Of a stretch of DNA of 64,000 nt, positions 1 to 64,000 are shown one piece after another. Location of the stretch: the NCBI GenBank assembly GCA_963806085.1, contig CAWDWR010000001.1, positions 1,733,573 to 1,797,572 of the forward strand, given 5' to 3'. The DNA comes from an uncultured Acidobacteriota bacterium. Lineage in GTDB: Bacteria; Acidobacteriota; Vicinamibacteria; Vicinamibacterales; JAKQTR01. Both the position numbers and the translations under genes were made by a program. Numbering within the stretch: the first letter of the stretch is position 1; the number at the start of each line of letters is the position of its first letter. The notes under the pieces were generated by a model. It was not told the origin of the DNA and searched no databases. It was given only the letters and a program-made list of their open reading frames with translations.

Positions 1-765
1 CGTGATGCTGCCGGTTTTGTGGGCCACCGGCGTGCCGGGCGGCAGGCCCGCCGGGATGGCGTCGTTGAAGCGCTGCCGCTTCAGGATGTCGAGCATCTGC
101 CGGCTTGCGTCGGCGTCCACGGCCTCGAGGCGCGCAATCCGCTCCATCAGCACCATCAGCGCGCGCGCCGTCGTCGAGTTGTTGAGGCCCGCGGCGAAGG
201 CCTTGCCGTCCTCGACGCCGCGCCGCACGATCATCCCGCCCGCGCCCATGCCGTCGACGGTGCGCTGGACGTTCGGCGCGCCCAACCGCTGTATCAGGAG
301 GTTCGCCGCGAAGTTCGAGCTCACCGTGATCATCGGCTCGCACAGCTCGACGAGCGTCATCGTCTGCCCGACCCGCTTGTAGACCTCGGCGTCGGAGTCG
401 TCGCCGGTGCTCAGCGTGTACGGGCTGCCGTCGACGATGCTGGCGAATTCATTCTTCACGAGGAGCGGCTCGTCGAGCTTCACCAGGCCCGCGCGCGCCT
501 GGCGAAAGAGCTCGATCATGACCGGCACCTTCATCGTGCTCGCGGCGTGGAACTCCGCGTCCGGCTGGATGAGCAGCTCGAGGCGAGGTGACGCGCCCGG
601 CGGCTGGTCGATCGTGCGGAACGCCACCGCCACGTCCGCGCCGCTCTCCCTGATGATCTGCTCAACCGCCGCGCGAGCCTTCACCGACCCGGGTTGCGCC
701 TCCGCCGGCGCTGCACACGTCAGCGGGAACACCACCAGGAGCGAGACGAAACAGTCGATCAGCAC
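1..765 (-). CDS. Class A beta-lactamase-family serine hydrolase (partial; 3' end runs off the window start)
   Basis: Absent from the ORF track because it has no in-window stop. Reverse-strand translation in the frame ending at nt 1 reads ...HAASTMKVPVM (SxxK) ... ITVSSNFAANLL (SxN) ... VAHKTGSIT (KTG). Candidate GTG start at 765, followed by a hydrophobic signal-like LIDCFVSLLVVFPLTCAAPAEA. Confidence 0.65.
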   Translation of the reverse strand, partial: MLIDCFVSLLVVFPLTCAAPAEAQPGSVKARAAVEQIIRESGADVAVAFRTIDQPPGASPRLELLIQPDAEFHAASTMKVPVMIELFRQARAGLVKLDEPLLVKNEFASIVDGSPYTLSTGDDSDAEVYKRVGQTMTLVELCEPMITVSSNFAANLLIQRLGAPNVQRTVDGMGAGGMIVRRGVEDGKAFAAGLNNSTTARALMVLMERIARLEAVDADASRQMLDILKRQRFNDAIPAGLPPGTPVAHKTGSIT

Positions 766-1000
766 GTGGAGCCGCCGGCCCGTCGGCCGCGGGTCCTGTC
801 CGGGCCGTTTCCATCTGTGCTCGGGTGACCTTCGCTCGTCCTCCCTGCGCGCAGATGGAAAGCGCCCCGGCCACCCACGACCGACGGTCCCGAACCGTCG
901 TCGCTCCTCACGAACGAATTGGCCAGCTCGCATCACGGCGATCTCTCCGCCAGAGCAGAAGCGAACGGCCCGAAGCGCCTTCGCACCCCGGGCCGTCCAA

Positions 1001-1028
1001 CTAGCGCCTAGCGCCTAGTCCCTAGCCC

Positions 1029-1035
<7 letters not shown>
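1001..1035. repeat. Tandem heptamer array, 5 x CTAGNNC
   Basis: ctagcgc ctagcgc ctagtcc ctagccc ctagtat. The last CTAG supplies the ahcY TAG stop (1029..1031). Confidence 0.9.
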
Positions 1036-2528
<1,493 letters not shown>

Positions 2529-2684
2529 GCCTGTCTCTCCCTCACACCCGCGCCCTCCCCGGAGAGGCGGGTTTCTGGACGATTCTCTCGACACCGCAAT
2601 CCGCCAATTGTACTCGGGCCGGCGGGAACGCTGCAACGCGGAGGGCCCTGGCCCCTTGCGTCGCACCGGGCGCCCGCGCGGACG

Positions 2685-5570
2685 CTACCGGCCGGAGCGT
2701 CCAGTCTGGATGAACGCGGCCCAGCGATCGACGAGCGCCAGCCGGGCTCCACCAGTGGCCTTGTAGGCCCCGGCATACTTCGCCGCCCGCGCGGCGTCCT
2801 CGGCCTGGGTCGTGACGACCCCTCCCCTGGCATGGGCGTCGTAGAGGATGCGCATCGCCAGAAACCACGCGTTCGCATCAGCCGGATGCTGATCGAGATA
2901 CGGTTCCAGCGTGACGAGCGCCTCGGCGCCTCGCTGCTGCAACGCCTCGGCCGCCGAGAGCCTGGGGACGAACCGGTCGTCGTCTGGCCACTGGCCGATC
3001 GCCTCCCGGAGAATCACCTCCGCCTGCTTGCCGTCTCCGAGGCGGAGGAGCGCGTCCGCCAGGACGTCATAGACGATGCGTGCGCTGCTTTCCGAGACGA
3101 GCGAGGTCTGCCAGGCGCCCGCCGCTTCGCGGTCGCGCCCGCCGGCGGCGTAACACGCGCCGAGGTAGAAGGCCGCCGGCAGGAACTCGGAATCCACGCG
3201 CAGCGCCTCGCGGAACTGGGCCGCCGCCGGTTCGAGCTCTCCTCTGCCGAAGAGCGCGAGTCCTTTCAGGAACGGCACCGACAGGCGTTCCTGCCCGGCC
3301 TCAGCCAGCGCGGCGATGGCCTGGTCGAACTGCCCGCCGCGAAGCGAGGCCACCGCCGCCGACACCGGCTCGCTGGCGGCCCCATCCGCCTGCTTCAAGC
3401 GCGCGAGGAAGTACTCCAGCGCGTCGGGCGTCATCGCATCCTGCCGGCCGAACGCGCGGACCATTCCTCCTGATTCGGCCACGCCGAAGACCGCCCGGGG
3501 CCCTCCCGCCCCCGCAGACGCGGCCGAGAGGTCGAGCCTGAACGCCCGGCTGACGGTCCCCAGCTTGGTCTCGCCTTCGAACGCCGTCGCCACGACGACG
3601 TAATCGCCGGGCGGAAGCAGCGCGACGTCGACATCGGCCGCCGCCGTCCAGCGGCGCCCTCCTTCAGCCGACACGGGCTTCGCGCGTACGCCCACAACCG
3701 ACGGGCTGTCGGGCCGGTCGGCGACGTCGAACGACACGGAAGACACCGCACGGCCGCGCACGGGATACGTCTCGAGGTAGACGCCCAGGGTCGGCCCGAC
3801 GACGCGCCCGTCAACCAGGGTCGCGAGCCCCGATTCGGCCGGGCGCATCGGGTCGAGGATCAGCACGTCGCTCAGCGCGGCGCCCTCTCCGGGTCTCAGC
3901 TTCGCGTCGATGTCGTACTCGACGCTGCCCACCTGCCCGTCCGCCCCTGCCGCGGCCATCCTCACCGTGTAAAGGCCCGGACGGAGGATCAAGGTGTTGA
4001 CGTAGGACCACGATGCGTCAGCGCCGCTGCCCCGGGGCTGGAGGCGCATCCGGTCGATCGCCCCGCCCAGCCGCCGCCCGGTCCTGTCCGTGAGCGCATA
4101 TCCCACGCGCAGGTCGGCTGGCCCCGCAACGCCGCGACCCAGATTCGCGGAGAGGAGCACCCGCATCTCGCCGCTCTTGGGGTCCCGCAGTGTTTGCGCG
4201 GTGAGCCTGATCGGCAGGTCCCTGGCCAGCCGGCCGGGTTTGAGCGCCGCGACGACGGCCTCCTCCGGGCTCGACGGCGCCGGCGTCGGAGCGGGGAGGG
4301 TGAACGAGGCGCGGCTGCGCACGGTGGTGTTCGGCACACGGACCCGCACCTGGATGCGGTGGGACTTGCCGTCGCGGTCGGCCGGCTCGGGCTCCAACCC
4401 GAGGATGTACGCGGCGGAGGTTTCCCTCGCGACGCGATCGAAGGCGTTGTCCGCGCCGGCCATCACGGTGAAGAGCGTTCCCACGCTCATGCCGGCCAGC
4501 ATGTTGAGGCCGGACGACAACGACGCCTCATCCTGGAACGCCGTTGCCGGCGCCTGCCGTTGTTCGACGGAAAACGCCTGGAGCACGCTCGTCGCCAGAT
4601 ACAACACGTAGATGCGGACATTGGCGGCCGCAGCGGTCTCGGCAACGGCCTGGATCTCCGCCCGCACGTTGAAACGGGGCGATCCGTCAGGGATGAGGCC
4701 GGCGCTGATCAGGACGAGCGTCTTCGGCCCGTCGATCCCGCCAATCGCATCGACGGCCGACTGGAGCCCGTTGACGCTGCGCCTCGCCTCCGTTTCCTTC
4801 TGCTGCACCAGAATCGGGGCGTTCGCGTCGATCCGCCGGATGCACGCCTCCAGGCCCGAGTACATGCCGGGTTCCGAGGCGGCCCGTTCGCTGATGCACT
4901 CGCGTTCGATCACCTGCTGCCGGGTCGTGCTGTCGCCGCGATCGATCGCGAATGCCTCGGAGATCGAGATGTACGGGCGCACCTGCTGCAGGATGTCGGC
5001 CATGCCCAGCACGCGGCCGAGCGCCTCGCGAACCGCGGCGTGATCGATGGTTGGCGCGACAGTCGGCCCGGGGCTGGGGAATGCCGCCAGCCCCACCCGA
5101 TCGGACGGCTGAAGCTTGTCGAGGTACCTGCGGGCGCTTTCGATGGCCGCGCGTCCGGCGCCAGGCGGAAAGCTCATCTGATCGACCGCAAGGACAACCA
5201 CGCGGCCGCGCGTCCCCGGCCGCGCTTCCTCCCGCTCGTTCGAGCTGAAGCTGCTGTCGATCCGAAGCGGCTCCGCGACGGCCAGCGGAGGCTGCCCCTC
5301 GGCCGCGGCGTCCGACACGTAGTCGAGGAACGTCGCCGACGCCACCCGCCGCGGTCTGCCATCGACGGTGACCTCGAACTGCTCCGCGGTCAGCCCGGAC
5401 ACGGGCTGGCCGTTCCGGTCGACTACGTTGACGTCGACGGCGACAAGATCGACACCGGACTTGAAGGTCGGCGGTCGCTGGCCAGCCGCGCCGGGAGGCT
5501 GGTCGTGCCAGCCCGCCAGGCTCACGCCGAGCGCGACCATGCCCGCCAGCCCCGCCCTCAGCTTCATCAC
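2685..5570 (-). CDS. VWFA-related (TIGR03436-type) secreted protein with C-terminal TPR-like repeats
   Basis: 961-aa ORF with a signal peptide. The N-terminal FKSGVDLVAVDVNVVDRNGQPVSGLTAEQFEVTVDG module is typical of acidobacterial VWFA-related proteins. Central VWA-like fold, C-terminal TPR-like helices. Confidence 0.85.
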   Translation of the reverse strand: MMKLRAGLAGMVALGVSLAGWHDQPPGAAGQRPPTFKSGVDLVAVDVNVVDRNGQPVSGLTAEQFEVTVDGRPRRVASATFLDYVSDAAAEGQPPLAVAEPLRIDSSFSSNEREEARPGTRGRVVVLAVDQMSFPPGAGRAAIESARRYLDKLQPSDRVGLAAFPSPGPTVAPTIDHAAVREALGRVLGMADILQQVRPYISISEAFAIDRGDSTTRQQVIERECISERAASEPGMYSGLEACIRRIDANAPILVQQKETEARRSVNGLQSAVDAIGGIDGPKTLVLISAGLIPDGSPRFNVRAEIQAVAETAAAANVRIYVLYLATSVLQAFSVEQRQAPATAFQDEASLSSGLNMLAGMSVGTLFTVMAGADNAFDRVARETSAAYILGLEPEPADRDGKSHRIQVRVRVPNTTVRSRASFTLPAPTPAPSSPEEAVVAALKPGRLARDLPIRLTAQTLRDPKSGEMRVLLSANLGRGVAGPADLRVGYALTDRTGRRLGGAIDRMRLQPRGSGADASWSYVNTLILRPGLYTVRMAAAGADGQVGSVEYDIDAKLRPGEGAALSDVLILDPMRPAESGLATLVDGRVVGPTLGVYLETYPVRGRAVSSVSFDVADRPDSPSVVGVRAKPVSAEGGRRWTAAADVDVALLPPGDYVVVATAFEGETKLGTVSRAFRLDLSAASAGAGGPRAVFGVAESGGMVRAFGRQDAMTPDALEYFLARLKQADGAASEPVSAAVASLRGGQFDQAIAALAEAGQERLSVPFLKGLALFGRGELEPAAAQFREALRVDSEFLPAAFYLGACYAAGGRDREAAGAWQTSLVSESSARIVYDVLADALLRLGDGKQAEVILREAIGQWPDDDRFVPRLSAAEALQQRGAEALVTLEPYLDQHPADANAWFLAMRILYDAHARGGVVTTQAEDAARAAKYAGAYKATGGARLALVDRWAAFIQTGRSGR

Positions 5571-5588
5571 AGCCTCTCGTTCCGCCGT

Positions 5589-6752
5589 CTACTTCGCGAC
5601 CGCGCGGTAGCCCTGCCGCGCCCGTACGCGAACGTTCTTTCCGGGGACTTCGACGCGCAGCGTCCGCCAGCGTCCGTCCCGCGTGAGGTCCCTCGGCACG
5701 TAGCCAAGCAGGTACTGGTTCGACAACTCCTCGAGGATGTCGGCGAAGACGGCGTCGAGCTTGTCGACGCTGTCGCCGAAGAATGCCCGCCCGCCACTCT
5801 TCCGTGCGAGGCGCTCCAGCACCGTTCTGAGGCTCGCCAGCCGCGGCGCCCTCCCCTGGCCGATTGGGTACAGCACGGCGTCGCTCGCCTCCAACCGCCG
5901 CTCCGCGACCTCGATGGGCACGCGGCTGTTGAGGTCCTCGCCGTCGGTGAACACGACGAGCGCCCGTCGTCCCGTCTGACGCCCGAGCAGGTCGAACGCC
6001 TGCACGATCACGTCGTAGAGCGCGGTGCCGCCCCACGGCGCGAGGCGATCGACCGCCCGCAGCCGCGTCGGCAGGTCGACCGTCGGACGGGCCAGCGTGA
6101 AGACGGTGTCGTTGAACCCGAGGAGCGTGACACGATCGGTCGGCCTGATCGCGGTCAGGAACCGCTTCACCGACTCCTTCACCTTCGGCATCGCGTCCGT
6201 CATGCTGCCGCTGACATCGACGGCGACGATGAGCTCCAGCGGGACGTTCTCGGAGACGAACGTCGTCAGCGCCTGGGACTTGCCATCCTCGTAGAGGCGG
6301 AAGTCCTGCCGGGTGAGCCCGCGCACGAACCGCCCGGCGTTGTCGGTGACCGTGACGGTGACCTGCACCACGTCCACGTCCACCTTTTCGGTGTACTCCA
6401 CGCCCTTGGTCCGGATGCTGCGGGCCACCCTTCGGCCATCGGGCAGCGTCGCGACGGCGCGCAGGACGTGTTCCACCACGTTGGGACCGGCGTCCCACGG
6501 GCATTCGAAGGGCGGCTGCTCCAGCGTGCAGACCAGCCGGCCGTCCGCGAACAGGCTCACGTTGCTGAGAAGCGCGTCGGCGGGGGTGACGCGAATCCGG
6601 ATCGGCGTCGGGCCGCTCGCGTAGCCCCCGTCCTCGGGGGAAACGAACTCCAGGGCGACCTCGGGCGCCTGAGCCGCGAGCACCAGGCACGACACGAGCA
6701 GTGCGGCAACCAGCGCCGCGTGCCGGCCTCGAACGCTTTTACCGTCGGACAT
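5589..6752 (-). CDS. VWA domain protein (TIGR03436-type)
   Basis: 387-aa ORF with a signal peptide. MIDAS motif DVSGSM, then ...GGTALYD...VVFTDGED. The tail QYLLGYVP...WRTLRVEV is typical of the family. Confidence 0.9.
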   Translation of the reverse strand: MSDGKSVRGRHAALVAALLVSCLVLAAQAPEVALEFVSPEDGGYASGPTPIRIRVTPADALLSNVSLFADGRLVCTLEQPPFECPWDAGPNVVEHVLRAVATLPDGRRVARSIRTKGVEYTEKVDVDVVQVTVTVTDNAGRFVRGLTRQDFRLYEDGKSQALTTFVSENVPLELIVAVDVSGSMTDAMPKVKESVKRFLTAIRPTDRVTLLGFNDTVFTLARPTVDLPTRLRAVDRLAPWGGTALYDVIVQAFDLLGRQTGRRALVVFTDGEDLNSRVPIEVAERRLEASDAVLYPIGQGRAPRLASLRTVLERLARKSGGRAFFGDSVDKLDAVFADILEELSNQYLLGYVPRDLTRDGRWRTLRVEVPGKNVRVRARQGYRAVAK

Positions 6753-9700
6753 CCTCCGAACGCTCCCGATCGTCTGGGACCAGCGGCCCGCCTGCTGTCA
6801 GCGCGCCAATGTAGTCCACGAACCGACGGTCGGACAGGCGATGCACGGCCGTCATCAGCGGAATCCAGTCATCAATATACGCTGGCTGGTGGACTTCCAG
6901 CACGTCTTGAGCCGCCAACGCCATGACGGACCGTGCCAGACGCGCCGGCAGGTGCAGGTCCGAGAGGGCCTCGGCGACCCGGAGCGGAAGATCGACGAAC
7001 TGCTCGGTGACCAGCGGGCTGCCTGTCCGCCCGGCGAGCAGTTCCCGGTCGCCGGGCCGCGGGTAGCGGAGGCAGATGCAGCCTTCGGTGTCGAGCCGGG
7101 CCGCGCCCCACGCCTCGGGCTGGGGGGCGGGAGCGGGCGCCGCGCCGATGCGAGCGAGGTCGGCCAGCGAGAAGTAGTCCGGCACGCGCTCCGGCTCGTG
7201 AAGCAGGGCCCACGCCAGCGCGCGCTGCCACCATTCGTTGACGCGCGCCGCGCTCACCAAGCCGGGGAAAGTCGCCGGATCCCTCGCCGCGTCTCCAAGG
7301 CGTTGCCGGCCCTGCCGGACCGCGACGCTCAACGCATCGCGCTCCGCGTCGGACATCGCGAAGGGATGGCTGAGCGCGACCGACGCCGCCAGCGCGCCAC
7401 GGTCGATGTCGTTGCCGCCGGGCGGCGGAGGCAGGCCGTCAGTCGGGAGCCTCCTCAGCACCAGCGTGGCGAGCCCGACGTCCAGCCCCAGCACTGATCC
7501 CGTGACGTGCCAGCCGCCGGACACCCCCAGCGTTCGCTGCGGCATGCGCCACGGGTTGATGGCGCGGACGTCCGCAATCCGCTCTTCGAAGCCGAAACGG
7601 TGACGATCGGCCGGGTCACCGGCCAGCAGCTCGGGGCCCTCAGCCTCGCCCAGATGAGGCGTGTACGCGATCGATGACAGTACACGGGCGAGCAACAGGT
7701 CGCCGGCCCGCTGAAGGGGGCGGTACTGGCGCCTGAGATTGTCGGCGTTCCGGGGCGTCTTGACGCGTTGAAGCTCGTCGAGCACCTCGCCGAGGAGATC
7801 GCGCAGGCGGCTGTTGACCGCGACGGAGACCGCCGAGGGCGCGGACTGCTCGAGCAGCGCGCTCACGTTCGCTGCAAGCGCGGCGGCGTGCGGCGGCGCG
7901 TCAGCAGGCGGGTCGTTCGCGGCGGCGAGGCGGGCCACCTCTCGCGAGAGCCCCAGCACGGCATCGAGGCCGTATCCCCCCTGCTTCCGCCGGACCCGCA
8001 CCATGCGCGCGAAATCGGCCGCGCCGACATCCACCCGATAGCTCAGCCCTTCCCACTCCACCTCGGGCAGGGCCGCCCCGGCCGAGAGTCCTGCCATCGC
8101 GGCCAGCACCGTCGCCTCGGCGGAGCCCGGCGCGTTCACCGTCGGCACAACTCGATCGGGAATCGGACCGAGGGCGGGCAGGAGTTGCGCATCGAGCCAG
8201 ACCGCGATGCCGCCCAGGTATTCGTGACGATCGACCAGCGGCACGCCGGCCAGCGATTGGACGAGCCGGAGGGCCGCATCAGCCGACACGGCCCGGCTGA
8301 ACCGGATGCGCTCGACAATCGCCAGGGCTCCCTGGAACTGGCCGAGCGCGGTGGCAGCCGCCTCGCGGTCCCCAATCTCGCTGAGCCTCTGGGCGTGGCG
8401 GACGGCACCGGCATAGGTCGCCGGGTCGGTGACGCCGATCCGCTCGAGCGTCAGGAGGAGCATCGGGAAACGGATGACGCCCTTGATGGCGACGAGCGCC
8501 TGCGGCAGGTCGGCCGGCGCCAGGCCAGGGAACGCCCGCTGCCCGAACAGCCAGGCCTTGAGCAACTGCTCGCGTCGCATCGGCCTGTCGACGCAGATCT
8601 TCTGCACGAGCCACGCGGCATCGACACTGCTGTCCGGCTCGCCGGGCCTCACCAGCCGTTCCGGCTCATCCGGCAGGTCCGACCCCGAAAGGGCGGCGTC
8701 CCAGAACCGCCGGCCCGACGGCGGCGGCAGTTCACCGGAAGGCATGACGTGGGTCGCCGCGAGGAGGTGAACCGGATCGTAAGGCATGCGCTTGAACGGC
8801 CGCGCCGCCGGATCCCAGCCCGCGAGCGACGTGGCGCAGGCATAGTACAGCGCCTGGAGATACTCGGCACGAGCGCCCCGATCCGGCATGTGGAGGCCGA
8901 GCGCGAAGGCCTGGCGCGCAGGGTCGAGATGGTCGATGGCGTCGTAAAGCAGCGCCGCCCGGCCGCCGTCCTTGTCCAGCAACTCGAGCGTGAACGGCTC
9001 GGGCTCGGTGACCTTCTGGCCGAGGAGCCCTTCCCACGCGGGCTCGAGGGCGGGGCCGCCGGGCACATCGATGCGGCCGCCGCGCACACGGATGCCGCGG
9101 CCGAGCGTTGCGAGGATCGCAGGCCTGTTCCCTTCCGAGAGCGCGTCCAGGAAAGCCGGGTGTGCGCCGACGTACGTGATCGTCTCGCGGTCGACGCTCA
9201 TCAGCCCGTAGTAGAGCAGCGACGCGCGACGGTCGCTGAGCAGTGCCGTCAGCAGGTTTCCAGGTGCCGCGCTGCCGGACGGGACGAAACGGGCCCAGGT
9301 GTCGGCGTCCAACGGAAGCGGCACCTCGTCTCCCGGAATGGCAAGCGCGACCGAGGCCCCGCCGTTGAAATCGCGCTCCACCGACGCCACGTCGAGACCG
9401 GCGGCTTCCAGGCTCTGCCGGCGCCGGCGCGAGTCCTCATCGTCGCGAAGCGCCAGCCGGCACGCGGGACCCTGCTGGTCGATCTGGCCGCCGACCGCCG
9501 CGGCGAGATCGGCGACTGCGCGCCGTGACGCCTGCGAGAGGGCCAGCGCCGCGCTGATCCGGCCGCCGGGAAGCGCGTCGCGCGCGCGGAGGAACCCGGC
9601 CAGGTCGGCGAGATAGGCGCGGAACGGCTCGAATCGACGGTCCAGCGCCGGACTCGCGCCGACGGGCGCCTCGTGAACCGCGCGGATGATCTGGAGCAGC

Positions 9701-9933
9701 ACGAGGCCGCGGGGCGTGGCGGCGCCGACGCCGGCAAGCCTGGCCAGCGCGGCCGTGCCGCCCGGCACGGACAGGCTCGAGAGCCCGCCGGTCGATGACT
9801 GCACCGGTGTAGGGCGTCCTTGCGCGGTCGCGGCCGCGGCCGCCAGCAGCCACACGGCCGCGCCGAAGGCCCACGCCGCCGCCCGCGGGGTCAGCGCTCC
9901 GTGCGCACCAGGTTCAGTCCGCGAGGACGCCAT
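6739..9933 (-). CDS. Large secreted hypothetical protein (about 1064 aa), no recognisable domain
   Basis: ORF 6739..10041(-). I prefer Met37 (9933) because it is followed by the signal-like AAAWAFGAAVWLLAAAAATAQG. Uniformly high GC3. It overlaps its neighbours by 14 nt and 20 nt, consistent with translational coupling. Confidence 0.7.
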   Translation of the reverse strand: MASSRTEPGAHGALTPRAAAWAFGAAVWLLAAAAATAQGRPTPVQSSTGGLSSLSVPGGTAALARLAGVGAATPRGLVLLQIIRAVHEAPVGASPALDRRFEPFRAYLADLAGFLRARDALPGGRISAALALSQASRRAVADLAAAVGGQIDQQGPACRLALRDDEDSRRRRQSLEAAGLDVASVERDFNGGASVALAIPGDEVPLPLDADTWARFVPSGSAAPGNLLTALLSDRRASLLYYGLMSVDRETITYVGAHPAFLDALSEGNRPAILATLGRGIRVRGGRIDVPGGPALEPAWEGLLGQKVTEPEPFTLELLDKDGGRAALLYDAIDHLDPARQAFALGLHMPDRGARAEYLQALYYACATSLAGWDPAARPFKRMPYDPVHLLAATHVMPSGELPPPSGRRFWDAALSGSDLPDEPERLVRPGEPDSSVDAAWLVQKICVDRPMRREQLLKAWLFGQRAFPGLAPADLPQALVAIKGVIRFPMLLLTLERIGVTDPATYAGAVRHAQRLSEIGDREAAATALGQFQGALAIVERIRFSRAVSADAALRLVQSLAGVPLVDRHEYLGGIAVWLDAQLLPALGPIPDRVVPTVNAPGSAEATVLAAMAGLSAGAALPEVEWEGLSYRVDVGAADFARMVRVRRKQGGYGLDAVLGLSREVARLAAANDPPADAPPHAAALAANVSALLEQSAPSAVSVAVNSRLRDLLGEVLDELQRVKTPRNADNLRRQYRPLQRAGDLLLARVLSSIAYTPHLGEAEGPELLAGDPADRHRFGFEERIADVRAINPWRMPQRTLGVSGGWHVTGSVLGLDVGLATLVLRRLPTDGLPPPPGGNDIDRGALAASVALSHPFAMSDAERDALSVAVRQGRQRLGDAARDPATFPGLVSAARVNEWWQRALAWALLHEPERVPDYFSLADLARIGAAPAPAPQPEAWGAARLDTEGCICLRYPRPGDRELLAGRTGSPLVTEQFVDLPLRVAEALSDLHLPARLARSVMALAAQDVLEVHQPAYIDDWIPLMTAVHRLSDRRFVDYIGALTAGGPLVPDDRERSEDVRR

Positions 9934-11771
9934 CGGGCCGTCGCCAATCTGCCAGAGCCGCGAGTTCCTGTTCGAGGCGGGCCACCAGTCCGTCGAACCG
10001 CGTGATGACCGCCTCGACGGTTCCCGGCTCCCGCAGGTCAACGCCGGCGCGCCGCAACTGGTTCATGGGATAGTCGCTGCCGCCCGACTTCAGGAGGTCG
10101 AGATAGCGATCGACGGCCGCCGCCCGCGCCGCGGGCTCGTCCTGGAGGATCTGTTCGGCCAGCCACGCGGCGGACGCGAAGCACGTGGCGTACTGATACA
10201 CGTAGTAGGGGGACTGGTAGAAATGAGGCACGCGGGCCCAGGTCAGGCGCGCCAGCGGCTCCTCGTCGAGGGCGTCGCCGTAGTAGTCGGTGAGCAGCTG
10301 CCCGTACAGGCCGCTCAGGATCTCGGCCGTGATCGGCTGGTCCGTCTCCGCGAGCCGGTGGGCCTGCAGCTCGTAATCGGCGAACAGGACCTGCGCGAAG
10401 AAGGTGCCGGCGATGTTCTCGATGGCATGCTCGAGCAGCACGATCCGCGCGCGGGGGTCGGTGGCCCGGGCCAGCAGGTAGTCGAGCAGCAGCGCCTCGC
10501 TGAACGTCGACGGCACCTCGGCCACGAAGATCGTGTAGTCCGAGTACACGAACGGCTGGTGGGCGTGCGCCAGCACGGTGTGCATGTTGTGGCCCATCTC
10601 GTGCGCCAGCGTGAACACGGCGTCGAGCGTGTCGTTGTGATTGAGCAGCATGTACGGGTGCACCCCGTAGACGGGCGCCGAGTACGCCCCGCTCCGCTTG
10701 CCCTCGTTCTCGTAGACGTCGATGCTGCGGTTTGCGAATCCGCTCCGGACGCGCTCCCGGTACGCCTCGCCGAGCGGAGCCACGGAGGCTTCCACCCACG
10801 CCCGGGCCTCGTCGTAGCTGTAGGACCGGTCGGCGTCGACAATCGGGATCTGGATGTCGTAGATGCAGTACCGATCGAGCCCCAGGGCCCGCCGGCGCAG
10901 GCGGTGGTAGCGCTGCAGCGAGGAGGCGTGGGCGCGAGCTACGGCGATGAGCGTCTCGACCACCGACGAGGGGATGTTGTGGACGTGCAGCGCGGCGTCG
11001 AGCGTCGCCGCATAGCCGCGCGCCTGCGCCGCGAACCAGTCGCGCTGGCAGACGCCGTTGTAGAGCGCCGCGTAGGTGTTGCGCGCCGTCGCGAACGTGC
11101 CCAGGTAGGCGCGGAACGCGGCCTCGCAATCGGACTGCCGGCGCGCCGTCGCGAGAATGGATCGGAACTCGCCGTACGACACCGTCACCGCGCGCCCGTC
11201 GCTCAGCGTGATGGTCGGGAACGCGGCGTCCGCCGTCGAGAGCGCCTCGTAGGCATCCGAGGGCGCCCCGTCGAACCGGCTCACGAGCGACATCAGCCGC
11301 TCGCCCTTCTCGTCGAGCACGTGCTCCTGGAGCCTGAAGAGGTTCTCGATCGCGAAGCGGTAGACGGCGAGCGGTGCGCTGGCGTCCATCCACGCGCGGA
11401 CCCGGTCGAGCGGCAGGCCCAGGAGCTCGGGATTGAACCACGATGTGGCCTGCTGCCAGCGGGCCATGAGGATCTGGACCTTCTGCCGCCGCGCGCCCAC
11501 GTCGTTGTCGCGTTGATCCTCGTCGTGGGCCAGCGAGGGGTAATAGTAGACCGCATACGCGAGCTGGCCGAGTTCGTCCATCGCCCCATACGCCTCGAGG
11601 AGGGCGTCCGGCCCCGACGCCAGGGACCCGCGGCGGCCGGCAAACGCGGTGACCAGCAGCTCGAGCCGGCTGAATGCCCCGTCCCACCGGTCCCAGGACG
11701 GGAAGATGGGCGACAGAATCCCACTTGTACTCGGCCGGGATCTCCGATCGGACGCGGGTCTGGGGCTTCAC
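9914..11771 (-). pseudogene. pepF: Oligoendopeptidase F (M3B), apparent +1 frameshift near 11717 (sequencing error not excluded)
   Basis: ORF 9914..11581(-) carries HEMGH (TLAHEMGHNMH). The canonical N-terminus VKPQTRVRSEIPAEYKWD lies in another frame (ORF 10038..11960), starting from GTG 11771 with GAGGGGAG upstream. The downstream frame continues ...LSPIFPSWDRWDGAFSRLE. The junction reads AAGTGGGAT-T-CTGTCGCCC. Confidence 0.8.
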
Positions 11772-11788
11772 GCGGGGCCCGCTCCCCT

Positions 11789-13786
11789 CTAGCGGCGCGG
11801 CGGCCCCGACGGCCGCCGGTGCAGATCGAACTGCTTGAAGAAGCGGTGGCACGCCTTCTGGAACCGCGCCTCGAGCTCCCGGCCGACCGCGTCGGGCACC
11901 GGTCCGAGTCGGCGCCACGAGGCCTGGGCCCTGCGCACCTCGTCGGCCGCGTTCCGCCACCGCGCCTCGTCATCCGCGCGGCCGCCGATGGTGTTCGCCG
12001 CCAGCGCTTCGCGGAGTTGGGCCGCCAGGATCGCGGCCGGCGACATCTGCGCATCGGCCTTCTCGTCGCCGGCGAACCCCTCGACGATCTGGCAGAGCTG
12101 CTCCATCCGCTTGCGGGTCGCCTCCGGGTCCAGGTCCGTGCCCCTGAAGGCGGCCGGCCTCGCGTCGATGACGGCGTTCATCGCGTTGGCAAACCGCTCG
12201 ACGAGGGGTTCGGCGTGCTCCCTGGTCACGGCCGGAGACTGGTCCCACTGCCGCTTGAGCGCCAGCACCTTCTTCACCAGCGCTTCGTCTCCGATCGCCT
12301 CCTCGCCTTCCGGCGGCGTGAGCGCGGCCTCGAGCTCCCCGCACAGCCGTTCGCGGGCCGCGAGCTGCTGCGCGACCTCGTGGTCGTTCCGGTGGGCGTA
12401 GCGGTCGAAGAACTTCTCGCAGGCCGTGTGGAACCGCGCCAGGAGGGCTTCCGACCGGTTGCGCTTCACCGGCCCGACCTGGCGCCACTCGGCCTGGATC
12501 CGTTTCACCTCGGCCAGGGCGTGGTCCCAGTCCGTGCTTTCGAGCAGCGCTTCCACCTCGGCGCAGATGGCCTCCTTCTTCTTGAGGTTGGCCAGCCACA
12601 CGTTCTTCCGTTCCGTCAGGTCGTTCTTCCGCCGCGTGAAGAAGCGGTCGCACGCGGCACGGAACCGCTCCCACACGGCCTTCTCGTGGCCGGGGGTGAC
12701 CGGGCCAATCGTCTTCCATTCGGCCTGGAGGCCCTTGATGGTCTCGGCGGTCCGGATCCAGTCGGTGGAATCTGCCAGCGACTCCACCTGTGCGCAGAGC
12801 GCCTCCTTCTTCCTCAGGTTCTCGACCCGCTCGACGGCGAGCTGCTGGAAGAACGACTCGCACCGCAGGCGAAGTTCGCCCTCGATGATCTTGTAGCGCT
12901 GCCACAACTCGCGGCCCTTTTCGCGAGGGACCGCCCGCACCTTGTGCCACTCGTCCTGCACGACGCGCAACTGCTTGGCGACCACGGCAGGATCGGCCTG
13001 GTCCCGCAGCGACTCGAGGCGCGTGATCAGGGCCTCCTGCACGCCCGCGTTGGCCCAGCGCTCCCAGCCGTCGGCTTCACGCAGGTCCTGCACGCGCGGG
13101 AAGATCTGCGACTGCACGGCCTTGAGCCGGGACACGATGGACTGCTGATCCTGGCGGGACGGCAGCGGCCCCGGCGCGTCCAGCGCCGCGCGGATGTCGC
13201 GCAGCACCCGCTCGGCATCGCGCAGCGTCAGGTGCTCCCCCTGCGCGAACTTCTCGGCCTCGTCGCACAGCTGCTGCAGGCGCGCCAGGTTGTCGTGCTG
13301 GTGCCGCGTGCGGGCCTCACGGACCGCCGCGTCGCGCGCGTCGATGCGCGCCTCGATGCCGGCCAGCCGTGACGCCGCCGGCTCGTCGAGCGGGAAGCCG
13401 GCGACGAGCGCCGTCCATTCACGCCGCAGGGCGTTCCAGCGCGTGCGCGCGTCAGGGAGGTCCGTGGCCGCCAGCACCTGCTCGGCTCCGTCGAGGAGTT
13501 GCGTCAGCCGGGCCATCTTCTCCGCCCGCTCTTCCGGGGAGAGCGCTCGCTCGACGGGCGGAGGCGACGGCGGTGCCGCCTCGGCCGGCACCGCGGGCGC
13601 GGCCTCCGGTGCCGCCGGCAGTTCCAGCGCGTCAGCCGGCTCGGCGCCGATCGGCGTCTCGGGCGAGGGCTCGGCCACGGGCTCGGGCTCGGGCAAGGGC
13701 TCGGGGATGCTCGGGTGTTCCGGGGAGGGCGGCTGAACCTCGTCGTGTTCTGGTGCCACGGTGCTCTCGCGCGCCTCATCGCACAT
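11789..13786 (-). CDS. DUF349 domain-containing protein
   Basis: 665-aa ORF with repeated about 75-aa units of the form ...W(E/K)xIGPV...(E)xLWxRFxxACDxFF..., characteristic of DUF349. Pro/Ala/Glu-rich N-terminus. Confidence 0.8.
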   Translation of the reverse strand: MCDEARESTVAPEHDEVQPPSPEHPSIPEPLPEPEPVAEPSPETPIGAEPADALELPAAPEAAPAVPAEAAPPSPPPVERALSPEERAEKMARLTQLLDGAEQVLAATDLPDARTRWNALRREWTALVAGFPLDEPAASRLAGIEARIDARDAAVREARTRHQHDNLARLQQLCDEAEKFAQGEHLTLRDAERVLRDIRAALDAPGPLPSRQDQQSIVSRLKAVQSQIFPRVQDLREADGWERWANAGVQEALITRLESLRDQADPAVVAKQLRVVQDEWHKVRAVPREKGRELWQRYKIIEGELRLRCESFFQQLAVERVENLRKKEALCAQVESLADSTDWIRTAETIKGLQAEWKTIGPVTPGHEKAVWERFRAACDRFFTRRKNDLTERKNVWLANLKKKEAICAEVEALLESTDWDHALAEVKRIQAEWRQVGPVKRNRSEALLARFHTACEKFFDRYAHRNDHEVAQQLAARERLCGELEAALTPPEGEEAIGDEALVKKVLALKRQWDQSPAVTREHAEPLVERFANAMNAVIDARPAAFRGTDLDPEATRKRMEQLCQIVEGFAGDEKADAQMSPAAILAAQLREALAANTIGGRADDEARWRNAADEVRRAQASWRRLGPVPDAVGRELEARFQKACHRFFKQFDLHRRPSGPPRR

Positions 13787-13882
13787 GCCGGAAGGGAGCG
13801 CGTCCCGACCTGGCGACTGGCGGATCGGGCTCGGCGTGCAGGCGCCACAGGGCGCGGGCCCGCCGGCCGCGGATTCGTGTTC

Positions 13883-13905
13883 GGCCCGGCCGCTCCGGCC
13901 GGGCC
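13883..13905 (-). terminator. GC-rich hairpin downstream of the peroxiredoxin gene
   Basis: GGCCCGGCCG-CTC-CGGCCGGGCC, a perfect 10-bp stem, 27 nt after the stop at 13932. There is no U-tract. Confidence 0.4.
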
Positions 13906-13931
13906 ACGATCAATCTACTACGGCGTCGTCG

Positions 13932-14480
13932 TCATCGTTTCCTGGCGATCCCGAGTTCACTGAGCTTCGCGACCAGGTCCTGGCCCGCGGTGGCCGGGCT
14001 GACCTGCTTTTCGATATAGAGAATCTTGCCGTCGGTCCCGATGTAGAACGTCCAGCGAAAGGCGACCTGGCGTTCCGGCGTGACGACGCCGTAGGCGGAG
14101 GCCACCTTCTTGCCCGGGTCGCTCAGGATCGGAAAGTCGAGGCCGAGCGACTCGGCAAACTTCTTGTTGTCCTCCGGCGAGTCGACGCTGGCCGCGAAGT
14201 ACGCCACATCGTAAGCCTTGATGAGGTCGCCGCTCTCACGGAGCGACTTGCACTCGGCCGTTCAACCACCGGTGAAGGCCTTCGGAAACCAGGCCAGGAC
14301 GACCGCCTTCTTCCCCGTGAAGTCGGCCAGCGTGTGGGTGGCTCCGTCGGATCCCGGCAGCGAGAACGCCGGCGCCGCGTCGCCCACCTGCGCTCCGCCC
14401 GCCGGCGCCTGCGCCTGCGCCATTGCGACCGCGGCGATGGAGAGGCCCGTCACGATCATCGTCGCTATCATCATTTTCAT
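13932..14480 (-). CDS. Secreted BCP/PrxQ-type peroxiredoxin, probable selenoprotein (UGA 14262..14264 read as Sec)
   Basis: The tail of ORF 14262..15062 (MKMMIATMIVTGLSIAAVAMAQA...[12 protein letters not shown]) and ORF 13932..14207 share one frame and are separated only by the TGA plus 18 sense codons. Read-through gives [18 protein letters not shown]...[12 protein letters not shown]..., colinear with Bcp [19 protein letters not shown]. Confidence 0.75.
14226..14247 (-). other. SECIS-like stem-loop
   Basis: 14 nt downstream of the UGA lies GUCGCUC-CGUGA-GAGCGGCGAC, a 7-10 bp stem with GU in the apical loop. The spacing from the UGA resembles that of the E. coli fdhF-type SECIS. Confidence 0.5.
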
Positions 14481-14513
14481 TACGAGCACCTGTGGACGTT
14501 GTTCAGCTCTTCG

Positions 14514-14541
14514 TCCCGAATCCCGAATCCCGAGTCCCGTC
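14514..14541. repeat. Tandem heptamer array, 4 x TCCCGAR (transcript sense UYCGGGA)
   Basis: tcccgaa tcccgaa tcccgag tcccgtc, located between the thioesterase stop (14552) and the peroxiredoxin start (14480). Confidence 0.9.
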
Positions 14542-14551
14542 CATCCAGCGC

Positions 14552-15043
14552 CTAGTCCCTGGCGCCTTCTCCGTGCCCCTGCCAGCGCGCGAACGCGGGG
14601 TGGCCCGGCTTGACAGCGACAAACGTGCCCCGGCAACTCGCACGCTGGGCGCCATCGGCCTCGAGCGTCGCCTCGACCACCGCCCGGTCGTCGGTGGACT
14701 CGACCACGCGCGCCCGCAGCCGAAGCGGCCCGCCGCTCGGGGTCGGCCGGCGCAGCTTCACGGCGTAATCGGCCGTGACGGTGAAGGGCGGCACGGATTC
14801 CCCGGCGCGCCGCATCAAGTGGTACGCCGCCGTCCAGTTGCAGTGGCAGTCGAAGAGCACGCCGATGATCCCGCCGTTGACGAATCCCGGAAACGCCTCG
14901 TGGTGCGGCTCCGGCGTCCAGTCCAGCACCACCTCGTCGCCCTCCACGCGGCTCTTGATGCGGAGCCCTTTGGAGTTGGCAGGCCCGCAGCCGAAACACG
15001 TCGTGTCGGGAGCGTAGCGGTCCTGCAGGCTCATCTCGGTCAC
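14552..15043 (-). CDS. PaaI-family (hotdog fold) thioesterase
   Basis: 163-aa ORF. It has an N-terminal CFGCGP zinc-ribbon-like motif and FPGFVNGGIIGVLFDCHCNW, typical of PaaI/YbgC-like thioesterases. Confidence 0.8.
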   Translation of the reverse strand: MTEMSLQDRYAPDTTCFGCGPANSKGLRIKSRVEGDEVVLDWTPEPHHEAFPGFVNGGIIGVLFDCHCNWTAAYHLMRRAGESVPPFTVTADYAVKLRRPTPSGGPLRLRARVVESTDDRAVVEATLEADGAQRASCRGTFVAVKPGHPAFARWQGHGEGARD

Positions 15044-15087
15044 ACTCTACCCCCGGGCTCACCCGGCCTCGCCATCCCGGCCCGGCC

Positions 15088-15546
15088 CTAGTCGAGGTTG
15101 CGCAACTCTTCGTCGATGCGCTCCGCCTCGTCTTCGCTGGGCTGAGCGGCGGCCCGCTCGGTCCTGGCCGGCGCCGGGCCCACGGCCCGCAACCGCCGGA
15201 CGACCACCACCACGAGGCCGACGCTCACGACCAGGAAGACCCACGGCGCCACGTAAATCAGGCGGCTGAATCCGCGGGCAGGCGGCTCGGCCAGGATACG
15301 GTCGCCGTACTCGGCCACGTAGATGTCGAGGATCTGATCGGACGTCTTGCCTTCCGCCAGCAACCGGCGGATGTTCTGCTTGATTTCGTCGGCGGCCGGC
15401 GACTGGTGCAGCGAAACCTGCTGGGCCCAGCAGCACGGCGCCATGAGTTTGGATTCGAGTAGCTTCGCCTCGCGCTCGAGGGCCTGCGGGTCGGCCGCGG
15501 CGGCCGCCAGCCACAACGCGAGCGCCATCTGCATCAGCGAGCCCAT
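15088..15546 (-). CDS. CcmH/NrfF-like cytochrome c biogenesis protein (variant Cys-Cys motif)
   Basis: This is the C-terminal 152 codons of ORF 15088..17175, starting at MGSLMQMALALWLAAAAA (AAGGGA upstream). It reads LMAPCCWAQQVSLHQSPAADEIKQNIRRLLAEGKTSDQILDIYVAEYGDRIL plus a C-terminal TM helix, which is the CcmH layout. Confidence 0.65.
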   Translation of the reverse strand: MGSLMQMALALWLAAAAADPQALEREAKLLESKLMAPCCWAQQVSLHQSPAADEIKQNIRRLLAEGKTSDQILDIYVAEYGDRILAEPPARGFSRLIYVAPWVFLVVSVGLVVVVVRRLRAVGPAPARTERAAAQPSEDEAERIDEELRNLD

Positions 15547-15620
15547 GGGATGGTCCCTTCGGATTCGGCGGGCGCCCGTACCAGGACGCCCGGGGGCAAA
15601 CGTTGAGTGTACCGCAGCCG

Positions 15621-17175
15621 TCAGGCTCCAAACAACTGAACCAGCTCCGGCTTGACCACTTTGCCCATGGCGTTCCGAGGCAGGGCTGGGACAGTCGCGA
15701 GACGGCGCGGTAGCTTGGGGCCTGAGAATCCTGGCGCGAGCCCAGTCCCTGAGCTCCGGCAACGAGAGCGACGCGCCATCGCGCAGCGCCACGACCGCGG
15801 CCACGCATTCTCCCCACTCTTCGTCCGGAAGGCCGACGACGGCGCAGTCGGCGATGTCGGGGTGTTCCCTCAGAACGGCTTCGACTTCGAGCGCCGAGAC
15901 CTTTTCGCCGCCGGTCTTGATGATGTCGATCGACAGGCGCCCGAGGATCCGGAATACCCCGCCTTCGCGCGTCGCCACGTCGCCGGTGCGAAACCATCCG
16001 CCGTCGGCGAAGGCCGCTGCCGTCGCATCAGGGCGTCCCCAGTACTCGCGGAACACGCCGGGGCCTCGCACCAGGATCTCGCCGGGCCGGCCAGCGTCGA
16101 CGACCCGGCCGTCTTCGTCGACCAGGCGCACGTCGACTCCCGGAAGGGGCATGCCCACGACACCGGGGCGGCGGTCGCCGTGCAACGGGTTCGACAGCGC
16201 CATGCCAATCTCCGTCATGCCATAGCGCTCGAGCAGCGCGTGTCCCGTGATGACGCGCCACTCGTCGAAGACCGGCGCCGGCAATGCCGCCGAACCGGAC
16301 ACAAAGAGGCGCAGGCCCGCGGCGCCCCTGGACCAGGCGGCCTGCACGTCCGGAGGCGCGTCGTGCCAGGCGCGGATCAGCCGGGTGTAGATGGTCGGCA
16401 CGGCCATGAACACCGTGATCTCGCTGCTGACCAGACGCCGCCACGCATCGGCGGGGCTGAAACCGTCCGCGAACTCGCAGACGGCGCCATTCCAGAGCGC
16501 GCACGCCAGGATGTTGATGACGCCGTGCGTGTGGTTGAGCGGCAGCACGTGGAGCGCGCGATCGTCGGGACTCCACTCCCAGGCTTTGGTGAGGCACTCG
16601 GCCTGCGCCGCGAGGTTGGCGTGGGTGAGCACCACGCCTTTGGGCCGGCTGGTGGTGCCGCTCGTGTAGAGCATGAGCGCGCGTCGCCCGGCTGCGACGG
16701 CCGGGAGCGGGTCGCTGTCCGAGGCCGTCCCGGCGCCGGCCTGCAGCGCACCGGCGATGGTGATGCGAATGCGGCGTGCCTCAGCCAGCGGACGGAGAGC
16801 CTCGCGAAATTCCGGGACGACGATGACGTCGGCCGCGCCGCTGTCGGCGAGGATGTACGCCCACTCGTCAGGTGTCTGATGGGGTGCGAGCGGCACGGAG
16901 ACGCCGCCGGCCATCCACGTGCCCCACTGCCCCGCCGCATAGGCCAGGCCCGGCGGCGCCAGCAGCGCCACTCGCTCCTCCGTGAGATCCGCGCGTCCAA
17001 CGAGCAGGTTGCGGGCGACGCGGGCGGCACGATCGAGCAGGTCGGCGTACGCCCATCTGCCGGCGGAATCGACGATGGCCAGGCGTGCGCCGAAGCCGGC
17101 GCCGCGGCGGACGAGTTCGGGCAGGCGATCCGCAATCATCCCCGGTACGATAGCGCGCCTCGCGGGCCGGGCCAA
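15621..17175 (-). pseudogene. AMP-dependent acyl-CoA synthetase/ligase (MatB-like), apparent +1 frameshift near 15721..15729
   Basis: Adenylate-forming motifs are present (LMLYTSGTTSRPKGV, GWFRTGD, GGEKVS). After ...ELRDWARAR the canonical C-terminus GPKLPRRLATVPALPRNAMGKVVKPELVQLFGA* continues in another frame and ends at TGA 15621..15623. Confidence 0.8.
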
Positions 17176-17244
17176 AGTCCGCTATAGTTCCCGGCGCGGC
17201 CGCGTCACTCGCGCGCCGGTGGCCTGATCCTCTGGGGGATTCCG

Positions 17245-19893
17245 ATGCGCACATCCCGTTTCGTACTCGCGGTCCTGCTCGGTCTCTGCGTCGCCGCGTC
17301 CGGCCCGGCGGTCTCGGCCACCGCCGGAGCGCAACAGGCCCTGGCGACACCCGAGCAGTTTTTCGGCTTCCGCATCGGCGCGGACACGAAGCTCGTGCGG
17401 TGGGACAAGATCCTCGACTACTTCAAGCTGGTCGAGGCGGCGTCGGACCGCGTGCGCGTGCGCGAGCTCGGCAAGTCGACCGAAGGCCATCCGTTCGTGG
17501 TCCTGGAGATCGCGTCAGCCGAGACGATGAAACGGCTCGACTACTACCGCGGCCTCCAGCGCCGGCTCTACTTCCAGGACGGCGAACCGACAGCGGCCCA
17601 GCGCGACGAGATCTTCCAGTCGGGCAAGGCCGTCGTAGTCGTCACGTGCAACATCCATTCGAGCGAGATCGGCTCGTCGCAGATGGTGCTGGAACTGGTC
17701 CATCGCCTGGCGACGGACTCGTCGCCGCGCGTGCGCCACGTCCTCGACAACGTGATTTTCCTCCTCGTGCCGAGCCTCAACCCCGACGGCCAGATCAAGG
17801 TGGTCGACTGGTACACCAGGAACCTCGGCACCGAGTTCGAGAATTCGCCGATGCCGTGGCTCTACCAGAAGTACGTCGGCCACGACAACAACCGCGACAT
17901 GTACATGTTCACGCAGGTCGAGAGCCGGCTCACGGCGACGCTGCTGTGGCACGAGTGGTTTCCTTCCGTGTGGCTCGACGAGCACCAGCAGGGCATGACC
18001 GGATCGCGCATCTTCGTGATGCCCGCCACCGATCCCATCAACCCGAACGTGCACCCGCTAATCTACCGGTGGAACACGCTGTTCGGGCAGTCGCAGGGCG
18101 CGGCGCTCGAAGCCGCCGGGAAGGACGGGATCATCTACAACGCGACGTACACGAACTTCTGGCAGGGCGCCATGGCGTGGAGCGGCTGGTGGCACAACCA
18201 GGTGGGCCTGCTGACCGAGCTCGCCTCGGTGCGCGTGGCGTCGCCCACCGAGCAGCAGCGCGCGGAACCGGGGCGCCCGGCGCCGCCCGCGCCTGAGGGC
18301 GGCCGCGGCGGCGGGAGGGGCGGCGAGTCCGCGCGCGGCGTGCTGCCTCCGCCAGCCGATGTCATGCCTCGCACGGAGTACCCCCGCCCGTGGCTCGGCG
18401 GCCGCTGGACGCTTCGCGACATCGTCGACTACGAGCTCATCGCGACGATGGCGACGCTCGAGTTCGCCGCTGATCAGCGCGAAACGCTGCTCCGGCAGGT
18501 CTACGAGGTCAACCGCGCCACGATCGATGCCGGCAGGAAGGGCGACCCGGCCGCCATTCTGATCACGCCGGACACGCAGCCCGATCCGCTGGCGGCGTAC
18601 CGCCTCGTCGGGCTGCTGCAGGTGGGCGGGGTCAAGGTCTACCGCGCGGATGAGTCGTTCACCGCCGACGACAAGCCGTACCCGGCCGGGACCTTCGTCG
18701 TGCCGATGACCCAGGTGTTCGCCCGCTACGCCAAGGACCTGCTCGAAAAGCAGACCTACCCCGAAGTCCGACGGGTGCCGGGCGCGCCGCCCGAGGCGCC
18801 GTACGATGTCACGGCGTGGTCGCTTGGGATGCTGCTCGGCGTCGACGTCACGTTCGTGAAGAAGCCGCTGCCCCAGGGCGTCGGACTCACCGAGGTCCCG
18901 CCGTCTCCGACGCGCGCGGGCGCGGTCACCGGCACCGGCGCCGTCTTCTCGTTCGACTACACCGGCCCCGACGGCGCCGTCGCCATCAACCGCCTCTTGA
19001 AGGCCGGCGCGTCGTTGGCCATGTCGCGCGCGGCGCTGGCGGGGGGCCGCGGCACGATGATTGAGGTGTCGGGCCTGCCGGCGAAGACCATGCAGGAGGT
19101 CGCCGCCGCGCTGGGACTGCAGGTCCGCGCCTCGGCGAAAAAGGCCGCCGGCCCCGCGGCGGCGATCAAGGCCCCGCGCATCGGCCTGTATCAGCCGTGG
19201 ACCGCCAGCATGGACGAGGGCTGGACACGCTGGGTGATCGAGCAGCACGAGTTCCCGTACACCTCGCTCCACAATGCCGACATCAAGGCCGGCAAGCTGC
19301 GCGATCGGTTCGACGTGCTGGTCTTCGCCGATCAGCAGCCGAACAGCATCCTGACCGGCAACGAATCGGCGGGCACCCGTCTCGAGTATCGGGGCGGCAT
19401 CGGCGAGGACGGGGCCGATGCCCTCGAGGCGTTTGTCGCGGCGGGCGGCACTCTCGTCATGATGGGCAACGCATGCGACCTGGCGATCGAGCGCTTTCCG
19501 CTGCCCGTGAAGAACCTCAAGCGCGGCCTCACGCGGGATCAGCACTTCGCGCCCGGGACCATCGTGAAGCTCGAGGTCGACACGGCCCATCCGCTCGGCG
19601 CCGGGATGGCGGCCAGCACGTACGGGTTCTACAACAACAGTCCGTTCTTCGCGCTGACCGAAGGCTTCGCGTCGCAGCAGGTGACGGTCGCGGCCCGTTA
19701 TCCGAACACCGGCATCGTCGCGTCCGGCTGGCTGCGGGGTGAGGAGTTGATGGCCGGCCGGGCGGCCGTGGTCGCCGTGGATCTCAAGCCCGGGCGCATC
19801 GTGCTGTTCGGGCTGCGCCCGCAACACCGCGCGCAGACGCAGGCGACATTTCCGATGCTGTTCGATGCGTTGTACCTTGCGGCGAGCCAGTAG
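17245..19893 (+). CDS. M14-family zinc carboxypeptidase-like protein, secreted
   Basis: 882-aa ORF with a signal peptide. It has an HxxE zinc motif (NIHSSEIGS) and ...LVPSLNPDG...GHDNNRD, typical of the M14 family. Confidence 0.85.
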   Translation: MRTSRFVLAVLLGLCVAASGPAVSATAGAQQALATPEQFFGFRIGADTKLVRWDKILDYFKLVEAASDRVRVRELGKSTEGHPFVVLEIASAETMKRLDYYRGLQRRLYFQDGEPTAAQRDEIFQSGKAVVVVTCNIHSSEIGSSQMVLELVHRLATDSSPRVRHVLDNVIFLLVPSLNPDGQIKVVDWYTRNLGTEFENSPMPWLYQKYVGHDNNRDMYMFTQVESRLTATLLWHEWFPSVWLDEHQQGMTGSRIFVMPATDPINPNVHPLIYRWNTLFGQSQGAALEAAGKDGIIYNATYTNFWQGAMAWSGWWHNQVGLLTELASVRVASPTEQQRAEPGRPAPPAPEGGRGGGRGGESARGVLPPPADVMPRTEYPRPWLGGRWTLRDIVDYELIATMATLEFAADQRETLLRQVYEVNRATIDAGRKGDPAAILITPDTQPDPLAAYRLVGLLQVGGVKVYRADESFTADDKPYPAGTFVVPMTQVFARYAKDLLEKQTYPEVRRVPGAPPEAPYDVTAWSLGMLLGVDVTFVKKPLPQGVGLTEVPPSPTRAGAVTGTGAVFSFDYTGPDGAVAINRLLKAGASLAMSRAALAGGRGTMIEVSGLPAKTMQEVAAALGLQVRASAKKAAGPAAAIKAPRIGLYQPWTASMDEGWTRWVIEQHEFPYTSLHNADIKAGKLRDRFDVLVFADQQPNSILTGNESAGTRLEYRGGIGEDGADALEAFVAAGGTLVMMGNACDLAIERFPLPVKNLKRGLTRDQHFAPGTIVKLEVDTAHPLGAGMAASTYGFYNNSPFFALTEGFASQQVTVAARYPNTGIVASGWLRGEELMAGRAAVVAVDLKPGRIVLFGLRPQHRAQTQATFPMLFDALYLAASQ

Positions 19894-19994
19894 GCAGAAG
19901 AAGCAAGAAGCCAGAAGGGCCCACTGACGATTGTCAGAAGCCAGAAGGGGGGCCAGCTGCTCCGGTGACTGTGCTTCTTGCTTCTTACTTCTTC
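19894..19994. repeat. Composite period-7 arrays (GAAG-type) in inverted orientation between convergent genes
   Basis: gcagaag aagcaag aagccag aagggcc (19894..19921), tcagaag ccagaag (19934..19947) and cttcttg cttctta cttcttc (19974..19994). Positions 19898..19911 are complementary to 19973..19986 (14 bp). Confidence 0.85.
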
Positions 19995-21054
19995 TTCAAC
20001 TGATAGAAGTTCTTGATCGCCCTCGCCAGGATCTTCCCCTGCCGCTTCTTCTCGAGTCCCGCGCGCTCGTCCTGCCGCTCGGCCAGCGTGTCCTGCTCAC
20101 GCCTGAGGTCGAGGTAGCTCTGAAGGCGCCGTTCCTCCAGCCGGCCGTCGGCGACAGCCGCCTTGACCGCGCAGCCGGGCTCGTTGTCGTGGCGGCAATC
20201 CCTGAACCGGCAGCCCGGGGCCAGGGCCTCGATGTCGTCGAAGGCGGCGCCAAGCCCTTCCCCAGTGTCCCAGAGCTGCAGCTCGCGCAGGCCGGGCGTG
20301 TCGATGAGCAGGCCGCCTGCCGGCAGCACGATCAGCTGGCGGTGGGTCGTCGTGTGCCTGCCCTTCTGGTCGCTCTCGCGCACCGCGCGCGTCCGCTGCA
20401 GGTTGTGGCCGACCAGGCGGTTCACGAGCGTCGACTTGCCGACGCCCGATGACCCAAGCAACGCGACGGTGCTGCCGGGAGCGACGAACCGTTCGATCGC
20501 GGCCAGCTGCGCGTCGAGCTTCGTGCTCACCGCAATCACCGGCGCCCCGCCTGCGGCGGCCTCGACCTCGGCCACGCGCGCCGGCACGTCGTCGCAGAGG
20601 TCGGACTTGTTGAGAACCACGATCGGGCTTGCGCCGCCTTCGTGTGCGGTGGCGAGGTACCGCTCCATGCGCCGCAGGCTGTAATCGGCGTCGAGGCCCA
20701 TCATCAGGAACACGATGTCGATGTTCGCCGCGACGATCTGCTCGTCGGTCTCGTCGCCGGCGACCTTTCGCGAGAACTTGCTGCGGCGCGGGAGCACCGC
20801 GTGAATCACGGCCCGCCGGCCGGCCACGAGCGCGCGAAGCACCACCCAGTCGCCAACGGCCGGGTATCCCGCCGCGAGACAATGCGGTGCCGGAGGCTGC
20901 CGGACACCGTGGCGAGCAGGTCCGAATGGCCGGTGTGGATGGTGTAGATGTGCTGGTGCTCGAGGGTGACGCGCCCGGGCACGAACCCTTCAGCCGCAAA
21001 CGGCTGGAAATCGGCCGCGAACCCCTCGTCCCAGCCGAGCCCTTGAAGCTCCAC
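19985..21054 (-). pseudogene. rsgA: Ribosome small-subunit-dependent GTPase A, apparent -1 frameshift near 20872
   Basis: ORF 19985..20845 carries the GTPase (NKSDL, GSSGVGKST, DTPG) and the zinc knuckle CRFRDCRHDNEPGCAV. The OB-fold N-terminus (GWDEGFAADFQPF...TVSGSLRHRIVS) is in ORF 20806..21183. The expected AGYPAVGDWVVL continues in the downstream frame. GTG 21054 is preferred as the start because yceI diverges from 21182. Confidence 0.8.
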
Positions 21055-21181
21055 GGAATCGAGCGTACCACAGGCGGCCAGGCGGGCCGTGCGGACGGGA
21101 TCCTCGGGAGCACAGGCAGCGTCGAACCAGGGTGGGAGCGCCGGAGGCGCGAACGACCGGTCCCTCGATCTGGAGGCTCGC

Positions 21182-21784
21182 ATGTTTCGAACGTTCGTCG
21201 TCGCGGCCGGCCTGTTCCTGGCTGCCGCATCTCAGGTGCAGGCGCAGGTGTGGACCATAGACCCGGCGCATTCCGCCGCGCACTTCGCGGTCCGCCACAT
21301 GATGGTCTCGACCGTTCGTGGTGACCTGGGCAAGATCGCGGGCACGGTCACCTTCGATCCGGCGAAGCCGTCGGCAGGCTCCGTCGAAGCCACCATCGAC
21401 GCCACCGGCATCGACACGCGCGAGCCCGGGCGCGACAAGCACCTCAAGAGCGCCGACTTCTTCGACGCGGAGAAGTTCCCGACGATCACGTTCACGTCGA
21501 CGAAGATCGAACCCGCGGCGGGCGGCGGCTTCAAGGTCACCGGCGACCTGACGATGAAGGGCGTGACGAAGCAGGTGGTGCTGGACGTCGAACCCCTGCG
21601 GCCGGCGATCAAGGACCAGCGGGGCACCGCGCGCACCGGCACGGCGGCCACGACGAAGCTGAACCGGCAGGACTTCGGGATCTCGTGGAGCCGGACGCTG
21701 GACGGCGGCGGCGTCGTGGTGTCGGACGAGGTGTCGGTCACCATCGACGTCGAATTGGTCGCCGCGGCGCCTGCCGCGAAGTAG
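21182..21784 (+). CDS. YceI-family periplasmic protein
   Basis: ORF 21089..21784. Met32 is followed by a signal peptide (MFRTFVVAAGLFLAAASQVQA). It reads WTIDPAHSAAHFAVRHMMVSTVRG...D...LKSADFFD..KFP.ITF.S, the YceI signature. Confidence 0.9.
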   Translation: MFRTFVVAAGLFLAAASQVQAQVWTIDPAHSAAHFAVRHMMVSTVRGDLGKIAGTVTFDPAKPSAGSVEATIDATGIDTREPGRDKHLKSADFFDAEKFPTITFTSTKIEPAAGGGFKVTGDLTMKGVTKQVVLDVEPLRPAIKDQRGTARTGTAATTKLNRQDFGISWSRTLDGGGVVVSDEVSVTIDVELVAAAPAAK

Positions 21785-21790
21785 CCTCAC

Positions 21791-23389
21791 CTATCTGAGC
21801 GGCGGCGTGCTCGCCGGCGGACGCCGGTGGCGCGTCGCCTGCTCGTACGCGTAGGCCAGCCGGATCAGCACCGGCTCGGACCACGCCCGGCCGAAGAAGG
21901 TCATCCCGGCCGGCAACCGCCCGCCCCGCGTGTACCCCATCGGCACCTGGATCGCCGGAAACCCCGTCGTCGGCGAGAAGAACTGGCTGTTATCGCCATG
22001 CGGCGTGTTGAGATCCCCGATGAGGCGCGGTGGATTGCTCCACGTCGGGTACACGAACGCGTCCAGTTTCTGCGCGTCCATCGCCTGCGTCACCGCGGCG
22101 CGAACGGCGTCGCGATAGGCGCGGTCGGCCCCGCACGCCGGTGAGTCGGGACCGTTCTCCGGACCGGCTTCGGCCTGTTCGAGCCGGCGCTGCACGCTGG
22201 GATGGAAGCGCCCGCTCTTGACGATCTCCGCCAGGCTCTTCACCGGGATGCGGTCGCCGTGCGAGGCGAGGTACCGGTTGATGTCGTGCTTGAAGCCCAT
22301 GCAGGGCCCGGCATCGCGAGGGCGCTGGATCGCGTCGAGGCCCTCGACCGGAGCCGGGTCGACAATCGTCGCCCCGGCCCGCCGGAGGTCTTCGAGCGCG
22401 GCGAGAAACACCTGCACCACTTCCGGGTCCGTCGAGTCGCGCTCGTAGGCCCGTCGGAGCACGCCGATCCGCGCGCCCTTCAGCCCGTCGGCGACGAGCG
22501 CCTTCCCATAGTCCTGCGGCAGATGATCCCGCGCGGCCGCCGTCACCGGGTCCGCGGGATCCTCCCCTGCGACGACCTGGAACACCGCCACCGCGTCGGC
22601 CACGGTGCGCGTCATCGGGCCCGCGATGTCGGCAAGCGTGGAGAGCGGCATCACCCCGCCCCTGCTCGTCAGCCCCATCGTCGAGCGGATGCCAACGAGC
22701 GACTGGTGCGATGACGGCCCGCGAATCGAGTTGCCGGTGTCGCTGCCGAGGCCCGCCGCCCCGAAACTGGCGGCGACTGCGGCAGCCGTTCCGCCGCTCG
22801 AGCCCGCGGTCACGCGGTCGAGGGCGTACGGGTTCTTCGTGTAGCCCGGCAGGATCGAACTGACGGTCTCGTACGGCGTGAACGCCCACTCCGCCATGTT
22901 CGACTTCGCGAGCACGATGGCGCCGGCCTCCTTCACGCGCTTCACCTGGAACGCATCCTTGTCGGACACGAAGCCGGCCAGCGCCAGGGAACCGTTCGCG
23001 CTCTGCAGGCCGATGGTCTCGAAGTTGTCCTTCACGATCAGCGGCACGCAGTGGAGCGGACCGACGGCCCCCCCGGCCGCGTACCGGCGGTCGAGTTCGT
23101 CGGCCAGCCTCAACGCCTCAGGGTTGGTGACGACGATGGCATTGATGGCGGGGCCGTTCTTGTCGAAGGCCTCGATGCGGCGGAGGTACTGCTCGACCAG
23201 CGCGCGGCACGTGAGGCGGCCGGCCCGCATCTCCTGGTGGATCTGCGCGATCGTCGCCTCCTGCGCCTCGAACGCGGGCGGGGACTGGGCCGAGGGCGTC
23301 GCGATGACCGCCAGGGTCGCGATCATGACCGCCGCAACCAGTGCGGCGGCGATTCGGGTCACCGGCATGCGTGTCCTCCGCGCTACCAC
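21791..23389 (-). CDS. Amidase (amidase-signature family), secreted
   Basis: 532-aa ORF with a signal peptide. The AS motif is GSSGGTAAAVAASFGAAGLGSDTGNSIRGPS. Confidence 0.9.
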   Translation of the reverse strand: MVARRTRMPVTRIAAALVAAVMIATLAVIATPSAQSPPAFEAQEATIAQIHQEMRAGRLTCRALVEQYLRRIEAFDKNGPAINAIVVTNPEALRLADELDRRYAAGGAVGPLHCVPLIVKDNFETIGLQSANGSLALAGFVSDKDAFQVKRVKEAGAIVLAKSNMAEWAFTPYETVSSILPGYTKNPYALDRVTAGSSGGTAAAVAASFGAAGLGSDTGNSIRGPSSHQSLVGIRSTMGLTSRGGVMPLSTLADIAGPMTRTVADAVAVFQVVAGEDPADPVTAAARDHLPQDYGKALVADGLKGARIGVLRRAYERDSTDPEVVQVFLAALEDLRRAGATIVDPAPVEGLDAIQRPRDAGPCMGFKHDINRYLASHGDRIPVKSLAEIVKSGRFHPSVQRRLEQAEAGPENGPDSPACGADRAYRDAVRAAVTQAMDAQKLDAFVYPTWSNPPRLIGDLNTPHGDNSQFFSPTTGFPAIQVPMGYTRGGRLPAGMTFFGRAWSEPVLIRLAYAYEQATRHRRPPASTPPLR

Positions 23390-24933
23390 CGAAGCGCCGC
23401 GAGCAGCGCGGCATAGGTTTCGATCCCGCGCCAGAAGTGGCCGAGGCGCAGGTTCTCGTTGTGCGAGTGCTGACTGTTGTCGTAGTTGACGATGGGCACG
23501 GCGATGACGGGCAGGCCGAGTCGGTCGAAGAGGTGCATCGGGACGCTGCCGCCGAGCGTCGGGGCCTTGACGACATCGCCCCCGAACGCGCCGTCGATCA
23601 CGCGCGCCACCGCCACCGAGACCGGGATGTCCATGGACGTGCGGGTAGCCGGGTAGCCGCCGCCGTAGTCGATCCGCGCGACGCGCGGGCGGGCTCGCCG
23701 CTCCTCGGGCGTGGGCTCGCGGTCGCGCACCACGAAGTATCCCTGTCTCTCGATGTGGGCGACGACGCGGGCCATCTGGCGATCCGGGTCGATGGTCTTC
23801 ACGAGCCGGACGTCACACGACGCCTCGGCGCGGTCGGGCACCACGTTCTGGGACTCGTCGCCCACGTATGCGCTGCGAAGTCCGCGGATGTTGAGCGACG
23901 GCTCGTTGATGAGCTCGGCGAGCTTCCGGCCTCCGCCTTCCGGCTCGCCGAACTGCAGTTCGCGCATCAGCTCGGCGTCGTTGAACGGCATCGCGTCCAC
24001 GGCGGCGCGCTCGCGGGCGGTCAGCGGCACGACGTCGGCGTAGAAGCCGTCGATCGTGACACGTCCTGTGGCGTCCTTCATCGAGGCCAGGAGCTGGGCC
24101 AGGTGCATCGCCGGGTTCGGCGCCCAGTTCCCGTAGTGGCCGCTGTGCAGGCTGCGCACGGGGCCGTAAACCGTGAGATTGAAGTCGAGGACGCCTCGGT
24201 TCCCGTAAGAGATGAGCGGGCGCCCGGACTGATGCACGGGACCGTCGCCCGTGACGAGCACGTCGCCCCGCACGAAGTCGCGGTTCGCGGCGAGCGCCGC
24301 TTCGAGGCCGGGCGACCCTCTCTCCTCTTCGCTGTCGAGCACGACCTTCAGGTTGACGACGCGAGGAATGCCTTTCGCGGCCAGGGCATCGACGGCAGCG
24401 AGCATGGCAACGATGGGTGACTTGTCGTCCGAGGACGAGCGCGCGTAGATCCGCCAGTCGTCCTGGTAGGGCGTGCCCGCGTCCGGGAACGCGCGAGTCG
24501 TTCCGCCCGCCTCGATACTGCCGGTTCGGAGCGCGGGTTCGAACGGCTTCGTTCCGGTCCACGCCGCTGGATCGACCGGCTGGCCGTCGTAATGCGCGTA
24601 GAACATCATCGTGCGCGCGGCGCCAGGAGCGGGAAGTTCGGCGAACACGATGGGCCCGCGCTTCGGCACGCCGAAGAATCGCACCTGGAAGCCGCGCCGC
24701 TCGAACACGGTCTTGAGGAGTTCAGCGTTCCTGCGGATGTTCGGCTCGTCCGAGGCGATGTTGGGAATCGAGAGCAGGCCGACGAGTTCGGCGACGATGG
24801 GCTGCTCGTGCGCGAGCCGGTACTCACGCACCGCCTTCGCGACGTCGGCGGGTGATGGCGGAGCCTGGACAGCCCCGAGGCTCAGGTGGACCCCAACTAC
24901 CAGAACTGCGGTGAGCGACCGTGGCCGAATCAT
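23383..24933 (-). CDS. M20-family metallopeptidase/dipeptidase, secreted
   Basis: 516-aa ORF. It reads YAHYDGQPVD, SSDDKSPIVA and VLDSEEERGSPG, typical of M20/M25/M40. Confidence 0.9.
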   Translation of the reverse strand: MIRPRSLTAVLVVGVHLSLGAVQAPPSPADVAKAVREYRLAHEQPIVAELVGLLSIPNIASDEPNIRRNAELLKTVFERRGFQVRFFGVPKRGPIVFAELPAPGAARTMMFYAHYDGQPVDPAAWTGTKPFEPALRTGSIEAGGTTRAFPDAGTPYQDDWRIYARSSSDDKSPIVAMLAAVDALAAKGIPRVVNLKVVLDSEEERGSPGLEAALAANRDFVRGDVLVTGDGPVHQSGRPLISYGNRGVLDFNLTVYGPVRSLHSGHYGNWAPNPAMHLAQLLASMKDATGRVTIDGFYADVVPLTARERAAVDAMPFNDAELMRELQFGEPEGGGRKLAELINEPSLNIRGLRSAYVGDESQNVVPDRAEASCDVRLVKTIDPDRQMARVVAHIERQGYFVVRDREPTPEERRARPRVARIDYGGGYPATRTSMDIPVSVAVARVIDGAFGGDVVKAPTLGGSVPMHLFDRLGLPVIAVPIVNYDNSQHSHNENLRLGHFWRGIETYAALLAALRW

Positions 24934-25045
24934 CTGCAGGGCACCTCTCTGACCTCGATGATCGCCGCATCAGGAACGTAGAGTCCAGTTTGAAGTGCGT
25001 GGAGGGCCAGGAGAGATGAGGCTGCCGGAGCCTTCCGTACATGAC

Positions 25046-25072
25046 CCGGGCTGCCTTCCGCAGGCAGCCCGG
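25046..25072 (-). terminator. Hairpin downstream of the S8 protease gene
   Basis: CCGGGCTGCCT-TCCGC-AGGCAGCCCGG, a perfect 11-bp stem, about 56 nt after the stop at 25128. Confidence 0.45.
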
Positions 25073-25127
25073 ATCTTTGTGGAGTCCGGTGTGACGGGCC
25101 CGCACGGCCCGCACGTGTCCTACGGCG

Positions 25128-26489
25128 TCAAGGCAGCATACTCAGCGCGACGTCGGCTCTCACGAGACCGTAGCCACTCGCGCTGGCTCCCCAGCATACC
25201 GGATCGGTTCCCCCACCGGAGTTCGGCACACTTCGGCAGCCTGCCCCGAGGGGCAGCGCCGAATTCCTGATGATAGTCTCCGCCTCGCCAGGCAAGAGCG
25301 AGGCGTCTTTCTGGAGCAGCAGCGCGACAACTCCCGCCACGTGCGGGCTCGCCATGCTGGTGCCGCCGAGGAAGTAGTAGGACGTCTTCCCGCTGTCAAG
25401 TTGGTAGGGACCGACAACCCAGGAGCCTGGAGCCGCGACGTCCAGCTCTTGGTCAGTGAGGAGCCGGCTCGAGAAGTCGGCGATACAAAAGTCAGCAGGA
25501 TTCGTCGGGTCCGGGACGTTGCCGGACCACCACCACATCGCGCCGGTCCATTCACCGACCCATCCCGCTGCCGCAACGGAAATCACAGGCGCATACGCTC
25601 CCGGGTAGCCCATCCCGTCTTCGCCTTCGTTTCCCGCCGATGCCACGATGATCACGCCCTTGTCGATGGCGTAGTCGATCGCCGCCATTTCGCGCGCGTC
25701 GAGCGCTGGTCCGCCCAAACTCATGTTGATGACAACAGGAGCGTTCTTCAGCGGCCCCGCTTTGAGATCTGCCACGTATGTGATTCCGCGCGCGATCACG
25801 GACGACCAGCCGGACCCGTTCTGGTTCAGGACCTTGACCGGAATCACGGTTGCCTTCGGGGCGACGCCGTTGACTGGCGTCCCGTACCGGCTGTATCCCA
25901 GAATCGTGCTGGTGACATGGGTGCCGTGCGAGTTCTGGTCGTGCTCCCACTTGTTCGGCTGCGTCGAGACGTTCTCCTGATCCCCTCCGCCGCCGCCGAA
26001 CGACTTCGCGTACCCGGTGGCGATGCGTTCCTGTGGGAAATACTGCCGCCAGGAATCCAAGAGGCCGGTGTCCAGGACCGCGACGTAAACGCCGGTGCCG
26101 TCATACGTGACCTGACGGTTTTCGAGCCCGAAGTCTGTCACATTGATCGCGTCCATGTCCCACGTGCTCAGCCAGTCCATGAAGTCCGTGGCTGCCACCG
26201 TGTCCACCGGCGCCCCTTTGCGCTCGGCATCGGGAGAGGCCGACGCGACGATCGAGAGCGCCTGGATGGACGCCAACTCGCTCGCGCGCGCCTGCAGCGT
26301 CACCGCGTTCAGTTCGGGAATCTGATCCCTGACCCGCCCGAACCTGCCGAGTTCGGCCAGGGCGGCCTTCGTGATGGTGGTCTTGAGCACCACGTTGACG
26401 CCAATCATCCTGTCCTGCGGCGCCCCCGACACGAATACGCCGCCCGCCACCAACAGAGCCGCCACGACGAGAGCCGCTGCGCGTTTCAT
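25128..26489 (-). CDS. S8-family (subtilisin-like) serine protease, secreted
   Basis: ORF 25128..26546. Met20 is preceded by GAGGAGG. The catalytic triad contexts are VAVLDTGL, HGTHVTST and GTSMASPHVAG. Confidence 0.9.
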   Translation of the reverse strand: MKRAAALVVAALLVAGGVFVSGAPQDRMIGVNVVLKTTITKAALAELGRFGRVRDQIPELNAVTLQARASELASIQALSIVASASPDAERKGAPVDTVAATDFMDWLSTWDMDAINVTDFGLENRQVTYDGTGVYVAVLDTGLLDSWRQYFPQERIATGYAKSFGGGGGDQENVSTQPNKWEHDQNSHGTHVTSTILGYSRYGTPVNGVAPKATVIPVKVLNQNGSGWSSVIARGITYVADLKAGPLKNAPVVINMSLGGPALDAREMAAIDYAIDKGVIIVASAGNEGEDGMGYPGAYAPVISVAAAGWVGEWTGAMWWWSGNVPDPTNPADFCIADFSSRLLTDQELDVAAPGSWVVGPYQLDSGKTSYYFLGGTSMASPHVAGVVALLLQKDASLLPGEAETIIRNSALPLGAGCRSVPNSGGGTDPVCWGASASGYGLVRADVALSMLP

Positions 26490-26549
26490 GAACTGGCCTC
26501 CTCTGCCGGCCTCCGCTGACCCCGACGGCGTGGGGATGCCGCGCAATCG

Positions 26550-26567
26550 TGTGCAGAAACATGCACA
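26550..26567. promoter_or_regulatory. Candidate operator palindrome in a divergent promoter region
   Basis: TGTGCA-gaaaca-TGCACA, between the S8 protease (-) and SDR (+) starts. Confidence 0.25.
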
Positions 26568-26690
26568 TCAATTCACCCGCTCCGCGAGGTGTCAAGCACA
26601 CGCTGCAGGTCGCGCGACCTTCTCGCGCCTTGCGGAGTTGAGACTCGTAGCCATACAGTGGGAGTTACATCAGCTACGGAGAGCAACGTA

Positions 26691-27422
26691 ATGACTCAGG
26701 AACATCGTGTCGCCCTCGTCACCGGCGGCTCCAAAGGCATCGGCCGGGCGATTGCCGCGGCCCTTCTCGACACGGGCACCCACGTGTTGATCACCGGACG
26801 CGACCGCGCGGCGCTGGCGTCCGCCGCGGGCGACCTCTCGCTGCGCGCGCAGCCGTCGGGCGCGCAGGTGCAGTGGTTCGCCGGCGACGTGAGGCGAGAG
26901 GCCGACGCCAACGCCATGGTCGCCGCGTCGGCCGAGCGCTTTGGCGGCCTCGACATCCTGGTCAACAACGCTGCGGTGGGCATCCTCGTGGAAGCGGCGG
27001 ACATGACCGGCGATCAGTGGCGCGAGACGATCGAGACGAACCTGAGCGGCGTCTTCTACTGCACGCACGCGGCGATTCCGCACCTGCGCGCGCGCGGCGG
27101 CGGCTGGATCATCAACATCAGCAGCCTCGCCAACCGCAACCCGTTCCCGCGCGGCGCGGCCTATTCGGCCACCAAGGCCGGCCTCAACGCGTTCAGTGAG
27201 GCGCTGATGCAGGAACTGCGCTACGACGGCATCCGCGTCAGCACGATTTGTCCCGGTTCGGTGCGGACCGGGTTCTCCGGAGCCGACGCCGGCGCGGGCG
27301 CCGATTGGAAACTGGCGCCCGAGGACGTGGCGCAGGTTGTCGTCGACCTCATCGCCCATCCCGGGCGCAGCCTGCCAAGCCTGGTGGACATCCGGCCGTC
27401 GATGCCGCCGCGGAAGAAGTAG
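26691..27422 (+). CDS. SDR-family oxidoreductase
   Basis: ORF 26589..27422, starting at Met35 (MTQEHRVALVTGGSKGIGRAIA). It has TGxxxGIG, NNAA and the YSATKAG active site. Confidence 0.9.
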   Translation: MTQEHRVALVTGGSKGIGRAIAAALLDTGTHVLITGRDRAALASAAGDLSLRAQPSGAQVQWFAGDVRREADANAMVAASAERFGGLDILVNNAAVGILVEAADMTGDQWRETIETNLSGVFYCTHAAIPHLRARGGGWIINISSLANRNPFPRGAAYSATKAGLNAFSEALMQELRYDGIRVSTICPGSVRTGFSGADAGAGADWKLAPEDVAQVVVDLIAHPGRSLPSLVDIRPSMPPRKK

Positions 27423-27442
27423 GACACACCGGGAACTGACGC

Positions 27443-27916
27443 ATGGATTTCGAAGCTTACGGCCTGGTGCTCGCCCTTCATTCGACGCTGCGATGGGTGG
27501 TCCTTGGAGCGGGACTCGTCGCCGCGGCGGCGGCGTGGGCCAGCCGCCTTGGTTCCCGGTCGTGGGCCGACACCACCCTGGCCACGGGCCGGGCGTTCGC
27601 CATCGCCATGGACCTGCAGTTCGTCGTCGGGCTGACTCTCTACGTGGTGCTCAGCCCGACGGTGGCGTCCGGCTTCAGCAATGTGACCGGGGCGATGGCC
27701 GACGCGCAGCACCGCTTCTGGATGGTCGAGCATCCGGCCGCCATGATCGGCGCGCTGGTGCTCGCGCACATCGGCGTCGCCAAGGCCAGGCGCGCCGGCC
27801 GCTCCGACGGCCCCGGCCCGGCGGCCTGTTACTTCACGCTGGCGATCCTGCTCGTGGTCGCCGTGCTCCCGTGGCCGTTCCTGGACTACGGCCGGCCGCT
27901 GCTGCCAAGTTGGTGA
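27443..27916 (+). CDS. Hypothetical integral membrane protein (about 4 TM helices)
   Basis: 157-aa ORF with high GC3 and four hydrophobic segments. No recognisable motif. Confidence 0.6.
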   Translation: MDFEAYGLVLALHSTLRWVVLGAGLVAAAAAWASRLGSRSWADTTLATGRAFAIAMDLQFVVGLTLYVVLSPTVASGFSNVTGAMADAQHRFWMVEHPAAMIGALVLAHIGVAKARRAGRSDGPGPAACYFTLAILLVVAVLPWPFLDYGRPLLPSW

Positions 27917-27949
27917 CGCCATCGGCCGACGGACCGGCACGGCGCGATG

Positions 27950-30427
27950 CTATCTCGCCGTCACGCGCGCGGGAATGCCGATTTTCCGCATCAGTGCCTC
28001 GAAGCGCGGATCGTCGCGCATCCCGTCGAACGCCGGGTCGGCGGGGACGTGGAGCAACTGCGGCAGGCGGACCGCGTACGCCTTCTCGAGCCACACCATC
28101 GCCGCGTCGGGCTCCCCCGCGTCCGCGTAGGCCGCCGCCACGGCCATATAGTTCGTGACCGCGCCCGCGGACGCCGGCGCCAGCTGATCCGCGCGCGCTT
28201 TCATGGCCGCGCGCGGCCCGCCGCGGCGGAACGCCTGCTCGAACGTCTGCCACGCCTCGGAGCCGCCGCCGAGGCTGAGCCGCTGTTCGGCAAGCGCCTC
28301 CTCGTAGCGATGCTGGTACCAGAACGCGTCGGCCCGCGGGCCATGAGCCCAGGTTGCGTCGGGAAACAGCTGAAGCACCCGCCGGGTCTCCGCGATCACG
28401 TCGTCGTACCGGCGGGTGGCCAGCGTGTGGAACATCACGACCATGTTCGCCAGCCTCGACATCGGGTCGTAGCTCCTGCCGAGGTTGACCTGCTCGAGGC
28501 TCTCGTCGAGCCGGCCCTGAATCATGAGGTAGTCGGCGTACAGATGCCGCACCATCGAGTTGTGCGGGTTCAGCGGCACCGCGCGCTCGATGCGGCGTCG
28601 GGCGGCCTCGAAGTCCCAGTCGAAGTACAGCTCGATGCCCCCCAGCACGGCGTGCGCCTGGCCGTCCGATTCGTCGATGGCCAGTGCCCGCTGCGCCGCC
28701 TCCCGTCCGGCCCGCGCGGCGTCCGGCGCCGGGGTCCGTCCGAAGATGCCCGAGAGCAGCGAGCAGGCGGCCAGGCCGCTCCAGCCGCTCGCGAAGCCGG
28801 GGTCGAGTCTCATCGCCTCCTCGAAATGCCCGCGTGCCTCCGCGACATTGACCGCAGAGGGTCCCTGGTTGATCACGTACTGGCCGCGGAGATACGCCTC
28901 GTACGCCTCAGGCCGGACCGGCTTCGCGATGGGGCGCGCGGGCGGGTCCGGCGGCGCGGCGCCGCCGAGGTTCGCCTGGACTTCGCGCGCGATCGCGCCG
29001 GACACCTCGCTGAGCAGCGGCAGCACGTCCTGGAGCTCGCGGTCGTAGCTGTCGGCCCACACGTGCGCGTCGGTCGCGCCGAGGATGAGCTGCGCGGTGA
29101 TGCGCACCTTGGTTCCCGCGCGCAGGACCGACCCCTCGATGAGCGCATCGACGCCAAGCTCCCGCGCGAGGTCCTTCATCGACCGCGCCTGGCCCTTGAA
29201 CCGCATCACCGAGTTGCGCGAGATGACGTTCACCGTGCCGAGCCTGGCGAGGTCCGTGATGAGCGCCTCGTGAATGCCGTCGACGAAGTACTCCTGCGTG
29301 GCATCGCGCATCAGGTTGTCGAACGGGAGCACCGCAATCGAGCGGATGGCCGTGCCGCTTCCTCTCGACGGACCGGCCGGCTGCGGGGGAAGGACCAGGG
29401 TCCACAGGACCACGGCGGCAACGACGACGGCCGCCGCCGCGCCGATCGCGCGCCACACCCTCCGCCGCGGCCTCGCGGCCGTCTGCAGGGCCTCGGGGAT
29501 CGCGGTGGCGCCGGCGCCTGGCGGCGGGCCCGGGGATGCCCCAGGCCCCGGTGCCGGTGCGCGTTTCGCTTCGTCGGCGACCTCCTGCAGGTCGTTCCGC
29601 AGATCGAGCGCCGACTGCAGGCGATGCCGGACGTCCTTCTCCAGGCAGCGGCGGACGATGCGGGCGAGACCCGCGGGTACGCGCGGCGCGATCGTCTCGA
29701 GGGGCCGGGCTTCCGTGCCAAGGACGGCCGAGGCGACGTCGACAGCCGTTTCGCCCCTGAACGGGCGCACGCCCGCGGCCAGTTCGTAGAGGAGTACCCC
29801 GAAGGCGAAGAGATCGGCGCGCGCGTCGACGCGTTCACCCCGCAGTTGCTCGGGGGCCATGTACGCCACGGTGCCGAGAACGCTGCCCTCGACGGTCATC
29901 CCCTCCCTGGCGACCGTCGTCCCGTCACCGGCGAGTGGGGCCGCGCGCTCCGTCGCGAGGCCGAAGTCCAACACCTTCACGCGGCCGTCATCGCCAAGCA
30001 TGATGTTCGCGGGCTTCAGGTCGCGGTGGACGATGCCCCGCTCGTGCGCCGACGCAAGCGCATCCGCCACCGGCACCATGAGTTCAAGGATGCGGGACGG
30101 CTCCAGCCCGCCGGTTTGGTCGATCACGTCCGCCAGCGTGCGTCCCGTCACGCGCTCCATGACGAGGAAGCGAATGCCGCCGGCCTCCGCGACATCGTGC
30201 AGCGTGACGATGTTGGGGTGGTTCAGGGACGCGATTGTCCGGGCTTCGCGCTCGAAACGCGCCAGGCGCCCAAGGTCGCCGGCCACCTCCGCCGGCAGCA
30301 CCTTGATGGCGACTTCACGTCCGAGGCGGGTGTCGCAGGCGAGATAGACCTCGCCCATCCCGCCCGCACCAAGCATGCCGAGGATCTCGTAGGCTCCCAG
30401 CCGCGCGCCAGCCGCAAACGTCATCAT
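27950..30427 (-). CDS. Ser/Thr protein kinase with TM helix, TolB-N-like domain and TPR repeats
   Basis: 825-aa ORF. Hanks kinase motifs are GAGGMGEVY, AIKVL, HRDLKPANIM, DFGLA and APEQ. A TM helix follows, then SIAVLPFDNL...EG.V and TPR repeats. Confidence 0.9.
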   Translation of the reverse strand: MMTFAAGARLGAYEILGMLGAGGMGEVYLACDTRLGREVAIKVLPAEVAGDLGRLARFEREARTIASLNHPNIVTLHDVAEAGGIRFLVMERVTGRTLADVIDQTGGLEPSRILELMVPVADALASAHERGIVHRDLKPANIMLGDDGRVKVLDFGLATERAAPLAGDGTTVAREGMTVEGSVLGTVAYMAPEQLRGERVDARADLFAFGVLLYELAAGVRPFRGETAVDVASAVLGTEARPLETIAPRVPAGLARIVRRCLEKDVRHRLQSALDLRNDLQEVADEAKRAPAPGPGASPGPPPGAGATAIPEALQTAARPRRRVWRAIGAAAAVVVAAVVLWTLVLPPQPAGPSRGSGTAIRSIAVLPFDNLMRDATQEYFVDGIHEALITDLARLGTVNVISRNSVMRFKGQARSMKDLARELGVDALIEGSVLRAGTKVRITAQLILGATDAHVWADSYDRELQDVLPLLSEVSGAIAREVQANLGGAAPPDPPARPIAKPVRPEAYEAYLRGQYVINQGPSAVNVAEARGHFEEAMRLDPGFASGWSGLAACSLLSGIFGRTPAPDAARAGREAAQRALAIDESDGQAHAVLGGIELYFDWDFEAARRRIERAVPLNPHNSMVRHLYADYLMIQGRLDESLEQVNLGRSYDPMSRLANMVVMFHTLATRRYDDVIAETRRVLQLFPDATWAHGPRADAFWYQHRYEEALAEQRLSLGGGSEAWQTFEQAFRRGGPRAAMKARADQLAPASAGAVTNYMAVAAAYADAGEPDAAMVWLEKAYAVRLPQLLHVPADPAFDGMRDDPRFEALMRKIGIPARVTAR

Positions 30428-30464
30428 GGACCTCAGGTGCGTCCAACCGCCCCGGAGAGGCGGC

Positions 30465-30605
30465 CTACCTCGCGGGCCCCGAGTACTGCCACTTCTCTTC
30501 CTTGAGCATCCACATCACGTCGTCGATCGTGGCCGGCAGTTCGCGGTCGAACCCCTTCAGCTCGTCCTCGGGCGTGTTCTCGGCCCACACGCCCGCCGGC
30601 CCCAT
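30465..30605 (-). CDS. Small hypothetical protein (46 aa)
   Basis: Below the size cut-off of the ORF track. It runs from ATG to TAG and encodes MGPAGVWAENTPEDELKGFDRELPATIDDVMWMLKEEKWQYSGPAR. About 43/46 codons end in G/C, matching the coding bias. It lies 37 nt upstream of the kinase gene on the same strand. Confidence 0.4.
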   Translation of the reverse strand: MGPAGVWAENTPEDELKGFDRELPATIDDVMWMLKEEKWQYSGPAR

Positions 30606-30630
30606 CGGCGAATCCCCGTCCTGCGCCCGC

Positions 30631-30693
30631 TGTCTTCCGTCCTCTGTCTTCCGGTTTCCGGCTTCTGGCTTCTGACTTCCTACTGACTACTAC
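30631..30693. repeat. Tandem heptamer array, 7 x NNNCTTC then 2 x CTACTRN
   Basis: tgtcttc cgtcctc tgtcttc cggtttc cggcttc tggcttc tgacttc ctactga ctactac. The last two units encode the C-terminus and the TAG stop of the M28 gene. Confidence 0.85.
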
Positions 30694-32407
30694 TCCCCTT
30701 CCCCAGCATCCTGTCCCGCCTCGCCTTGAACTCGCTGCCGGGCTTCCACTGGGGCCATGTGTCCGTCGAGGCGGCCCTGGCGCCGAGAGCGTAGTAGATC
30801 TGCAGGTCTTCGAGCGCGCCGCTCAGGTCCCAGTCCGGTCGGATCTCGTCTGACGGCTTGTGGTAGTGCTGCGCCGTGTAGGCGTCCGCCACCTGCTGGC
30901 CCCATCCAGCCGGCCGGCCGATGTAGTCGTCGCCGCCGCCGGCGTTGATCGCCGGCACGCCCTGCTTCGCGAACGGAAAGTGGTCGGACCTGAAGTAGCC
31001 GCCATTCTCCGGCTTCGGATCGGCCCGGAGCACGCGTCCCTGGGCGGCCGCCGCCTCGGACGCGTAATCGTCGAGGTCGGATGCGCCCAGCCCCACGACG
31101 GTGAGATCCTTCGTGCGGCCGTAGATGTTCAGGCCGTCCATGTTGATGACGGCGAGCGTCTTGTTCAGCGGGTAGATCGGGTGCCGCGCGTAGTAGTCGG
31201 AGCCCAGCAGGCCCTGCTCCTCGGCCGTGACCGCCAGGAACAGCAGCGACCGCTTCGGCGCCGCCGGGGCCGCGGCGAAGGCCCGGGCCACCTCGATCAT
31301 GCCGCCGATGCCCGTGGCGTTGTCGAGGGCGCCGTTGTAGATCTTGTCGCCGTTGACCTCGGGTCCGATGCCATAGTGATCCCAGTGCCCCGTGTAGACG
31401 ACGTACTCGTCCTTGAGCACAGGGTCGCTGCCCGGGAGCAGCCCGACGACGTTGCGGGAGTCGAGCGTGCGGATGCGGCTGTTCAACGTCATCGACGCCG
31501 TGACGCCCAACGGCACGGGCGCGAACGCGCGGGTCGCCGCGCGCTGTTTCAGCGCATCGAAGTCCAGTCCCGCCATCGCGAACAGCTTCTTCGCCTGGTC
31601 CAGCGTGATCCAGCCCTCGATGGCGGCGCGGCCCCGGTTCCCGTCCGGCGTCACCAGGTCGAACTGCTCGGTCACCTTGCTCTGCACGACCGAGAACGGG
31701 TAGGCCGCCGGCCCGGTTTCGTGGACGATGAAGACGGCGGCGGCCTTCTTCTCGGCCCCCATCTCGTACTTGTAGGTCCAGCGGCCATAGTAGGTCATGG
31801 CGCGGCCGCCAAACGTCTTCGGATCGAGTTGCGACGGGTCGGCGGGATCGGGCACCGGCGGGTCGTTGACGAGCATGATCACGGTCTTCCCGGCCAGGTC
31901 GACGCCCTTGTAGTCGTCCCACTGGAACTCGGGCGCCTGGACGCCGTAGCCCATGAACACCACGTCGGAGGCGTCGATGCTGACGCGCTCCTCCACGCGC
32001 TTCGTCCAGGCGACCACATCGTCCTTGAACGCCAGCGTCTGGGTGACGCCACCCTTCCTGAAGGCCAGCGCCGTGGCGGGATCGGCGGTGATCCCCACCA
32101 TCGGCACCTTCTGGACGTACGTGCCGTCGCTGTTGCCCGGCTTGAGCCCCACCTTGCGGAACTGGTCCGCGATGTAGGCCACCGTGAGGTCTTCGCCCTT
32201 CGTGCCCGGCGCGCGCCCTTCGAACTCGTCCGACGCCAGCACCTTCACGTGCGCCATCACCGCGTCGGCGGTGAAGGCCGGCGGCGCCGGGGGCGTCGTA
32301 CCCTGGGCCGCCGGTTGCGCGCCGACCCAGCTGGATGCCAGTAGAAGACAGATGCCACACCCGGCGTGAACCACTCGAGTCATGCGTGCTCCTGTCGATC
32401 GGCGCAC
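30680..32407 (-). CDS. M28-family aminopeptidase with PA domain, secreted
   Basis: 575-aa ORF (an alternative start is Met9 at 32383). It reads LASDEFEGRAPGT, HWDHYG, GALDNATG, AEEQGLLGS and SDHFPF. Confidence 0.9.
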   Translation of the reverse strand: MRRSTGARMTRVVHAGCGICLLLASSWVGAQPAAQGTTPPAPPAFTADAVMAHVKVLASDEFEGRAPGTKGEDLTVAYIADQFRKVGLKPGNSDGTYVQKVPMVGITADPATALAFRKGGVTQTLAFKDDVVAWTKRVEERVSIDASDVVFMGYGVQAPEFQWDDYKGVDLAGKTVIMLVNDPPVPDPADPSQLDPKTFGGRAMTYYGRWTYKYEMGAEKKAAAVFIVHETGPAAYPFSVVQSKVTEQFDLVTPDGNRGRAAIEGWITLDQAKKLFAMAGLDFDALKQRAATRAFAPVPLGVTASMTLNSRIRTLDSRNVVGLLPGSDPVLKDEYVVYTGHWDHYGIGPEVNGDKIYNGALDNATGIGGMIEVARAFAAAPAAPKRSLLFLAVTAEEQGLLGSDYYARHPIYPLNKTLAVINMDGLNIYGRTKDLTVVGLGASDLDDYASEAAAAQGRVLRADPKPENGGYFRSDHFPFAKQGVPAINAGGGDDYIGRPAGWGQQVADAYTAQHYHKPSDEIRPDWDLSGALEDLQIYYALGARAASTDTWPQWKPGSEFKARRDRMLGKGSSSQ

Positions 32408-32423
32408 TGCGCCATATTCACAG

Positions 32424-32458
32424 CCCGAATCCCGAGTCCCGAACCCCGAATCCCGTGT
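32424..32458. repeat. Tandem heptamer array, 5 x CCCGNNT/C (transcript sense UCGGG)
   Basis: cccgaat cccgagt cccgaac cccgaat cccgtgt, downstream of the asparaginase-like stop (32547). Confidence 0.9.
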
Positions 32459-32546
32459 CTGACCAGCGCCTAGCGCCCGAGCCGGTCACCGGTCTGCCCG
32501 GCTCGCCCTGAGCGAGCCGACCCTGCGGCGAGTCGAAGGGGCGCCC

Positions 32547-33035
32547 CTACGCCCCTACCTCCTCGAACACCCCCGTCTTCGTGTTCTTCCTGACCCTGTC
32601 CCACGGAAAGTAGCGGCCGTTCATCGCCACGTAGACGCCGGGCGGCAGCACCTGGGCGAACGACAGGGCGCTGCCGAGGTTGAACAGCCCGTCCGAGCTG
32701 CCGAAGGCGTACGGCACCATCGCGCCGGTCAGCACCACGGTCTTGCCCGCCACGCGCGAGGCGATCACGCGCGCCGTCTCCACCATGGTGTCGGTGCCGT
32801 GGGTGACGAGGATGCGATCCTCCGGCGCCTGGGCGCAATTCCGGGCGATGAGCTCGCGGTCGGCGTCGCTCATGTCCAGGCTGTCGACCAGCATGACGGT
32901 GCGGATGGCCACCTCCACCCGCGACCGGCCGAGGCGCAGCATGTCGGGCACCTGCGACTCGGTGAAGTGGAGCCGGGCGCTGATCTCGTCGTACCGCTTG
33001 TCGAAGGTCCCGCCGGTGATGAGGATGCGGATCAT
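32547..33035 (-). CDS. Short L-asparaginase-domain protein
   Basis: ORF 32547..33101, starting at Met23 (MIRILITGGTFDK...). It has the TGGT and HGTDTM motifs of the asparaginase N-terminal domain. Confidence 0.75.
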   Translation of the reverse strand: MIRILITGGTFDKRYDEISARLHFTESQVPDMLRLGRSRVEVAIRTVMLVDSLDMSDADRELIARNCAQAPEDRILVTHGTDTMVETARVIASRVAGKTVVLTGAMVPYAFGSSDGLFNLGSALSFAQVLPPGVYVAMNGRYFPWDRVRKNTKTGVFEEVGA

Positions 33036-33084
33036 CGGGGCGATTGTAGCCCGGTTTCCCGGCGCCGCGGCGCGCCCCGCCGGC

Positions 33085-33120
33085 TTGCCATTTTCTATCA
33101 CGCTATATAGATTTATAGAT
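33085..33120 (+). promoter_or_regulatory. Candidate sigma70-type promoter/operator for a leaderless sahR-like/metH transcript
   Basis: This is the only AT-rich stretch in the window. TTGCCA (33085..33090), a 17-nt spacer, then TAGATT (33108..33113). The ATG at 33121 follows directly with no SD. A direct repeat TATAGAT occurs at 33106..33112 and 33114..33120. Confidence 0.4.
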
Positions 33121-34086
33121 ATGAATGAGGCCGCCTCGCTCTACCGCCTGCTCGGCGAAGCCGTCCGGCTCCGCCTCCTCCGGGTGCTGGCCCGCGAGCG
33201 CCTCAACGTCACCGAGCTCACGGCCGTCCTCGGCCTGGCCCAGTCGGGCGTCTCGCGCCACCTGGGCCTGCTGAAGGACGCGGGCCTGGTCGTGGAGGCG
33301 CCGGCCGGGGGCTTCACGTACTACCAGCTCGACACCGCCGCCGTCCACGGCCGCCTCGCAGGGCTCTGGGCCCACCTCCAGGCGCAGTTCGACGAGGCCG
33401 CCTCGTCCCCGGCCGCCCGGGCCGACGAGGCGCGGCTGCAGGAGGTGCTGCGCCAGCGCCGCGAGAACTTCGAGACCCACGGCACCGATGCCGGCCAGCT
33501 CGTGCCCGGCCGGAGCTGGGCGGCCTGGGCCCGCGCCCTCGGCCACCTCCTCCCGCCCCTCGACGTGGCCGACATCGGGTGCGGAGACGGGCACCTCGCC
33601 ATCGAAGCGTCCAGGTGGGCGCGTCGGGTGTACGCGATTGACCGCTCGGCGGCGGTCCTCCAGCGCGCCCGCGCCCTCGCCCGCAAGCACGGCGCGGCGA
33701 ACATCGTGTGGAAGCGCGGCGAGATCGAGCGGATTCCGCTCCCGGCTGCGGCGGTGGACGTGGCGCTCCTCTCCCAGGCGCTCCATCACGCGGCCGACCC
33801 CGCCGCCGCGCTGGCAGAGGCGGTGCGGATCCTGCGGCCCGGCGGGCGCGCGCTCCTGCTGGACCTCAGGCCCCACGATCAGTCCTGGGTGAAGGACCGT
33901 CTGGGCGATCACTGGCTCGGGTTCTCGGACGATGCTCTCGACGGGATGATGCGCCGGGCGGGGCTGCGGGACATCAGGCTGCAGCTCGGCGCGCGCAAGG
34001 CCGGCGGCCCGTTCACCGTCACCATCGCCAGCGGCGTCAAGGGCCGCGCGCGGGCCGGCGCCCGCGCCAGGCGCGAGGAACGATAA
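33121..34086 (+). CDS. sahR: ArsR-family HTH regulator fused to a SAM-methyltransferase-like domain (SahR-like)
   Basis: Met148 of ORF 32680..34086. The N-terminal ArsR HTH reads RLRLLRVLARERLNVTELTAVLGLAQSGVSRHLGLLKDAGLV. SAM-binding motif I reads VADIGCGDGHL. The gene sits 9 nt upstream of metH. The architecture matches the SAH-responsive regulator SahR. Confidence 0.75.
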   Translation: MNEAASLYRLLGEAVRLRLLRVLARERLNVTELTAVLGLAQSGVSRHLGLLKDAGLVVEAPAGGFTYYQLDTAAVHGRLAGLWAHLQAQFDEAASSPAARADEARLQEVLRQRRENFETHGTDAGQLVPGRSWAAWARALGHLLPPLDVADIGCGDGHLAIEASRWARRVYAIDRSAAVLQRARALARKHGAANIVWKRGEIERIPLPAAAVDVALLSQALHHAADPAAALAEAVRILRPGGRALLLDLRPHDQSWVKDRLGDHWLGFSDDALDGMMRRAGLRDIRLQLGARKAGGPFTVTIASGVKGRARAGARARREER

Positions 34087-34095
34087 GGATTCACG

Positions 34096-37000
34096 ATGGC
34101 AGACCAGCGCACCGCCGACCTCCTGGACACCCTCCTCCGCGACCGGATCCTCGTCCTCGACGGGGCGATGGGCACGATGGTGCAGCGGCACGGCCTGACC
34201 GAAGCCGACTTCCGCGGGGAGCGGTTCGCGGCGCATCCGCGCGACCTGAAGGGCGACAACGACCTGCTCGTCCTGACGCGCCCCGATGTCATCAGCGGCA
34301 TCCACCACGCCTACCTGGAGGCCGGCGCCGACATCATCGAGACGAGCACGTTCAACGGCACCGCCATCGCGCAGGCCGACTACGGCCTCGAGCACGTGGT
34401 GCACGAGATCAACGTGGCGGCGGCGCGCCTGGCCCGCGACGCGGCCCGGGTGTGGACGGCGCGGACGCCCGAGCGCCCGCGGTTCGTGGCGGGCGCCATC
34501 GGCCCGACGAACCGCACGCTGTCACTCTCGCCGGATGTCAACAACCCGGCGTACCGCTCGGTCACCTTCCAGCAGGTCAAGGACGCCTACGCGGAACAGG
34601 CGCGCGGGCTGCTCGACGGCGGCTGCGACCTCCTGCTGGTCGAAACGATTTTCGACACCCTCAACGCGAAGGCCGCGCTGGTGGCCATCGAAGAGGTCTT
34701 CGAGGCGCGCGGCGCCCGGGTGCCCGTCCAGATCTCGGTCACCATCACGGATCGGAGCGGCCGCACACTCTCCGGGCAGACGGTCGAAGCGTTCTGGGTG
34801 TCGATCGCCCACGCGCGGCCGTTTTCGGTCGGCATCAACTGCGCGCTCGGCGCCCGCGAGATGCGCCCGTTCCTCGCGGATCTCGCCCGCGTCGCCGCGA
34901 CGCGCGTGAGCTGCTATCCGAACGCCGGCCTGCCGAACGCGTTCGGCCAGTACGACGAGGCGCCCTCGGAAACCGCGGCGCTCGTCAGGGAGTTCGCCGA
35001 GGCGGGCCTCGTCGACATCGTCGGCGGCTGCTGCGGCACGACGCCGGATCACATCCGCGCCATCGCCGGGGCCGTGGCCGGCATCCGCCCGCGCACACGC
35101 CGCCAGCCGGCGCAGCCGGACGGGCCTGGAATCGTGCACTCGCGCTACGCCGGCCTGGAGGTGTTCACGATCCGGCCGGACAGCAACTTCACGATGATCG
35201 GCGAGCGGACCAACGTGTCGGGCTCGGCGCGGTTCCGGCGGCTCATCAGGGACGGGAACTTCACCGAGGCCGCCGCCGTGGCCCTGGACCAGGTGCGCGG
35301 CGGCGCGAACATCATCGACGTCAACATGGACGAGGGCCTGCTCGACGCCGAGCACGCGATGCGCGAGTTCCTGCACTTCATCGCGACCGAGCCGGAGATC
35401 GCCCGCGTGCCGGTGATGATCGACAGCTCGAAGTGGCCCGTGATCGAGGCCGGCCTGCAGGCGATCCAGGGCAAGAGCATCGTCAACTCGATCAGCCTGA
35501 AAGAGGGGGAAGCCGACTTCCTCCACAAGGCCAGGCTCATCCGCCGCTACGGGGCGGCCGCCGTGGTGATGGCGTTCGACGAGACCGGCCAGGCCGACAC
35601 GGTGCAGCGCCGGGTCCAGATCCTGCAGCGCGCCTACGGCCTGCTGACGCGCGACGCGGGGTTCGATCCCACCGACGTCGTGCTCGATCCGAACGTGCTG
35701 GCGATCGGCACTGGCCTCGAGGAGCACGCGAACTACGCGGTGGACTTCATCGAGACCACGCGCATCCTCAAGGCGACCTGCCCGGGCGCGCGCGTGAGCG
35801 GCGGCATCTCGAACCTCTCATTCGCGTTCCGCGGAAACGACGTCGTCCGCGAGGCCATCCACTCGGCGTTCCTCTACCACGCCATCCAGGCCGGTCTCGA
35901 CATGGGCATCGTCAACGCCGGCCAACTGGTGGTGTACGAGGATATCGAGCCGGCGCTCCGCGAGCGGGTCGAGGACCTGATTTTCAACCGCCGGCCGGAC
36001 GCCACCGAGCGCCTCGTGCAGTTCGCGGCGTCTGTGAAGGGCACCGTCGAGCACCGCGGCGCCGATCTTGCGTGGCGGCAGGGCACGGTGGAAGCGCGCC
36101 TGGCGCATGCCCTCGTGCACGGCATCGTGGACTTCATCGAGCAGGACGCGGAGGAGGCCCGTGTCACGCTGGGACAGCCCTTGAAGGTGATCGAGGGCCC
36201 GCTCATGGACGGGATGAAGACGGTGGGGGATCTCTTCGGCGCCGGCAAGATGTTCCTGCCGCAGGTCGTGAAGAGCGCGCGGGCGATGAAGCGGGCCGTG
36301 GCCTACCTCGAGCCGTTCATGGAAGAGGAGAAACGGCTGGCCGGCGGCGCGGCCCAGGAGCGCGGCACCATCGTGCTGGCGACGGTGAAGGGCGACGTCC
36401 ATGACATCGGCAAGAACATCGTGGGCGTCGTCCTCGCCTGCAACAACTACCGAGTCGTCGACCTCGGGGTGATGGTGCCCGCCGGGCGCATCCTGGCGGC
36501 GGCGGTCGAGGAGCGCGCCTCCATCGTCGGGCTCTCCGGGCTGATCACGCCCTCGCTCGACGAGATGGCGCAGGTCGCCGCGGAGATGCAGCGGCGGCAG
36601 TTCACCGTGCCGCTGCTCATCGGCGGCGCGACGACGAGCCGCCAGCACACGGCCGTGAAGATCGCCCCCGAGTACGGCGGCCCGGTGGTCTACGTGCCCG
36701 ACGCGTCGCGGGTGATCGACGTCGTGTCCGGCCTGCTGAGCGAGACGAGGCGCCCCGCGTTCGAGGCCGAGAACCGCGCCGCGCAGGCGGAGCTCCGCGA
36801 CAAGCACCGTGCGCGCGTCGCGAGGCCGCTCAGGCCCTATGCGGAGGCGCTGGCCAACCGCCTGCGGGTCGATTGGGCAAAGGAGGAGATCCCGACGCCG
36901 GCGTTCACCGGCCGATGCGTGGCCGCCGACGTCTCAATCGGCGAGCTGGCGGAATTCATCGACTGGACGTTCTTCTTCTCGGCGTGGGGCCTCAAGGGGC

Positions 37001-37806
37001 GCTTTCCCGCCATCCTGGATCATGCCGAGTACGGCCCGGCGGCCCGGGACCTCTACGACCACGCCAGGCGCGTGCTCGGCTCACTGGTCGAAGAAGGCTC
37101 GCTGCGGGCGCTGGGCGTGTACGGGTTCTGGCCGGCCGGCTCAGACGGAGACGATCTGCTGCTGTACGGCGACCCCCAAAGGCGCGCCGAGATCGCCCGT
37201 TTCCCGATGCTGCGGCAGCAGGAAGTCATCGAGGAAGGCCGTCCGCAGCTCTCACTGGCCGATTTCGTCGCCCCGGCCGATGGCCCGTGGACGGACTACA
37301 TCGGCGCGTTCGCGGTCACGGCCGGACTGGGCGCCGACGAACTCGCGGCCCGCTACGCCCGCGACCACGACGACTACAACGGCATCATGGTGAAAGCGCT
37401 GGCCGATCGCCTGGCCGAGGCGTTCGCGGAGTTCCTGCATGCGCGCGCGCGGCGCGAGTGGGGCTACGGCGCCGGCGAGGCGCTGGGCCGCGACGACCTC
37501 ATTGCGGAGCGGTACCGCGGCATCCGTCCGGCGTACGGCTATCCGGCCTGCCCCGATCACACCGAGAAGGGTCGCCTGTTCGACCTGCTGGAGGCGCCGG
37601 CCATCGGCATGACGCTCACCGAGTCGTATGCGATGTCACCGCCGGCGAGTGTGAGCGGCCTCTACTTCTCGAGCCCGCACGCGAAGTACTTCAGCGTCGG
37701 GCGCATCGGCCGTGACCAGGTGGACGTCTACGCCGCGCGCAAGGGCATGACCGTCGCCGAGGTGGAGCGCTGGCTGGCGCCGAACCTCGGCTACCTGCCC
37801 TCGTAG
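34096..37806 (+). CDS. metH: Cobalamin-dependent methionine synthase
   Basis: 1236-aa ORF. It contains the Hcy-binding, pterin-binding, B12-binding ([10 protein letters not shown]) and AdoMet-activation modules in canonical order. Confidence 0.97.
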
Positions 37807-39617
37807 AGCACCTTGCCGCCGACGATCGTGTAAAGGACACGGGCTGACCGGATCTCCTCGTCCGGGACGGTCAGAATGTCCTTCGAGAGCACTGTCACGT
37901 CCGCCAGCTTGCCGGGCGTCAGCGATCCCTTGATGCCCTCTTCGAACCCGGCGTAGGCGCCGTTGATCGTGTACGACCTCAGGGCCTCCATCCGCGACAT
38001 TTTCTGGTCGCCGAAGAACACCGAGCCGCCCTTGAGGCGGCGCGTCACCGTCGAGTAGTAGCTCTCGATGGGATTGACGTCCTCGACCGGCGCATCCGTC
38101 CCGTTCGAGATGACGGCGCCGGTCTTCATCAGCTTCTGCCAGACGTAGGCGCCCTCTTCCGCCCGCTTCGGCCCGAGGCGCGCCAGCACGTACGGTGCGT
38201 CCGACGTGCAGTGCACCCCCTGCATGGCGGGGATGACGCCGAGGGCGGCGAACCGCGGGATGTCGGCGGGGTTCAGGTGCTGCGCGTGTTCGTCGCGCCA
38301 GCGGAGCGCCCGGGTGTTCGGGACGCCGGCGAACGCCGCCTCGTAGAGGTTCAGCAGTTCGCGGTTCGCCCGATCGCCGATGGCGTGGATGGCGAGCTGG
38401 TAGTTGTGCTGGAGGGCCAGCCGGGCCGTTTCCCGGGCCGATTCCATCGGCGTCGTGTTCAGGCCGGTGCTGGTCGGCAGGTCGGCGTAGGGCTCGAGCA
38501 GCCACGCCCCGCGCGGCCCGAGCGCGCCGTCGATCGAAACCTTGATGGTCCGCAGCGTCACGTGGTTGTTCGCGAACCCGACCGTGCGGTACTTGGCGAG
38601 GTTGGCGGCCAGGCTGGCGTTGCCTTCCCGCACCATGACGTAGAGCCGGACGCCGAGCTTCCCTTCCTCCGCCACTGTCTTGTACAGGTCGACGGTCCTG
38701 AACGACACGCCGGCGTCATGGAACGACGTGATGCCCTTCCTGAGGCATTCGTCGACGGCCAACTGGATCACCGTGCGCGCCTCGGCGTCGAGCTCGGCTG
38801 GCGTCATCTTCTCGCGCGACGTCCGTTCGGCGCGGCTCAACAGGCCCGACGCCGTCTCGCGGAACAGGCCGATCGGGTCGCCGGCGGCATCCTTCAGGAT
38901 CTCTCCGCCCGGCGGGTTTGGCGTGTCCTTCGTGACGCCGGCAAGCGCCATCGCCTTCGCGTTCGCGAACGTCGCATGGCCGCTCGCGTGCGTCAGCACG
39001 ACGGGATTGGCGGGCGATACGCGGTCGAGGGACGCATGCGTCGGAAAGCCCTCGACGTTCGGCTCCGGCCGCTTCGTCCATTTCTCCTGGTGCCATCCGC
39101 GCCCAACAATCCACTCACCGGGCTTCGCCTTCTTTGCGGCCTCGCCGACCATGGCGACAATCTCGTCCCAGCTCGTCGTCGGCATCAGTTCGAGGCCCAG
39201 CTTCGCCTGACCGATGCCCTGGAAATGGCCGTGGCTCTCGATGATGCCCGGCAGGGCCAGCGCGCCCTTCAGGTCGACGACCTTCGTCGCGGGCCCGATG
39301 TACGGCGTGATGTCGGCCTCGCTGCCGACGGCCGCGATGGTCTCGCCGCGCATGGCCACGGCCCGCGCCTCGGGCCGCGCCTCGTCGACGGTGACGATGC
39401 GGCCGTTGCGGAGCACCAGCGTGGCGGGCTCCACCCGGGGCGGAGCCTGAGCGCCAGGCCAGACGGCCGTCCCCAGCACACTGGCAAGGGCCGCGACAAC
39501 GAGAACCCGCACGGAACGACGCAGCTTTCTGCGCACAGCACGCCTCCCCGGGCCGCGAGGCCCCGCGCTCCGCCGGGCGCGATGCCTGCCCGGCCGGCAC
39601 TCGCCGCATGTTACCAT
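37791..39617 (-). CDS. Amidohydrolase-3 family metal-dependent hydrolase, secreted
   Basis: ORF 37791..40073, with the upstream part overlapping the + strand gene. Start taken at Met153 or nearby, ahead of the signal peptide [14 protein letters not shown]. Motifs include [11 protein letters not shown] and AIHAIGD. Confidence 0.85.
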
Positions 39618-39648
39618 CCGGAGGTGTCCTGATTCCGGAGGGAGATTT

Positions 39649-40374
39649 ATGTTCCGACTCATCACTGTGATTGCCGCCGCGGTGGCCGTCCTGGGGCTGA
39701 CGGCCGCCCCGATACTCGCCCAGCCGGCCCCGAAACCCGAGGACCTCAAGGCCTCGGTGCCGGCGCTGGATGCCATGCACGAGGTCATCATGCCGCTGTG
39801 GCACGACGCCTGGCCGAACAAGGACGTCAAGGCCATGGCGGCGATGCTGCCCGACATCGAGAAGCACGTCGCGGCCGTCAACAAGGCCGAGCTGCCGATG
39901 ATCCTGCGCGACAAGAAGGCCGCCTGGGTGGCTGGCGTCGACAACCTGAAGCAGACGATCGCGGCGTACAAGGCCGCGGTGACCGCCGGCGACAACGATG
40001 CCCTGCTGAAGGCCGCCGAGCGGCTGCACTCCCAGTACGAGGCGCTGGTCAAGATCGTCCGCCCGGTCCTCAAGGAGATGGAGGACTTTCACGCGACGCT
40101 CTACGTGCTCTACCACTACCAGATCAGCCCGTTCCAGTACGACAAGGCGGCCGAGTCGATCCGGGCGCTGCAGGCCAAGATGGCGGCGCTCGACAAGGCC
40201 GAGCTGCCCGAGCGGCTGAAGGCCAAAACCGAGGCGTTCACCACGCAGCGTGCCAGGCTGAGCAAGTCCGTGGACGAACTGGCCGGCCTGCTCGACGGCA
40301 AGGACCGGACGGCGATCCTCGCGGCCATCGAGATGATGCACGCGCAGTACGAAAGCCTGGAACAGATCTTCTGA
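39649..40374 (+). CDS. Secreted all-helical hypothetical protein with an internal duplication
   Basis: 241-aa ORF with a signal peptide. Two homologous halves read AELPMILRDKKAAW...ERLHSQYEALVKIV and AELPERLKAKTEAF...EMMHAQYESLEQIF. Confidence 0.7.
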   Translation: MFRLITVIAAAVAVLGLTAAPILAQPAPKPEDLKASVPALDAMHEVIMPLWHDAWPNKDVKAMAAMLPDIEKHVAAVNKAELPMILRDKKAAWVAGVDNLKQTIAAYKAAVTAGDNDALLKAAERLHSQYEALVKIVRPVLKEMEDFHATLYVLYHYQISPFQYDKAAESIRALQAKMAALDKAELPERLKAKTEAFTTQRARLSKSVDELAGLLDGKDRTAILAAIEMMHAQYESLEQIF

Positions 40375-40380
40375 GGTCCG

Positions 40381-40418
40381 GATCGGGAAGCCTGCAACAG
40401 ATTGCAGGCTTCCCGATC
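40381..40418 (+). terminator. Strong hairpin terminator-like element
   Basis: GATCGGGAAGCCTGCAA-CAGA-TTGCAGGCTTCCCGATC, a perfect 17-bp stem starting 7 nt after the stop at 40374. There is no clear U-tract. Confidence 0.65.
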
Positions 40419-40655
40419 GCAATTCCTGCCACCGCTCTGCACACCCACGCGCCGGCGGCGGCCGCCGCCGGCCGTGCACCATCGGGCAGACCTGCGCCAC
40501 AGTGTTGACTCGCAGGCACTTGCCTGCCACCGCGTTGACGTCGAGTGGCTCACGCCTGCCCGCGCCCGCACGGTTCTGCACACGACGTCACCCGGCATCG
40601 GTCTTGCTCATGCGGATCGTGTGAGGCGCCGGCATCCGGCGTCACCGAGGTGGAC

Positions 40656-40880
40656 ATGTCGACGACCGCTGCGTACGCCAACGCCCCCGAACTGGCCGTC
40701 AGGACGCTCGCCTGTGCCGTCATCAAGCAGGCCCTGTCTGACGCGCTCGATCCCACCACATCGCCAGATCTCCGGCGCGACGCCGAGCAGTTTCTTGCCG
40801 GCGACGCGTGGTTCCGCCGCTGGTGCGTGGCCGCGGGCCTGCAGCCGGTTCGCCTGATCTCCCGACGCCACGCCGCGTGA
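40656..40880 (+). CDS. Small hypothetical protein (74 aa)
   Basis: Met38 of ORF 40545..40880, preceded by GAGGTGG at 4-5 nt. It encodes MSTTAAYANAPELAVRTLACAVIKQALSDAL...FLAGDAWFRRWCVAAGLQP. It lies 56 nt upstream of the MopB gene. Confidence 0.4.
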   Translation: MSTTAAYANAPELAVRTLACAVIKQALSDALDPTTSPDLRRDAEQFLAGDAWFRRWCVAAGLQPVRLISRRHAA

Positions 40881-40936
40881 CAGCCGCCTGACGCCGATTC
40901 GCGATCCCGGCCGCACATCGGCTACACTCCCGGCCG

Positions 40937-42949
40937 ATGCCTGCGCTGCGGACGCTCCGCACCGTCTGCCCACGCAACTGCTACTGCACGTGCGGCATGC
41001 TCGTCACCCTCGACGAGGCCAACCGCATCGTTTCGATTGAAGGCGATCCCGAGAACCCGGCAACCGGCGGCCATGTCTGCGTGAAGGGGCTCTCGTACGC
41101 CCGCCGCGTCGCCTCAGCCAATCGCCTGCTGAGGCCGCTGCGGCGGAGGGCAACCGGCGTCGGCTTTGAGCCGATCGCCTGGCACGACGCGGTCGGCGAG
41201 ATCTGCGACCGGCTCACGCAGGTGCGGGAGCGGTATGGTCCCGAAGCGGCGCTCTACTACGAAGGGTCAGGGTCGCACGGGGCCCTCGGCGGGTTGGCAA
41301 TGGCCTTCTGGCGCCAGTTCGGCGGGTGTACCACCACCTTTGGCGACCTGTGCTGGCCGGCAGGCCTCGAAGCGACGCGACTGACCTACGGCGACAACCG
41401 CCACAACCATCCGACCCAGACGAGGCAGAGCCGGGTGATCCTGCTGTGGGGCCACAATCCCGCTGAAACGAACGTCCACCAGTGGCGGTTGATCCTCGAT
41501 GCCCAGGCGCAGGGCGCGCGCGTCATCGCGATCGACCCGCGGCAGACCGACTCCACCGACGCCGCGGACGTCCATCTGCAGCCCAGGCCCGGCACGGACG
41601 CGGCCCTGGCACTCGGCATCGCCAGGCTGATCGTCGACGAAGGCTTCCATGACGCGGCCTTCCTCGACACGAACGCGCACGGGTTCGAAGAGTATCGCCG
41701 CCGGCTGGAGGAGTTTCCCCTCGATCGCACGGCGTCGATTACCGGGCTCGATCCGGAGGACGTTCGCGCGCTGGCCATCGCGTACGCCCGCACGAAGCCG
41801 GCGCTGCTCATCGCGGGCTTCGGGCTCCAGCGCCACTCGCGCGCCGGCCAGACTATGCGGGCCGTCGCGCTGCTGCCCGCGCTGACCGGGAACGTCGGGC
41901 TCGCGGGCGGAGGATGGCAGTACGCGAATCTCGCCAGTCACTGCCTCCGTCCCCTGCCTCTGCCGCCCGAACCGGCCGCGTCGCGATCGATTCCCGTGTC
42001 GCAGGTCGCCAGGCACCTCGAGTCGATCGATGCCCCCCCGATCCGCGCCGCCTGGATCGAGCGGGGAAACCCGGCCGTGCAGAACCCGGCGGCACACCGC
42101 CTGCGCGACGCCCTCGCGCGCCTCGATCTCGTCGTCGTGGTCGATCAGTTCATGACGCCGACCGCCGAACTCGCCCACTACGTCCTTCCCGCGAAGTCCC
42201 TGTTCGAGGAGGAGGATCTCGTCACCGCCTACTGGCATCCGTACCTGCAGTGGCGCGCGAAGATCCTCGACCCTCCAGGCAACGTGCGGCCCGAGACGGA
42301 GATCTGGCGGGCGATGTGCGCCCGCATCGGCGCCGACACGAGCTGGTTCCCGACCGACCGCGAGGCGTTTCTCCAGGCGCTGCTGCCGGATGGGTGCACG
42401 GGCGTGCTGAGCGATCTGAAGGCCCGGCCGCTCGACCTGTCGGGCAACGGGGATGTGGCGTTCGCAGACGGGCGCTTCCCGACGCCCTCCGGCAAGGTGG
42501 AATTCGCCTCGGACGCCGCGGCCGGGCGATGGGGCGTCGATCGGGTGCCGGACTACCTGCCGCTTGACGAAGGCGCGGCGTCCCCGGCGCACGAGCGGTT
42601 CCCGCTGCAGTTGCTCTCCTGCAAGACGCGCGATCGCATCCACTCGCAGTTCGGCAATCTCGACTGGATCCAGGAGATCGAACGGCCCCACGTGCTCGAC
42701 ATCCATCCGGACGATGCAAAGGCGAGGGGCCTCGGTGATGGCAGCGGGGCGGTGGCATGGAACGACCGGGGCCGGATCGAATTGGCGGTCCGGGTCACGC
42801 CCGGCATCCGTCCGGGTGTCGTGCACATCCTTGAGGGCTGGTGCCACGAGGGCGACCCCGACGTGAACGCCCTGACGGCCGAAGGCATGACCGACATGAA
42901 CCACGGCGCCACGTTCTACGAGTGCCTCGTGGAGGTGGCGCGGGCATGA
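40937..42949 (+). CDS. Molybdopterin/tungstopterin (bis-PGD, MopB family) oxidoreductase catalytic subunit, no Tat signal
   Basis: 670-aa ORF. The N-terminal 4Fe-4S motif CPRNCYCTCG...C starts at residue 11, so there is no room for a signal peptide. Typical motifs are LWGHNPAETN, IAIDPR..., and a C-terminal beta-barrel HPDDA...G. Confidence 0.9.
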   Translation: MPALRTLRTVCPRNCYCTCGMLVTLDEANRIVSIEGDPENPATGGHVCVKGLSYARRVASANRLLRPLRRRATGVGFEPIAWHDAVGEICDRLTQVRERYGPEAALYYEGSGSHGALGGLAMAFWRQFGGCTTTFGDLCWPAGLEATRLTYGDNRHNHPTQTRQSRVILLWGHNPAETNVHQWRLILDAQAQGARVIAIDPRQTDSTDAADVHLQPRPGTDAALALGIARLIVDEGFHDAAFLDTNAHGFEEYRRRLEEFPLDRTASITGLDPEDVRALAIAYARTKPALLIAGFGLQRHSRAGQTMRAVALLPALTGNVGLAGGGWQYANLASHCLRPLPLPPEPAASRSIPVSQVARHLESIDAPPIRAAWIERGNPAVQNPAAHRLRDALARLDLVVVVDQFMTPTAELAHYVLPAKSLFEEEDLVTAYWHPYLQWRAKILDPPGNVRPETEIWRAMCARIGADTSWFPTDREAFLQALLPDGCTGVLSDLKARPLDLSGNGDVAFADGRFPTPSGKVEFASDAAAGRWGVDRVPDYLPLDEGAASPAHERFPLQLLSCKTRDRIHSQFGNLDWIQEIERPHVLDIHPDDAKARGLGDGSGAVAWNDRGRIELAVRVTPGIRPGVVHILEGWCHEGDPDVNALTAEGMTDMNHGATFYECLVEVARA

Positions 42950-43527
42950 GTGGCGCTGGTTTCCTGCTCGATCTGCACCGCTGCGTCGGATGCGGCGCGT
43001 GCGTCCTCGCGTGCCGGGTTGAGAACGGGCGCGCGGAGACCGCTGCGTGGCGGCGTGTGCTTCCCCTCAACCTGCGGCGGCATCCGGCGGGTCCCACCTA
43101 TTTCCTCTCGGTCGCCTGCCACCATTGTGAAGAGCCGGCGTGCCTGAAAGGCTGCCCCTCGAGCGCCTACGAGAAACGCTCCGATGGCATCGTCATCCAT
43201 CGCGAGGAGCTGTGCCTCGGGTGCCGGTACTGCGAGATGACATGCCCGTTCGGCACGCCGCGGTACGACGCCGCGACGGGCGTGATGTCGAAGTGCCACC
43301 TCTGCGCGCATCGGGTAGATGCCGGCCGGCCGCCGGCCTGTGTCGCGGCATGTCCGACCGCGGCGCTGCAGTTCGTGCCTCAAGGTGCGCCTCCAGACGG
43401 TACGCGGCGACTCGTGCCAGGATTCATCGACCCTGCACCGTGCCGGCCCGCGCTCTGGTTCGTGCCGCCCTCGGGCTCGCGGCGGGCGGGACTATTCAGG
43501 TCACTCGAGGAGACGTTGAAGAAGTGA
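42946..43527 (+). CDS. 4Fe-4S dicluster electron-transfer subunit (DmsB-like)
   Basis: Met36 of ORF 42841..43527, with an ATGA overlap onto the A subunit. Cys clusters are CVGCGACVLAC, CHHCEEPAC, CLGCRYCEMTCP and CHLC...C..ACP. Confidence 0.9.
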   Translation: MSGAGFLLDLHRCVGCGACVLACRVENGRAETAAWRRVLPLNLRRHPAGPTYFLSVACHHCEEPACLKGCPSSAYEKRSDGIVIHREELCLGCRYCEMTCPFGTPRYDAATGVMSKCHLCAHRVDAGRPPACVAACPTAALQFVPQGAPPDGTRRLVPGFIDPAPCRPALWFVPPSGSRRAGLFRSLEETLKK

Positions 43528-44354
43528 GTGATCGCACGGGGCATCGTTCGCTCGTTGCCTTCACCACCCTCGCCATCGCGGGCGCGGGACTCGTGGCGGC
43601 GTCCGCGTATTTCGAACTCGTCCACGGCCTGGGCGCGGCACGAACCATCGCCGCCGGGGCCGCCCTGCTTGCGGCCGGCCTGTTCGTCTCATTCGCGCAC
43701 CTGGGTCAGAAGCAGCGAGCCCTGCTCGCCACGCGTGGCCTGGGGCGCAGCGCGCTCAGCAACGAGGCGCTCGTCGCCGGGCTGGCGCTCGCTGGGGCGG
43801 TGGTTGCGGCGGGCGTCGGCCTGTTAGCGGGCGTGCCGTCGGCGGTCGCCACGGGGGCGGCCGGGATGCTCAATGTCGCGCTGCTGGTGTCGATCGGTCT
43901 CGTCTATCGGATCCGGGGCCAGTGCACCTGGCTGGGCTTTGCGGTCGTCACGCCTCTCACGGCGGGCCTGGCCTTCGGCGCCATCGCGGTGCAATCGGCG
44001 GCCGCCGAAGACGGCGTCTTCCAGGTCACGCTGCTCGTCATCGCTATTGACGCACTCCTGTTCTCCCAACGCTGGCGGGAAGTCGTCAGCATTCCGTTCT
44101 CCGAGGCCATGCTGGCGGACAGGTGGCACGTCAGGCGCACGCAGCTGCTGGCGGCGCGGTTCTTCCTGCTCGACGCCGTGCCGTTCATCCTGCTCGCCGT
44201 CTCGCCCACGCCGCTGGCGGTGCCGGCAGCCGCTGCGGGCCTGTTCCTCGATCGGTTCGGCTTCTACGCCCTCGCCCTTCAGCACACGACGGAGCAGGAA
44301 GTCGCCGGCGTCGAGGCGCGGCTCGTCGTCCCGGACCACCCGCCGGCAGACTGA
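43524..44354 (+). CDS. DmsC-like membrane anchor subunit
   Basis: GTG start overlapping the B-subunit stop (GTGA), in frame with ORF 43140..44354. About 8 hydrophobic helices. The N-terminal GHRSLVAFTTLAIAGAG resembles the DmsC HEWPLxxFT start. Confidence 0.75.
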   Translation: MSDRTGHRSLVAFTTLAIAGAGLVAASAYFELVHGLGAARTIAAGAALLAAGLFVSFAHLGQKQRALLATRGLGRSALSNEALVAGLALAGAVVAAGVGLLAGVPSAVATGAAGMLNVALLVSIGLVYRIRGQCTWLGFAVVTPLTAGLAFGAIAVQSAAAEDGVFQVTLLVIAIDALLFSQRWREVVSIPFSEAMLADRWHVRRTQLLAARFFLLDAVPFILLAVSPTPLAVPAAAAGLFLDRFGFYALALQHTTEQEVAGVEARLVVPDHPPAD

Positions 44355-44449
44355 TCCCGTCCGCCCGGCCTCAGCGACAGGGAGTCAGAGGTTTTGGCTT
44401 TCGCTCCGGATCTGGCTACGATCGCATCCTGGAGGGAACTGGAGTGTCG

Positions 44450-46030
44450 ATGAACCGCGTGCTCGCAGGATTGTCGATCGTCGCGTGTGTCGGGACGGCG
44501 CAGGCGCTGACAGCAGGCGCCGGCAGCCCGCAGGCGGCGGCCCACCAGGCCGTCCTGAGGCTGGCCACGACGACCAGTACCGTGGACACCGGGCTCTTCA
44601 AGGCGATCCTCCCCGCATTCGAATCGCAGTGCGGCTGCCGCGTGGATGTCGTGGCGGTCGGCACGGGGCAGGCCCTCGAACTCGGCCGGCGCGGCGACGC
44701 GGACGTCCTCCTCGTCCACGCGCCTGAACAGGAATCGGCCTTCATGAAGGAAGGCCACGCGGTGCGACGCGACGACGTCATGTATAACGACTTCGTCATC
44801 GTCGGCCCGGCAGCCGACCCGGCGGGTGTCGCGAAGGTCTCGATGGCAAAGGACGCCTTCCAGAGTATTCAGGCCGCCTCCGCCGCGTTCGCGAGCCGCG
44901 GCGACAGGTCGGGGACGCACACGAAGGAACTGGCGTTGTGGAAGGCCGCCGGCATCACGCCGGCTGCGGGCGCGCCATGGTATCTCTCGGTTGGCCAGGG
45001 CATGGGCGAGACGCTGACGTTCGCCAATGAACGCCGCGCCTATGTCTTGACCGACCGCGCCACGTGGACGTCGATGAAGGAGCGCCTGCCGAACCTGCGC
45101 CAGGTCTTCGGCGGAGCCTCAGCCGACACGAATCCGGATCGCGACCTCCGCAACCAGTACGGCGTCATCGTGATCGACAAGGCGCGGCACGCCGGTGTGA
45201 ACACGGCGCTTGCCCTCCGATTCGCCGACTGGCTGGTGTCGAAGCCGACGCAGCAGCGGATCGGCGCGTTCGGCCGCGACGGCGCCGGGCACTCGCTCTT
45301 CTACCCGGACTCCGACGAGTTCAAGGCCACGGACCAGATCCGGGTCGTGATCGGAGCGAAGACACGCACCTTCACGCTGGACGACCTCCGGAAGGCCAGG
45401 CGGGCGACGCTGGCGGGCGTCGAACACATCGGCGTGAAGAAGGGTGCCCTCGGCAAGTACACGTGGGTGGGGGCGTCCCTGAAAGACGTCCTGCTGTCGG
45501 TCGACTCCGAGCTTGCCGCTCCGTCCCGGTCGGCCTCGACCATCGACGTGATCAGCAGCGACGGCTGGGTGGCCAGCCTGACGTGGCACGAACTGTTCGG
45601 CCAGATCAGCCGCGGTGAAGGCCTCTATCTGGCAAAGGGCTGCAATGAATGTCACGGGCTGCGCGCGGAAGGCACCAGCCCCGAGGGCAAGCGGCCGGCG
45701 CCGAAGCTGATGGGGCAGGCGTTCCCGGTGGCTGACACCACGTCGATGATCCGGACGGGAACGGGTCAGCACCAGGGCATCTCGGCGTACACCGAGGCCA
45801 GGCTTTCGGACGCCGACCTGGCGGCCATCCTCGGTTGGCTCGCGAAACCGGCACGCACCGGCAGCGCCGACGTGTTTGTCGTGCCCGAGGCGCGGCGGGC
45901 GATCGTGCTGGCCTACGAGCGCGACGGCAAGCCGATGACCGGACGCGATGGCCTGATCCAACTGGTGGTCGGCGCGGACGAGTTCGCGTCCAGGTATTCG
46001 CACTGGGTGTCTGAAATCCGCGTCCGCTAG
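44450..46030 (+). CDS. tupA: Tungstate ABC transporter substrate-binding lipoprotein TupA fused to a sulfite-oxidase-fold-like domain with an inserted c-type cytochrome module
   Basis: Met110 of ORF 44123..46030 (GGAGGGA upstream). Lipobox IVAC. The TupA core reads TTTSTVDTGLFKAILPAFE...AVGTGQALELGRRGDADVLLVHAP...MYNDFVIVGP. The C-terminal extension carries a CNECHG heme-binding site. Confidence 0.85.
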   Translation: MNRVLAGLSIVACVGTAQALTAGAGSPQAAAHQAVLRLATTTSTVDTGLFKAILPAFESQCGCRVDVVAVGTGQALELGRRGDADVLLVHAPEQESAFMKEGHAVRRDDVMYNDFVIVGPAADPAGVAKVSMAKDAFQSIQAASAAFASRGDRSGTHTKELALWKAAGITPAAGAPWYLSVGQGMGETLTFANERRAYVLTDRATWTSMKERLPNLRQVFGGASADTNPDRDLRNQYGVIVIDKARHAGVNTALALRFADWLVSKPTQQRIGAFGRDGAGHSLFYPDSDEFKATDQIRVVIGAKTRTFTLDDLRKARRATLAGVEHIGVKKGALGKYTWVGASLKDVLLSVDSELAAPSRSASTIDVISSDGWVASLTWHELFGQISRGEGLYLAKGCNECHGLRAEGTSPEGKRPAPKLMGQAFPVADTTSMIRTGTGQHQGISAYTEARLSDADLAAILGWLAKPARTGSADVFVVPEARRAIVLAYERDGKPMTGRDGLIQLVVGADEFASRYSHWVSEIRVR

Positions 46031-46106
46031 ACCGGGGGGTCTGGACGAGAGGTCCGCCATCGACAGCATCCTGCGCGCGCTCGGCGATCCGGCCCTGCTG
46101 GCGATC

Positions 46107-46724
46107 GTGTCGCTCACGTTCCAGGTGACCGGACTCGCGCTCGTGATCGCCACCGTGATCGGCGTGCCTGTCGGTGCCCTGGTCGGCCTGACGCGTTTCC
46201 CCGGCAAGCAACTCGTCACGCTCGCGTTGTACACCGGCATGGGCCTGCCGCCCGTTGTCGTCGGCCTCGTGGTCTACATGCTGCTGTCGCGCAGCGGCCC
46301 CGTCGGGTCGATGGGCTGGCTCTTCACACCGCCGGCAATGGTCGTCGCGCAGACGATCATCGCGTTCCCGCTCGTCGCCGCGTTGACGATGAGCGCGGTG
46401 GAAGGGGTCGATCCGGACTTGCGCCTGCAGGTGCGGGCCCTTGGAGCCACGCGCTGGCAGACCGGCTGTACCGTCCTGCGCGAGGCCCGGATTGGCCTGA
46501 CAGCGGCCATCGTCGCCGCCTTCGGCGGGATCATCTCCGAGGTTGGCGCGGTGATGCTGGTGGGCGGCAACATCGAAGGCCAGACGCGCGTGCTCACGAC
46601 GGCCATCGTGCTCTCGACGCGTCAGGGCGACTTCGCGCTGGCCATGGCGCTCGGCATCGTGCTGCTGGCGCTCGCGCTCGGCGCCAACGCGGTGCTACTG
46701 CAGTTGCAGGGACGGGCGAAATGA
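46107..46724 (+). CDS. tupB: Tungstate ABC transporter permease
   Basis: 205-aa ORF (GTG start) of the MetI/BPD-type permease family. The homologous N-terminal sequence (IDSILRALGDPALLAI) continues upstream without a canonical start codon, so the true start may be ATC 46059. Confidence 0.85.
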   Translation: MSLTFQVTGLALVIATVIGVPVGALVGLTRFPGKQLVTLALYTGMGLPPVVVGLVVYMLLSRSGPVGSMGWLFTPPAMVVAQTIIAFPLVAALTMSAVEGVDPDLRLQVRALGATRWQTGCTVLREARIGLTAAIVAAFGGIISEVGAVMLVGGNIEGQTRVLTTAIVLSTRQGDFALAMALGIVLLALALGANAVLLQLQGRAK

Positions 46725-47446
46725 CCCCGCAGCCGCCCGCCTTCGAACTCGCCGGCGTCCGCCACAGGTATGGCGCGAGAACCGTGCTGAGCATCCCCCA
46801 CCTCTCCATCCACAGGGGCGAGACCCTGGGCATCATCGGCCCGAGCGGTGCCGGCAAGAGCACGTTGTTGCGGCTGCTCCAGGGACTCGAGCGGCCGGCC
46901 GAGGGGACCATCAACATCGACGGCGAGCCCATGCCCGATCCGCTGCCGCTGGCGCTTGCCCGCCGTGTCACGACGGTGTTCCAGCGGCCGCTGATGCTCG
47001 ACCGGCGCGTCCGCGACAACGTGCTGTTCGGGCTCCAGGTGCGCGGACGGAAGGACCGCGCGCCGGCCGGTCCTCTGCTCGAACGCCTGGGCCTCACGCA
47101 CCTGGCAGACGCGCAGGCCCGGCGCCTGTCCGGCGGCGAGGCTCAACGCGTCGCGCTCGCCCGCGCGCTGGCCATCGAGCCCGATGTCCTGCTGCTCGAC
47201 GAGCCCGCGGCGAACCTCGACCCGGCGAACGTCGCCCGCGTCGAGGCGCTCATCCGCGACGCGCAGGCGCGCGGCACCACGATCGTACTCGTCACGCACA
47301 ATACGCACGAGGCCCGCCGCCTGGCGCACCGGACGCTGCTGCTGATTGAAGGGGCTGTCGTCGAGACAGGGCCGACCGTGGCGTTCTTCGAGTCGCCGGC
47401 AGAAGCCCGGACGCGGGCCTTCCTCGCCGGCGAATTGGTGTACTAG
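46721..47446 (+). CDS. tupC: Tungstate ABC transporter ATP-binding protein
   Basis: 241-aa ORF with Walker A GPSGAGKST, signature LSGGEAQR and Walker B LLLDEP. It overlaps tupB by 4 nt. Confidence 0.9.
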   Translation: MTPQPPAFELAGVRHRYGARTVLSIPHLSIHRGETLGIIGPSGAGKSTLLRLLQGLERPAEGTINIDGEPMPDPLPLALARRVTTVFQRPLMLDRRVRDNVLFGLQVRGRKDRAPAGPLLERLGLTHLADAQARRLSGGEAQRVALARALAIEPDVLLLDEPAANLDPANVARVEALIRDAQARGTTIVLVTHNTHEARRLAHRTLLLIEGAVVETGPTVAFFESPAEARTRAFLAGELVY

Positions 47447-48051
47447 GCACCCGCTGGTCTGAACACGTCGCGCAGGCGGATCTTCAGCCCCGGAAAAAGC
47501 CGCGACTCCAGAACGTGTCCGCTTGTCAGCGCAAGAACGGACATTTCCGTGAGCCCGCCGCCCGGCCCCGGCCGGCGCAGCACGGTAATCGACTCGGCGG
47601 CGGGGTCGACCAGCCAGTACTCCTGAACGCCCTCTCGGTCGTAGACGGCCCGCTTCCGCCCCAGGTCTCGCCGGCGCGTGCCGGGGGACAGGATCTCCAC
47701 GGCCAGATCCGGCGCGGCCGTCGCGTGCTTCTCGTTGACGGTGCGCGCAAAGCGGCCGGCGGTGAAGTAGACGAGGTCCGGCACGAGGACGGTATGAGCC
47801 GACAGCTTCACGTCGAACGGCGCGAAGAGCACCTCGCCGCTCCGGTGGCGTTCAGCGTGGGCGTTGAGGACGACGAACAGCCGCTTGAGAATCGTCTGGT
47901 GGGCCGTGCTGGGTGATGGCGTCACGAAGTGTTCCCCGTCGATCAGTTCGTGCCGCAGCTGGTCGTCGGGCAGCGCGACCAGGTCGCTGTACGTCCACGG
48001 ACGGTGCGTCTGCTGCGCGGAACTCATGGCATGCTTCCGGGAAGCCATCAC
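47443..48051 (-). CDS. Uma2-family (DUF820) endonuclease
   Basis: 202-aa ORF. It reads ELIDGE...SP...H, PDL...APDLAVEILSP and EYWLVDP, typical of the Uma2/PD-(D/E)xK fold. Confidence 0.85.
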   Translation of the reverse strand: MMASRKHAMSSAQQTHRPWTYSDLVALPDDQLRHELIDGEHFVTPSPSTAHQTILKRLFVVLNAHAERHRSGEVLFAPFDVKLSAHTVLVPDLVYFTAGRFARTVNEKHATAAPDLAVEILSPGTRRRDLGRKRAVYDREGVQEYWLVDPAAESITVLRRPGPGGGLTEMSVLALTSGHVLESRLFPGLKIRLRDVFRPAGA

Positions 48052-48266
48052 GCGGCGATTTTACCATCGTCGCTGGCGCCCCTCAGGACCTCCCGGGTGC
48101 GAAGAGCGCGCCAACCGTCAGATGCGGACAGCCCGTTCAGATCCGCTTGTCCAGTAAGCAGTTAGGGGATGAGGCGAGCGGCAGCGGCGGCGGATGGTTG
48201 CAGTTTCTGCCATCCGGACCGGTTCCAGGCCGCGCAGGAACTGCCGTGAACGCGAGTGCGCCGGGT

Positions 48267-49091
48267 CTAGCGGAGGCGGTAGGTCAGCGACGTGATCATC
48301 GTGTAGGCCGCGGGGCCGGCGACGACCGGGCTGTTCTCGATCGGGCTGCCGAAGGCCTCGCGGCTGAACAGCGCAAAGAGCGACCAGTTCTGCGTGAGGC
48401 GGATGTTGGCGCCGAGAGTCAGGTCCCAGTTCCACGACGAGGTGCCGCGGTACTCAGGGCGGTCGGGACGGGCTTCAGCCTCGCTGACACCGTAGTAGTA
48501 GTCGACCCGGGTCGCGCTGACCCATCGGGGGCCGATGCCGGCGAGCAGGAACGATCCGCGGCCGAGCGGCGCACCGGTCACGGCCTGCAGGCTGACCTCC
48601 TGGCCGCTGTTCCGGCCGAGGATATCGGACAGCATGTTGAAGCGGAACCCGACCGGCCGGGCACGATAGACGATTTCCGTGCCGGCGTCGGCCGACATGC
48701 TCCGGTTCGTCATGCCCTCGAGATACGGGCTGTCGGTCGATTCGAGGCCTTCGAAGTTCGCCTGCAGGTAGGCGTTGCCGGTCAGTTGCCCGGACTTCAG
48801 GAACTGGTATCCGCCACGGATCCCCTCGACGAACAGGTTCTTGTAGCGGACGTTGACGACGGGAATCGGGATGACCGCAGCGCTGGCGCCCTCGTAGGGC
48901 CGCGGGGCGAAGATGACGCCCCCGCCAACCGAAAGATCCAGGTTGTCGGGTGCGCTCGGCGGGGCTTCCTGCACGGCCGGGGCCTTCACCGGGCCATCGT
49001 GGGCGGACGCCCATCCGGGCGCACACGCCAGCAGGCTCAACGTCAGAAACGCTCCAACCAACGGCCGGGACCGAGGCCCACGCACAGTCAT
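48267..49091 (-). CDS. MipA/OmpV-family outer-membrane protein
   Basis: This is the last 274 codons of ORF 48267..49484. It has a signal peptide and alternating beta-strand pattern, with LSVGGGVIFAPRPYEGAS... and a C-terminal ...TSLTYRLR. Confidence 0.85.
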   Translation of the reverse strand: MTVRGPRSRPLVGAFLTLSLLACAPGWASAHDGPVKAPAVQEAPPSAPDNLDLSVGGGVIFAPRPYEGASAAVIPIPVVNVRYKNLFVEGIRGGYQFLKSGQLTGNAYLQANFEGLESTDSPYLEGMTNRSMSADAGTEIVYRARPVGFRFNMLSDILGRNSGQEVSLQAVTGAPLGRGSFLLAGIGPRWVSATRVDYYYGVSEAEARPDRPEYRGTSSWNWDLTLGANIRLTQNWSLFALFSREAFGSPIENSPVVAGPAAYTMITSLTYRLR

Positions 49092-49173
49092 GCTCCCTCC
49101 AGGGCATGACCTTGCCGGAATCAGCCCTCGCGTATAGAACAGTCGACGCGGCGGATTTATTCCCGAGCGCGTT

Positions 49174-49608
49174 CTACGAGCGGCCCAAGTGCTTCTCGAG
49201 GAACGGGGCGATCTCAGAGGGCGATTCGTAGGCCAGCAGCCGGGCCCGCGAGTCGTCCATGCCGCTGATGAGGCGCGAGACGCTGCCGCGGCGCGAGGCG
49301 TCGTACAGCACGAGCACGCGCTGACCGGTCTCGGCCGCCCGCCCCAGCGTGTAGCCGACCTCGAACCCAACCCCGTAGCTGGAACCCGAGGCTTCGGCGA
49401 CGATGGCGTCCGCCGACTCGACCCAGGCCAGGTCCCGGAGAAACACGTCTCGGTCTCCCAACCGGCTCTCCGCGGAGTCGACATCGTCCTCGAGCAGGTG
49501 CCCGGTAAGGACCTCGTGGCCGAGGCGGACGAGGCAATCGTGGATGTGGCGGGCGGTGGTGAGCGTGCCGCGGTCGCCGCGAACGGTGCAGGCCAGGTAG
49601 ATGCGCAT
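49174..49608 (-). CDS. Nucleoside 2-deoxyribosyltransferase-fold protein, DNPH1/Rcl-like
   Basis: 144-aa ORF. MRIYLACTVRGDRG...RDLAWVESADAIVAEASGSSYGVGFEVGY is colinear with DNPH1 YFCGSIRGGRED...QDLEWLQQADVVVAEVTQPSLGVGYELG. Confidence 0.75.
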   Translation of the reverse strand: MRIYLACTVRGDRGTLTTARHIHDCLVRLGHEVLTGHLLEDDVDSAESRLGDRDVFLRDLAWVESADAIVAEASGSSYGVGFEVGYTLGRAAETGQRVLVLYDASRRGSVSRLISGMDDSRARLLAYESPSEIAPFLEKHLGRS

Positions 49609-49625
49609 AGGCGGACACCCGATCA

Positions 49626-49654
49626 GGGGCTAGGGGCTAGGCGCTAGGCGCTAG
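49626..49654. repeat. Tandem heptamer array, 4 x GSSGCTA (CTAG every 7 nt)
   Basis: ggggcta ggggcta ggcgcta ggcgcta g. The HAD gene TAG stop (49644..49646) and its last codons lie inside the array. Confidence 0.9.
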
Positions 49655-50369
49655 TCACGATCAGAGACAATACCGCAGCCGCGGGCTTCAGTGCTCGAAT
49701 CTCTGTCACGCTGGGGTCGGGCGATGGCGCGCCGAAACGGTTGAACCAGATCGGGCGGATGCCGGCGGCGCGGGCGCCGGCAACGTCGGTCTCCCAGGCA
49801 TCGCCGACCATCACGGCCTCATCAGACGTGCGCTTCAGTTGCTCAAGCGCCATCCTGAAGATGCGCGGGTCGGGTTTCGTCACGCCCGCCTCTTCCGAAA
49901 TCACGACGGCGTCAAGCAGCGGCCCAAAGCTGCATGCAGCGATCTTCTGCCGCTGCTCGGCCGCGACGTTGTTGGTGACGACGCCCGTTGCGAGCCTGCC
50001 GTGCACGGCGGCCAGCAGTTCGAGCGCGCCCTCCACTGGACGCCAGTGCGCGAGATACGCGGCGCGGTACGCGGCGGCCGCCTCCGCGGCCGCAGCCCCA
50101 TCGGCGGTCCCGCCCGCCAGCGCCAGCAGCTGCCGGAAGCGCTCGACGCGGGCCTCGTCGACCGTGAGGGCCCCTGCCAGCACGCGAAGGTGCAGCGCTT
50201 CGAGCAGGCGGCGGTGTTCGGTTTCGACGAGCGCAGCGGGCAGACTGTCGAGCGCCGGGAACCGCCGGCGCAGGTCTGTAAGCGCCGCGCGCGTGCACGC
50301 CCAGTGGTCGAAGAGCGTGTCGTCGAGATCGAAGAGGACCGCGGTGACGGCCAGGCCAGGTTCGGACAT
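49644..50369 (-). CDS. HAD-superfamily hydrolase
   Basis: This is the last 241 codons of ORF 49644..51143, from MSEPGLAVTAVLFDLDDTLFD (DxDxT). It also has VTNN and a K...GDAWETD motif. The start overlaps the ltaE stop (TGATG). Confidence 0.85.
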   Translation of the reverse strand: MSEPGLAVTAVLFDLDDTLFDHWACTRAALTDLRRRFPALDSLPAALVETEHRRLLEALHLRVLAGALTVDEARVERFRQLLALAGGTADGAAAAEAAAAYRAAYLAHWRPVEGALELLAAVHGRLATGVVTNNVAAEQRQKIAACSFGPLLDAVVISEEAGVTKPDPRIFRMALEQLKRTSDEAVMVGDAWETDVAGARAAGIRPIWFNRFGAPSPDPSVTEIRALKPAAAVLSLIVTSA

Positions 50370-51433
50370 CAGCTGCTTCGCTGCCGGTCCGTCCACGGGT
50401 GTGCGGCCGCGAGAGCCGCAACGGCGTCTGCCGCCGTCTCGATGTCCCCGCGCGAGATGCCGCGGTAGGTCACGAACCGCACGATGGTGCCCATGCCCGG
50501 CAGGCCGCGCACGCCGCGCTCGCGCAGGTGCGACGCAAAGGTCGCGGCGTCGATGCCGAGTCCTCCCACGTCCACATTGACGATGTTGCTCTGCACGGTC
50601 GAGAGGTCCACGGCAAGCCCCGGCAGGGCTGCCACCCGCTCGGCGAAGCGCCGGGCGTGCTCGTGGTCCTCCTGCAGCCGCGGAATCATGGTGCGCAGGG
50701 CCACGAGGCCCGGGGCGGCGATGATGCCAGCCTGGCGCATGGCGCCGCCCAGCGACCGACGCACGCGGTTCGCGCGATCGACGAATGCCTTCGTGCCGGC
50801 AACCAGCGACCCGACAGGCGCCGAGAGCCCCTTCGACAGGCACACGGAGACGGAGTCGACCGGCTTCGTCAGTTCGCGGACATCCACGCCGAGCGCCACG
50901 GCGGCATTGAACACGCGGGCGCCATCGAGGTGCACCGGGAATCCGGCCTCGTGGGCGGCGTCCGCGATCGCCTCGATCTGGCCTGGCGCCAGCACGGTGC
51001 CGCCGGCGGCATTGTGCGTATTCTCGAGGCACACGAGGCCCGGCGCCGGGAACATGGTCTTCGCCTTGCGGACCGCCCATCTCACGCCGTCGAGATCGGG
51101 CGCGCCGTGACGGCCGCGAACCGGCATCACGAGCAGCCCGCACGCCGACGCGATCGCGCTGTATTCCATTCCATAGAGGTGCGCCGATTCCTCCACGATT
51201 GCCGCCGCCCCGGGCTCGGCGTGGGTGCGCAGCGCCACGGTGTTCGACATCGAGCCGCTCACCGTCAGGATGGCGGCCTCTTTGCCGAGGATCCGGGCCG
51301 CCTCGGCTTCGAGTTCGAGCACCGTCGGATCACCGTCACGGGAATCGTCGCCGAGCCGGGCCGTCACGATGCTCTCGAGCATCTCCGGCGTGGGCAACGA
51401 CAGGGTGTCGCTTCGCAGATCAATGAGCGCCAT
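50369..51433 (-). CDS. ltaE: Low-specificity L-threonine aldolase
   Basis: 354-aa ORF. It reads IDLRSDTLSLPTPEM...GDD..DGDPTV..LE, and the PLP-lysine context CLSKGL. Confidence 0.9.
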   Translation of the reverse strand: MALIDLRSDTLSLPTPEMLESIVTARLGDDSRDGDPTVLELEAEAARILGKEAAILTVSGSMSNTVALRTHAEPGAAAIVEESAHLYGMEYSAIASACGLLVMPVRGRHGAPDLDGVRWAVRKAKTMFPAPGLVCLENTHNAAGGTVLAPGQIEAIADAAHEAGFPVHLDGARVFNAAVALGVDVRELTKPVDSVSVCLSKGLSAPVGSLVAGTKAFVDRANRVRRSLGGAMRQAGIIAAPGLVALRTMIPRLQEDHEHARRFAERVAALPGLAVDLSTVQSNIVNVDVGGLGIDAATFASHLRERGVRGLPGMGTIVRFVTYRGISRGDIETAADAVAALAAAHPWTDRQRSS

Positions 51434-51519
51434 ACGTGATGCCGGGCCTCCCGCCTTCCATTCTACTTCCGCGCGCCGCGGTGTTTGCCGCGCGCGTGCT
51501 GTCTGGTAGCATCTGCCCC

Positions 51520-53250
51520 ATGCGGAATCCAGCTCATCGCACCGTTCGCGCCGCCTGGCTGATCCCAGCGGCCGCGCTCGTCGTGGCGTTTGCCGGCGTG
51601 CGCGCGCACCAGGCGCCTCCCTCGTTCGACGTCCTCATTACTGGCGGTCGCATCGTCGATGGCACGGGAGCTCCGTGGTTCAGGAGCGACATCGCCATCG
51701 CCGGCGACCGCATCGTGGCGATGGGCCAGCTGGACGGGCGGCCCGCGCGCCAGACCGTCGATGCGACGGGGCTCGTCGTCGCGCCCGGGTTCATCGACAT
51801 GCTGGGCCAGTCCGAGTTCAACGTGCTCGTCGACGGCCGCGCCGCGTCGAAGATCATGCAGGGCGTCACGACGGAGATCACCGGCGAGGGCATGTCGATC
51901 GCGCCCGTCAACGATCGCATGATCAGAGAGGGCAAGCCGAACTGGGACCACTTCAAGGTGCTGCAGGACTTCACGACGCTCGCAGGGTACTTCCAGCGCC
52001 TGGAGACGCGCAGCCGCCCCGCGATCAATATCGGGACGTTCGTCGGGGCCGGCGGCGTGCGCGACTACGTCATCGGCTCGGACAACGTGCCGTCGACGCC
52101 CGCGACGCTCGCGCGCATGAAGGCGCTGGTTGCGGAGGCCATGAAAGACGGCGCGCTGGGGCTCAGTTCGTCGCTGCAGTACGTGCCCGACCGGTTCAAC
52201 ACCACGGAGGATCTCGTCGAACTGGCGAAGGTGGCGGCCGGTTACGGGGGCGTCTACCTGACGCACCTCCGCTCAGAGAGCGGTCAGATCGACGAGGCGC
52301 TCGACGAAACGTTTGCCGTGGCCGAGCGCGCGAACATTCCGGCGGAGATCTGGCACCTCAAAACGGCCTACAAGGCCAACTGGGGCCGGATGCCGGCGGT
52401 GCTGAAGCGGATCGAAGCGGCGCGCGCCCGCGGCCTCGACGTCACCGCGAACCAGTATCCCTACACGCGCGCGTCGAACGACCTCGACTCCTGCCTGCCG
52501 CTCTGGGTGCGGGAAGGCACCACCGAGCAGATGCTCGCCCGGCTCAAAGACCCGGCGCTTCGCGGGCGCATCAAGGCCGAGATGGACGATGCCGGGACGA
52601 CGGGGTGGGAGAACCAGTGGTACGGGTCGGGGGGCGGCGACGGCGTGATGGTGGCCTCGGTGCTCAACGCCGACCTCCGCAAGTACGAAGGCATGACGCT
52701 GACGCAGATCGGCCAGGCGATGGGAAAGGATCCGCGCGATGCGCTGATGGACCTGGTGATCGCGGACCAGGGCCAGACCGCCTGCATCATCAGCATCATG
52801 GCGGAGGAGGACGTGCGGGCGGCGCTGGCCCATCCCCTCGTCTCCATCGACACCGATTCCGGCGCCAGGGCCGAGGACGGGCCGCTGTCGGAGTCGCGGT
52901 CTCACCCGCGCGCCTGGGGCACGTTCGCGCGGATCCTCGGCAAGTACGTCCGGGAGGAAGAACTGCTGACGCTGGAGGAGGCCGTGCGCAAGATGACGTC
53001 GCGGCCTGCAGCGCGGGTCGGGCTGCACGACCGCGGCATTCTCCGCCCCGGCATGGCGGCCGACGTCACCATCTTCGATCCGGCGACGATTCGCGACGTC
53101 GCGACCTTCGAGGACCCGAACCACTACTCCGTCGGCGTCCGGCACGTCTTCGTCAACGGCCGCGCGGTGGTGGCAAACGGCGCCGTCACCAGCGAGCGTC
53201 CGGGCCGCCCGCTGCGGGGGCCGGGGTACCAGCCGCCGGCCGTGAAGTGA
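51520..53250 (+). CDS. Amidohydrolase-3 family protein (N-acyl-D-amino-acid deacylase-like), secreted
   Basis: ORF 51436..53250, starting at Met29 ahead of a signal peptide. It reads FDVLITGGRIVDGTGAPWFRSDIAIAGDRI...APGFIDMLGQSE. The usual HxH after GFID is replaced by LGQ. Confidence 0.8.
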   Translation: MRNPAHRTVRAAWLIPAAALVVAFAGVRAHQAPPSFDVLITGGRIVDGTGAPWFRSDIAIAGDRIVAMGQLDGRPARQTVDATGLVVAPGFIDMLGQSEFNVLVDGRAASKIMQGVTTEITGEGMSIAPVNDRMIREGKPNWDHFKVLQDFTTLAGYFQRLETRSRPAINIGTFVGAGGVRDYVIGSDNVPSTPATLARMKALVAEAMKDGALGLSSSLQYVPDRFNTTEDLVELAKVAAGYGGVYLTHLRSESGQIDEALDETFAVAERANIPAEIWHLKTAYKANWGRMPAVLKRIEAARARGLDVTANQYPYTRASNDLDSCLPLWVREGTTEQMLARLKDPALRGRIKAEMDDAGTTGWENQWYGSGGGDGVMVASVLNADLRKYEGMTLTQIGQAMGKDPRDALMDLVIADQGQTACIISIMAEEDVRAALAHPLVSIDTDSGARAEDGPLSESRSHPRAWGTFARILGKYVREEELLTLEEAVRKMTSRPAARVGLHDRGILRPGMAADVTIFDPATIRDVATFEDPNHYSVGVRHVFVNGRAVVANGAVTSERPGRPLRGPGYQPPAVK

Positions 53251-53310
53251 CGCGCAGGGCACGTCGGGCGGCGGCCGCAAATCCCTCTTTCGCGCCGCGC
53301 GTTTCTCGGT

Positions 53311-55257
53311 ATGATGAACGGCGTGAGCATTTCCGCCAGCCGTTTGAACCGCACGTGGCGCGTCGGCGATCCGTGGAGCATCGCCGAGGCGTCTGAACTC
53401 TACGAGATCGCCCGATGGGGCGCGGGCTACTTCTCGATCGGCGAGAGCGGCAACGTCCACGTCCACCCGACGAAAGAGCCCGGGCGGTTCATCGACCTGA
53501 AGGATCTCACCGAGAACCTCGTCCGCCGCGGGATCGACGTCCCGGTGCTGATCCGGTTCAGCGACATCCTGCGGCATCGGGTGAAGGACATCCACGACGC
53601 GTTCCAGGCGGCCATCGCGCAGAACGGCTACCAGGGCAAGTACGTCTGCGTCTACCCCATCAAGGTGAACCAGCAGCGGCGCGTCGTCGAGGAAATCCTC
53701 AACTACGGCCGGCCCTTCGGGTTCGGCCTCGAGGCCGGCTCCAAGCCCGAGCTCATCGCCGTGGCCGCGCTCGCGTCGAACGACTCGCCGATCGTGTGCA
53801 ACGGCTTCAAGGACGCCGAGTTCATCGAGATGGCGATGCTCACGCAGAAGGTGGGCCGCACGGTGCTGCCGGTCGTCGAGAAGTACAGCGAGCTCGGCCT
53901 CATCCTGGAGTACTCGCAGAAAGTCGGCGTGCGCCCGACGATCGGGATGCGCGTCAAGCTGGCCTCGCGGGGCAGCGGCAAGTGGCAGTCGTCCGGCGGC
54001 TATCGTTCGAAGTTCGGGCTCACGGTGTCGGAGGTGCTGAAGGGCTTCGAGGAGCTGAAGGCCCTCGGGATGCAGGACTGCCTCAAGCTCCTGCATTTCC
54101 ACATGGGCAGCCAGATCCCCAACATCCGCATCGTCAAGGCCGCCGTCAACGAGGCCGCGCGGATCTACGTCGAGCTCGTGAAGGCCGGCGCCGGCCTCGA
54201 GTACCTCGACATCGGCGGCGGCCTCGGCGTGGACTACGACGGTTCGCAGACCAACTTCGAGTCCAGCGTGAACTACACGCTCGAGGAATACGCGGCCGAC
54301 GTGGTCTATCACGTGCAGACGGTGTGCGACGACGCGGGCGTAAAGCATCCGACGATCGTGTCGGAGAGCGGGCGCGCGATCGCCGCGTACCACAGCGTGC
54401 TCGTGTTCAACGTGCTCGGCGTCACCGGCTTCCGCGAGCAGGAGATCAAGGCCGTCGGGCCTCACGACGAGCAGGAGCAGCCCCTCATCGACCTGCGCGA
54501 GACGTACCAGAACCTCTCGATCCGCAACGCGCTCGAGAGCTATCACGACGCCCAGCAGGCGCTCGACATGGCGCTGAACCTGTTCAACGGCGGCTACCTG
54601 CCGCTCGACCAGCGCTGCGAGGCGGAGACGCTCTACTGGGCCATCTGCGCCAAGCTGCAGCGGATGATCCAGCAGCTCGACGAGGTGCCCGAGGACCTGC
54701 AGAGCCTCGACGAGATGCTCGCCGACACCTACTTCTGCAACTTCTCGCTCTTCCAGTCGATGCCCGACAGCTGGGCCATCAAGCAGCTGTTCCCGGTGAT
54801 GCCGATCCACCGCCTCGACAAGCCGCCGACGAACCACGCCGTGCTCGGCGACATCACGTGCGACTCGGACGGGAAGATCGACCAGTTCATCGACCGCCGC
54901 GACGTGAAGCGGACGCTGCCGCTCCACACGCTGAACGGCGACCCCTACTACCTCGCCGTCTTCCTCATCGGCGCGTACCAGGAAATCCTCGGCGACATGC
55001 ACAACCTGTTCGGCGACACGCACGCCGTGCACGTCACGCTCGATGGAGACGGCGGCGTCGTGCTCGACGCGGTGATCAAGGGCGACACCGTGCGGGAGGT
55101 CCTCCAGTACGTGGACTTCGACACGAACGCGCTGGTGAACAAGCTGCGCGCGGACGTCGAGAGCGCCGTGCGGGACAGCAGGATGACCTTCGAGGAGTCC
55201 GGCCTCCTGCTCAAGTTCTACGAAGAGGGGCTAGGCGGGTACACGTACCTCGAATAG
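53311..55257 (+). CDS. speA: Biosynthetic arginine decarboxylase
   Basis: 648-aa ORF. It reads W..A..LY.I..WG.GYF, the PLP site YPIKVNQQ, and ...HFHMGSQI... GGGLGVDYDG. Confidence 0.95.
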   Translation: MMNGVSISASRLNRTWRVGDPWSIAEASELYEIARWGAGYFSIGESGNVHVHPTKEPGRFIDLKDLTENLVRRGIDVPVLIRFSDILRHRVKDIHDAFQAAIAQNGYQGKYVCVYPIKVNQQRRVVEEILNYGRPFGFGLEAGSKPELIAVAALASNDSPIVCNGFKDAEFIEMAMLTQKVGRTVLPVVEKYSELGLILEYSQKVGVRPTIGMRVKLASRGSGKWQSSGGYRSKFGLTVSEVLKGFEELKALGMQDCLKLLHFHMGSQIPNIRIVKAAVNEAARIYVELVKAGAGLEYLDIGGGLGVDYDGSQTNFESSVNYTLEEYAADVVYHVQTVCDDAGVKHPTIVSESGRAIAAYHSVLVFNVLGVTGFREQEIKAVGPHDEQEQPLIDLRETYQNLSIRNALESYHDAQQALDMALNLFNGGYLPLDQRCEAETLYWAICAKLQRMIQQLDEVPEDLQSLDEMLADTYFCNFSLFQSMPDSWAIKQLFPVMPIHRLDKPPTNHAVLGDITCDSDGKIDQFIDRRDVKRTLPLHTLNGDPYYLAVFLIGAYQEILGDMHNLFGDTHAVHVTLDGDGGVVLDAVIKGDTVREVLQYVDFDTNALVNKLRADVESAVRDSRMTFEESGLLLKFYEEGLGGYTYLE

Positions 55258-55263
55258 AACGTG

Positions 55264-55327
55264 TCCGGGATTCGGGAGTCGGGGCTCGCCTTGGGTGACT
55301 GGCCTTCTACTGGCTACTGCCTACTGA
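55264..55327. repeat. Two heptamer arrays in a convergent gap: 3 x TYCGGGR, then 3 x CTACTGN
   Basis: tccggga ttcggga gtcgggg (55264..55284) and ctactgg ctactgc ctactga (55307..55327). Confidence 0.85.
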
Positions 55328-55354
55328 ACACGGACGTGCTCCCGGCTGCCTCCC

Positions 55355-57595
55355 TCACACCAGCCGCATCTTCCTCAGCAGCGCCTGCAGGCGGGCGTCG
55401 CCGCGAACGGGATCGAGGAACGGGAAGCTCCTGATCGGCATGATGATGGGGTCCCGGCCCTCGACGGCCCTGTCCATCCACTCGAATGCCAAGTCCCAAT
55501 CGCCGAGACCGATCGCGCAGAACATGAACGTGGAGGGTGGCACGTAGCCGGCGAGCGCCATCTGCTCCGCCTGCCCACGGAGGCGGAGCACGTCCTCATG
55601 CAGCCCCGCCCGCCCGGACACCATCGCCAGAAAGCCAAGCGTGAACGGGATGCCGCCGGATAGCTCGTGCGCTCGGCGGAGGGCCTCGACACCATCGGAC
55701 ACCGCATCGGTGTCGTTGAGGCCTATGCCCAGCGCCCAGTGCCCGAGGAAGTGCCCCGGGTCGAGGGCGATCATGTGCCGCCCTTCTGCGACCGTGCGCT
55801 CCGGCCTCCTGGCCAGGTGCGCGAGCACGGCCATCCACCATCTCGCGAGGATCGACAGCGGATCCGCCTGGAGGATCGCCTCGACTTCGCTCATCGCCGC
55901 GTCGTTGCGGGCGTGGGGCAGGAGACCGCTGATGGCGTAGCGGAGGCGCACAAGTGGCGATTCGCGGTTCAGCTCCAGCGCGCGCTGGAGCTCGCGGTCG
56001 ACTTCCGGCCAGTTGTAGTCCAGTTCTTTCCGGAGCATTCCCAGCAGGGCGTGCGTCTGGGCGAGGGAGTCGTCGATCTCGAGCGCGCGCAGGGCGTGCC
56101 AGGTGCTCTGCGAGAACGCCTCGCGCGGAGGAACGCCGCCGAAGAAACCAAGGTACCAGTGCAACTCCGCCATCGAGTCGTACGCAAGGGCCGATTCCGG
56201 GTCGAGCGCAATGGCTCGCTCGAAGCATGCTCGCGAGCGCATCAGCGCATCGGGTGTGCCGCGGGCGAAGAAGTAACGTCCCTCGAGGTAAGCGGCGTGG
56301 GCTTCGGGATCGATCGGCCGAGGTGACCGCCGGGGCGGCCCGCCGGCCAGCTGCACGCGCAGACGCTCCGCAATCGCTGCCGCGATCTCGTCCTCGAGCG
56401 CCAGCACGTCCGTCAACTCCCGGTCGTAGCGCGCGCTCCAGAGGTGGCTCCCGTCGCTCGTGCCAATCAACTGGGCGGTGACGCGCACCCGCGCGCCCTC
56501 CCGGCGCACGCTGCCTTCCAGGATGTGGCCGGCGCCGAGCCTCGCACCGGCCTCCCGCACATCGAGGCCCATGCGGGCGACGGCGAACGCCGAGGTTCGC
56601 GCGATCACCCTCAGCCCGGGGATCTCCGTCAAGGCGTTGATGATCTCCTCCGCGAGGCCTTCACAGAGGTAGTCGTCTTCCACGGCACCCGTCATCCGGG
56701 TGAACGGCAGCACCGCGACGGAGGGCGGCCCGGTTGCCGCGGCGGCTGCGACGCCCGATACGGCTCGAGCTGTCGCGCAGTCGAGAAGGGCGTCCCTCAG
56801 TTCGGCGGCCGACTGGAATCGCTCGGCGCGATCCTTCCGCAGGCACCGGCCGAGCAGCCGCTCCGCCCCGGGCGTGATCCCGCCAATCGGGGCTGGCTCA
56901 TCGCGGAGGATGGCGGCGAGCGTGCCCGCGGCGGAGTCGCCCTCGAATGGTCTTCGACCCGCCAACATCTCGTAGAGGACGATCCCCAGGCTGAACAGGT
57001 CGCTGCGCCCATCGACAGCCCGGCCGGCAGCCTGTTCCGGGGACATGTAGGGCGTCGTGCCGATAACCGCTCCCTGTTCCGTGAGCACGCCAGCCGTCTC
57101 TCCCGTCGCGGAAGCGGCGACGGGCTTGGCCAAGCCGAAGTCCACCACCTTCACGCGGTCGCCGGCAGCCACCATGATGTTCGAAGGTTTGAGGTCGCGG
57201 TGAACGATGGACTCCGCGTGTGCGGCCTCGAGTGCGTCCGCGATCTGGGCAGCAATGCGAAGGGCCCGGTCTTCGTCGACCGGACCGTTCCGCAGGAGAT
57301 CGGCCAGCGTTTCCCCAGCCACGTACTCCATCGCGATGTAGTCGAGGCCAGCGGCGGTGCCGATTTCGTAGATGGTCAGGATGTTCGGGTGATTGAGCGC
57401 GGATGCAGACTGCGCCTCGCGGATGAAGCGCCGCCGCCGTTCGGGGTCGGCCGCCCAGTCGCCCCGGATCACTTTCAGCGCGGCCAAGCGGCCGAGGCGC
57501 GTGTCCCGGGCCTTGTAGACCTCCCCCATGCCCCCGGCGCCGATCAGCCCGAGGACCTCGTAGGGACCCAGCCGCGTGCCCGCGGGCATGGTCAT
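55355..57595 (-). CDS. Ser/Thr protein kinase with TolB-N-like and TPR domains
   Basis: 746-aa ORF. Kinase motifs are GAGGMGEVYKA, HRDLKPSNIM, DFGLA and SPEQ, followed by SVAVLPFT...EGSV and TPR repeats. Confidence 0.9.
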   Translation of the reverse strand: MTMPAGTRLGPYEVLGLIGAGGMGEVYKARDTRLGRLAALKVIRGDWAADPERRRRFIREAQSASALNHPNILTIYEIGTAAGLDYIAMEYVAGETLADLLRNGPVDEDRALRIAAQIADALEAAHAESIVHRDLKPSNIMVAAGDRVKVVDFGLAKPVAASATGETAGVLTEQGAVIGTTPYMSPEQAAGRAVDGRSDLFSLGIVLYEMLAGRRPFEGDSAAGTLAAILRDEPAPIGGITPGAERLLGRCLRKDRAERFQSAAELRDALLDCATARAVSGVAAAAATGPPSVAVLPFTRMTGAVEDDYLCEGLAEEIINALTEIPGLRVIARTSAFAVARMGLDVREAGARLGAGHILEGSVRREGARVRVTAQLIGTSDGSHLWSARYDRELTDVLALEDEIAAAIAERLRVQLAGGPPRRSPRPIDPEAHAAYLEGRYFFARGTPDALMRSRACFERAIALDPESALAYDSMAELHWYLGFFGGVPPREAFSQSTWHALRALEIDDSLAQTHALLGMLRKELDYNWPEVDRELQRALELNRESPLVRLRYAISGLLPHARNDAAMSEVEAILQADPLSILARWWMAVLAHLARRPERTVAEGRHMIALDPGHFLGHWALGIGLNDTDAVSDGVEALRRAHELSGGIPFTLGFLAMVSGRAGLHEDVLRLRGQAEQMALAGYVPPSTFMFCAIGLGDWDLAFEWMDRAVEGRDPIIMPIRSFPFLDPVRGDARLQALLRKMRLV

Positions 57596-57619
57596 ACAGG
57601 GCTTCTCCTCATCGTCACT

Positions 57620-60600
57620 TCACCACGTCGGAACCGTCTTCCAGCCCGGGAAGGGGCCGACATCGATCGTCCACCGCGCTTCCGACGCCTGGTCTCTCAC
57701 CGCTCGGAGGTTCGTCAGCGACTTCAGTTTCGCCACTAACGCATCGTGAGGCAGTGTGTGCAATGGCGGCCTGCTGAGGTCGGGCATCGGCCACAGTCGG
57801 AGCGTGTTGTCCTCCCCGGCCGAGGCGATCCAGCGGCCATCCGGGGACTGCCCCACCGAGAAAACGGGGCCGTTGTGGCCGAGCAGTTCGTGCGGCTCGC
57901 CCGATCCGGCTCGGCCGACGCGGATCACGCCGTCCACGTCTCCCGTCACGACGATGCTCCCAGACGGGTCAACCGAGTAACTGCGCACGCAGTCACCGAA
58001 CTCCGTGAGCAGCCGTGCGGTTGACCTTTCGAGATCCCGCAGCGTCACCGTCGCACACTGGTCCCAGTTCACCAACTGGCGATCGATGGTCAGCGCCCTG
58101 CGACCTCCGGCTCCGAAGTCCGCGACCGTCATCGCGTCCGCGGGATTCGCGGCGACGACGTCGTAGGTACCCTTCTCAAGCTGCCACCGCAGGATCCCCG
58201 CTTGCCCTGCGGTGTAGACGACATCGTCGCTCGCGAAAGCAACCCGATGCACACCGCCCGCGTACCCGGAGTTCGGCGACGCTGTGTCCGGCGACGAGGC
58301 CTCGACGCCACCTGGAAGCGGGAAGGACCGGGCGTCGCCGGATTCGAGATTCCAGACTCGCAATACCCTGGGACCCTTCCCGAACTGAAACGCCGTTGCG
58401 ACTCTGTGCCCGGTGGGTGAAGCCGCCACCGTCTCGAGCAGGGTACCCGAATCGAACCCATCGAGCCGCCTGGGATTCCCCCCGGTGAGCGGGTAGACCG
58501 TGACATCTCCGGCAGTCGTGGCGGCAAACACGGACCCTCCCCGAGGATCGAATGCAAGTGCCGCGATGCAGTCCGGAGGGCGTGTCGCGTCGAAGATTCG
58601 GGCTTCGCCGGTGCCGTTGAGCGAGACCGGCCAGAGGTGCAGCTTCCCATCGGACCAGCCTGTCGCCAGCCAGCGCCCGTCCGGGCTGAACGTGATGGGC
58701 CTGCGCGCCGCCGCGTAGCCCTCGATGACGTTCAAGAAGGGCCTGCCGGTTGGCCAGAAGGTGACCGATTCTGTCCCGTGTGTCGTAACCGCCATCCAGT
58801 CGTCCCTCGGGTGCATGGTGCCCACGGCGAAGTACCACGAACCAGCACGGCGAAGCGTGAGAGGCAAGGCGCCAGGTAGGCCCGGGACCCCCCAGATTGG
58901 AGCCCTGGCGCTCTCGAGCGGCCGGCCCACCAACCAGCGTCCCAGGGGACTTGGCCCGGTCTCCGCCCCCGCACCGGAGGGCACCAATACGCCGGCAGCC
59001 GGCTTGTAGTCCCCTTCAGCGTTCGACCAGCGTGTCAGTCGGCCCGAGTGATCCTTCGAGAGGAACTCCCCTGGACGTTCGGATGGCATCACCGTCGTAT
59101 CCGAAGCATGGCGCGCCAGGAGGATGTCCGACCGAAACGCGCCGGCCCGGAGCGGACGAAGATAGAGACTGGAACCTCTCGTGTAGATCCACGACGGTCC
59201 TGCCGGATCGAAGCAACTGCTCGACGGCTTCATCGTCTGCCACTCGATCCGGCTCAGCGTCTCGGGCTCCCCGCCATCAAGCCGCCAGGCGCGAAGGGCC
59301 ACCACCTCGGGTCGATCCGGCGTCCCGCGCTCGATGACCTCGGCGAACAGCGTCGCGGCGCCCAATTGCCAACGGCCGCGGCCGCCCAGCTCTATAGTCC
59401 GGACTCGTCGTGCTCCCGGGAAAGACCATACGTGAACACGGTCCGCCATCCAGCCGCTGAGGCCTGTGACCAGAAGCTCGTCGGATGCCCACCTGGGGAC
59501 ATTGGGACTGGCGGGTGTCTGCTCATGACCCGGAAGCAGTACCCGGTCCGCTCCCGTCGTCGGACCAGACCCTGCCGTAGGCGTTGTAGCCCGCCACGGC
59601 GAGCCGGCTGCCGTCCGGACTGAAGGCCGGATTCCGCAGATCGGTGTCCCCAGCCGGCATCTCGATGGCAGGGGGCGCATCCCACAACGCCCGAAGGGCA
59701 AAACGGCGGGCTTCGGTCGTGTCCACCATCTCGAGGCTCGCCGTCGCCAATGCGAGGGCTTCGGTTGGATCGTCTGCCAGTCGTGCCTGCGCGAATGCGA
59801 GCAGCTTGGCGGCTTCAGCCCGTCGCGCGCTCTCGATGGCCGACTGGCGCGAGATTCCGATGGCAATCGCCACGGCGCTCAAGCCCACGATAACAGTGGC
59901 GACGGTGGCCGAGAGCAGCAGCTTCTTGCGTTTCGCCCGCGTGGCCATAGCGGCCGCGAACGCCTCCTCGACGGCCGTGAGGGGGGCCCCGTACCGCTCG
60001 CGCCACAGCGCGTACTCGCGATACGCCGTCCCGGTCCACAGCAGGTCGGACGTGCGCCCCTTCTCTGCCCAGAGGTGCGCGGCCTGCTTCAGCTGGTCGC
60101 GCAGCTGTGCGCCGTCCTCGTCCTGCATCTGCCACCGCACCAGGCGGGGCCACGCCTTGAGCAGCGACTCGTGCACGACCTCGATGCCTTGGCGGCCCGC
60201 CTCGCCGCCGTGTCTCTCGGCCTCGTACGACGTCAGCAAGCGCGCGTCGACGAGGTCGCGCAGCACCGACTCGGCCGACGCGCGGTCGGGGAAGGCCGAG
60301 AGCAGTTCGTCGCGATCGACGACGGACCTGGTGCCGTGAGACGTGACGAGGTTGCGGAGGATGTCACGGACGAGGTCCTGCCTGGCCGCACCGATCCGAT
60401 CGAGCGTTGCCTCGGCGTGCTGGGCGAGGGCGCCTGCGACGCCGCCGATGTCCTCGTACGCGGCGCGGGTGAGCGTCTTCCGCTCGCGATCGCGCCGTTC
60501 CCAGAGACGTGAGACGGCGAAGGCGAGCAACGGCAGCGCCGCGCGGGCACCCTCCACACACGCCACCATGTCCTCGACCAGGAGCGGGTCTGCGAACCGG

Positions 60601-62096
60601 TACCCGAGCCTGGCCGCGGGCTCCACCAGCGCACGGCGCAGGCCGTCCTGGCTCAACACGCCTAAGGGCGTGAGCTCGTCGAAGATCGGCGCCAGGCAAG
60701 TGTGCTCATGGCAGCGCATCAGAAAGTCGTCGCGCAGCGAGAGCACGACGTGGACGTCTGCCTCGTCAGCGAGCCGCGCGAGCAGGCTGGCAAAGCGCGC
60801 CTGCATCTCCGGCGGGTTCAGCGTGAACAACTCCTCACACTGATCCACGATCAGCAGTGCATCCGGGTGAGCCTGCCGCCAGCGGGCCACCAACGCGAAC
60901 GCGGTGTGGGGCTCCTCGAACCCGGCGAGCCGGCCCAGCGCCTCGGAATCTCCGGCGAGCGCAGGCCCGAGCGCTTGACCGAGTGCCCGCAGCGGCGCCG
61001 TGCCCGGGGTGCAGACGATCGCCGCCCATTCGTCGGGCCTGGCCGGTGCGATTCCGGCACGCAGGAACGACGTCTTGCCGGCCCCCGACGGCCCGATCAC
61101 GCCGAGCAGCCGCCGCGCCCGGATGCGCGTCCACAGCGCCTCGACTTCCGACTCGCGCCCGAAGAACATCCGGGCGTCCTTTTCCGTGAACGACCGAAGT
61201 CCCGGATACGGGCTGCGCTCTTCGACATCCTGCAACGAGACGGCGTCCGACGGCAGCCGCAGTAGCGCCTCGAGTGCCGCGACGATGTCGATCGCGCTCG
61301 CGAAGCGGTCCGACGGGTCTTTCTCGAGGCACCGGCGAACCACACCGTCCAGCGCCGGAGGGATCGAACGGTTCACGCTCGAAAGAAGCGGCGGCGTCTC
61401 GAGCATGATCGCGGTCAGCGTGGAGGCCAGCGTCTCCCGTTGGAAGGGATGCTGCCGCGCGAACAATTCGTACAGCACGACTCCGAACGAGAAGACGTCG
61501 GAAGGCAAACCGACCGGCCGCCCCTGGGCCTGCTCGGGCGACATGTACGCGATGGTCCCCATGATCACATCGCGAGCGGTCACGGCGGTCGTCCCGGTGT
61601 CCATCGCGTCGCTGGTCCCGGTGTGCTTGGCGAGGCCGAAGTCGAGGATCTTGACGCGGCCGTCCGTGGTGACGAACACGTTGTCCGGCTTGATATCTCG
61701 GTGGACAACGCCCGCGCGGTGCGCGGCGGCAAGGCCGTGCGCAGCCTGGACGGCGAGCGCGAGAAGTTGCCGGTGCGTGGGGATACGCCTTGAGAGCATC
61801 TCCCGCAGGGTCTCGCCCTCGAGAAGCTCGGTGACAACGAACGACGTCCCACCTTGCGAGCCCACATCGTGAACGGTGAGGATGTTCGGGTGATTCAGGG
61901 CGGCGACCGCGCGCGCCTCGCGCTCGAACCGGCGCAACCGGTCGGCGTCGCCGGACACATCGTCGGGGAGCACCTTGATGGCGACGGTGCGGCCGAGGCG
62001 CGTGTCCCGGGCCTTGTAGACCTCCCCCATGCCCCCGGCGCCGATCAGCCCGAGGACCTCGTAGGGACCCAGCCGCGTGTCCGCAGCCAGTGGCAT
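57620..62096 (-). pseudogene. Ser/Thr kinase - nSTAND-type P-loop NTPase - TM helix - WD40/beta-propeller protein (about 1490 aa), apparent +1 frameshift near 59547..59555
   Basis: ORF 59523..62096 carries the kinase, then PYPGLRSFTEKDARMFFGRESE, the P-loop GPSGAGKTSFLRAG, a TM helix and the first propeller blade. It ends ...GRVWSDDGSGPGTASGS*. The propeller continues (ADRVLLPGHEQ...) in ORF 57620..59866, offset by one base at a GGG run. Confidence 0.8.
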
Positions 62097-62180
62097 GCTC
62101 GTTCCCGGCGCGAATTATAGCGCCGGGGTGCCTTCAGGCGGCCGCCAGCCTTCGATCTGTGTATCAGTTTGATGACTTGA

Positions 62181-62215
62181 CGTCCGAGTCCGGATCCCGA
62201 ATCCCGAACCCCGGC
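62181..62215. repeat. Tandem heptamer array, about 5 x (G/T)YCCGRA
   Basis: cgtccga gtccgga tcccgaa tcccgaa ccccggc, directly abutting the TAG stop of the permease gene (62215..62217). Confidence 0.85.
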
Positions 62216-63495
62216 TACTCGTACCGCATCGCCTCCACCGGCGACAGGTTCGCGGCCTTGAGCGCCGGGTAGGTGCCGAACACGAGTCCCACCAGGATCG
62301 CGGCTCCCATCGCCACGGCCAGCGTCGGCCACGTCACGGCCGCATACACCTGCGCCATCGTCTGCGTGCGCATGATCCAGGTCACGAGGTAGGCGCCGGC
62401 GATGCCGAGGATGGCGCCGATGATGGCGCCTGCGAGCGAGATCACCACCGACTCGGCCAGGAACTGCACGATGATGTCGCGCCGGCGCGCGCCGGCGGCC
62501 TTGCGCACGCCGATTTCCTTCGTGCGCTCCGCCACGGCCGCCAGCAGCACGTTCATAATGCCGATGCCGCCGACGATGAGCGAGATGGCGGTGAAGGCGC
62601 CCATCAGGATTTTGAAAACCAGGATGCCCTGATTCATCGCCACCAGGCGGTCGAGCCCGGTTGAAGCGACTGTCACCTGGTCCTTGGTGCGCCAGTCTGG
62701 ATTGCGCTTGTCGGCCCAGGCCTCGGCCTTCTCCTTGAGCGCAAGCACATCCTCGACGCGCGCCGCATTGAGGGCGAGGGTGCGCGCCCGGGGCGTGGTG
62801 GCCGCCGCCATCATTGACTCAGCCCTGGACAACGGCGCCGCCACGTTCAGATAGGGCCGGTCTCCGACAACCGATTCCTGGATGCCGATGATGCCGACGC
62901 GCTGGCCCTGGCACGTAATGTCGGTGCCGATGGCGGACTCGGTCGGCCGGCCGGCCGTCAGTTCCGCGGCGAGCCTGTGCCCGATGACGGTCACGGGCGC
63001 TCCGGTCGCGAGTTCCTCCGGCGTGAACAGGCGCCCGCGCCACAGGCGCAGCCCCATCTGCCGGGCGTTGGCCGCCGCGATCCCCAGCACCAGCGCCGCG
63101 CGCTCCTTGCCCGCCACCGTCAACATGCCGCGGCCCTCGGACGACAAGATCACCTCGGTGTCCGGCGGCACGAACGCCGCGAGATCGCGGAGGTCATCGG
63201 TCGTGAACATCGGGACGTCGGTGCGCGGCACCTGCAGGCCGTCGACCGTGTCGACCGTCTTCGCCACGATGGCGACGGTCTGCAATCCCCGCCGTTCAAT
63301 CTGCCCGCGCGCGAAGCGTTCGGCGCCATCGCCGATAGACAGGACAGCCACGAGGGAGGCGGCGCCCATCACCACGCCGAGCGTGGACAGCACGGTGCGC
63401 ATCGGGTTGGCGCGAAGCGTTTGAACGCCCACGCGTACGGAGAGCGGAAGGGTCTGCCGGCTCATGGTCCTGAGAGAGGGTGACGAGCGGCGCAC
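62215..63495 (-). CDS. ABC transporter permease, MacB/FtsX family
   Basis: 426-aa ORF. The N-terminal TM helix reads ANPMRTVLSTLGVVMGAASLV. It has a large periplasmic domain and a C-terminal FtsX 3-TM module ending LKAANLSPVEAMRYE. Confidence 0.85.
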   Translation of the reverse strand: MRRSSPSLRTMSRQTLPLSVRVGVQTLRANPMRTVLSTLGVVMGAASLVAVLSIGDGAERFARGQIERRGLQTVAIVAKTVDTVDGLQVPRTDVPMFTTDDLRDLAAFVPPDTEVILSSEGRGMLTVAGKERAALVLGIAAANARQMGLRLWRGRLFTPEELATGAPVTVIGHRLAAELTAGRPTESAIGTDITCQGQRVGIIGIQESVVGDRPYLNVAAPLSRAESMMAAATTPRARTLALNAARVEDVLALKEKAEAWADKRNPDWRTKDQVTVASTGLDRLVAMNQGILVFKILMGAFTAISLIVGGIGIMNVLLAAVAERTKEIGVRKAAGARRRDIIVQFLAESVVISLAGAIIGAILGIAGAYLVTWIMRTQTMAQVYAAVTWPTLAVAMGAAILVGLVFGTYPALKAANLSPVEAMRYE

Positions 63496-63522
63496 GCGGG
63501 ATGTTCCCGCGCGGCCGGCACG

Positions 63523-64000
63523 TCACCGGGTCGCGATGCGCTGGAGGGCCCGTTCGACTGCGGCCCGGAGCTCGAGGTCCGCTCCGCCGGGCGGCAACTC
63601 CAGGACCTCGCGCAGCGCTTCGCCGTACCACTTGCGCCATGCCGCCATGACGGCCGCCTCCGTGGCCTCCGCGGCCGCCTTGTCCGGCGCGGCGCTCACG
63701 AGCGCGGCGCCCTGACGGCGCTCGAGCGCCAGGCGTGCGAGGGCCGCCTGCTCGATGAGCTGCGTGACGTCGATCGCGTCCCGGGGCGTCGTGCCGGCAA
63801 GCAGCAACGCGGCGGCGGCGACGTTCACGCCGACGCGCTTCATCTCGGCCGGGTCGGTCATGCCGGGCCGGTCGAGGCTGGAATGATAGAAACGATCCGG
63901 AAAGTGCCACGCGAGCACCGACGGCACACCGGCGGCGAGGAACACGGAGTGATCGCTGCCGCCCTCGTAGGGGTTGGTCTGCACCTCCCACGCCGAGCGC
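63523..64000 (-). CDS. M28-like peptidase, C-terminal part (5' end beyond the window)
   Basis: ORF 63523..63984 stays open upstream to the window edge (...RSAWEVQTNPYEGGSDHSVFLAAGVPSV...YHSSLD), resembling the metal-ligand region of M28-type exopeptidases. Confidence 0.5.
   Translation of the reverse strand, partial: RSAWEVQTNPYEGGSDHSVFLAAGVPSVLAWHFPDRFYHSSLDRPGMTDPAEMKRVGVNVAAAALLLAGTTPRDAIDVTQLIEQAALARLALERRQGAALVSAAPDKAAAEATEAAVMAAWRKWYGEALREVLELPPGGADLELRAAVERALQRIATR

What the first reader, a model, noticed from the sequence alone, without database searches (positions are those of the whole stretch)
13932..14480. In-frame UGA at the peroxidatic-Cys position of a secreted BCP/PrxQ peroxiredoxin: probable selenoprotein with a SECIS-like hairpin
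Two track ORFs (the tail of 14262..15062 and 13932..14207, both minus) are in the same frame. They are separated only by TGA 14262..14264 plus 18 sense codons. Read-through yields MKMMIATMIVTGLSIAAVAMAQA...[93 protein letters not shown]... This is colinear with E. coli Bcp ([49 protein letters not shown]...FTLLSD), and the UGA aligns with the catalytic Cys. Fourteen nt after the UGA a hairpin GUCGCUC-CGUGA-GAGCGGCGAC (14226..14247) has GU in its loop, at the distance expected for a bacterial SECIS. A random nonsense codon landing exactly on the redox Cys with a hairpin behind it is unlikely. Ordinary gene callers would truncate or split this gene. The signal peptide implies an exported selenoenzyme, which is uncommon.
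Basis: partly seen in the sequence, partly recalled or inferred. Interest (0 to 1): 0.72.

Follow-up and report, generated by a model that had tools for sequence, protein, structure and literature searches.

The report
Selenocysteine peroxiredoxin gene with SECIS hairpin
This is one real gene for an exported peroxide-destroying enzyme whose catalytic residue is selenocysteine, encoded by a recoded UGA "stop"; gene callers split it in two, but it belongs to an already known kind of bacterial selenoprotein.

Summary
The minus-strand ORF 14480..13932 has one in-frame TGA (14264..14262), at the peroxidatic position of a PxxxTxxC peroxiredoxin motif. A 7-bp/5-nt-loop hairpin (14247..14229) starts 14 nt downstream.

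The selenocysteine reading is strongly supported:
- Of 77 related loci from different species, 63 carry TGA at this codon and 14 carry TGC.
- All TGA loci keep the hairpin, with compensatory changes. The TGC loci lack it.
- Synonymous sites over the hairpin are about half as variable as in the rest of the gene.
- The hairpin meets all four constraints of the published bacterial SECIS model.
- Two independent metagenome assemblies, 98-99% identical to the window, carry the same TGA and hairpin.
- TGA is an ordinary stop elsewhere in the window.
- The window has no sel genes. A Vicinamibacterales relative has a selA-selB-tRNA-Sec-selD cluster, and three assemblies that carry the TGA gene also carry tRNA-Sec.

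The protein is a BCP/PrxQ/AhpE-like peroxiredoxin with an N-terminal signal-like extension and an invariant Cys four residues after Sec (U-x3-C). Sec-peroxiredoxins (TxxU) are a known selenoprotein family, and exported BCP-type peroxiredoxins are known (PprX). This is a well-supported but fairly ordinary new member, missed by gene callers and by NCBIfam models.

The parts
13932..14480 (-). Complete selenoprotein gene: 182 codons plus stop, an exported BCP/PrxQ-like peroxiredoxin read through one UGA
   Evidence: sequence and translation. (Pfam AhpC-TSA 3.5e-32, Redoxin 4.7e-25). (full-length Cys homologues, 57-73% identical).
14412..14480 (-). Signal-peptide-like N-terminal extension (about residues 1-21/23: MK, hydrophobic core, then AMA/AQA); the end point is approximate
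   Evidence: Read from the sequence. Homologues all have a poorly conserved hydrophobic 20-30 aa extension before the conserved GDxAPxF start of the Prx domain. In the AF2 model of homologue P0017 this stretch is low-confidence. Cytoplasmic BCPs start at the domain. Inferred; no predictor was run.
14262..14264 (-). UGA codon 73, read as selenocysteine (peroxidatic residue of PKAFTGG-U)
   Evidence: Same codon is TGA in 63 and TGC in 14 of 77 related loci. Identical TGA in two independent JGI assemblies.
14229..14247 (-). bSECIS hairpin: stem GUCGCUC (14247..14241), loop CGUGA (14240..14236), stem GAGCGGC (14235..14229). It begins 14 nt after the UGA, and the loop begins 21 nt after it. An alternative register extends to 14226.
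   Evidence: -9.6 kcal/mol. (covariation; alternative register used by CUG..CAG variants). (synonymous-site entropy 0.58 against 1.11 bits; Arg codon CGU in 57/63). Constraints of the bSECIS model from PMC13188914.
14250..14252 (-). Codon for Cys77, invariant, 4 residues after Sec in helix alpha2; proposed resolving Cys
   Evidence: Invariant in A1, A3 and A4. Lies inside the helix that begins at the peroxidatic residue in the AF2 model of homologue P0017. The resolving role is inferred.
14487..14491 (-). Shine-Dalgarno-like AGGUG, 6 nt before the ATG
   Evidence: Read directly; not tested.
13932..13934 (-). True stop codon, also TGA, with no SECIS-like hairpin at the required distance
   Evidence: It shows that TGA is still a stop in this gene; 10 of 29 coding-like ORFs in the window end in TGA.

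Best explanation
The locus is a single gene for an exported (periplasmic or cell-envelope) BCP/PrxQ-like peroxiredoxin whose peroxidatic residue is selenocysteine.

Decoding: during translation the mRNA hairpin that starts 14 nt after UGA-73 (loop CGUGA, 21 nt from the UGA) acts as a bacterial SECIS. It recruits SelB·GTP·Sec-tRNA(Sec), so Sec is inserted instead of termination.

Catalysis: the mature enzyme uses the Pro66/Thr70/Sec73/Arg142 active site to reduce H2O2 or organic hydroperoxides. This forms a selenenic acid, which is resolved by the invariant Cys77 one helical turn away into an intramolecular selenenylsulfide.

Recycling: a thioredoxin-fold envelope reductase reduces the selenenylsulfide. 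The model is TlpA/ResA/CcmG-type proteins fed by CcdA/DsbD/ScsB, as shown for Caulobacter PprX.

Shown here: the UGA position, the conservation and covariation of the hairpin, the Prx domain and fold, and the presence of Sec machinery in relatives. Inferred: actual Sec insertion, export, the selenenylsulfide step and the reductant.
For: (1) One in-frame TGA at the PxxxTxxC peroxidatic position; read-through gives a full AhpC-TSA domain.
(2) 63/77 orthologous loci from different species have TGA there and 14 have TGC. Five 'full-length' database proteins with W at that site are further TGA cases called under another code.
(3) The hairpin occurs in all TGA loci and not in TGC loci. It is 93% paired, with 4 pairs and 15 cells changed on both sides; 0/500 shuffles reach it and slid controls are far lower. 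The sequences that break this register pair in a +3 register.
(4) Third-position entropy is 0.58 bits over codons 44-54 against 1.11 elsewhere. The Arg codon supplying the loop GU is CGU in 57/63 Sec forms, while CGC predominates in Cys forms.
(5) All four bSECIS model constraints are met: 5-nt loop, 7-bp stem, G at loop position 2 followed by U, 21-nt spacing, and -9.6 kcal/mol.
(6) It is not an error: two independent JGI assemblies, 98-99% identical, carry the same TGA and hairpin.
(7) It is not a code change: the gene's own stop and 10/29 coding-like ORFs use TGA.
(8) Sec machinery exists in relatives. The Vicinamibacterales locus L264 has selA, selB, tRNA-Sec and selD together. 5/6 acidobacterial selD genes carry their own Sec-TGA. 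tRNA-Sec is found in three assemblies that also hold the TGA gene: DAOPQX01, CAYYFE01 and CAWJMJ01.
(9) Fold: the AF2 model of a Cys homologue that clusters near the window protein has pLDDT 91.5. Its best PDB matches are E. coli BCP, M. tuberculosis BcpB/AhpE and S. solfataricus Bcp1.
(10) Precedents: Sec-Prx with PxxxTxxU is a recognised family (PMC13188914, PMC1794560), and an exported BCP-type Prx is reduced by TlpA/ScsB or DsbD (PMC3322552).
Against: - No selA, selB, selD or tRNA-Sec lies in the 64-kb window, and the rest of the source genome could not be read.
- There is no direct evidence of Se incorporation.
- The folding energy of the wider region is not exceptional.
- No conserved neighbouring reductase gene was found; the context is variable.
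- No thioredoxin-like WCxxC ORF was found in the window.
- The Cys at +4 differs from the canonical +5 resolving Cys of BCPs, so its role is unproven.
- The signal peptide is judged by eye only.
Confidence: 0.92

Rival explanations
1. The TGA is a true stop: a nonsense mutation or pseudogene, or a sequencing or assembly error, leaving two non-functional fragments.
For: Gene callers treat it this way (72-aa and 91-aa products). The assembly does appear to contain at least one indel error nearby, in the AMP-ligase gene.
Against: The same TGA occurs in 63 species and in two independent assemblies of near-identical strains. The reading frame and amino-acid conservation continue undisturbed on both sides. 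A covarying hairpin is tied to the TGA state. A substitution error would not be shared across sequencing projects.
Confidence: 0.01
2. The UGA is recoded, but not to selenocysteine. It could be read as Cys by a tRNA-Sec-like tRNA-Cys(UCA) of the selC* type, by an acidobacterial allo-tRNA suppressor, or as Trp/Gly under an altered genetic code.
For: selC* tRNA-Cys and allo-tRNAs with possible suppressor function are described, the latter in Acidobacteria (PMC5389517). JGI callers translated some orthologues with W at this site.
Against: TGA is a normal stop in this gene and in a third of the window's coding-like ORFs, so the code is not reassigned. The relatives' UCA tRNAs are called tRNA-SeC by ARAGORN in 120/120 loci, and in L264 the tRNA lies between selB and selD, next to selA. 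According to that paper, selC* genes were found in Firmicutes, Thermodesulfobacteria, Nitrospirae and Proteobacteria; Acidobacteria are not on that list. The SelB-type hairpin requirement fits Sec.
Confidence: 0.03
3. Sec insertion is inefficient or conditional, so the main product is the 72-residue N-terminal peptide. In this reading the hairpin serves mainly as a regulatory or attenuating RNA element rather than as a SECIS.
For: UGA/Sec decoding competes with RF2 in all bacteria. The hairpin's free energy is modest.
Against: A 72-residue fragment lacks the conserved Arg and most of the fold. Strong purifying selection acts on the downstream 109 codons in all 63 species. The position of the UGA on the catalytic residue has no explanation under this view.
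Confidence: 0.03

Closest known systems
Sec-containing peroxiredoxins ('Prx' selenoprotein family, PF00578, PxxxTxxU; e.g. PrxU of Eubacterium acidaminophilum and deltaproteobacterial Prx)
   Same: Same Pfam domain and the same active-site motif, with Sec replacing the peroxidatic Cys. UGA is followed by a coding-region SECIS. Cys-containing homologues are abundant.
   Different: It is not the PrxU equivalog (49.8 bits against a cut-off of 270). It is BCP/AhpE-like rather than typical 2-Cys. It has a signal-like N-terminus and a U-x3-C pair. It occurs mainly in Vicinamibacteria/Acidobacteriota MAGs, not in the mostly anaerobic selenoprotein-rich organisms tabulated in the 2006 survey. No NCBIfam model reaches its cut-off.
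BCP/PrxQ peroxiredoxins (E. coli Bcp, S. solfataricus Bcp1 3DRN, M. tuberculosis BcpB 5EPF) and AhpE (1XXU)
   Same: These are the best sequence and structure matches: 3DRN 2e-19, AhpE 2e-16, and Foldseek TM about 0.75-0.86. They share the PxxxTxxC motif, the conserved Arg in R-x-TF and a compact single domain of about 150 residues. A second Cys lies in the same helix alpha2 as the peroxidatic residue, as in about 60% of PrxQ members (PMC4749874).
   Different: Sec replaces Cys. The second Cys is at +4, not +5. There is an N-terminal export signal. The score against the BCP equivalog PRK09437 is 76.9, below the cut-off of 140.
PprX, the periplasmic BCP/PrxQ-type peroxiredoxin of Caulobacter crescentus (PMC3322552)
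   Same: A BCP-type Prx with a cleavable N-terminal signal and a resolving Cys at a non-canonical position. It works in the cell envelope and is recycled by a thioredoxin-like protein (TlpA) fed by ScsB, or by DsbD-gamma. This is the best functional model for how the present enzyme could be recycled.
   Different: PprX uses Cys, not Sec. No tlpA, scsB or dsbD gene was seen next to the present gene.
E. coli fdhF/fdnG-type bacterial SECIS elements
   Same: A hairpin inside the coding sequence immediately 3' of the UGA, with G-U in a small apical loop and loop-to-UGA spacing within the 16-37 nt range.
   Different: The sequence is unrelated and the helix is a short 7-bp one, without the long lower stem. 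A candidate lower stem seen in some orthologues is absent in the window.

Membership tests
Peroxiredoxin superfamily (AhpC/TSA, PF00578) | Domain match above the curated cut-off | tested here: met
   111.4 bits against a cut-off of 26, covering profile positions 1-123 of 124.
Peroxiredoxin superfamily (AhpC/TSA, PF00578) | PxxxTxxC(U) active-site motif plus the conserved Arg | tested here: met
   P66-K-A-F-T70-G-G-U73. R142 in R-W-T-F aligns with the catalytic Arg region of 3DRN and 1XXU. P66, T70 and R142 are invariant in homologues, and position 73 is Cys throughout A3.
Peroxiredoxin superfamily (AhpC/TSA, PF00578) | Thioredoxin-like Prx fold with the peroxidatic residue at the N-terminus of helix alpha2 | tested here: met
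pLDDT is 91.5, the helix at 64-75 starts at C66, and the top Foldseek hits are Prx structures.
BCP/PrxQ subfamily | Score above the NCBIfam equivalog cut-off (PRK09437, thioredoxin-dependent thiol peroxidase) | tested here: not met
   76.9 bits against a cut-off of 140. The Deinococcus-type PrxQ model scores 60 against 260.
BCP/PrxQ subfamily | Resolving Cys in alpha2 at CP+5 (C-x4-C), or in alpha3 | tested here: not met
   The Cys is at CP+4 (U-T-A-E-C). An ungapped alignment with 3DRN places it one residue before that protein's second-Cys position.
BCP/PrxQ subfamily | Closest solved structures are BCP/PrxQ members | tested here: inconclusive
   The top hits mix BCP/Bcp1/BcpB with AhpE at nearly equal scores.
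Bacterial selenoprotein (SelB/SECIS-dependent UGA recoding) | In-frame UGA aligned with a redox Cys of homologues and conserved across species | tested here: met
   63 loci have TGA and 14 have TGC at the same codon. The alignment is A1.
Bacterial selenoprotein (SelB/SECIS-dependent UGA recoding) | bSECIS: 3-9 nt loop, 4-16 bp stem, G in the first two loop positions, 16-37 nt from the UGA, MFE <= -7.5 kcal/mol | tested here: met
   5-nt loop CGUGA, 7 bp, G at loop position 2 followed by U, 21 nt spacing, -9.6 kcal/mol. Covariation and synonymous-site constraint support it.
Bacterial selenoprotein (SelB/SECIS-dependent UGA recoding) | selA, selB, selC and selD present in the same genome | not testable with these tools
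   None is in the window, and the source contig (>1 Mb) is not readable. As a proxy, the full cluster is present in the Vicinamibacterales locus L264, and tRNA-Sec is present in three assemblies that carry the TGA gene.
Bacterial selenoprotein (SelB/SECIS-dependent UGA recoding) | Selenium actually incorporated (75Se labelling or mass spectrometry) | not testable with these tools
   Requires an experiment.
PrxU (NF040737, Sec-peroxiredoxin of Eubacterium acidaminophilum type) | Equivalog HMM score above the cut-off | tested here: not met
   49.8 bits against a cut-off of 270.
PprX-type exported peroxiredoxin | Cleavable signal sequence and envelope location | tested here: inconclusive
   The protein has an N-terminal MK + hydrophobic core + AxA extension, present in all homologues. 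No signal-peptide predictor or experiment was available.
PprX-type exported peroxiredoxin | Reduction by TlpA/ScsB or DsbD; orthology to CC1673 | not tested
No conserved reductase neighbour was found.

The most novel reading that the evidence does not exclude
This may be a distinct, so far uncurated clade of exported U-x3-C selenoperoxiredoxins. It would have spread, together with an almost invariant coding-region SECIS, among soil and freshwater MAGs assigned to Vicinamibacteria and other Acidobacteriota, Verrucomicrobiota and Planctomycetota, with repeated Sec/Cys switching. On this reading, selenium-dependent peroxide defence in the cell envelope is a common and overlooked trait of abundant soil bacteria, and the +4 Cys forms a one-turn selenenylsulfide not described for BCPs.
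Probability: 0.35. Interest if true: 0.45.

Novelty: new member of a known kind. Interest (0 to 1): 0.33.

Why it matters
Practically, this is an annotation fix. Standard gene callers cut the gene into two fragments or translate the UGA as Trp under the wrong code, and no NCBIfam model recognises the clade. The enzyme is therefore invisible or mislabelled in dozens of Acidobacteriota genomes.

Biologically, it adds an extracytoplasmic, Sec-dependent peroxidase to MAGs that come largely from soil and freshwater samples. Sec-peroxiredoxins have mostly been discussed for anaerobes. It also offers a clean natural Sec/Cys pair, with closely related orthologues that have and lack the SECIS. That pair could be used to study why Sec is chosen at a peroxidatic site and how a SECIS constrains a coding sequence. 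It does not change any principle: Sec-Prx, coding-region SECIS elements and exported BCP-type Prx are all established.

Tried and rejected
- Rfam at gathering cut-offs on the whole window, and at E<=10 on 14150..14320, gave nothing useful. The only match was at E 9.8.
- The folding z-score of the 71-nt region was uninformative in this GC-rich DNA, so I relied on comparative evidence instead.
- tblastn with E. coli SelA, SelB and SelD against the window and the 80 orthologue loci found nothing apart from an unrelated GTPase hit.
- A crude scan of the window for other TGA-interrupted coding ORFs found no second convincing selenoprotein candidate.
A tRNA-Sec pattern scan then gave three overlaps. 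The 40 loci not printed in that call were not checked for further overlaps.
- A candidate lower SECIS stem (CCGAAU...AUUCGG) appears in some orthologues but is not formable in the window, and the columns involved do not change together on inspection of the alignment. I dropped it.
- A search for conserved neighbours, such as a reductase partner, found that no gene is shared by more than 11 of 64 loci. An operon-based functional inference was therefore rejected. The CcmH gene two genes upstream is not a conserved neighbour.
- Clustering of Sec and Cys forms did not separate them cleanly, so I make no claim about a single Cys-to-Sec event.
- The BSepDB supplements were not available, so I could not check whether this clade is already listed there.

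Full report
**What is in the sequence**

On the minus strand an ATG at 14480 opens a frame that runs to a TGA stop at 13934..13932. It is interrupted once, by TGA at 14264..14262. The interruption falls in ...[26 protein letters not shown].... With the gap filled, the 182-residue product matches Pfam AhpC-TSA end to end (3.5e-32, profile 1-123/124) and Redoxin.

The hairpin folds as GUCGCUC/GAGCGGC with loop CGUGA, at -9.6 kcal/mol against -4.2 for shuffles. The energy of the larger region is unremarkable for 69% GC DNA, so energy alone proves nothing.

**Comparative test of the UGA**

A protein search with Cys in place of the stop returned thousands of full-length peroxiredoxins. The best are 57-73% identical and have Cys at that position in a PKAFTGGCTxEC motif.

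A scan of one genome per species gave 80 related loci. At the homologous codon, 63 have TGA, 14 have TGC, and 3 were not parsed. Five 'full-length' database proteins with Trp at the site are also TGA genes translated under another code. This was verified for P0002.

Two JGI metagenome contigs from different samples, 97-98% identical to the window over their whole length and 98.7-99.3% over the gene, carry the same TGA and hairpin. Their gene calls split the gene into 72-aa and 91-aa products. A read error or a private nonsense mutation is excluded.

**Test of the hairpin**

In an ungapped alignment of the 64 TGA sequences, the helix (columns 27-33 with 39-45) is paired in 93% of cells. Four of its seven pairs show changes on both sides, in 15 cells. 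None of 500 column shuffles reaches these values, and sliding the 3' arm collapses pairing to 30-50%, except at +3. The +3 register is the one used by the nine or so sequences (CUG...CAG variants) that break the main register. Every TGA sequence can therefore form a hairpin at the same place. The 14 TGC loci have no such hairpin.

Coding constraint does not explain this. For conserved amino acids, third-position entropy is 0.58 bits in codons 44-54 against 1.11 bits in the rest of the gene. The Arg codon that supplies the loop G-U is CGU in 57 of 63 Sec forms, but mostly CGC in Cys forms.

The element meets all four constraints of the published bacterial SECIS model (PMC13188914):
- a loop of 3-9 nt;
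- a stem of 4-16 bp;
- G in the first two loop positions, usually followed by G or U;
- 16-37 nt between UGA and loop (here 21), with an MFE of at most -7.5 kcal/mol.

**Genetic code and machinery**

TGA terminates this very gene and 10 of 29 coding-like ORFs in the window, so the code is standard. The window holds no tRNA gene, no Rfam match at gathering cut-offs and no selA, selB or selD. The source contig beyond the window cannot be read. I therefore tested relatives.
- A SelD motif scan returned 120 genuine selD genes. Five of the six acidobacterial ones themselves carry an in-frame TGA at SCAG-U-ASK.
- A follow-up with an acidobacterial SelD found a Vicinamibacterales MAG (L264) with selA, selB, tRNA-Sec and selD side by side.
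- A pattern built from that tRNA-Sec returned 120 loci, all called tRNA-SeC by ARAGORN and mostly from Acidobacteriota or Vicinamibacterales.
- Three of those loci come from assemblies that also hold the TGA peroxiredoxin: DAOPQX01 (L012/L347), CAYYFE01 (L072/L331) and CAWJMJ01 (L078/L354).

The literature already lists Acidobacteria among Sec-decoding phyla (PMC1794560).

**What the protein is**

The closest solved structures by sequence are S. solfataricus Bcp1 (3DRN, 2e-19) and M. tuberculosis AhpE (2e-16). An AlphaFold model of the Cys homologue P0017, one of the window protein's nearest neighbours in the identity clustering, is confident (pLDDT 91.5). It superposes best on E. coli BCP, M. 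tuberculosis BcpB, AhpE and Bcp1/4.

Pro66, Thr70 and Arg142 are invariant in the homologue alignments, and position 73 is Cys in every Cys form. Cys77 is also invariant. It lies four residues after Sec in the same helix, one position closer than the C-x4-C of canonical BCPs (PMC4749874 for resolving-Cys positions).

All NCBIfam models score below their cut-offs: BCP 76.9/140, PrxQ 60/260 and PrxU 49.8/270. The clade is BCP/PrxQ-like but not a curated equivalog of any.

Relative to cytoplasmic BCPs, the protein and all its homologues carry a 20-30 residue N-terminal extension. It consists of a basic start, a hydrophobic core and AxA, and it is low-confidence in the model. This indicates Sec-pathway export, but that is inferred.

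**Mechanism proposed**

SelB·GTP·Sec-tRNA(Sec) binds the hairpin as the ribosome reaches UGA-73 and inserts Sec. After export, Sec73 attacks peroxide to give a selenenic acid. Cys77 resolves it to a selenenylsulfide. A thioredoxin-fold envelope protein, fed by CcdA, DsbD or ScsB, regenerates the enzyme, as shown for the periplasmic BCP-type PprX of Caulobacter (PMC3322552).

No reductase gene is a conserved neighbour. The gene sits alone in variable contexts. In the window it lies between a DUF349 gene and a 4HBT thioesterase gene.

**Rivals**

- A pseudogene or error is excluded by the conservation data.
- Decoding of UGA as Cys by a selC*-type tRNA or an allo-tRNA (PMC5389517) cannot be formally excluded without mass spectrometry. 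It has no support: the relatives' UCA tRNAs are standard tRNA-Sec, and in L264 the tRNA sits beside selA, selB and selD.
- A mainly terminating UGA would leave a useless fragment, and it would not explain selection on the downstream 109 codons.

**Novelty**

Sec-peroxiredoxins with PxxxTxxU have been known since PrxU. They are listed as a standard bacterial selenoprotein family, with several independent Cys-to-Sec conversions (PMC13188914, PMC1794560). Exported selenoproteins are also known: the periplasmic multiheme selenoprotein MccSep and the substrate-binding selenoprotein SaoB turned up, and periplasmic formate dehydrogenases are a further example from my own knowledge. So are exported BCP-type peroxiredoxins.

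What is specific here is the combination of export signal, U-x3-C spacing and predominance in Vicinamibacteria, together with an almost invariant SECIS shared with Verrucomicrobiota and Planctomycetota MAGs. No curated model covers the clade. I could not check BSepDB.

I rate it a well-proven new member of a known kind, of modest interest.

Noticed in passing
window 15621..17175 (minus strand), frame change near 15727..15735: The AMP-binding ligase gene appears frameshifted. In the long ORF 15088..17175 the AMP-binding_C domain stops at profile position 54/76. The true C-terminus (...LPRNAMGKVVKPELVQLFGA*) is in another frame (ORF 15621..15779), and the long ORF runs on into a CcmH gene. The relative L002 has the ligase C-terminus in one frame, so this is probably a 1-nt indel error of the assembly.
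   Followed up: partly
window 14513..14538 (minus strand): A 7-nt tandem repeat, GGGAYTC, of about 3.7 copies lies in the intergenic space between the thioesterase stop and the peroxiredoxin start. Its function is unknown.
   Followed up: no
window 13883..13905 (minus strand): A perfect 9-bp GC hairpin (GGCCCGGCC / GGCCGGGCC, 5-nt loop) lies 27 nt after the peroxiredoxin stop codon, with no U-tract. It may be a terminator or an RNA-stability element.
   Followed up: no
L111, L128, L137, L146, L164 (selD); L264 4060..9026: Five of six acidobacterial selD genes fetched carry an in-frame TGA at the catalytic SCAG-U-ASK site, so SelD is itself a selenoprotein there. The Vicinamibacterales locus L264 has selA, selB, tRNA-Sec and selD clustered.
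   Followed up: partly
P0002, P0014, P0025, P0048, P0113 (L085 596..1138 for P0002): These database 'full-length' peroxiredoxins have Trp at the Sec position. For P0002 the DNA has TGA, so the gene caller applied a TGA=Trp code to that contig. Such calls hide selenoproteins as apparent Trp variants.
   Followed up: partly
whole window (29 coding-like ORFs): Stop-codon usage among ORFs with coding-like GC3/GC2 is TAG 16, TGA 10 and TAA 3. A majority of TAG is unusual for a 69% GC genome. This is a crude ORF set and was not examined further.
   Followed up: no
L035, L043, L045, L056-L058, L060, L061 versus acidobacterial loci: TGA forms with a near-identical SECIS occur in MAGs labelled Verrucomicrobiota, Planctomycetota and Acidimicrobiia. 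Sec and Cys forms interleave in identity clustering. This suggests horizontal transfer, repeated Sec/Cys switching, or mis-binning.
   Followed up: partly

Follow-up and report, generated by a model that had tools for sequence, protein, structure and literature searches.

Short tandem arrays of 7-nt units lie directly behind stop codons in the genome of an uncultured soil acidobacterium (Vicinamibacterales), and the same arrangement is found at high-GC loci from many phyla, with the G-rich strand of the array running in the sense of the gene that it follows. These arrays are heptameric microsatellites of a class that has already been described, and it is probable that their placement and strand follow from where such arrays can arise and be retained. 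The stretch of DNA analysed here, hereafter the window, is 64,000 nt long and has a G+C content of 70%. Its gene map comes from a codon-usage caller that was trained on the window and checked with Pfam; start positions given by this caller are imprecise.

Heptanucleotide arrays in the window

Period-7 arrays were reported by TRF with starts at 1001, 14514, 19898, 19972, 30648, 32424, 49625, 55307 and 62190. The window contains nine such arrays of at least 2.8 copies, whereas 30 dinucleotide shuffles average 1.0 and never exceed 4. Moreover, the three-unit pattern CCCGARNCCCGARNCCCG, with up to 1 mismatch allowed, has 7 matches where 0.09 are expected. A preliminary description of this DNA had listed eight loci with tandem 7-nt repeats, and TRF and the sequences themselves place all eight exactly there. 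With all families counted, the window carries about one array per five genes. A scan of the whole window against Rfam 15 at the gathering score returned no match, and a tRNA scan of the window found none.

On the minus strand, 4.6 units of CUAGGSG at 1001-1035 contain the TAG (1029-1031) of an S-adenosylhomocysteine hydrolase gene, and a strong hairpin follows at ~963-998. The convergent gap between an M14 peptidase gene and an RsgA gene holds a GAAGCMA array and its inverted copy (19894-19997): the array follows the plus-strand stop, and the inverted copy extends over the end of RsgA, covering its TAA and last Lys codons. At 30631-30693 (minus strand), CAGUAGN units that hold the TAG of an M28 peptidase gene (30680-30682) are succeeded by a GAAGNCR/GGAAGAC array. 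The UYCGGGR array at 32424-32458 (minus strand, 4.6 units) has five G tracts and contains a canonical G-quadruplex (G4) motif; it lies 88 nt past the stop of an asparaginase-like gene (32547-32549) and ~17-40 nt before the start of an M28 peptidase gene. At 49626-49654, 4.3 units of GGGGCUA/GGCGCUA, G-rich on the plus strand, contain the TAG (49644-49646) of a minus-strand HAD hydrolase gene and end 17 nt from the start of a Nuc_deoxyrib_tr gene. Three UYCGGGR units on the plus strand (55264-55288) begin 6 nt past the TAG of the arginine decarboxylase gene, and 2.9 units of CAGUAGS on the minus strand (55304-55327) lie 27 nt past the TGA of a convergent Ser/Thr kinase gene (55355-57595). Lastly, 3.4 units of UYCGGGR, degenerate at the far end, are found on the minus strand at 62181-62215, directly past the TAG of a MacB/FtsX permease gene (62215-63495). 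The arrays at 55264 and 62181 have three G tracts each and lack the canonical G4 motif, such that two of the four UYCGGGA loci of the window possess four or more tracts.

Stop codons or the last codons of a gene are overlapped by the arrays at 1001, 19972, 30631 and 49626. Every array had been said to lie directly after a stop codon; this is so for seven of the eight loci, which touch or directly follow one, and the array at 32424-32458 is the exception. The orientations reported for UYCGGGA (4 of 4 loci), GAAGNNN (3 of 3) and CAGUAGN (2 of 2), read in the sense of the upstream gene, are correct. A constant CUAGNNN is not, because the CTAG core is palindromic and does not show the strand; judged by G/C content, this family's two arrays are in fact opposite, that at 1001 being G-rich in the sense of the upstream gene and that at 49626 C-rich. 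The window's six divergent gaps are free of arrays as had been claimed, but since they total only ~600 nt this zero is not significant alone. Replication strand was weighed as an alternative to gene strand: GC skew is negative throughout the window, yet the arrays at 19894 and 55264 follow plus-strand genes, although this is a small sample.

The array behind the thioesterase gene

Four UYCGGGA units occupy positions 14514-14541 on the minus strand, within the 62-nt co-directional gap that separates the stop of a 4HBT-family thioesterase gene (14552-15043, minus strand; Pfam PF03061 and gene call) from an AhpC/TSA peroxiredoxin-like gene (13932-14489, minus strand; Pfam PF00578 on both halves). 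The array begins 10-12 nt past the thioesterase TAG (14552-14554), which lies on its 5′ side, and the ATG of the AhpC/TSA-like gene is found ~35 nt to its 3′ side on the same strand. TRF reports 14514-14539 with a period of 7, 94% matches and 3.7 copies. Read on the minus strand, the array is GACGGGACUCGGGAUUCGGGAUUCGGGACG, which in the sense of the upstream gene gives the units GGGACUC, GGGAUUC, GGGAUUC and GGGACGA. The sequence confirms the proposal that the thioesterase transcript would read four G3 tracts with 4-nt loops here, and the canonical motif (G3+ N1-7) x4 is present with 4 tracts. The downstream AhpC/TSA-like gene contains an in-frame TGA at 14262-14264.

When the 14514 gap (given as 85 nt) was folded in ViennaRNA with G4 energies, the hairpin fold was kept and the minimum-energy structure contained no G4. 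Likewise, the 62-nt gap contains no intrinsic terminator, i.e. no GC-rich hairpin with a U run. Termination had been among the roles suggested for the arrays; for this one, which lies in a 62-nt co-directional gap and has no hairpin plus U run, such a role is unsupported. Sister-strain contigs X1 and X2, from two soil metagenomes, have exactly 7 nt fewer at this locus, leaving three G tracts. The short gap also puts this array among a minority, as most arrays are found at the ends of transcription units.

Position and strand of the arrays

Two surveys were carried out, with loci chosen for one unit family each. The first searched one genome per species for four CCCGARN units and the second searched metagenome contigs for CAGTAGN units, each yielding at least 120 loci. 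Among the matches listed, CCCGARN loci come from Lysobacterales, Xanthomonadaceae relatives, Rhodanobacter, many Acidobacteriota and Gemmatimonadales, and also from Planctomycetota, Streptomyces, Micromonospora, Myxococcota, Verrucomicrobiota, Bacteroidota and others. Period 7 accounts for 352 TRF rows in the 953 kb of CCCGARN loci listed, whereas periods 6, 8 and 9 account for 62, 35 and 50, respectively; the additional period-7 arrays in these loci are made of many different units. The units YCGGGAY and CAGUAG recur in many phyla among the matches listed. Moreover, array sequences show many different flanks and depth spikes in metagenome assemblies: they are dispersed families that break assemblies.

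The position and strand of arrays were surveyed over 105 high-GC loci from many phyla, comprising 267 arrays that were each oriented by their G-rich strand. Of the 108 arrays that have a same-strand stop on the 5′ side, 61 start no more than 12 nt from that stop, compared with 13.5 expected under uniform placement, and not one of 200,000 position simulations exceeded 29 arrays within this distance. For the other three kinds of neighbour the median distances are 57, 83 and 168 nt. Of the arrays that are no farther than 12 nt from a stop, 61 are G-rich and 7 are C-rich on the sense strand (p = 7e-12), and units outside the searched family give a G-rich sense strand in 22 cases against 5. A check that is free of gene models gave the same picture, with frames of at least 150 codons ending within 15 nt of an array on its G-rich strand 42 times and on its C-rich strand 5 times. 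The gene calls supplied with locus L123 concur, placing the start of a CGAACGG array of 10.6 units 10 nt past a stop.

The CAGUAG arrays of high-GC metagenome loci are placed more tightly still by their own figures: 36 of 45 with a same-strand 5′ stop are no more than 12 nt away (median 2 nt), as opposed to 1 of 41 in the opposite orientation. Divergent gaps carry 0.58 arrays per kb over the 105 loci and the other gap classes 1.05-1.44, a depletion of about twofold to set beside the empty gaps of the window. Co-directional gaps that bear an array have a median length of 160 nt after the array is subtracted, whereas array-free ones have a median of 57.5 nt; therefore, the arrays shun tight operon junctions and are mostly found at transcription-unit ends. 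In the survey, TAG is the stop at 23 of 61 array-bearing ends and at 129 of 590 others (odds ratio 2.2, p = 0.01). Within the window TAG is already the majority stop, and TAG enrichment is uninformative there. We considered whether the stop codon might be the seed or first unit of the array and rejected this, as all seven phases are evenly represented in the register of array to stop and the stop is therefore not systematically part of the repeat.

Constant orientation had been taken to indicate a function at the level of RNA or of the non-template strand. The strand rule behind that argument is real and general, and it fits something tied to transcription or to untranslated RNA; the G4 explanation and the terminator role that accompanied it are unsupported.

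Turnover among relatives

Relatives are identified here by the protein identity of their arginine decarboxylase (speA) to that of the window. Behind the speA stop, where the window has 3 units, L126 (99%) has 5.6 units, L124 (97%) has 4.3 units and an inverted partner, and L125 (93%) has 3.1 units of a variant sequence. A degenerate remnant is all that is left in L121 (97%), and there is no array in L122 (92%) or L123 (84%). The CAGUAGS array at 55304-55327 is unchanged in L126. Site 49626 is occupied by four copies of GGGGCUA in the window, 5.6 in L121 and 4.6 in L124, by 4.6 copies of GGGAUUC on the same strand in the closest relative, L126, and by about two CUCGGGR units in L125 and L122. 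This site persists while the unit family changes. In the comparison of orthologous gaps, which had been proposed as a check, arrays are found at the same sites in close relatives with varying copy number and unit, and the speA array is absent from L122 and L123. Arginine decarboxylase homologues at 93-97% identity are named Vicinamibacterales or Acidobacteriota.

Self-similarity at a lag of 7 in the 42 nt behind stops is 0.38, compared with 0.26-0.31 at other lags, and it drops to 0.29, the background level, once detectable arrays are removed. Arrays therefore do not persist as degenerate remnants. The notion that many old, decayed arrays are hidden behind stops was discarded, as no residual lag-7 signal is left.

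Relationship to described repeats

The preliminary description could match these repeats to no described bacterial family. The class has in fact been described by Rehm et al. (2015, PLoS One; PMC4692102), including its proximity to stops, its scarcity between divergent genes and its G4 capacity. These authors report ~185 GGGAATC arrays per Xanthomonas genome and GGGGA(C/T)T arrays in Nostoc, with units containing G3-4 tracts in 2-26 copies (mode four) and variant units among them; 89-93% are intergenic and 7-8% lie between divergent genes (PMC4692102). Most follow a stop by no more than 50 bp and are on the coding strand, or else precede a gene and are on its non-coding strand; 70-75 form inverted pairs, and lengths differ between Xcc and Xac (PMC4692102). 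The arrays are transcribed and form G4 in vitro as seen by CD spectroscopy, and transcripts start or stop at G4-capable arrays more than at control arrays, but no function was found, nor any leading/lagging strand bias or tie to particular gene functions (PMC4692102). Rehm et al. also cite an over-representation of heptamers in bacterial repeats (2007), the idea of polymerase slippage and the heptanucleotides of Calothrix (PMC4692102).

The array at 14514 shares with this class a 7-nt G3 unit, a position within 50 bp of a stop and a G-rich coding strand, and the arrays here have in common with it scarcity in divergent gaps, inverted pairs in convergent gaps and copy-number variation among relatives. 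Its unit, GGGAYUC, departs from the consensus GGGAATC/GGGGAYT and has a different loop, and we accordingly treat it as a new addition to this class and not as the same repeat. The hosts of Rehm et al. are Xanthomonas and Nostoc, whereas the host here is an acidobacterium (Vicinamibacterales). This genome also carries families that lack a G tract, namely CAGUAG, GAAGCCA and CUAGGSG, in the same positions. Density is about 1 array per five genes for all families in the window, as against ~185 per genome for the one family of Rehm et al.

Other heptamer repeats share part of this profile, and the heptanucleotide excess and the cyanobacterial STRR were known before the work of Rehm et al. The excess of heptanucleotide SSRs that large bacterial genomes show (Mrazek et al. 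2007; Huang and Mrazek 2014; cited through PMC4692102) resembles the arrays here in the dominance of period 7 among repeats with long units, the intergenic position and the attribution to slippage; that summary of Mrazek et al. 2007 states nothing on adjacency to stop codons or on strand. Cyanobacterial STRR, of which one example lies between hupS and hupL, likewise are 7-bp tandem units in several families per genome, intergenic and hairpin-capable, but their units differ and they belong to low-GC genomes of a different phylum (PMC2670836). The TAACTGA repeats of Beggiatoaceae, cyanobacteria and Bacteroidetes (MacGregor 2015; PMC4679880) are also tandem intergenic heptamers of 2-6+ copies in distant phyla, but they mostly lie a few nt upstream of start codons and not next to stops. 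Phase-variable SSRs sit in frame or in promoter spacers, whereas the arrays here are behind stops, with none in the divergent gaps of the window.

REP/BIME elements consist of palindromic units of ~35 bp that are spread by RAYT transposases and occur in transcribed 3′ flanks, often as inverted pairs. They share a niche with the arrays here, namely co-directional and convergent gaps as opposed to promoter gaps. The arrays are 7-nt direct repeats and not imperfect palindromes of 20-40 bp, no RAYT-type enzyme is implicated, and palindromy occurs in the window only where two arrays face each other (19894-19997). What is new here is the acidobacterial host, the unit GGGAYUC and the co-occurrence of several families under one rule, together with the tightness of that rule, a few bases from the stop, and its validity for units that cannot form G4.

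A probable microsatellite explanation

The arrays gain and lose units singly, in the manner of replication slippage, and turn over fast, being kept at a site among close relatives with an altered copy number or unit and lost in distant ones. Their niche would be transcribed yet untranslated DNA just behind stops, with coding sequence, promoters, ribosome-binding sites and coupled junctions excluding them. Tolerance alone fails to account for starts that lie only a few bases past the stop, or for the strong strand bias. From these patterns we infer that the G-rich nascent RNA and the displaced, G-rich non-template strand may favour slipped structures or R-loops, which would provide for both. 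Any effect on the cell would be generic, the array serving as a length-variable, structured spacer that opens the 3′ UTR, and a G4 of four GGG units would be a by-product of one unit family. It is possible that the arrays have a weak structural role. The period of 7 is left unaccounted for by slippage and tolerance.

Hairpins, terminators and paired arrays

Gaps that contain two inverted arrays have the G-rich one first in 28 cases and the reverse order in 4, and this order is the same on either strand. Of 134 CAGUAG arrays, 54 (about 40%) have a CUACUG partner within 140 nt. The pair at 19894-19997 folds into a single long hairpin of -41.9 kcal/mol (z about -4). Such structures raise the possibility that the arrays, whatever their unit, are selected boundary elements whose hairpins, formed singly or with an inverted partner, stabilise the 3′ end of the mRNA, extend bidirectional terminators or hold the terminating ribosome away from the terminator. 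A comparable boundary role has been proposed for the REP/BIME elements of enterobacteria and for the STRR of cyanobacteria. Same-family inverted partners are far above chance in the CAGUAG set, and the long hairpin at 19894-19997, the location of arrays between stop and terminator hairpin at transcription-unit ends and the site that retains an array though its unit family differs are all in keeping with this role. From the literature come the 70-75 paired arrays of Rehm et al. (PMC4692102) and the proposal of transcript stability or translational coupling for STRR (PMC2670836). We nevertheless think it unlikely, as most arrays, that at 14514 included, are partnerless, copy number is not constant, relatives whose protein identity is 84-92% have lost arrays, one site having done so at 97%, and Rehm et al. 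found no regulatory role (PMC4692102).

Terminator-like hairpins with a T run, where present, lie 4-86 nt beyond the array, as at ~963-998 and in L001. In a terminator scan that was crude, they were seen at 33% of gene ends with an array and at 38.5% of those without. With terminators located beyond the arrays and not enriched, the arrays form the very beginning of the 3′ UTR without being terminators themselves. Arrays as intrinsic terminators were thus rejected, and at 14514 no terminator site is found. Soil metatranscriptome contigs for the AdoHcyase gene span only its conserved coding part.

Possible selection on array sites

The recurrence of units across phyla, along with a site that keeps its array despite a change of unit, could reflect selection for function. 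In its broadest form this would make the arrays a pan-bacterial functional element with a fixed period and a flexible sequence, acting, for instance, as an RNA polymerase pause or R-loop boundary, or as a mark read by the terminating ribosome or an RNA-binding protein. Were this so, selection would retain the array at a site while unit and copy number drift, and the recurrence of units from Acidobacteriota to Xanthomonadales, Planctomycetota and Streptomyces would be explained. We regard such an element as quite unlikely.

G-quadruplex formation

The array at 14514, with its four G3 tracts and 4-nt loops, suggested that the arrays might be G4 elements of RNA or non-template DNA, in which four GGG tracts in the 3′ UTR act in 3′-end formation, stability or termination. 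GGGAATC and GGGGAYT oligonucleotides form G4 in vitro, four units are the mode, and more transcript starts and stops are found at G4-capable arrays (Rehm et al., PMC4692102); the G-rich strand is also the sense strand by 61 to 7 in our survey. Units that lack a G3 tract do not differ in their adjacency to stops or in strand bias, and their copy number likewise has its mode at ~4. The rule is kept by CAGUAG, GAAGCCA, GGUCAGU and other families without G4 capacity, and because CAGUAG arrays, which are unable to form G4, obey it by 36 to 1, G4 is not the common cause. Neither the placement nor the orientation of the arrays can be due to it. Further evidence against G4 elements comes from three-tract alleles, seen at 14514 in the sister strains and at 55264 and 62181 in the window, from orthologous arrays that range from 3 to 5.6 units, and at 14514 itself from a G4-enabled minimum-energy fold without G4 and a setting within a 62-nt co-directional gap. 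G4 was rejected as a general cause on the strength of the units without G3, the sister-strain allele and the range of orthologues, and arrays that work as G4 elements are a distinctly doubtful proposition. Given that related oligonucleotides form G4 in vitro, it may nonetheless form at some arrays.

DNA-level and translational readings

The arrays might act as DNA, as nucleoid-protein or topoisomerase sites (G4, i-motif or cruciform) at gene ends where supercoils build up. The model here would be REP/BIME elements, which bind gyrase and IHF, and three 7-bp units make 21 bp, or two helix turns. We know of no candidate binding protein. That the strand rule tracks the gene points instead to transcription or RNA, and the many unrelated units in one genome argue against a sequence-specific binding protein. 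On the other side, the G strand has its 5′ end next to a gene boundary even where that boundary is an opposite-strand start (31 of 80 within 40 nt in our survey; similarly Rehm et al., PMC4692102), and i-motif signals were obtained in vitro (Rehm et al., PMC4692102). On balance we hold a DNA-level function to be very unlikely.

It is scarcely plausible that the arrays serve translation termination, with purine-rich, Shine-Dalgarno (SD)-like units holding or pausing the terminating ribosome and TAG-containing units (CAGUAG, CUAG) as back-up stops in three frames: arrays do start inside the footprint of a ribosome at the stop (median 2-8 nt), with a period of 7 three units suffice to bring a motif into every frame, TAG is enriched at array-bearing ends (23/61 vs 129/590, p = 0.01) and the units are predicted to pair with the anti-SD slightly better than permuted ones do (z = -0.35), but the predicted pairing, at -4.9 kcal/mol, is weak and one unit family dominates the result, the commonest units lack stop codons in every frame, the stop-array register is uniform, and arrays shun the tight junctions where translational coupling matters.

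Implications

The analysis removes G4, the sole mechanistic idea in the literature, as a general explanation of heptanucleotide arrays. The rule, with a start a few bases past the stop and a G- or purine-rich sense strand, holds across many phyla. In many large bacterial genomes, few non-coding features are as abundant as heptamer repeats; they are useful as markers for strain typing and are a frequent cause of contig breaks in metagenomes. If they are functional, the arrays concern how bacterial transcription units end, and if they are functionless, they would offer a clean natural system for the study of transcription-oriented repeat instability.

Strain-variable regions

Positions 55340-61340, where genes for Ser/Thr kinase, WD40 and kinase-nSTAND1 NTPase proteins form one block, receive almost no coverage from related strains in four metagenomes in which the same strains cover the remainder of the window. 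Moreover, the arginine decarboxylase gene speA is followed by different genes in the loci of six relatives (L121-L126). This block is a strain-variable island, and it starts right at the convergent gap after the speA stop codon, which is filled with the heptamer arrays 55264-55288 (+) and 55304-55327 (-). A second variable stretch lies at 47444-48273, where contigs from two metagenomes (X2 and X7) skip 828 nt and carry 25 other letters in place. The strains they come from lack the gene at 47443-48027.

Stop codons and reading frames

TAG is the commonest stop codon among all called genes of the window (23/43, with 17 TGA and 3 TAA), which is unusual for bacteria. Furthermore, in the survey of 105 high-GC loci with heptamer arrays from many phyla, array-bearing gene ends were enriched in TAG (23/61 vs 129/590, p = 0.01). 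Behind the AdoHcyase gene, a GC-rich hairpin of 16 bp with a U/C-rich tail on its 3′ side (963-998, minus strand) sits directly 3′ of the CTAG array. It resembles a terminator, and the array occupies the stretch between stop codon and hairpin.

Downstream of the thioesterase array 14514-14541 (-), an AhpC/TSA peroxiredoxin-like gene (13932-14489, minus strand) contains an in-frame TGA (14262-14264) at exactly the expected position of the peroxidatic cysteine (FTGG-U-TAEC). Some 16 nt 3′ of this codon, the transcript can form a hairpin of 7 bp (GUCGCUC...GAGCGGC). Rather than marking a broken gene, this TGA is probably a selenocysteine codon, with the hairpin as its SECIS element. At 15088-17175 (-) an AMP-binding enzyme and a CcmH domain are joined in one reading frame. 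Compared with the window, the sequences of related strains are 1 nt shorter at 15729, the junction between the two domains, and likewise at 11717. A frameshift or an error in the assembly may account for the fusion.

Repeat variation between relatives

Repeat units also differ between relatives. At the site of array 49626-49654, the closest relative (L126) carries on the same strand a GGGATTC array (6003-6034), whereas the window, L121 and L124 carry GGGGCTA, and L125 and L122 have approximately two CTCGGGR units. Within a coding region, the hexamer repeat CTCGGG x8 (13658-13705) has one extra 6-nt unit in the related strain X1 and is an in-frame counterpart of the heptamer slippage. Lastly, in L123 a GGGAGTC x3.1 array (705-726) falls within a HAD hydrolase gene as called, in its 3′ part. 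The product of this gene ranges from 184 to 286 residues across L121-L123. Arrays may remodel the C-termini of proteins.

Follow-up and report, generated by a model that had tools for sequence, protein, structure and literature searches.

The window that we analysed, a 64,000-nt stretch of a contig from an uncultured Acidobacteriota bacterium, carries at 44450-46030 a continuous open reading frame of 526 amino acids that ends in a TAG stop and has the sequence GGAG 6 nt upstream of its ATG. It lies on the plus strand, as do all the features given below, and encodes a TupA-type tungstate-binding domain fused to a C-terminal module. Directly downstream are genes for an ABC permease, tupB (46107..46724; NCBIfam ABC_perm1 255 bits, TupB 154.7 bits), and an ABC ATPase, tupC (46721..47446; Pfam ABC_tran 1.4e-33), which follow the gene in 23 and 22 loci, respectively. 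On the other side, Pfam and NCBIfam matches identified genes for DmsA-like (40937-42949), DmsB-like (42943-43527) and DmsC-like (43530-44354) proteins. These DmsABC-like genes immediately precede the fusion in 12 of 30 loci, and the imported tungsten is probably used by their products. No promoter-like site emerged, and terminator-like sites were not above chance.

A preliminary description of this DNA had read the gene as a three-part fusion of TupA, a SUOX-fold domain and an inserted c-type cytochrome, and had allowed that a missed stop or an indel might have joined two genes. The gene is intact, and the three-part reading holds. Other genomes have the same architecture: among at least 120 homologue clusters listed, many are about 510-560 aa long with identical domain order and module identities of 48-97%, and the fused order is found in 25 of 30 species-genome loci from several phyla. 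Furthermore, an unrelated soil run yielded a 1730-nt contig that spans positions 45221-46200 without gaps. Frameshifts are visible in some database relatives (P0085, P0189 and P0190), as might be expected if a sequencing or assembly error had joined two genes here. However, the continuous frame shared by the homologue clusters and the 25 loci, the bridging contig and a conserved, ordered junction refute this explanation, to which we give virtually no credence. Metagenomes from wetlands, soils and sediments contain near relatives of the stretch. Coverage by run X1 ends at about 44875, which is a data gap. A sediment metatranscriptome contains one 212-nt contig that matches 45438-45649 apart from 5 differences; this is too little for a claim of expression, and DNA carry-over is possible.

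The N-terminus carries a Sec-type signal peptide (44450..44506; MNRVLAGLSIVACVGTAQA), and Sec signals are also found in the homologues. The protein had been described as a lipoprotein, and a possible lipobox, IVAC, is indeed present at 44477-44488 (residues 10-13). We consider this assignment doubtful, however, since it would leave a signal of just 12 residues, cleavage by signal peptidase I at AQA|L also fits the N-terminus, and the homologues have mostly ordinary Sec signals, with a lipobox in few. The Tat signal of periplasmic SUOX molybdoenzymes is missing, as the N-terminus (MNRVLAGLSIVAC) contains no twin-arginine motif. Covalent attachment of heme c needs export in the unfolded state.

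The TupA-type domain occupies residues 30-290 (44537..45319) and was recognised by Pfam, NCBIfam and PDB searches, in agreement with the preliminary description. Pfam PBP_like_2 (PF12849) matched residues 30-265 with an E-value of 1.8e-41, and the TupA structures of Geobacter sulfurreducens (3lr1; residues 35-263) and Desulfovibrio alaskensis G20 (5my5) were matched with E-values of 5.9e-65 and 2.8e-52. The NCBIfam TupA model (NF041772) scored 200.6 bits, short of its equivalog cut-off of 400 bits. Judged by sequence, membership of the TupA family is clear; strict equivalence and specificity for tungsten over molybdenum do not follow from it. The motif TTTS (T40, T41, T42 and S43; 44567-44578), the anion-binding motif of TupA, is invariant in 53 sequences and aligns with the TTTS of 3lr1. 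Lobe I of the domain also contains a CGC motif (C61 and C63; 44630..44638) that is particular to the fused acidobacterial clade and for which we have no explanation: of 53 fused homologues, 52 have C63 and 45 have C61, and the motif is missing in the TupAs of the split and separate forms, in the fused Thermoflexales form and in the PDB TupAs. C63 can be dismissed as a general heme ligand, because it is absent from the stand-alone and split forms and from the Thermoflexales fusion. We found no other TupA in the genome assembly, and this is provisional because the assembly is about 74% complete by marker genes. We show that the protein is the substrate-binding component of a TupABC tungstate importer, exported by the Sec route and extended by a C-terminal module of 240 aa.

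The junction between TupA and the module (LFYPDSDEFKATDQIRVV; 45296..45349) is conserved and ordered. Residues L283, F284, Y285, P286, S288, K292 and V299 are nearly invariant, and a model of the full-length protein (pTM 0.82) has pLDDT values above 90 over residues 270-300; the junction is thus predicted to be rigid. To place the module among known folds, residues 285-526 were modelled with AlphaFold2 (AF2; pLDDT 90.9, pTM 0.89) and compared with known structures by VIA-align. Chicken sulfite oxidase (3hbg) matched along model residues 1-242 with a Z-score of 16.0 (142 residues aligned, rmsd 2.5 Å), and SorA, SoxC, plant sulfite oxidase and YedY gave Z-scores of 11-15. The PruR structure 7kom matched with a Z-score of 15.7 (123 of 134 residues, rmsd 2.1 Å). 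Class-I cytochromes c (c551, c552, c553 and the PCMH cytochrome) matched only model residues 103-184, with Z-scores of 7-8. Since the SUOX match spans the whole module and the cytochrome match only this internal segment, the cytochrome is an insertion inside one SUOX-fold domain: the loop after the W-x-E-L-F helix is replaced by a cytochrome c domain. HMM scans, structure prediction and fold search thus agree with the earlier proposal that a cytochrome interrupts the fold, which then resumes, and domain searches found all three parts, with Oxidored_molyb just under its cut-off. Sequence-only searches of the PDB with the module and with its two SUOX halves gave sub-significant SUOX matches (E-values of 0.09 and 1.3) and no match to PruR.

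The N-terminal part of the SUOX fold (residues 295-386; 45332..45607) is Cys-less and, by fold search, PruR-like, and contains the motifs SSDGW (45554-45568) and WHELF (45584-45598). The Pfam Oxidored_molyb model matched residues 314-383 only, at 21.4 bits (cut-off 24) and at 17.4 bits in a genome scan. The C-terminal part (residues 469-526; 45854..46030) contains GLIQ and RYSHWV, with the TAG stop included in its coordinates, and aligns with LAYEMNG...HGFPLRVVVPG...RSVKW of plant sulfite oxidase. In every alignment S369 is invariant, D371 and W373 are each invariant or at least 90% conserved depending on the alignment, and G501, Q504, D510, R515, H518, W519 and V520 are invariant. The preliminary description had the domain begin like a molybdopterin oxidoreductase of the SUOX/YedY fold. 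This was correct for the fold, but a functional molybdoenzyme is contradicted by the Sec signal and by the absence of a Cys ligand for molybdenum: residues 285-526 contain no Cys other than C398 and C401, which belong to the heme-binding CXXCH motif. The Mo-ligand Cys of SorA maps, by way of the relative P0207, to the variable position H326, and the hairpin that would hold it is 14 residues shorter than in SorA. The SUOX-like part is therefore not a molybdoenzyme; its size and shape correspond to those of the PruR class, which lacks the cofactor and binds pterins. Two basic residues that are kept in SUOX and in small relatives of the domain are changed here, the R of G-x-x-R-L to Q504 and the K of VKW to H518, and the pocket chemistry of the module therefore differs from both. 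The preliminary description had suggested that the protein could reduce, sense or chaperone the oxyanion before its uptake; these are candidate roles, and the conserved acids D371, E381 and D510 in the pocket would argue against a second oxyanion site.

The inserted domain (residues 387-468; 45608..45853) is a monoheme class-I cytochrome c. Pfam Cytochrome_CBB3 (PF13442) matched residues 385-464 at 29.4 bits, above the cut-off of 27, and the CXXCH motif, here CNECH within KGCNECHG (45635-45658), is present in 60 of 60 sequences. The sixth ligand of such cytochromes is usually a Met about 45 residues past CXXCH, and no conserved Met column was found among the 60 sequences. In an alignment to cytochrome c551, the position of Met61 is Tyr in 55 sequences, including Y447 here (45788-45790), and Phe in the other 5; Tyr447 can be discarded as a heme ligand because of these five homologues. 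H441 (45770-45772), six residues before the Met-equivalent position, is invariant in all 60. The cytochrome is thus atypical in having no usual Met ligand, and H441 is the likely sixth ligand. The iron would then probably be ligated by two His residues, H402 and H441, and this would imply a low potential or an exchangeable ligand. The heme would be attached in the periplasm by the genome's own Ccm system; for cytochrome c maturation, the genome has two PF01578 matches above cut-off, one CcmF-like and one CcmC-like.

PruR is a Cys-less SUOX-fold protein that binds reduced pterins in the periplasm (PMC11194511). Its structures matched the module with Z-scores of 14-15.7 over 122-123 aligned residues (rmsd 2.1-2.3 Å). 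D371-G-W373 together with W519 fits the N-x-Y plus W pattern of PruR, as placed by position arithmetic on the aligned ranges rather than by residue-level superposition, and the cleft would thus keep W373, W519 and D371 at the seeming counterparts of PruR Y104, W160 and N102. The PW motif of PruR is absent from the module, whose hairpin reads GVKKG. No gene for a DcpA-type GGDEF/EAL partner was found at the 30 loci, which showed no conserved neighbour apart from tupB, tupC and the DmsABC-like genes. The PruR-like fold and the retained aromatic pair (PMC11194511) would also suit a cleft that captures an extracellular pterin, or a precursor or breakdown product of the Mo/W cofactor, so that both building blocks of the cofactor are gathered and the heme maintains the redox state of the pterin. 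We regard this as distinctly unlikely. The only importer encoded here is tupBC, Rfam gave no match in the window, including to a Moco riboswitch, the basic residues able to hold a phosphate are replaced, and the published account of PruR describes its cleft as too short to accommodate Moco (PMC11194511).

The module also occurs in other genetic settings. In a split form (loci L048 and L049), the module is encoded behind tupA by a gene of its own, complete with a signal peptide, and stand-alone modules were found beside a ModA-type ABC system (L038), at a distance of 6 kb from tupABC (L044) and close to a gene resembling formate dehydrogenase (L047). In a profile search, the nearest relatives of the SUOX-like part were small, exported, Cys-less Oxidored_molyb proteins of 165-200 aa (for example P0202, P0207 and P0210); a PDB search with P0207 found SorA and not PruR. 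In an independent, parallel fusion, the same minimal domain is joined, without heme, to rare ModA-type binding proteins (P0192, P0271 and P0272). The small proteins and the ModA fusions are all uncharacterised. When all open reading frames of the 30 loci were clustered, no conserved gene for a redox partner emerged.

The tight and repeated linkage to Mo/W-binding proteins and transporters, the rigid junction to the binding domain and the electron transfer implied by the heme could also be explained if the module performed chemistry before uptake, either as an enzyme that turns environmental tungsten species (thiotungstates, organic or catecholate complexes, or reduced forms) into free tungstate, or by discriminating tungsten from molybdenum through redox. 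The wetland, soil and sediment origins of the near relatives would fit such a role. We nevertheless consider it unlikely, because the module has neither a catalytic metal site nor the Mo-ligand Cys, its conserved pocket acids disfavour oxyanion binding, the ModA fusions have no redox centre at all, and no gene for an electron donor or acceptor was found nearby. A rigid junction would also suit a module that does no more than dock TupA onto a partner in the membrane (TupB or the DmsC-like anchor), with a purely structural heme. PruR itself acts through contact with a membrane protein's periplasmic domain (PMC11194511), and DmsABC-like genes adjoin the fusion in the 12 loci mentioned above. However, such genes are missing from most loci, stand-alone modules exist without any TupA, and the retention of CXXCH, H441 and the polar pocket residues across 60 sequences points to chemistry rather than shape, so that a mere scaffold seems very unlikely to us.

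The module most likely serves as a ligand-binding and redox accessory of tungstate uptake. The best explanation, which we hold tentatively and at a little short of an even chance, is that it is a redox- and ligand-responsive periplasmic module on TupA with a planar ligand near the heme, and not a Mo-dependent oxidoreductase. The degenerate cofactor cleft would bind no molybdenum cofactor; given the retained aromatic pair and polar residue, its most likely occupant would be a small ligand that is planar and redox-active, for example a free pterin. We infer that this ligand would lie within electron-transfer reach of the heme, just as we infer the sixth ligand and the orientation of the module to the tungstate cleft. 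The module would then couple the capture of tungstate, or its delivery, by TupA-TupBC to the redox state of the periplasm. Against this explanation, the ModA fusions, which have no heme, show that the domain does not need one to work, a redox partner gene was not found nearby, and the PW motif and DcpA partner of PruR are absent.

To our knowledge, uptake of tungstate and molybdate is held to need just a binding protein, a permease and an ATPase, and we know of no periplasmic redox or accessory step. The module with its heme and pocket on TupA, the separate module gene beside tupA and the ModA fusions together suggest that some bacteria of soils and wetlands have an accessory step of this kind, and the conserved design of the protein in this soil or wetland acidobacterium hints that tungsten uptake includes a redox- or ligand-dependent step not yet recognised. 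A bolder version is that this is the first ABC substrate-binding protein with a covalent redox cofactor, in which a heme and a pterin-type ligand in a fossil Moco pocket gate or prepare tungstate uptake according to periplasmic redox, and that it represents one branch of a wider, undescribed PruR-like class of helpers that several phyla have recruited on repeated occasions for W/Mo acquisition, whether to TupA, to ModA or as stand-alone proteins. We think this doubtful. The architecture was unfamiliar to the reader who made the preliminary description, and we found no published description of it in the literature. With it, the recently recognised PruR class of SUOX-fold proteins that lack the cofactor reaches beyond c-di-GMP signalling in Proteobacteria. 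As a soluble protein whose heme can be followed by spectroscopy, it is a tractable subject for asking what PruR-like domains bind, and it bears on the supply of tungsten enzymes in the Acidobacteriota, which are abundant and poorly studied.

Among known systems, the TupA structures 3LR1 and 5MY5 align end to end with residues 30-290 and share the TTTS and GTGQA motifs, the export signal and the directly adjoining tupB and tupC. The heme-bearing module of 240 aa is absent from any solved or described TupA, and the clade-specific CGC motif and the score below the NCBI equivalog cut-off also set this protein apart. SorAB of Starkeya novella (2blf) and SoxCD (2xts) similarly combine a periplasmic SUOX fold with a class-I cytochrome c, and in our protein, too, the heme would adjoin the cofactor cleft. 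Unlike it, they use a Cys to bind Moco, span about 370-390 aa with a dimerisation domain and have their cytochrome as a separate subunit; here there is no such Cys and no dimerisation domain, and the cytochrome lies within the domain and has no Met ligand. Furthermore, enzymes of the SorAB/SoxCD type are exported folded, whereas export is of the Sec type here.

The small Cys-less proteins and the ModA fusions share with the module the core motifs (S/T)DG(Y/W)...W-x-E-(L/I)-(F/Y)...LAYE-x-(D/N)G, and the ModA fusions P0271 and P0272 likewise pair the domain with a Mo/W-binding protein. They have a 6-residue loop in place of the cytochrome of about 85 residues and keep the R and K that are Q504 and H518 in the fused family; the R-Y-S-H-W of the module corresponds to R-H-V-K-W at the end of the small relatives. 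In contrast to PruR of Agrobacterium (Atu3496; 7kos/7kou, with 7kom, 7kp2 and 7rkb), the module has an inserted cytochrome, is fused to a transporter binding protein, has, at the seeming counterparts, Trp for Tyr104 and Asp for Asn102 (with W519 as the apparent equivalent of Trp160), and is only proposed to bind a pterin. The two are alike in their minimal SUOX fold of about 140 residues, their shortened hairpin with no Mo-ligand Cys, their Sec export to the periplasm and their aromatic residues at the apparent pterin-stacking positions.

The gene at 44450-46030 (+) reads through 526 codons without interruption to a TAG stop, and GGAG stands 6 bases ahead of its ATG. An alternative GTG start at 44123 was rejected, as its frame overlaps the preceding gene and is unnecessary. 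The N-terminal side encodes a TupA-type binding protein, as the preliminary description had proposed: a family scan matched PBP_like_2 at residues 30-265 (1.8e-41), solved TupA structures matched strongly (3lr1, E 5.9e-65; 5my5, E 2.8e-52), and the TTTS motif is kept. NCBIfam TupA matched residues 30-290 with 200.6 bits, short of its equivalog cut-off of 400. Further along, Oxidored_molyb matched residues 314-383 at a sub-threshold 21.4 bits (cut-off 24) and Cytochrome_CBB3 matched residues 385-464 at 29.4 bits (cut-off 27). This fused gene is the sole TupA found in the source assembly, which is about 74% complete. Fused acidobacterial TupA domains also share a C-x-C motif (CGC, residues 61-63, window 44630-44638; C63 in 52/53, C61 in 45/53) that is absent from the TupAs of split or separate forms, the fused Thermoflexales form and the solved TupAs. 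It would place a conserved periplasmic thiol or disulfide beside the heme module.

Neither a missed stop nor an indel accounts for the fusion. TupA and the module are colinear in one stretch at 25 of 30 loci from a species-genome collection (the 25 include two frameshifted assemblies; the sequence of one more locus starts within the gene), and a 1730-nt contig of an unrelated soil run bridges the junction, matching 45221-46200 without a gap and differing by 23 substitutions. The loci are mainly from Vicinamibacterales or other Acidobacteriota; MAGs of Thermoflexales, KSB1, Aminicenantes and Ozemobacteraceae contribute one locus each. When the module was the query, a word-indexed search gave 130 clusters; among the 120 matches listed, most are of about 510-560 aa and join a PF12849 and/or PF13531 binding-protein domain to a cytochrome and/or Oxidored_molyb domain, with module identities of 48-97%. 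Frameshifted versions, from long-read assemblies or gene calls entering other frames, were seen in three protein clusters (P0085, P0189, P0190) and at three loci (L035, L042, L050), so automated annotation of this family will often be truncated or chimeric. In the full-length model (pLDDT 89, pTM 0.82), junction residues 270-300 have pLDDT above 90 and many of them are nearly invariant, which suggests that TupA and the module are held in a fixed mutual arrangement, not flexibly tethered. That the module serves purely for docking to a membrane partner, such as TupB or the DmsC-like protein, seems improbable to us.

Residues 285-526 were modelled with AlphaFold2 from 60 homologues; the model was confident (pLDDT 90.9, pTM 0.89), and Foldseek and VIA-align concordantly divided it into a SUOX-fold part and a cytochrome part. 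The two ends of the model together supply about 140 residues that fit onto the sulfite oxidase Moco domain (3hbg, Z 16.0, rmsd 2.5 Å), with Z of 11-15 for SorA, SoxC, plant SO and YedY; model residues 103-184, numbered within this model, match the fold of class-I cytochromes c (Z 7-8). Small PruR pterin-binding proteins cover the SUOX-fold part almost fully (7kom, Z 15.7, 123/134 residues, rmsd 2.1 Å; 7kp2, 7kou and 7rkb, Z 13.8-14.5). Since the SUOX fold is drawn from both ends with the cytochrome between them, the cytochrome is an insertion in one SUOX-fold domain, exactly the interruption by a class-I cytochrome c first read from the sequence. It sits wholly between WHELF and AIVLAYERDG; small relatives are without an insertion at this point, where one of them, cluster P0207, reads ...SWGEIYNHLSGDKVILAYERDG..., a six-residue loop.

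The same early reading, of a molybdopterin-oxidoreductase (SUOX/YedY-fold) domain, holds for the fold and fails for the enzyme. The module's only cysteines are the CXXCH pair. The Mo-ligand Cys of SorA aligns, through P0207, to the variable position H326, and the hairpin is 14 residues shorter, a kind of truncation also present in PruR (PMC11194511). The N-termini of the window protein and its homologues are of Sec type, and no twin-arginine motif was found in them. Covalent heme c needs export in an unfolded state, and periplasmic Moco enzymes leave folded with their cofactor already in place. CcmF-like and CcmC-like genes are present in the source genome. Taken together, the missing Mo-ligand Cys, the short hairpin and Sec export make this domain a cofactor-less PruR-type SUOX fold, not a molybdoenzyme. 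Only one clear Oxidored_molyb match, to a true SUOX-family member, came from the source genome. Located at 1520211-1520646 (-) of contig C1, it lies in two adjacent pieces (L051/L052, frames of 168 and 466 aa) that may reflect a frameshift or two reading frames.

In the SUOX-like part, S369, W379, E381, Q504, D510, R515, H518 and W519 show no variation in any alignment that samples them; D371 and W373 are fully conserved in some alignments and conserved in 90% or more of sequences in others. PruR sandwiches its pterin between Tyr104 and Trp160, with a hydrogen bond from Asn102 (PMC11194511); from the motif pattern (N-x-Y versus D-G-W) and position within the aligned ranges, we infer that D371, W373 and W519 fall at these contact places. 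A second oxyanion site is unlikely because the pocket holds three invariant or near-invariant acids (D371, E381, D510); these suit a ligand bearing amino or amide groups, for example a pterin. Where this protein has Q504 and H518, SUOX enzymes and the small relatives typically have basic residues, so the pocket is not simply PruR's either. We suspect that a small planar ligand is bound in this fossil Moco cleft, near the heme, free pterin being the best precedent. Capture of a cofactor-related pterin as the module's actual task is distinctly unlikely.

The heme-binding motif KGCNECHG is invariant, and heme is presumably attached to the module. Where cytochrome c551 has its Met ligand, 55 of the aligned sequences have Tyr and 5 have Phe, which rules out this Tyr as a ligand, and there is no conserved Met column in the cytochrome domain across the 60 sequences. 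H441, six residues upstream, is found in 60/60, split and stand-alone forms included; with no conserved Met, this makes His/His ligation most likely, though the heme may instead be five-coordinate or ligand-exchangeable. Both arrangements are seen more in low-potential or sensing hemes than in ordinary electron shuttles. We propose that, through the module, the capture or delivery of tungstate would respond to, or depend on, the periplasmic redox state. Redox processing of environmental tungsten species ahead of binding is a less probable role, and one we rather doubt. No redox partner gene was found near the fusion among the ORFs of the 30 loci.

The module also occurs unfused. At L048 (30-1544) and L049 (7134-8684), from an Ozemobacteraceae MAG and an unclassified MAG, the module has a gene and a signal peptide of its own, directly after tupA, so that the two halves are naturally split. 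Stand-alone modules lie in three further settings: on the same strand as a ModA-type binding protein and permease, about 3 kb upstream of them (L038, KSB1); 6 kb from tupABC (L044); and close to a formate transporter and a gene resembling formate dehydrogenase (L047). Clusters P0107 and P0110 are stand-alone module lipoproteins. An exhaustive profile search with the N-terminal SUOX-like part alone returned, outside its own family, small exported Oxidored_molyb proteins of 165-200 aa, most of them without Cys, as well as proteins in which the domain is arrayed in tandem or fused to a tetrapyrrole methylase. Clusters P0194, P0197, P0191 and P0196 carry this minimal domain with a tetrapyrrole (corrin/porphyrin) methylase or as 2-4 tandem copies per protein. 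The search also found ModA-type (SBP_bac_11) binding proteins with the same domain and no cytochrome (P0192, P0271, P0272). These are lipoproteins with the Cys-less SUOX-fold domain C-terminal, very rare (three clusters) and an independent parallel to the TupA fusion. Such heme-less fusions indicate that pairing with a Mo/W oxyanion binding protein has arisen at least twice, with heme apparently an addition in the TupA-linked branch. The module is rare (3 genomes, versus 70 with TupA, among 401 sampled genomes of the phylum), and it is recurrently associated with Mo/W uptake genes.

The fusion gene is encoded together with tupBC, tupB and tupC lying downstream at 22-23 of the 30 loci. No Moco riboswitch was found in the window. 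Upstream, 40937-44354 (+) encodes a DmsA-like molybdopterin oxidoreductase, which lacks a Tat signal and starts straight at its Fe4S4 Cys motif, then a DmsB-like 4Fe-4S protein and a weakly DmsC-like membrane protein. Because this trio stands directly upstream of the fusion at 12/30 loci, it is probably a tungsten-using enzyme served by the importer. Metagenomes of wetland, soil and sediment from 14 studies contain near relatives of the stretch, with 0.28-0.45 of sampled words found; a single short metatranscriptome contig is the sole sign of transcription and was not relied upon.

Altogether, sequence and models describe a Sec-exported TupA that is predicted to be rigidly joined to a Cys-less PruR-like domain with an inserted c-type cytochrome domain. 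Fusions of SO-family proteins to pfam13442 cytochromes have been reported (PMC6147048); neither a fusion to a binding protein nor a PruR-like domain interrupted by a cytochrome came up in our literature search. TupA, PruR, SorAB-type sulfite dehydrogenases and class-I cytochromes each correspond to a single part of the protein and none has the combination, which appears to be a TupA with a new accessory module of predicted function.
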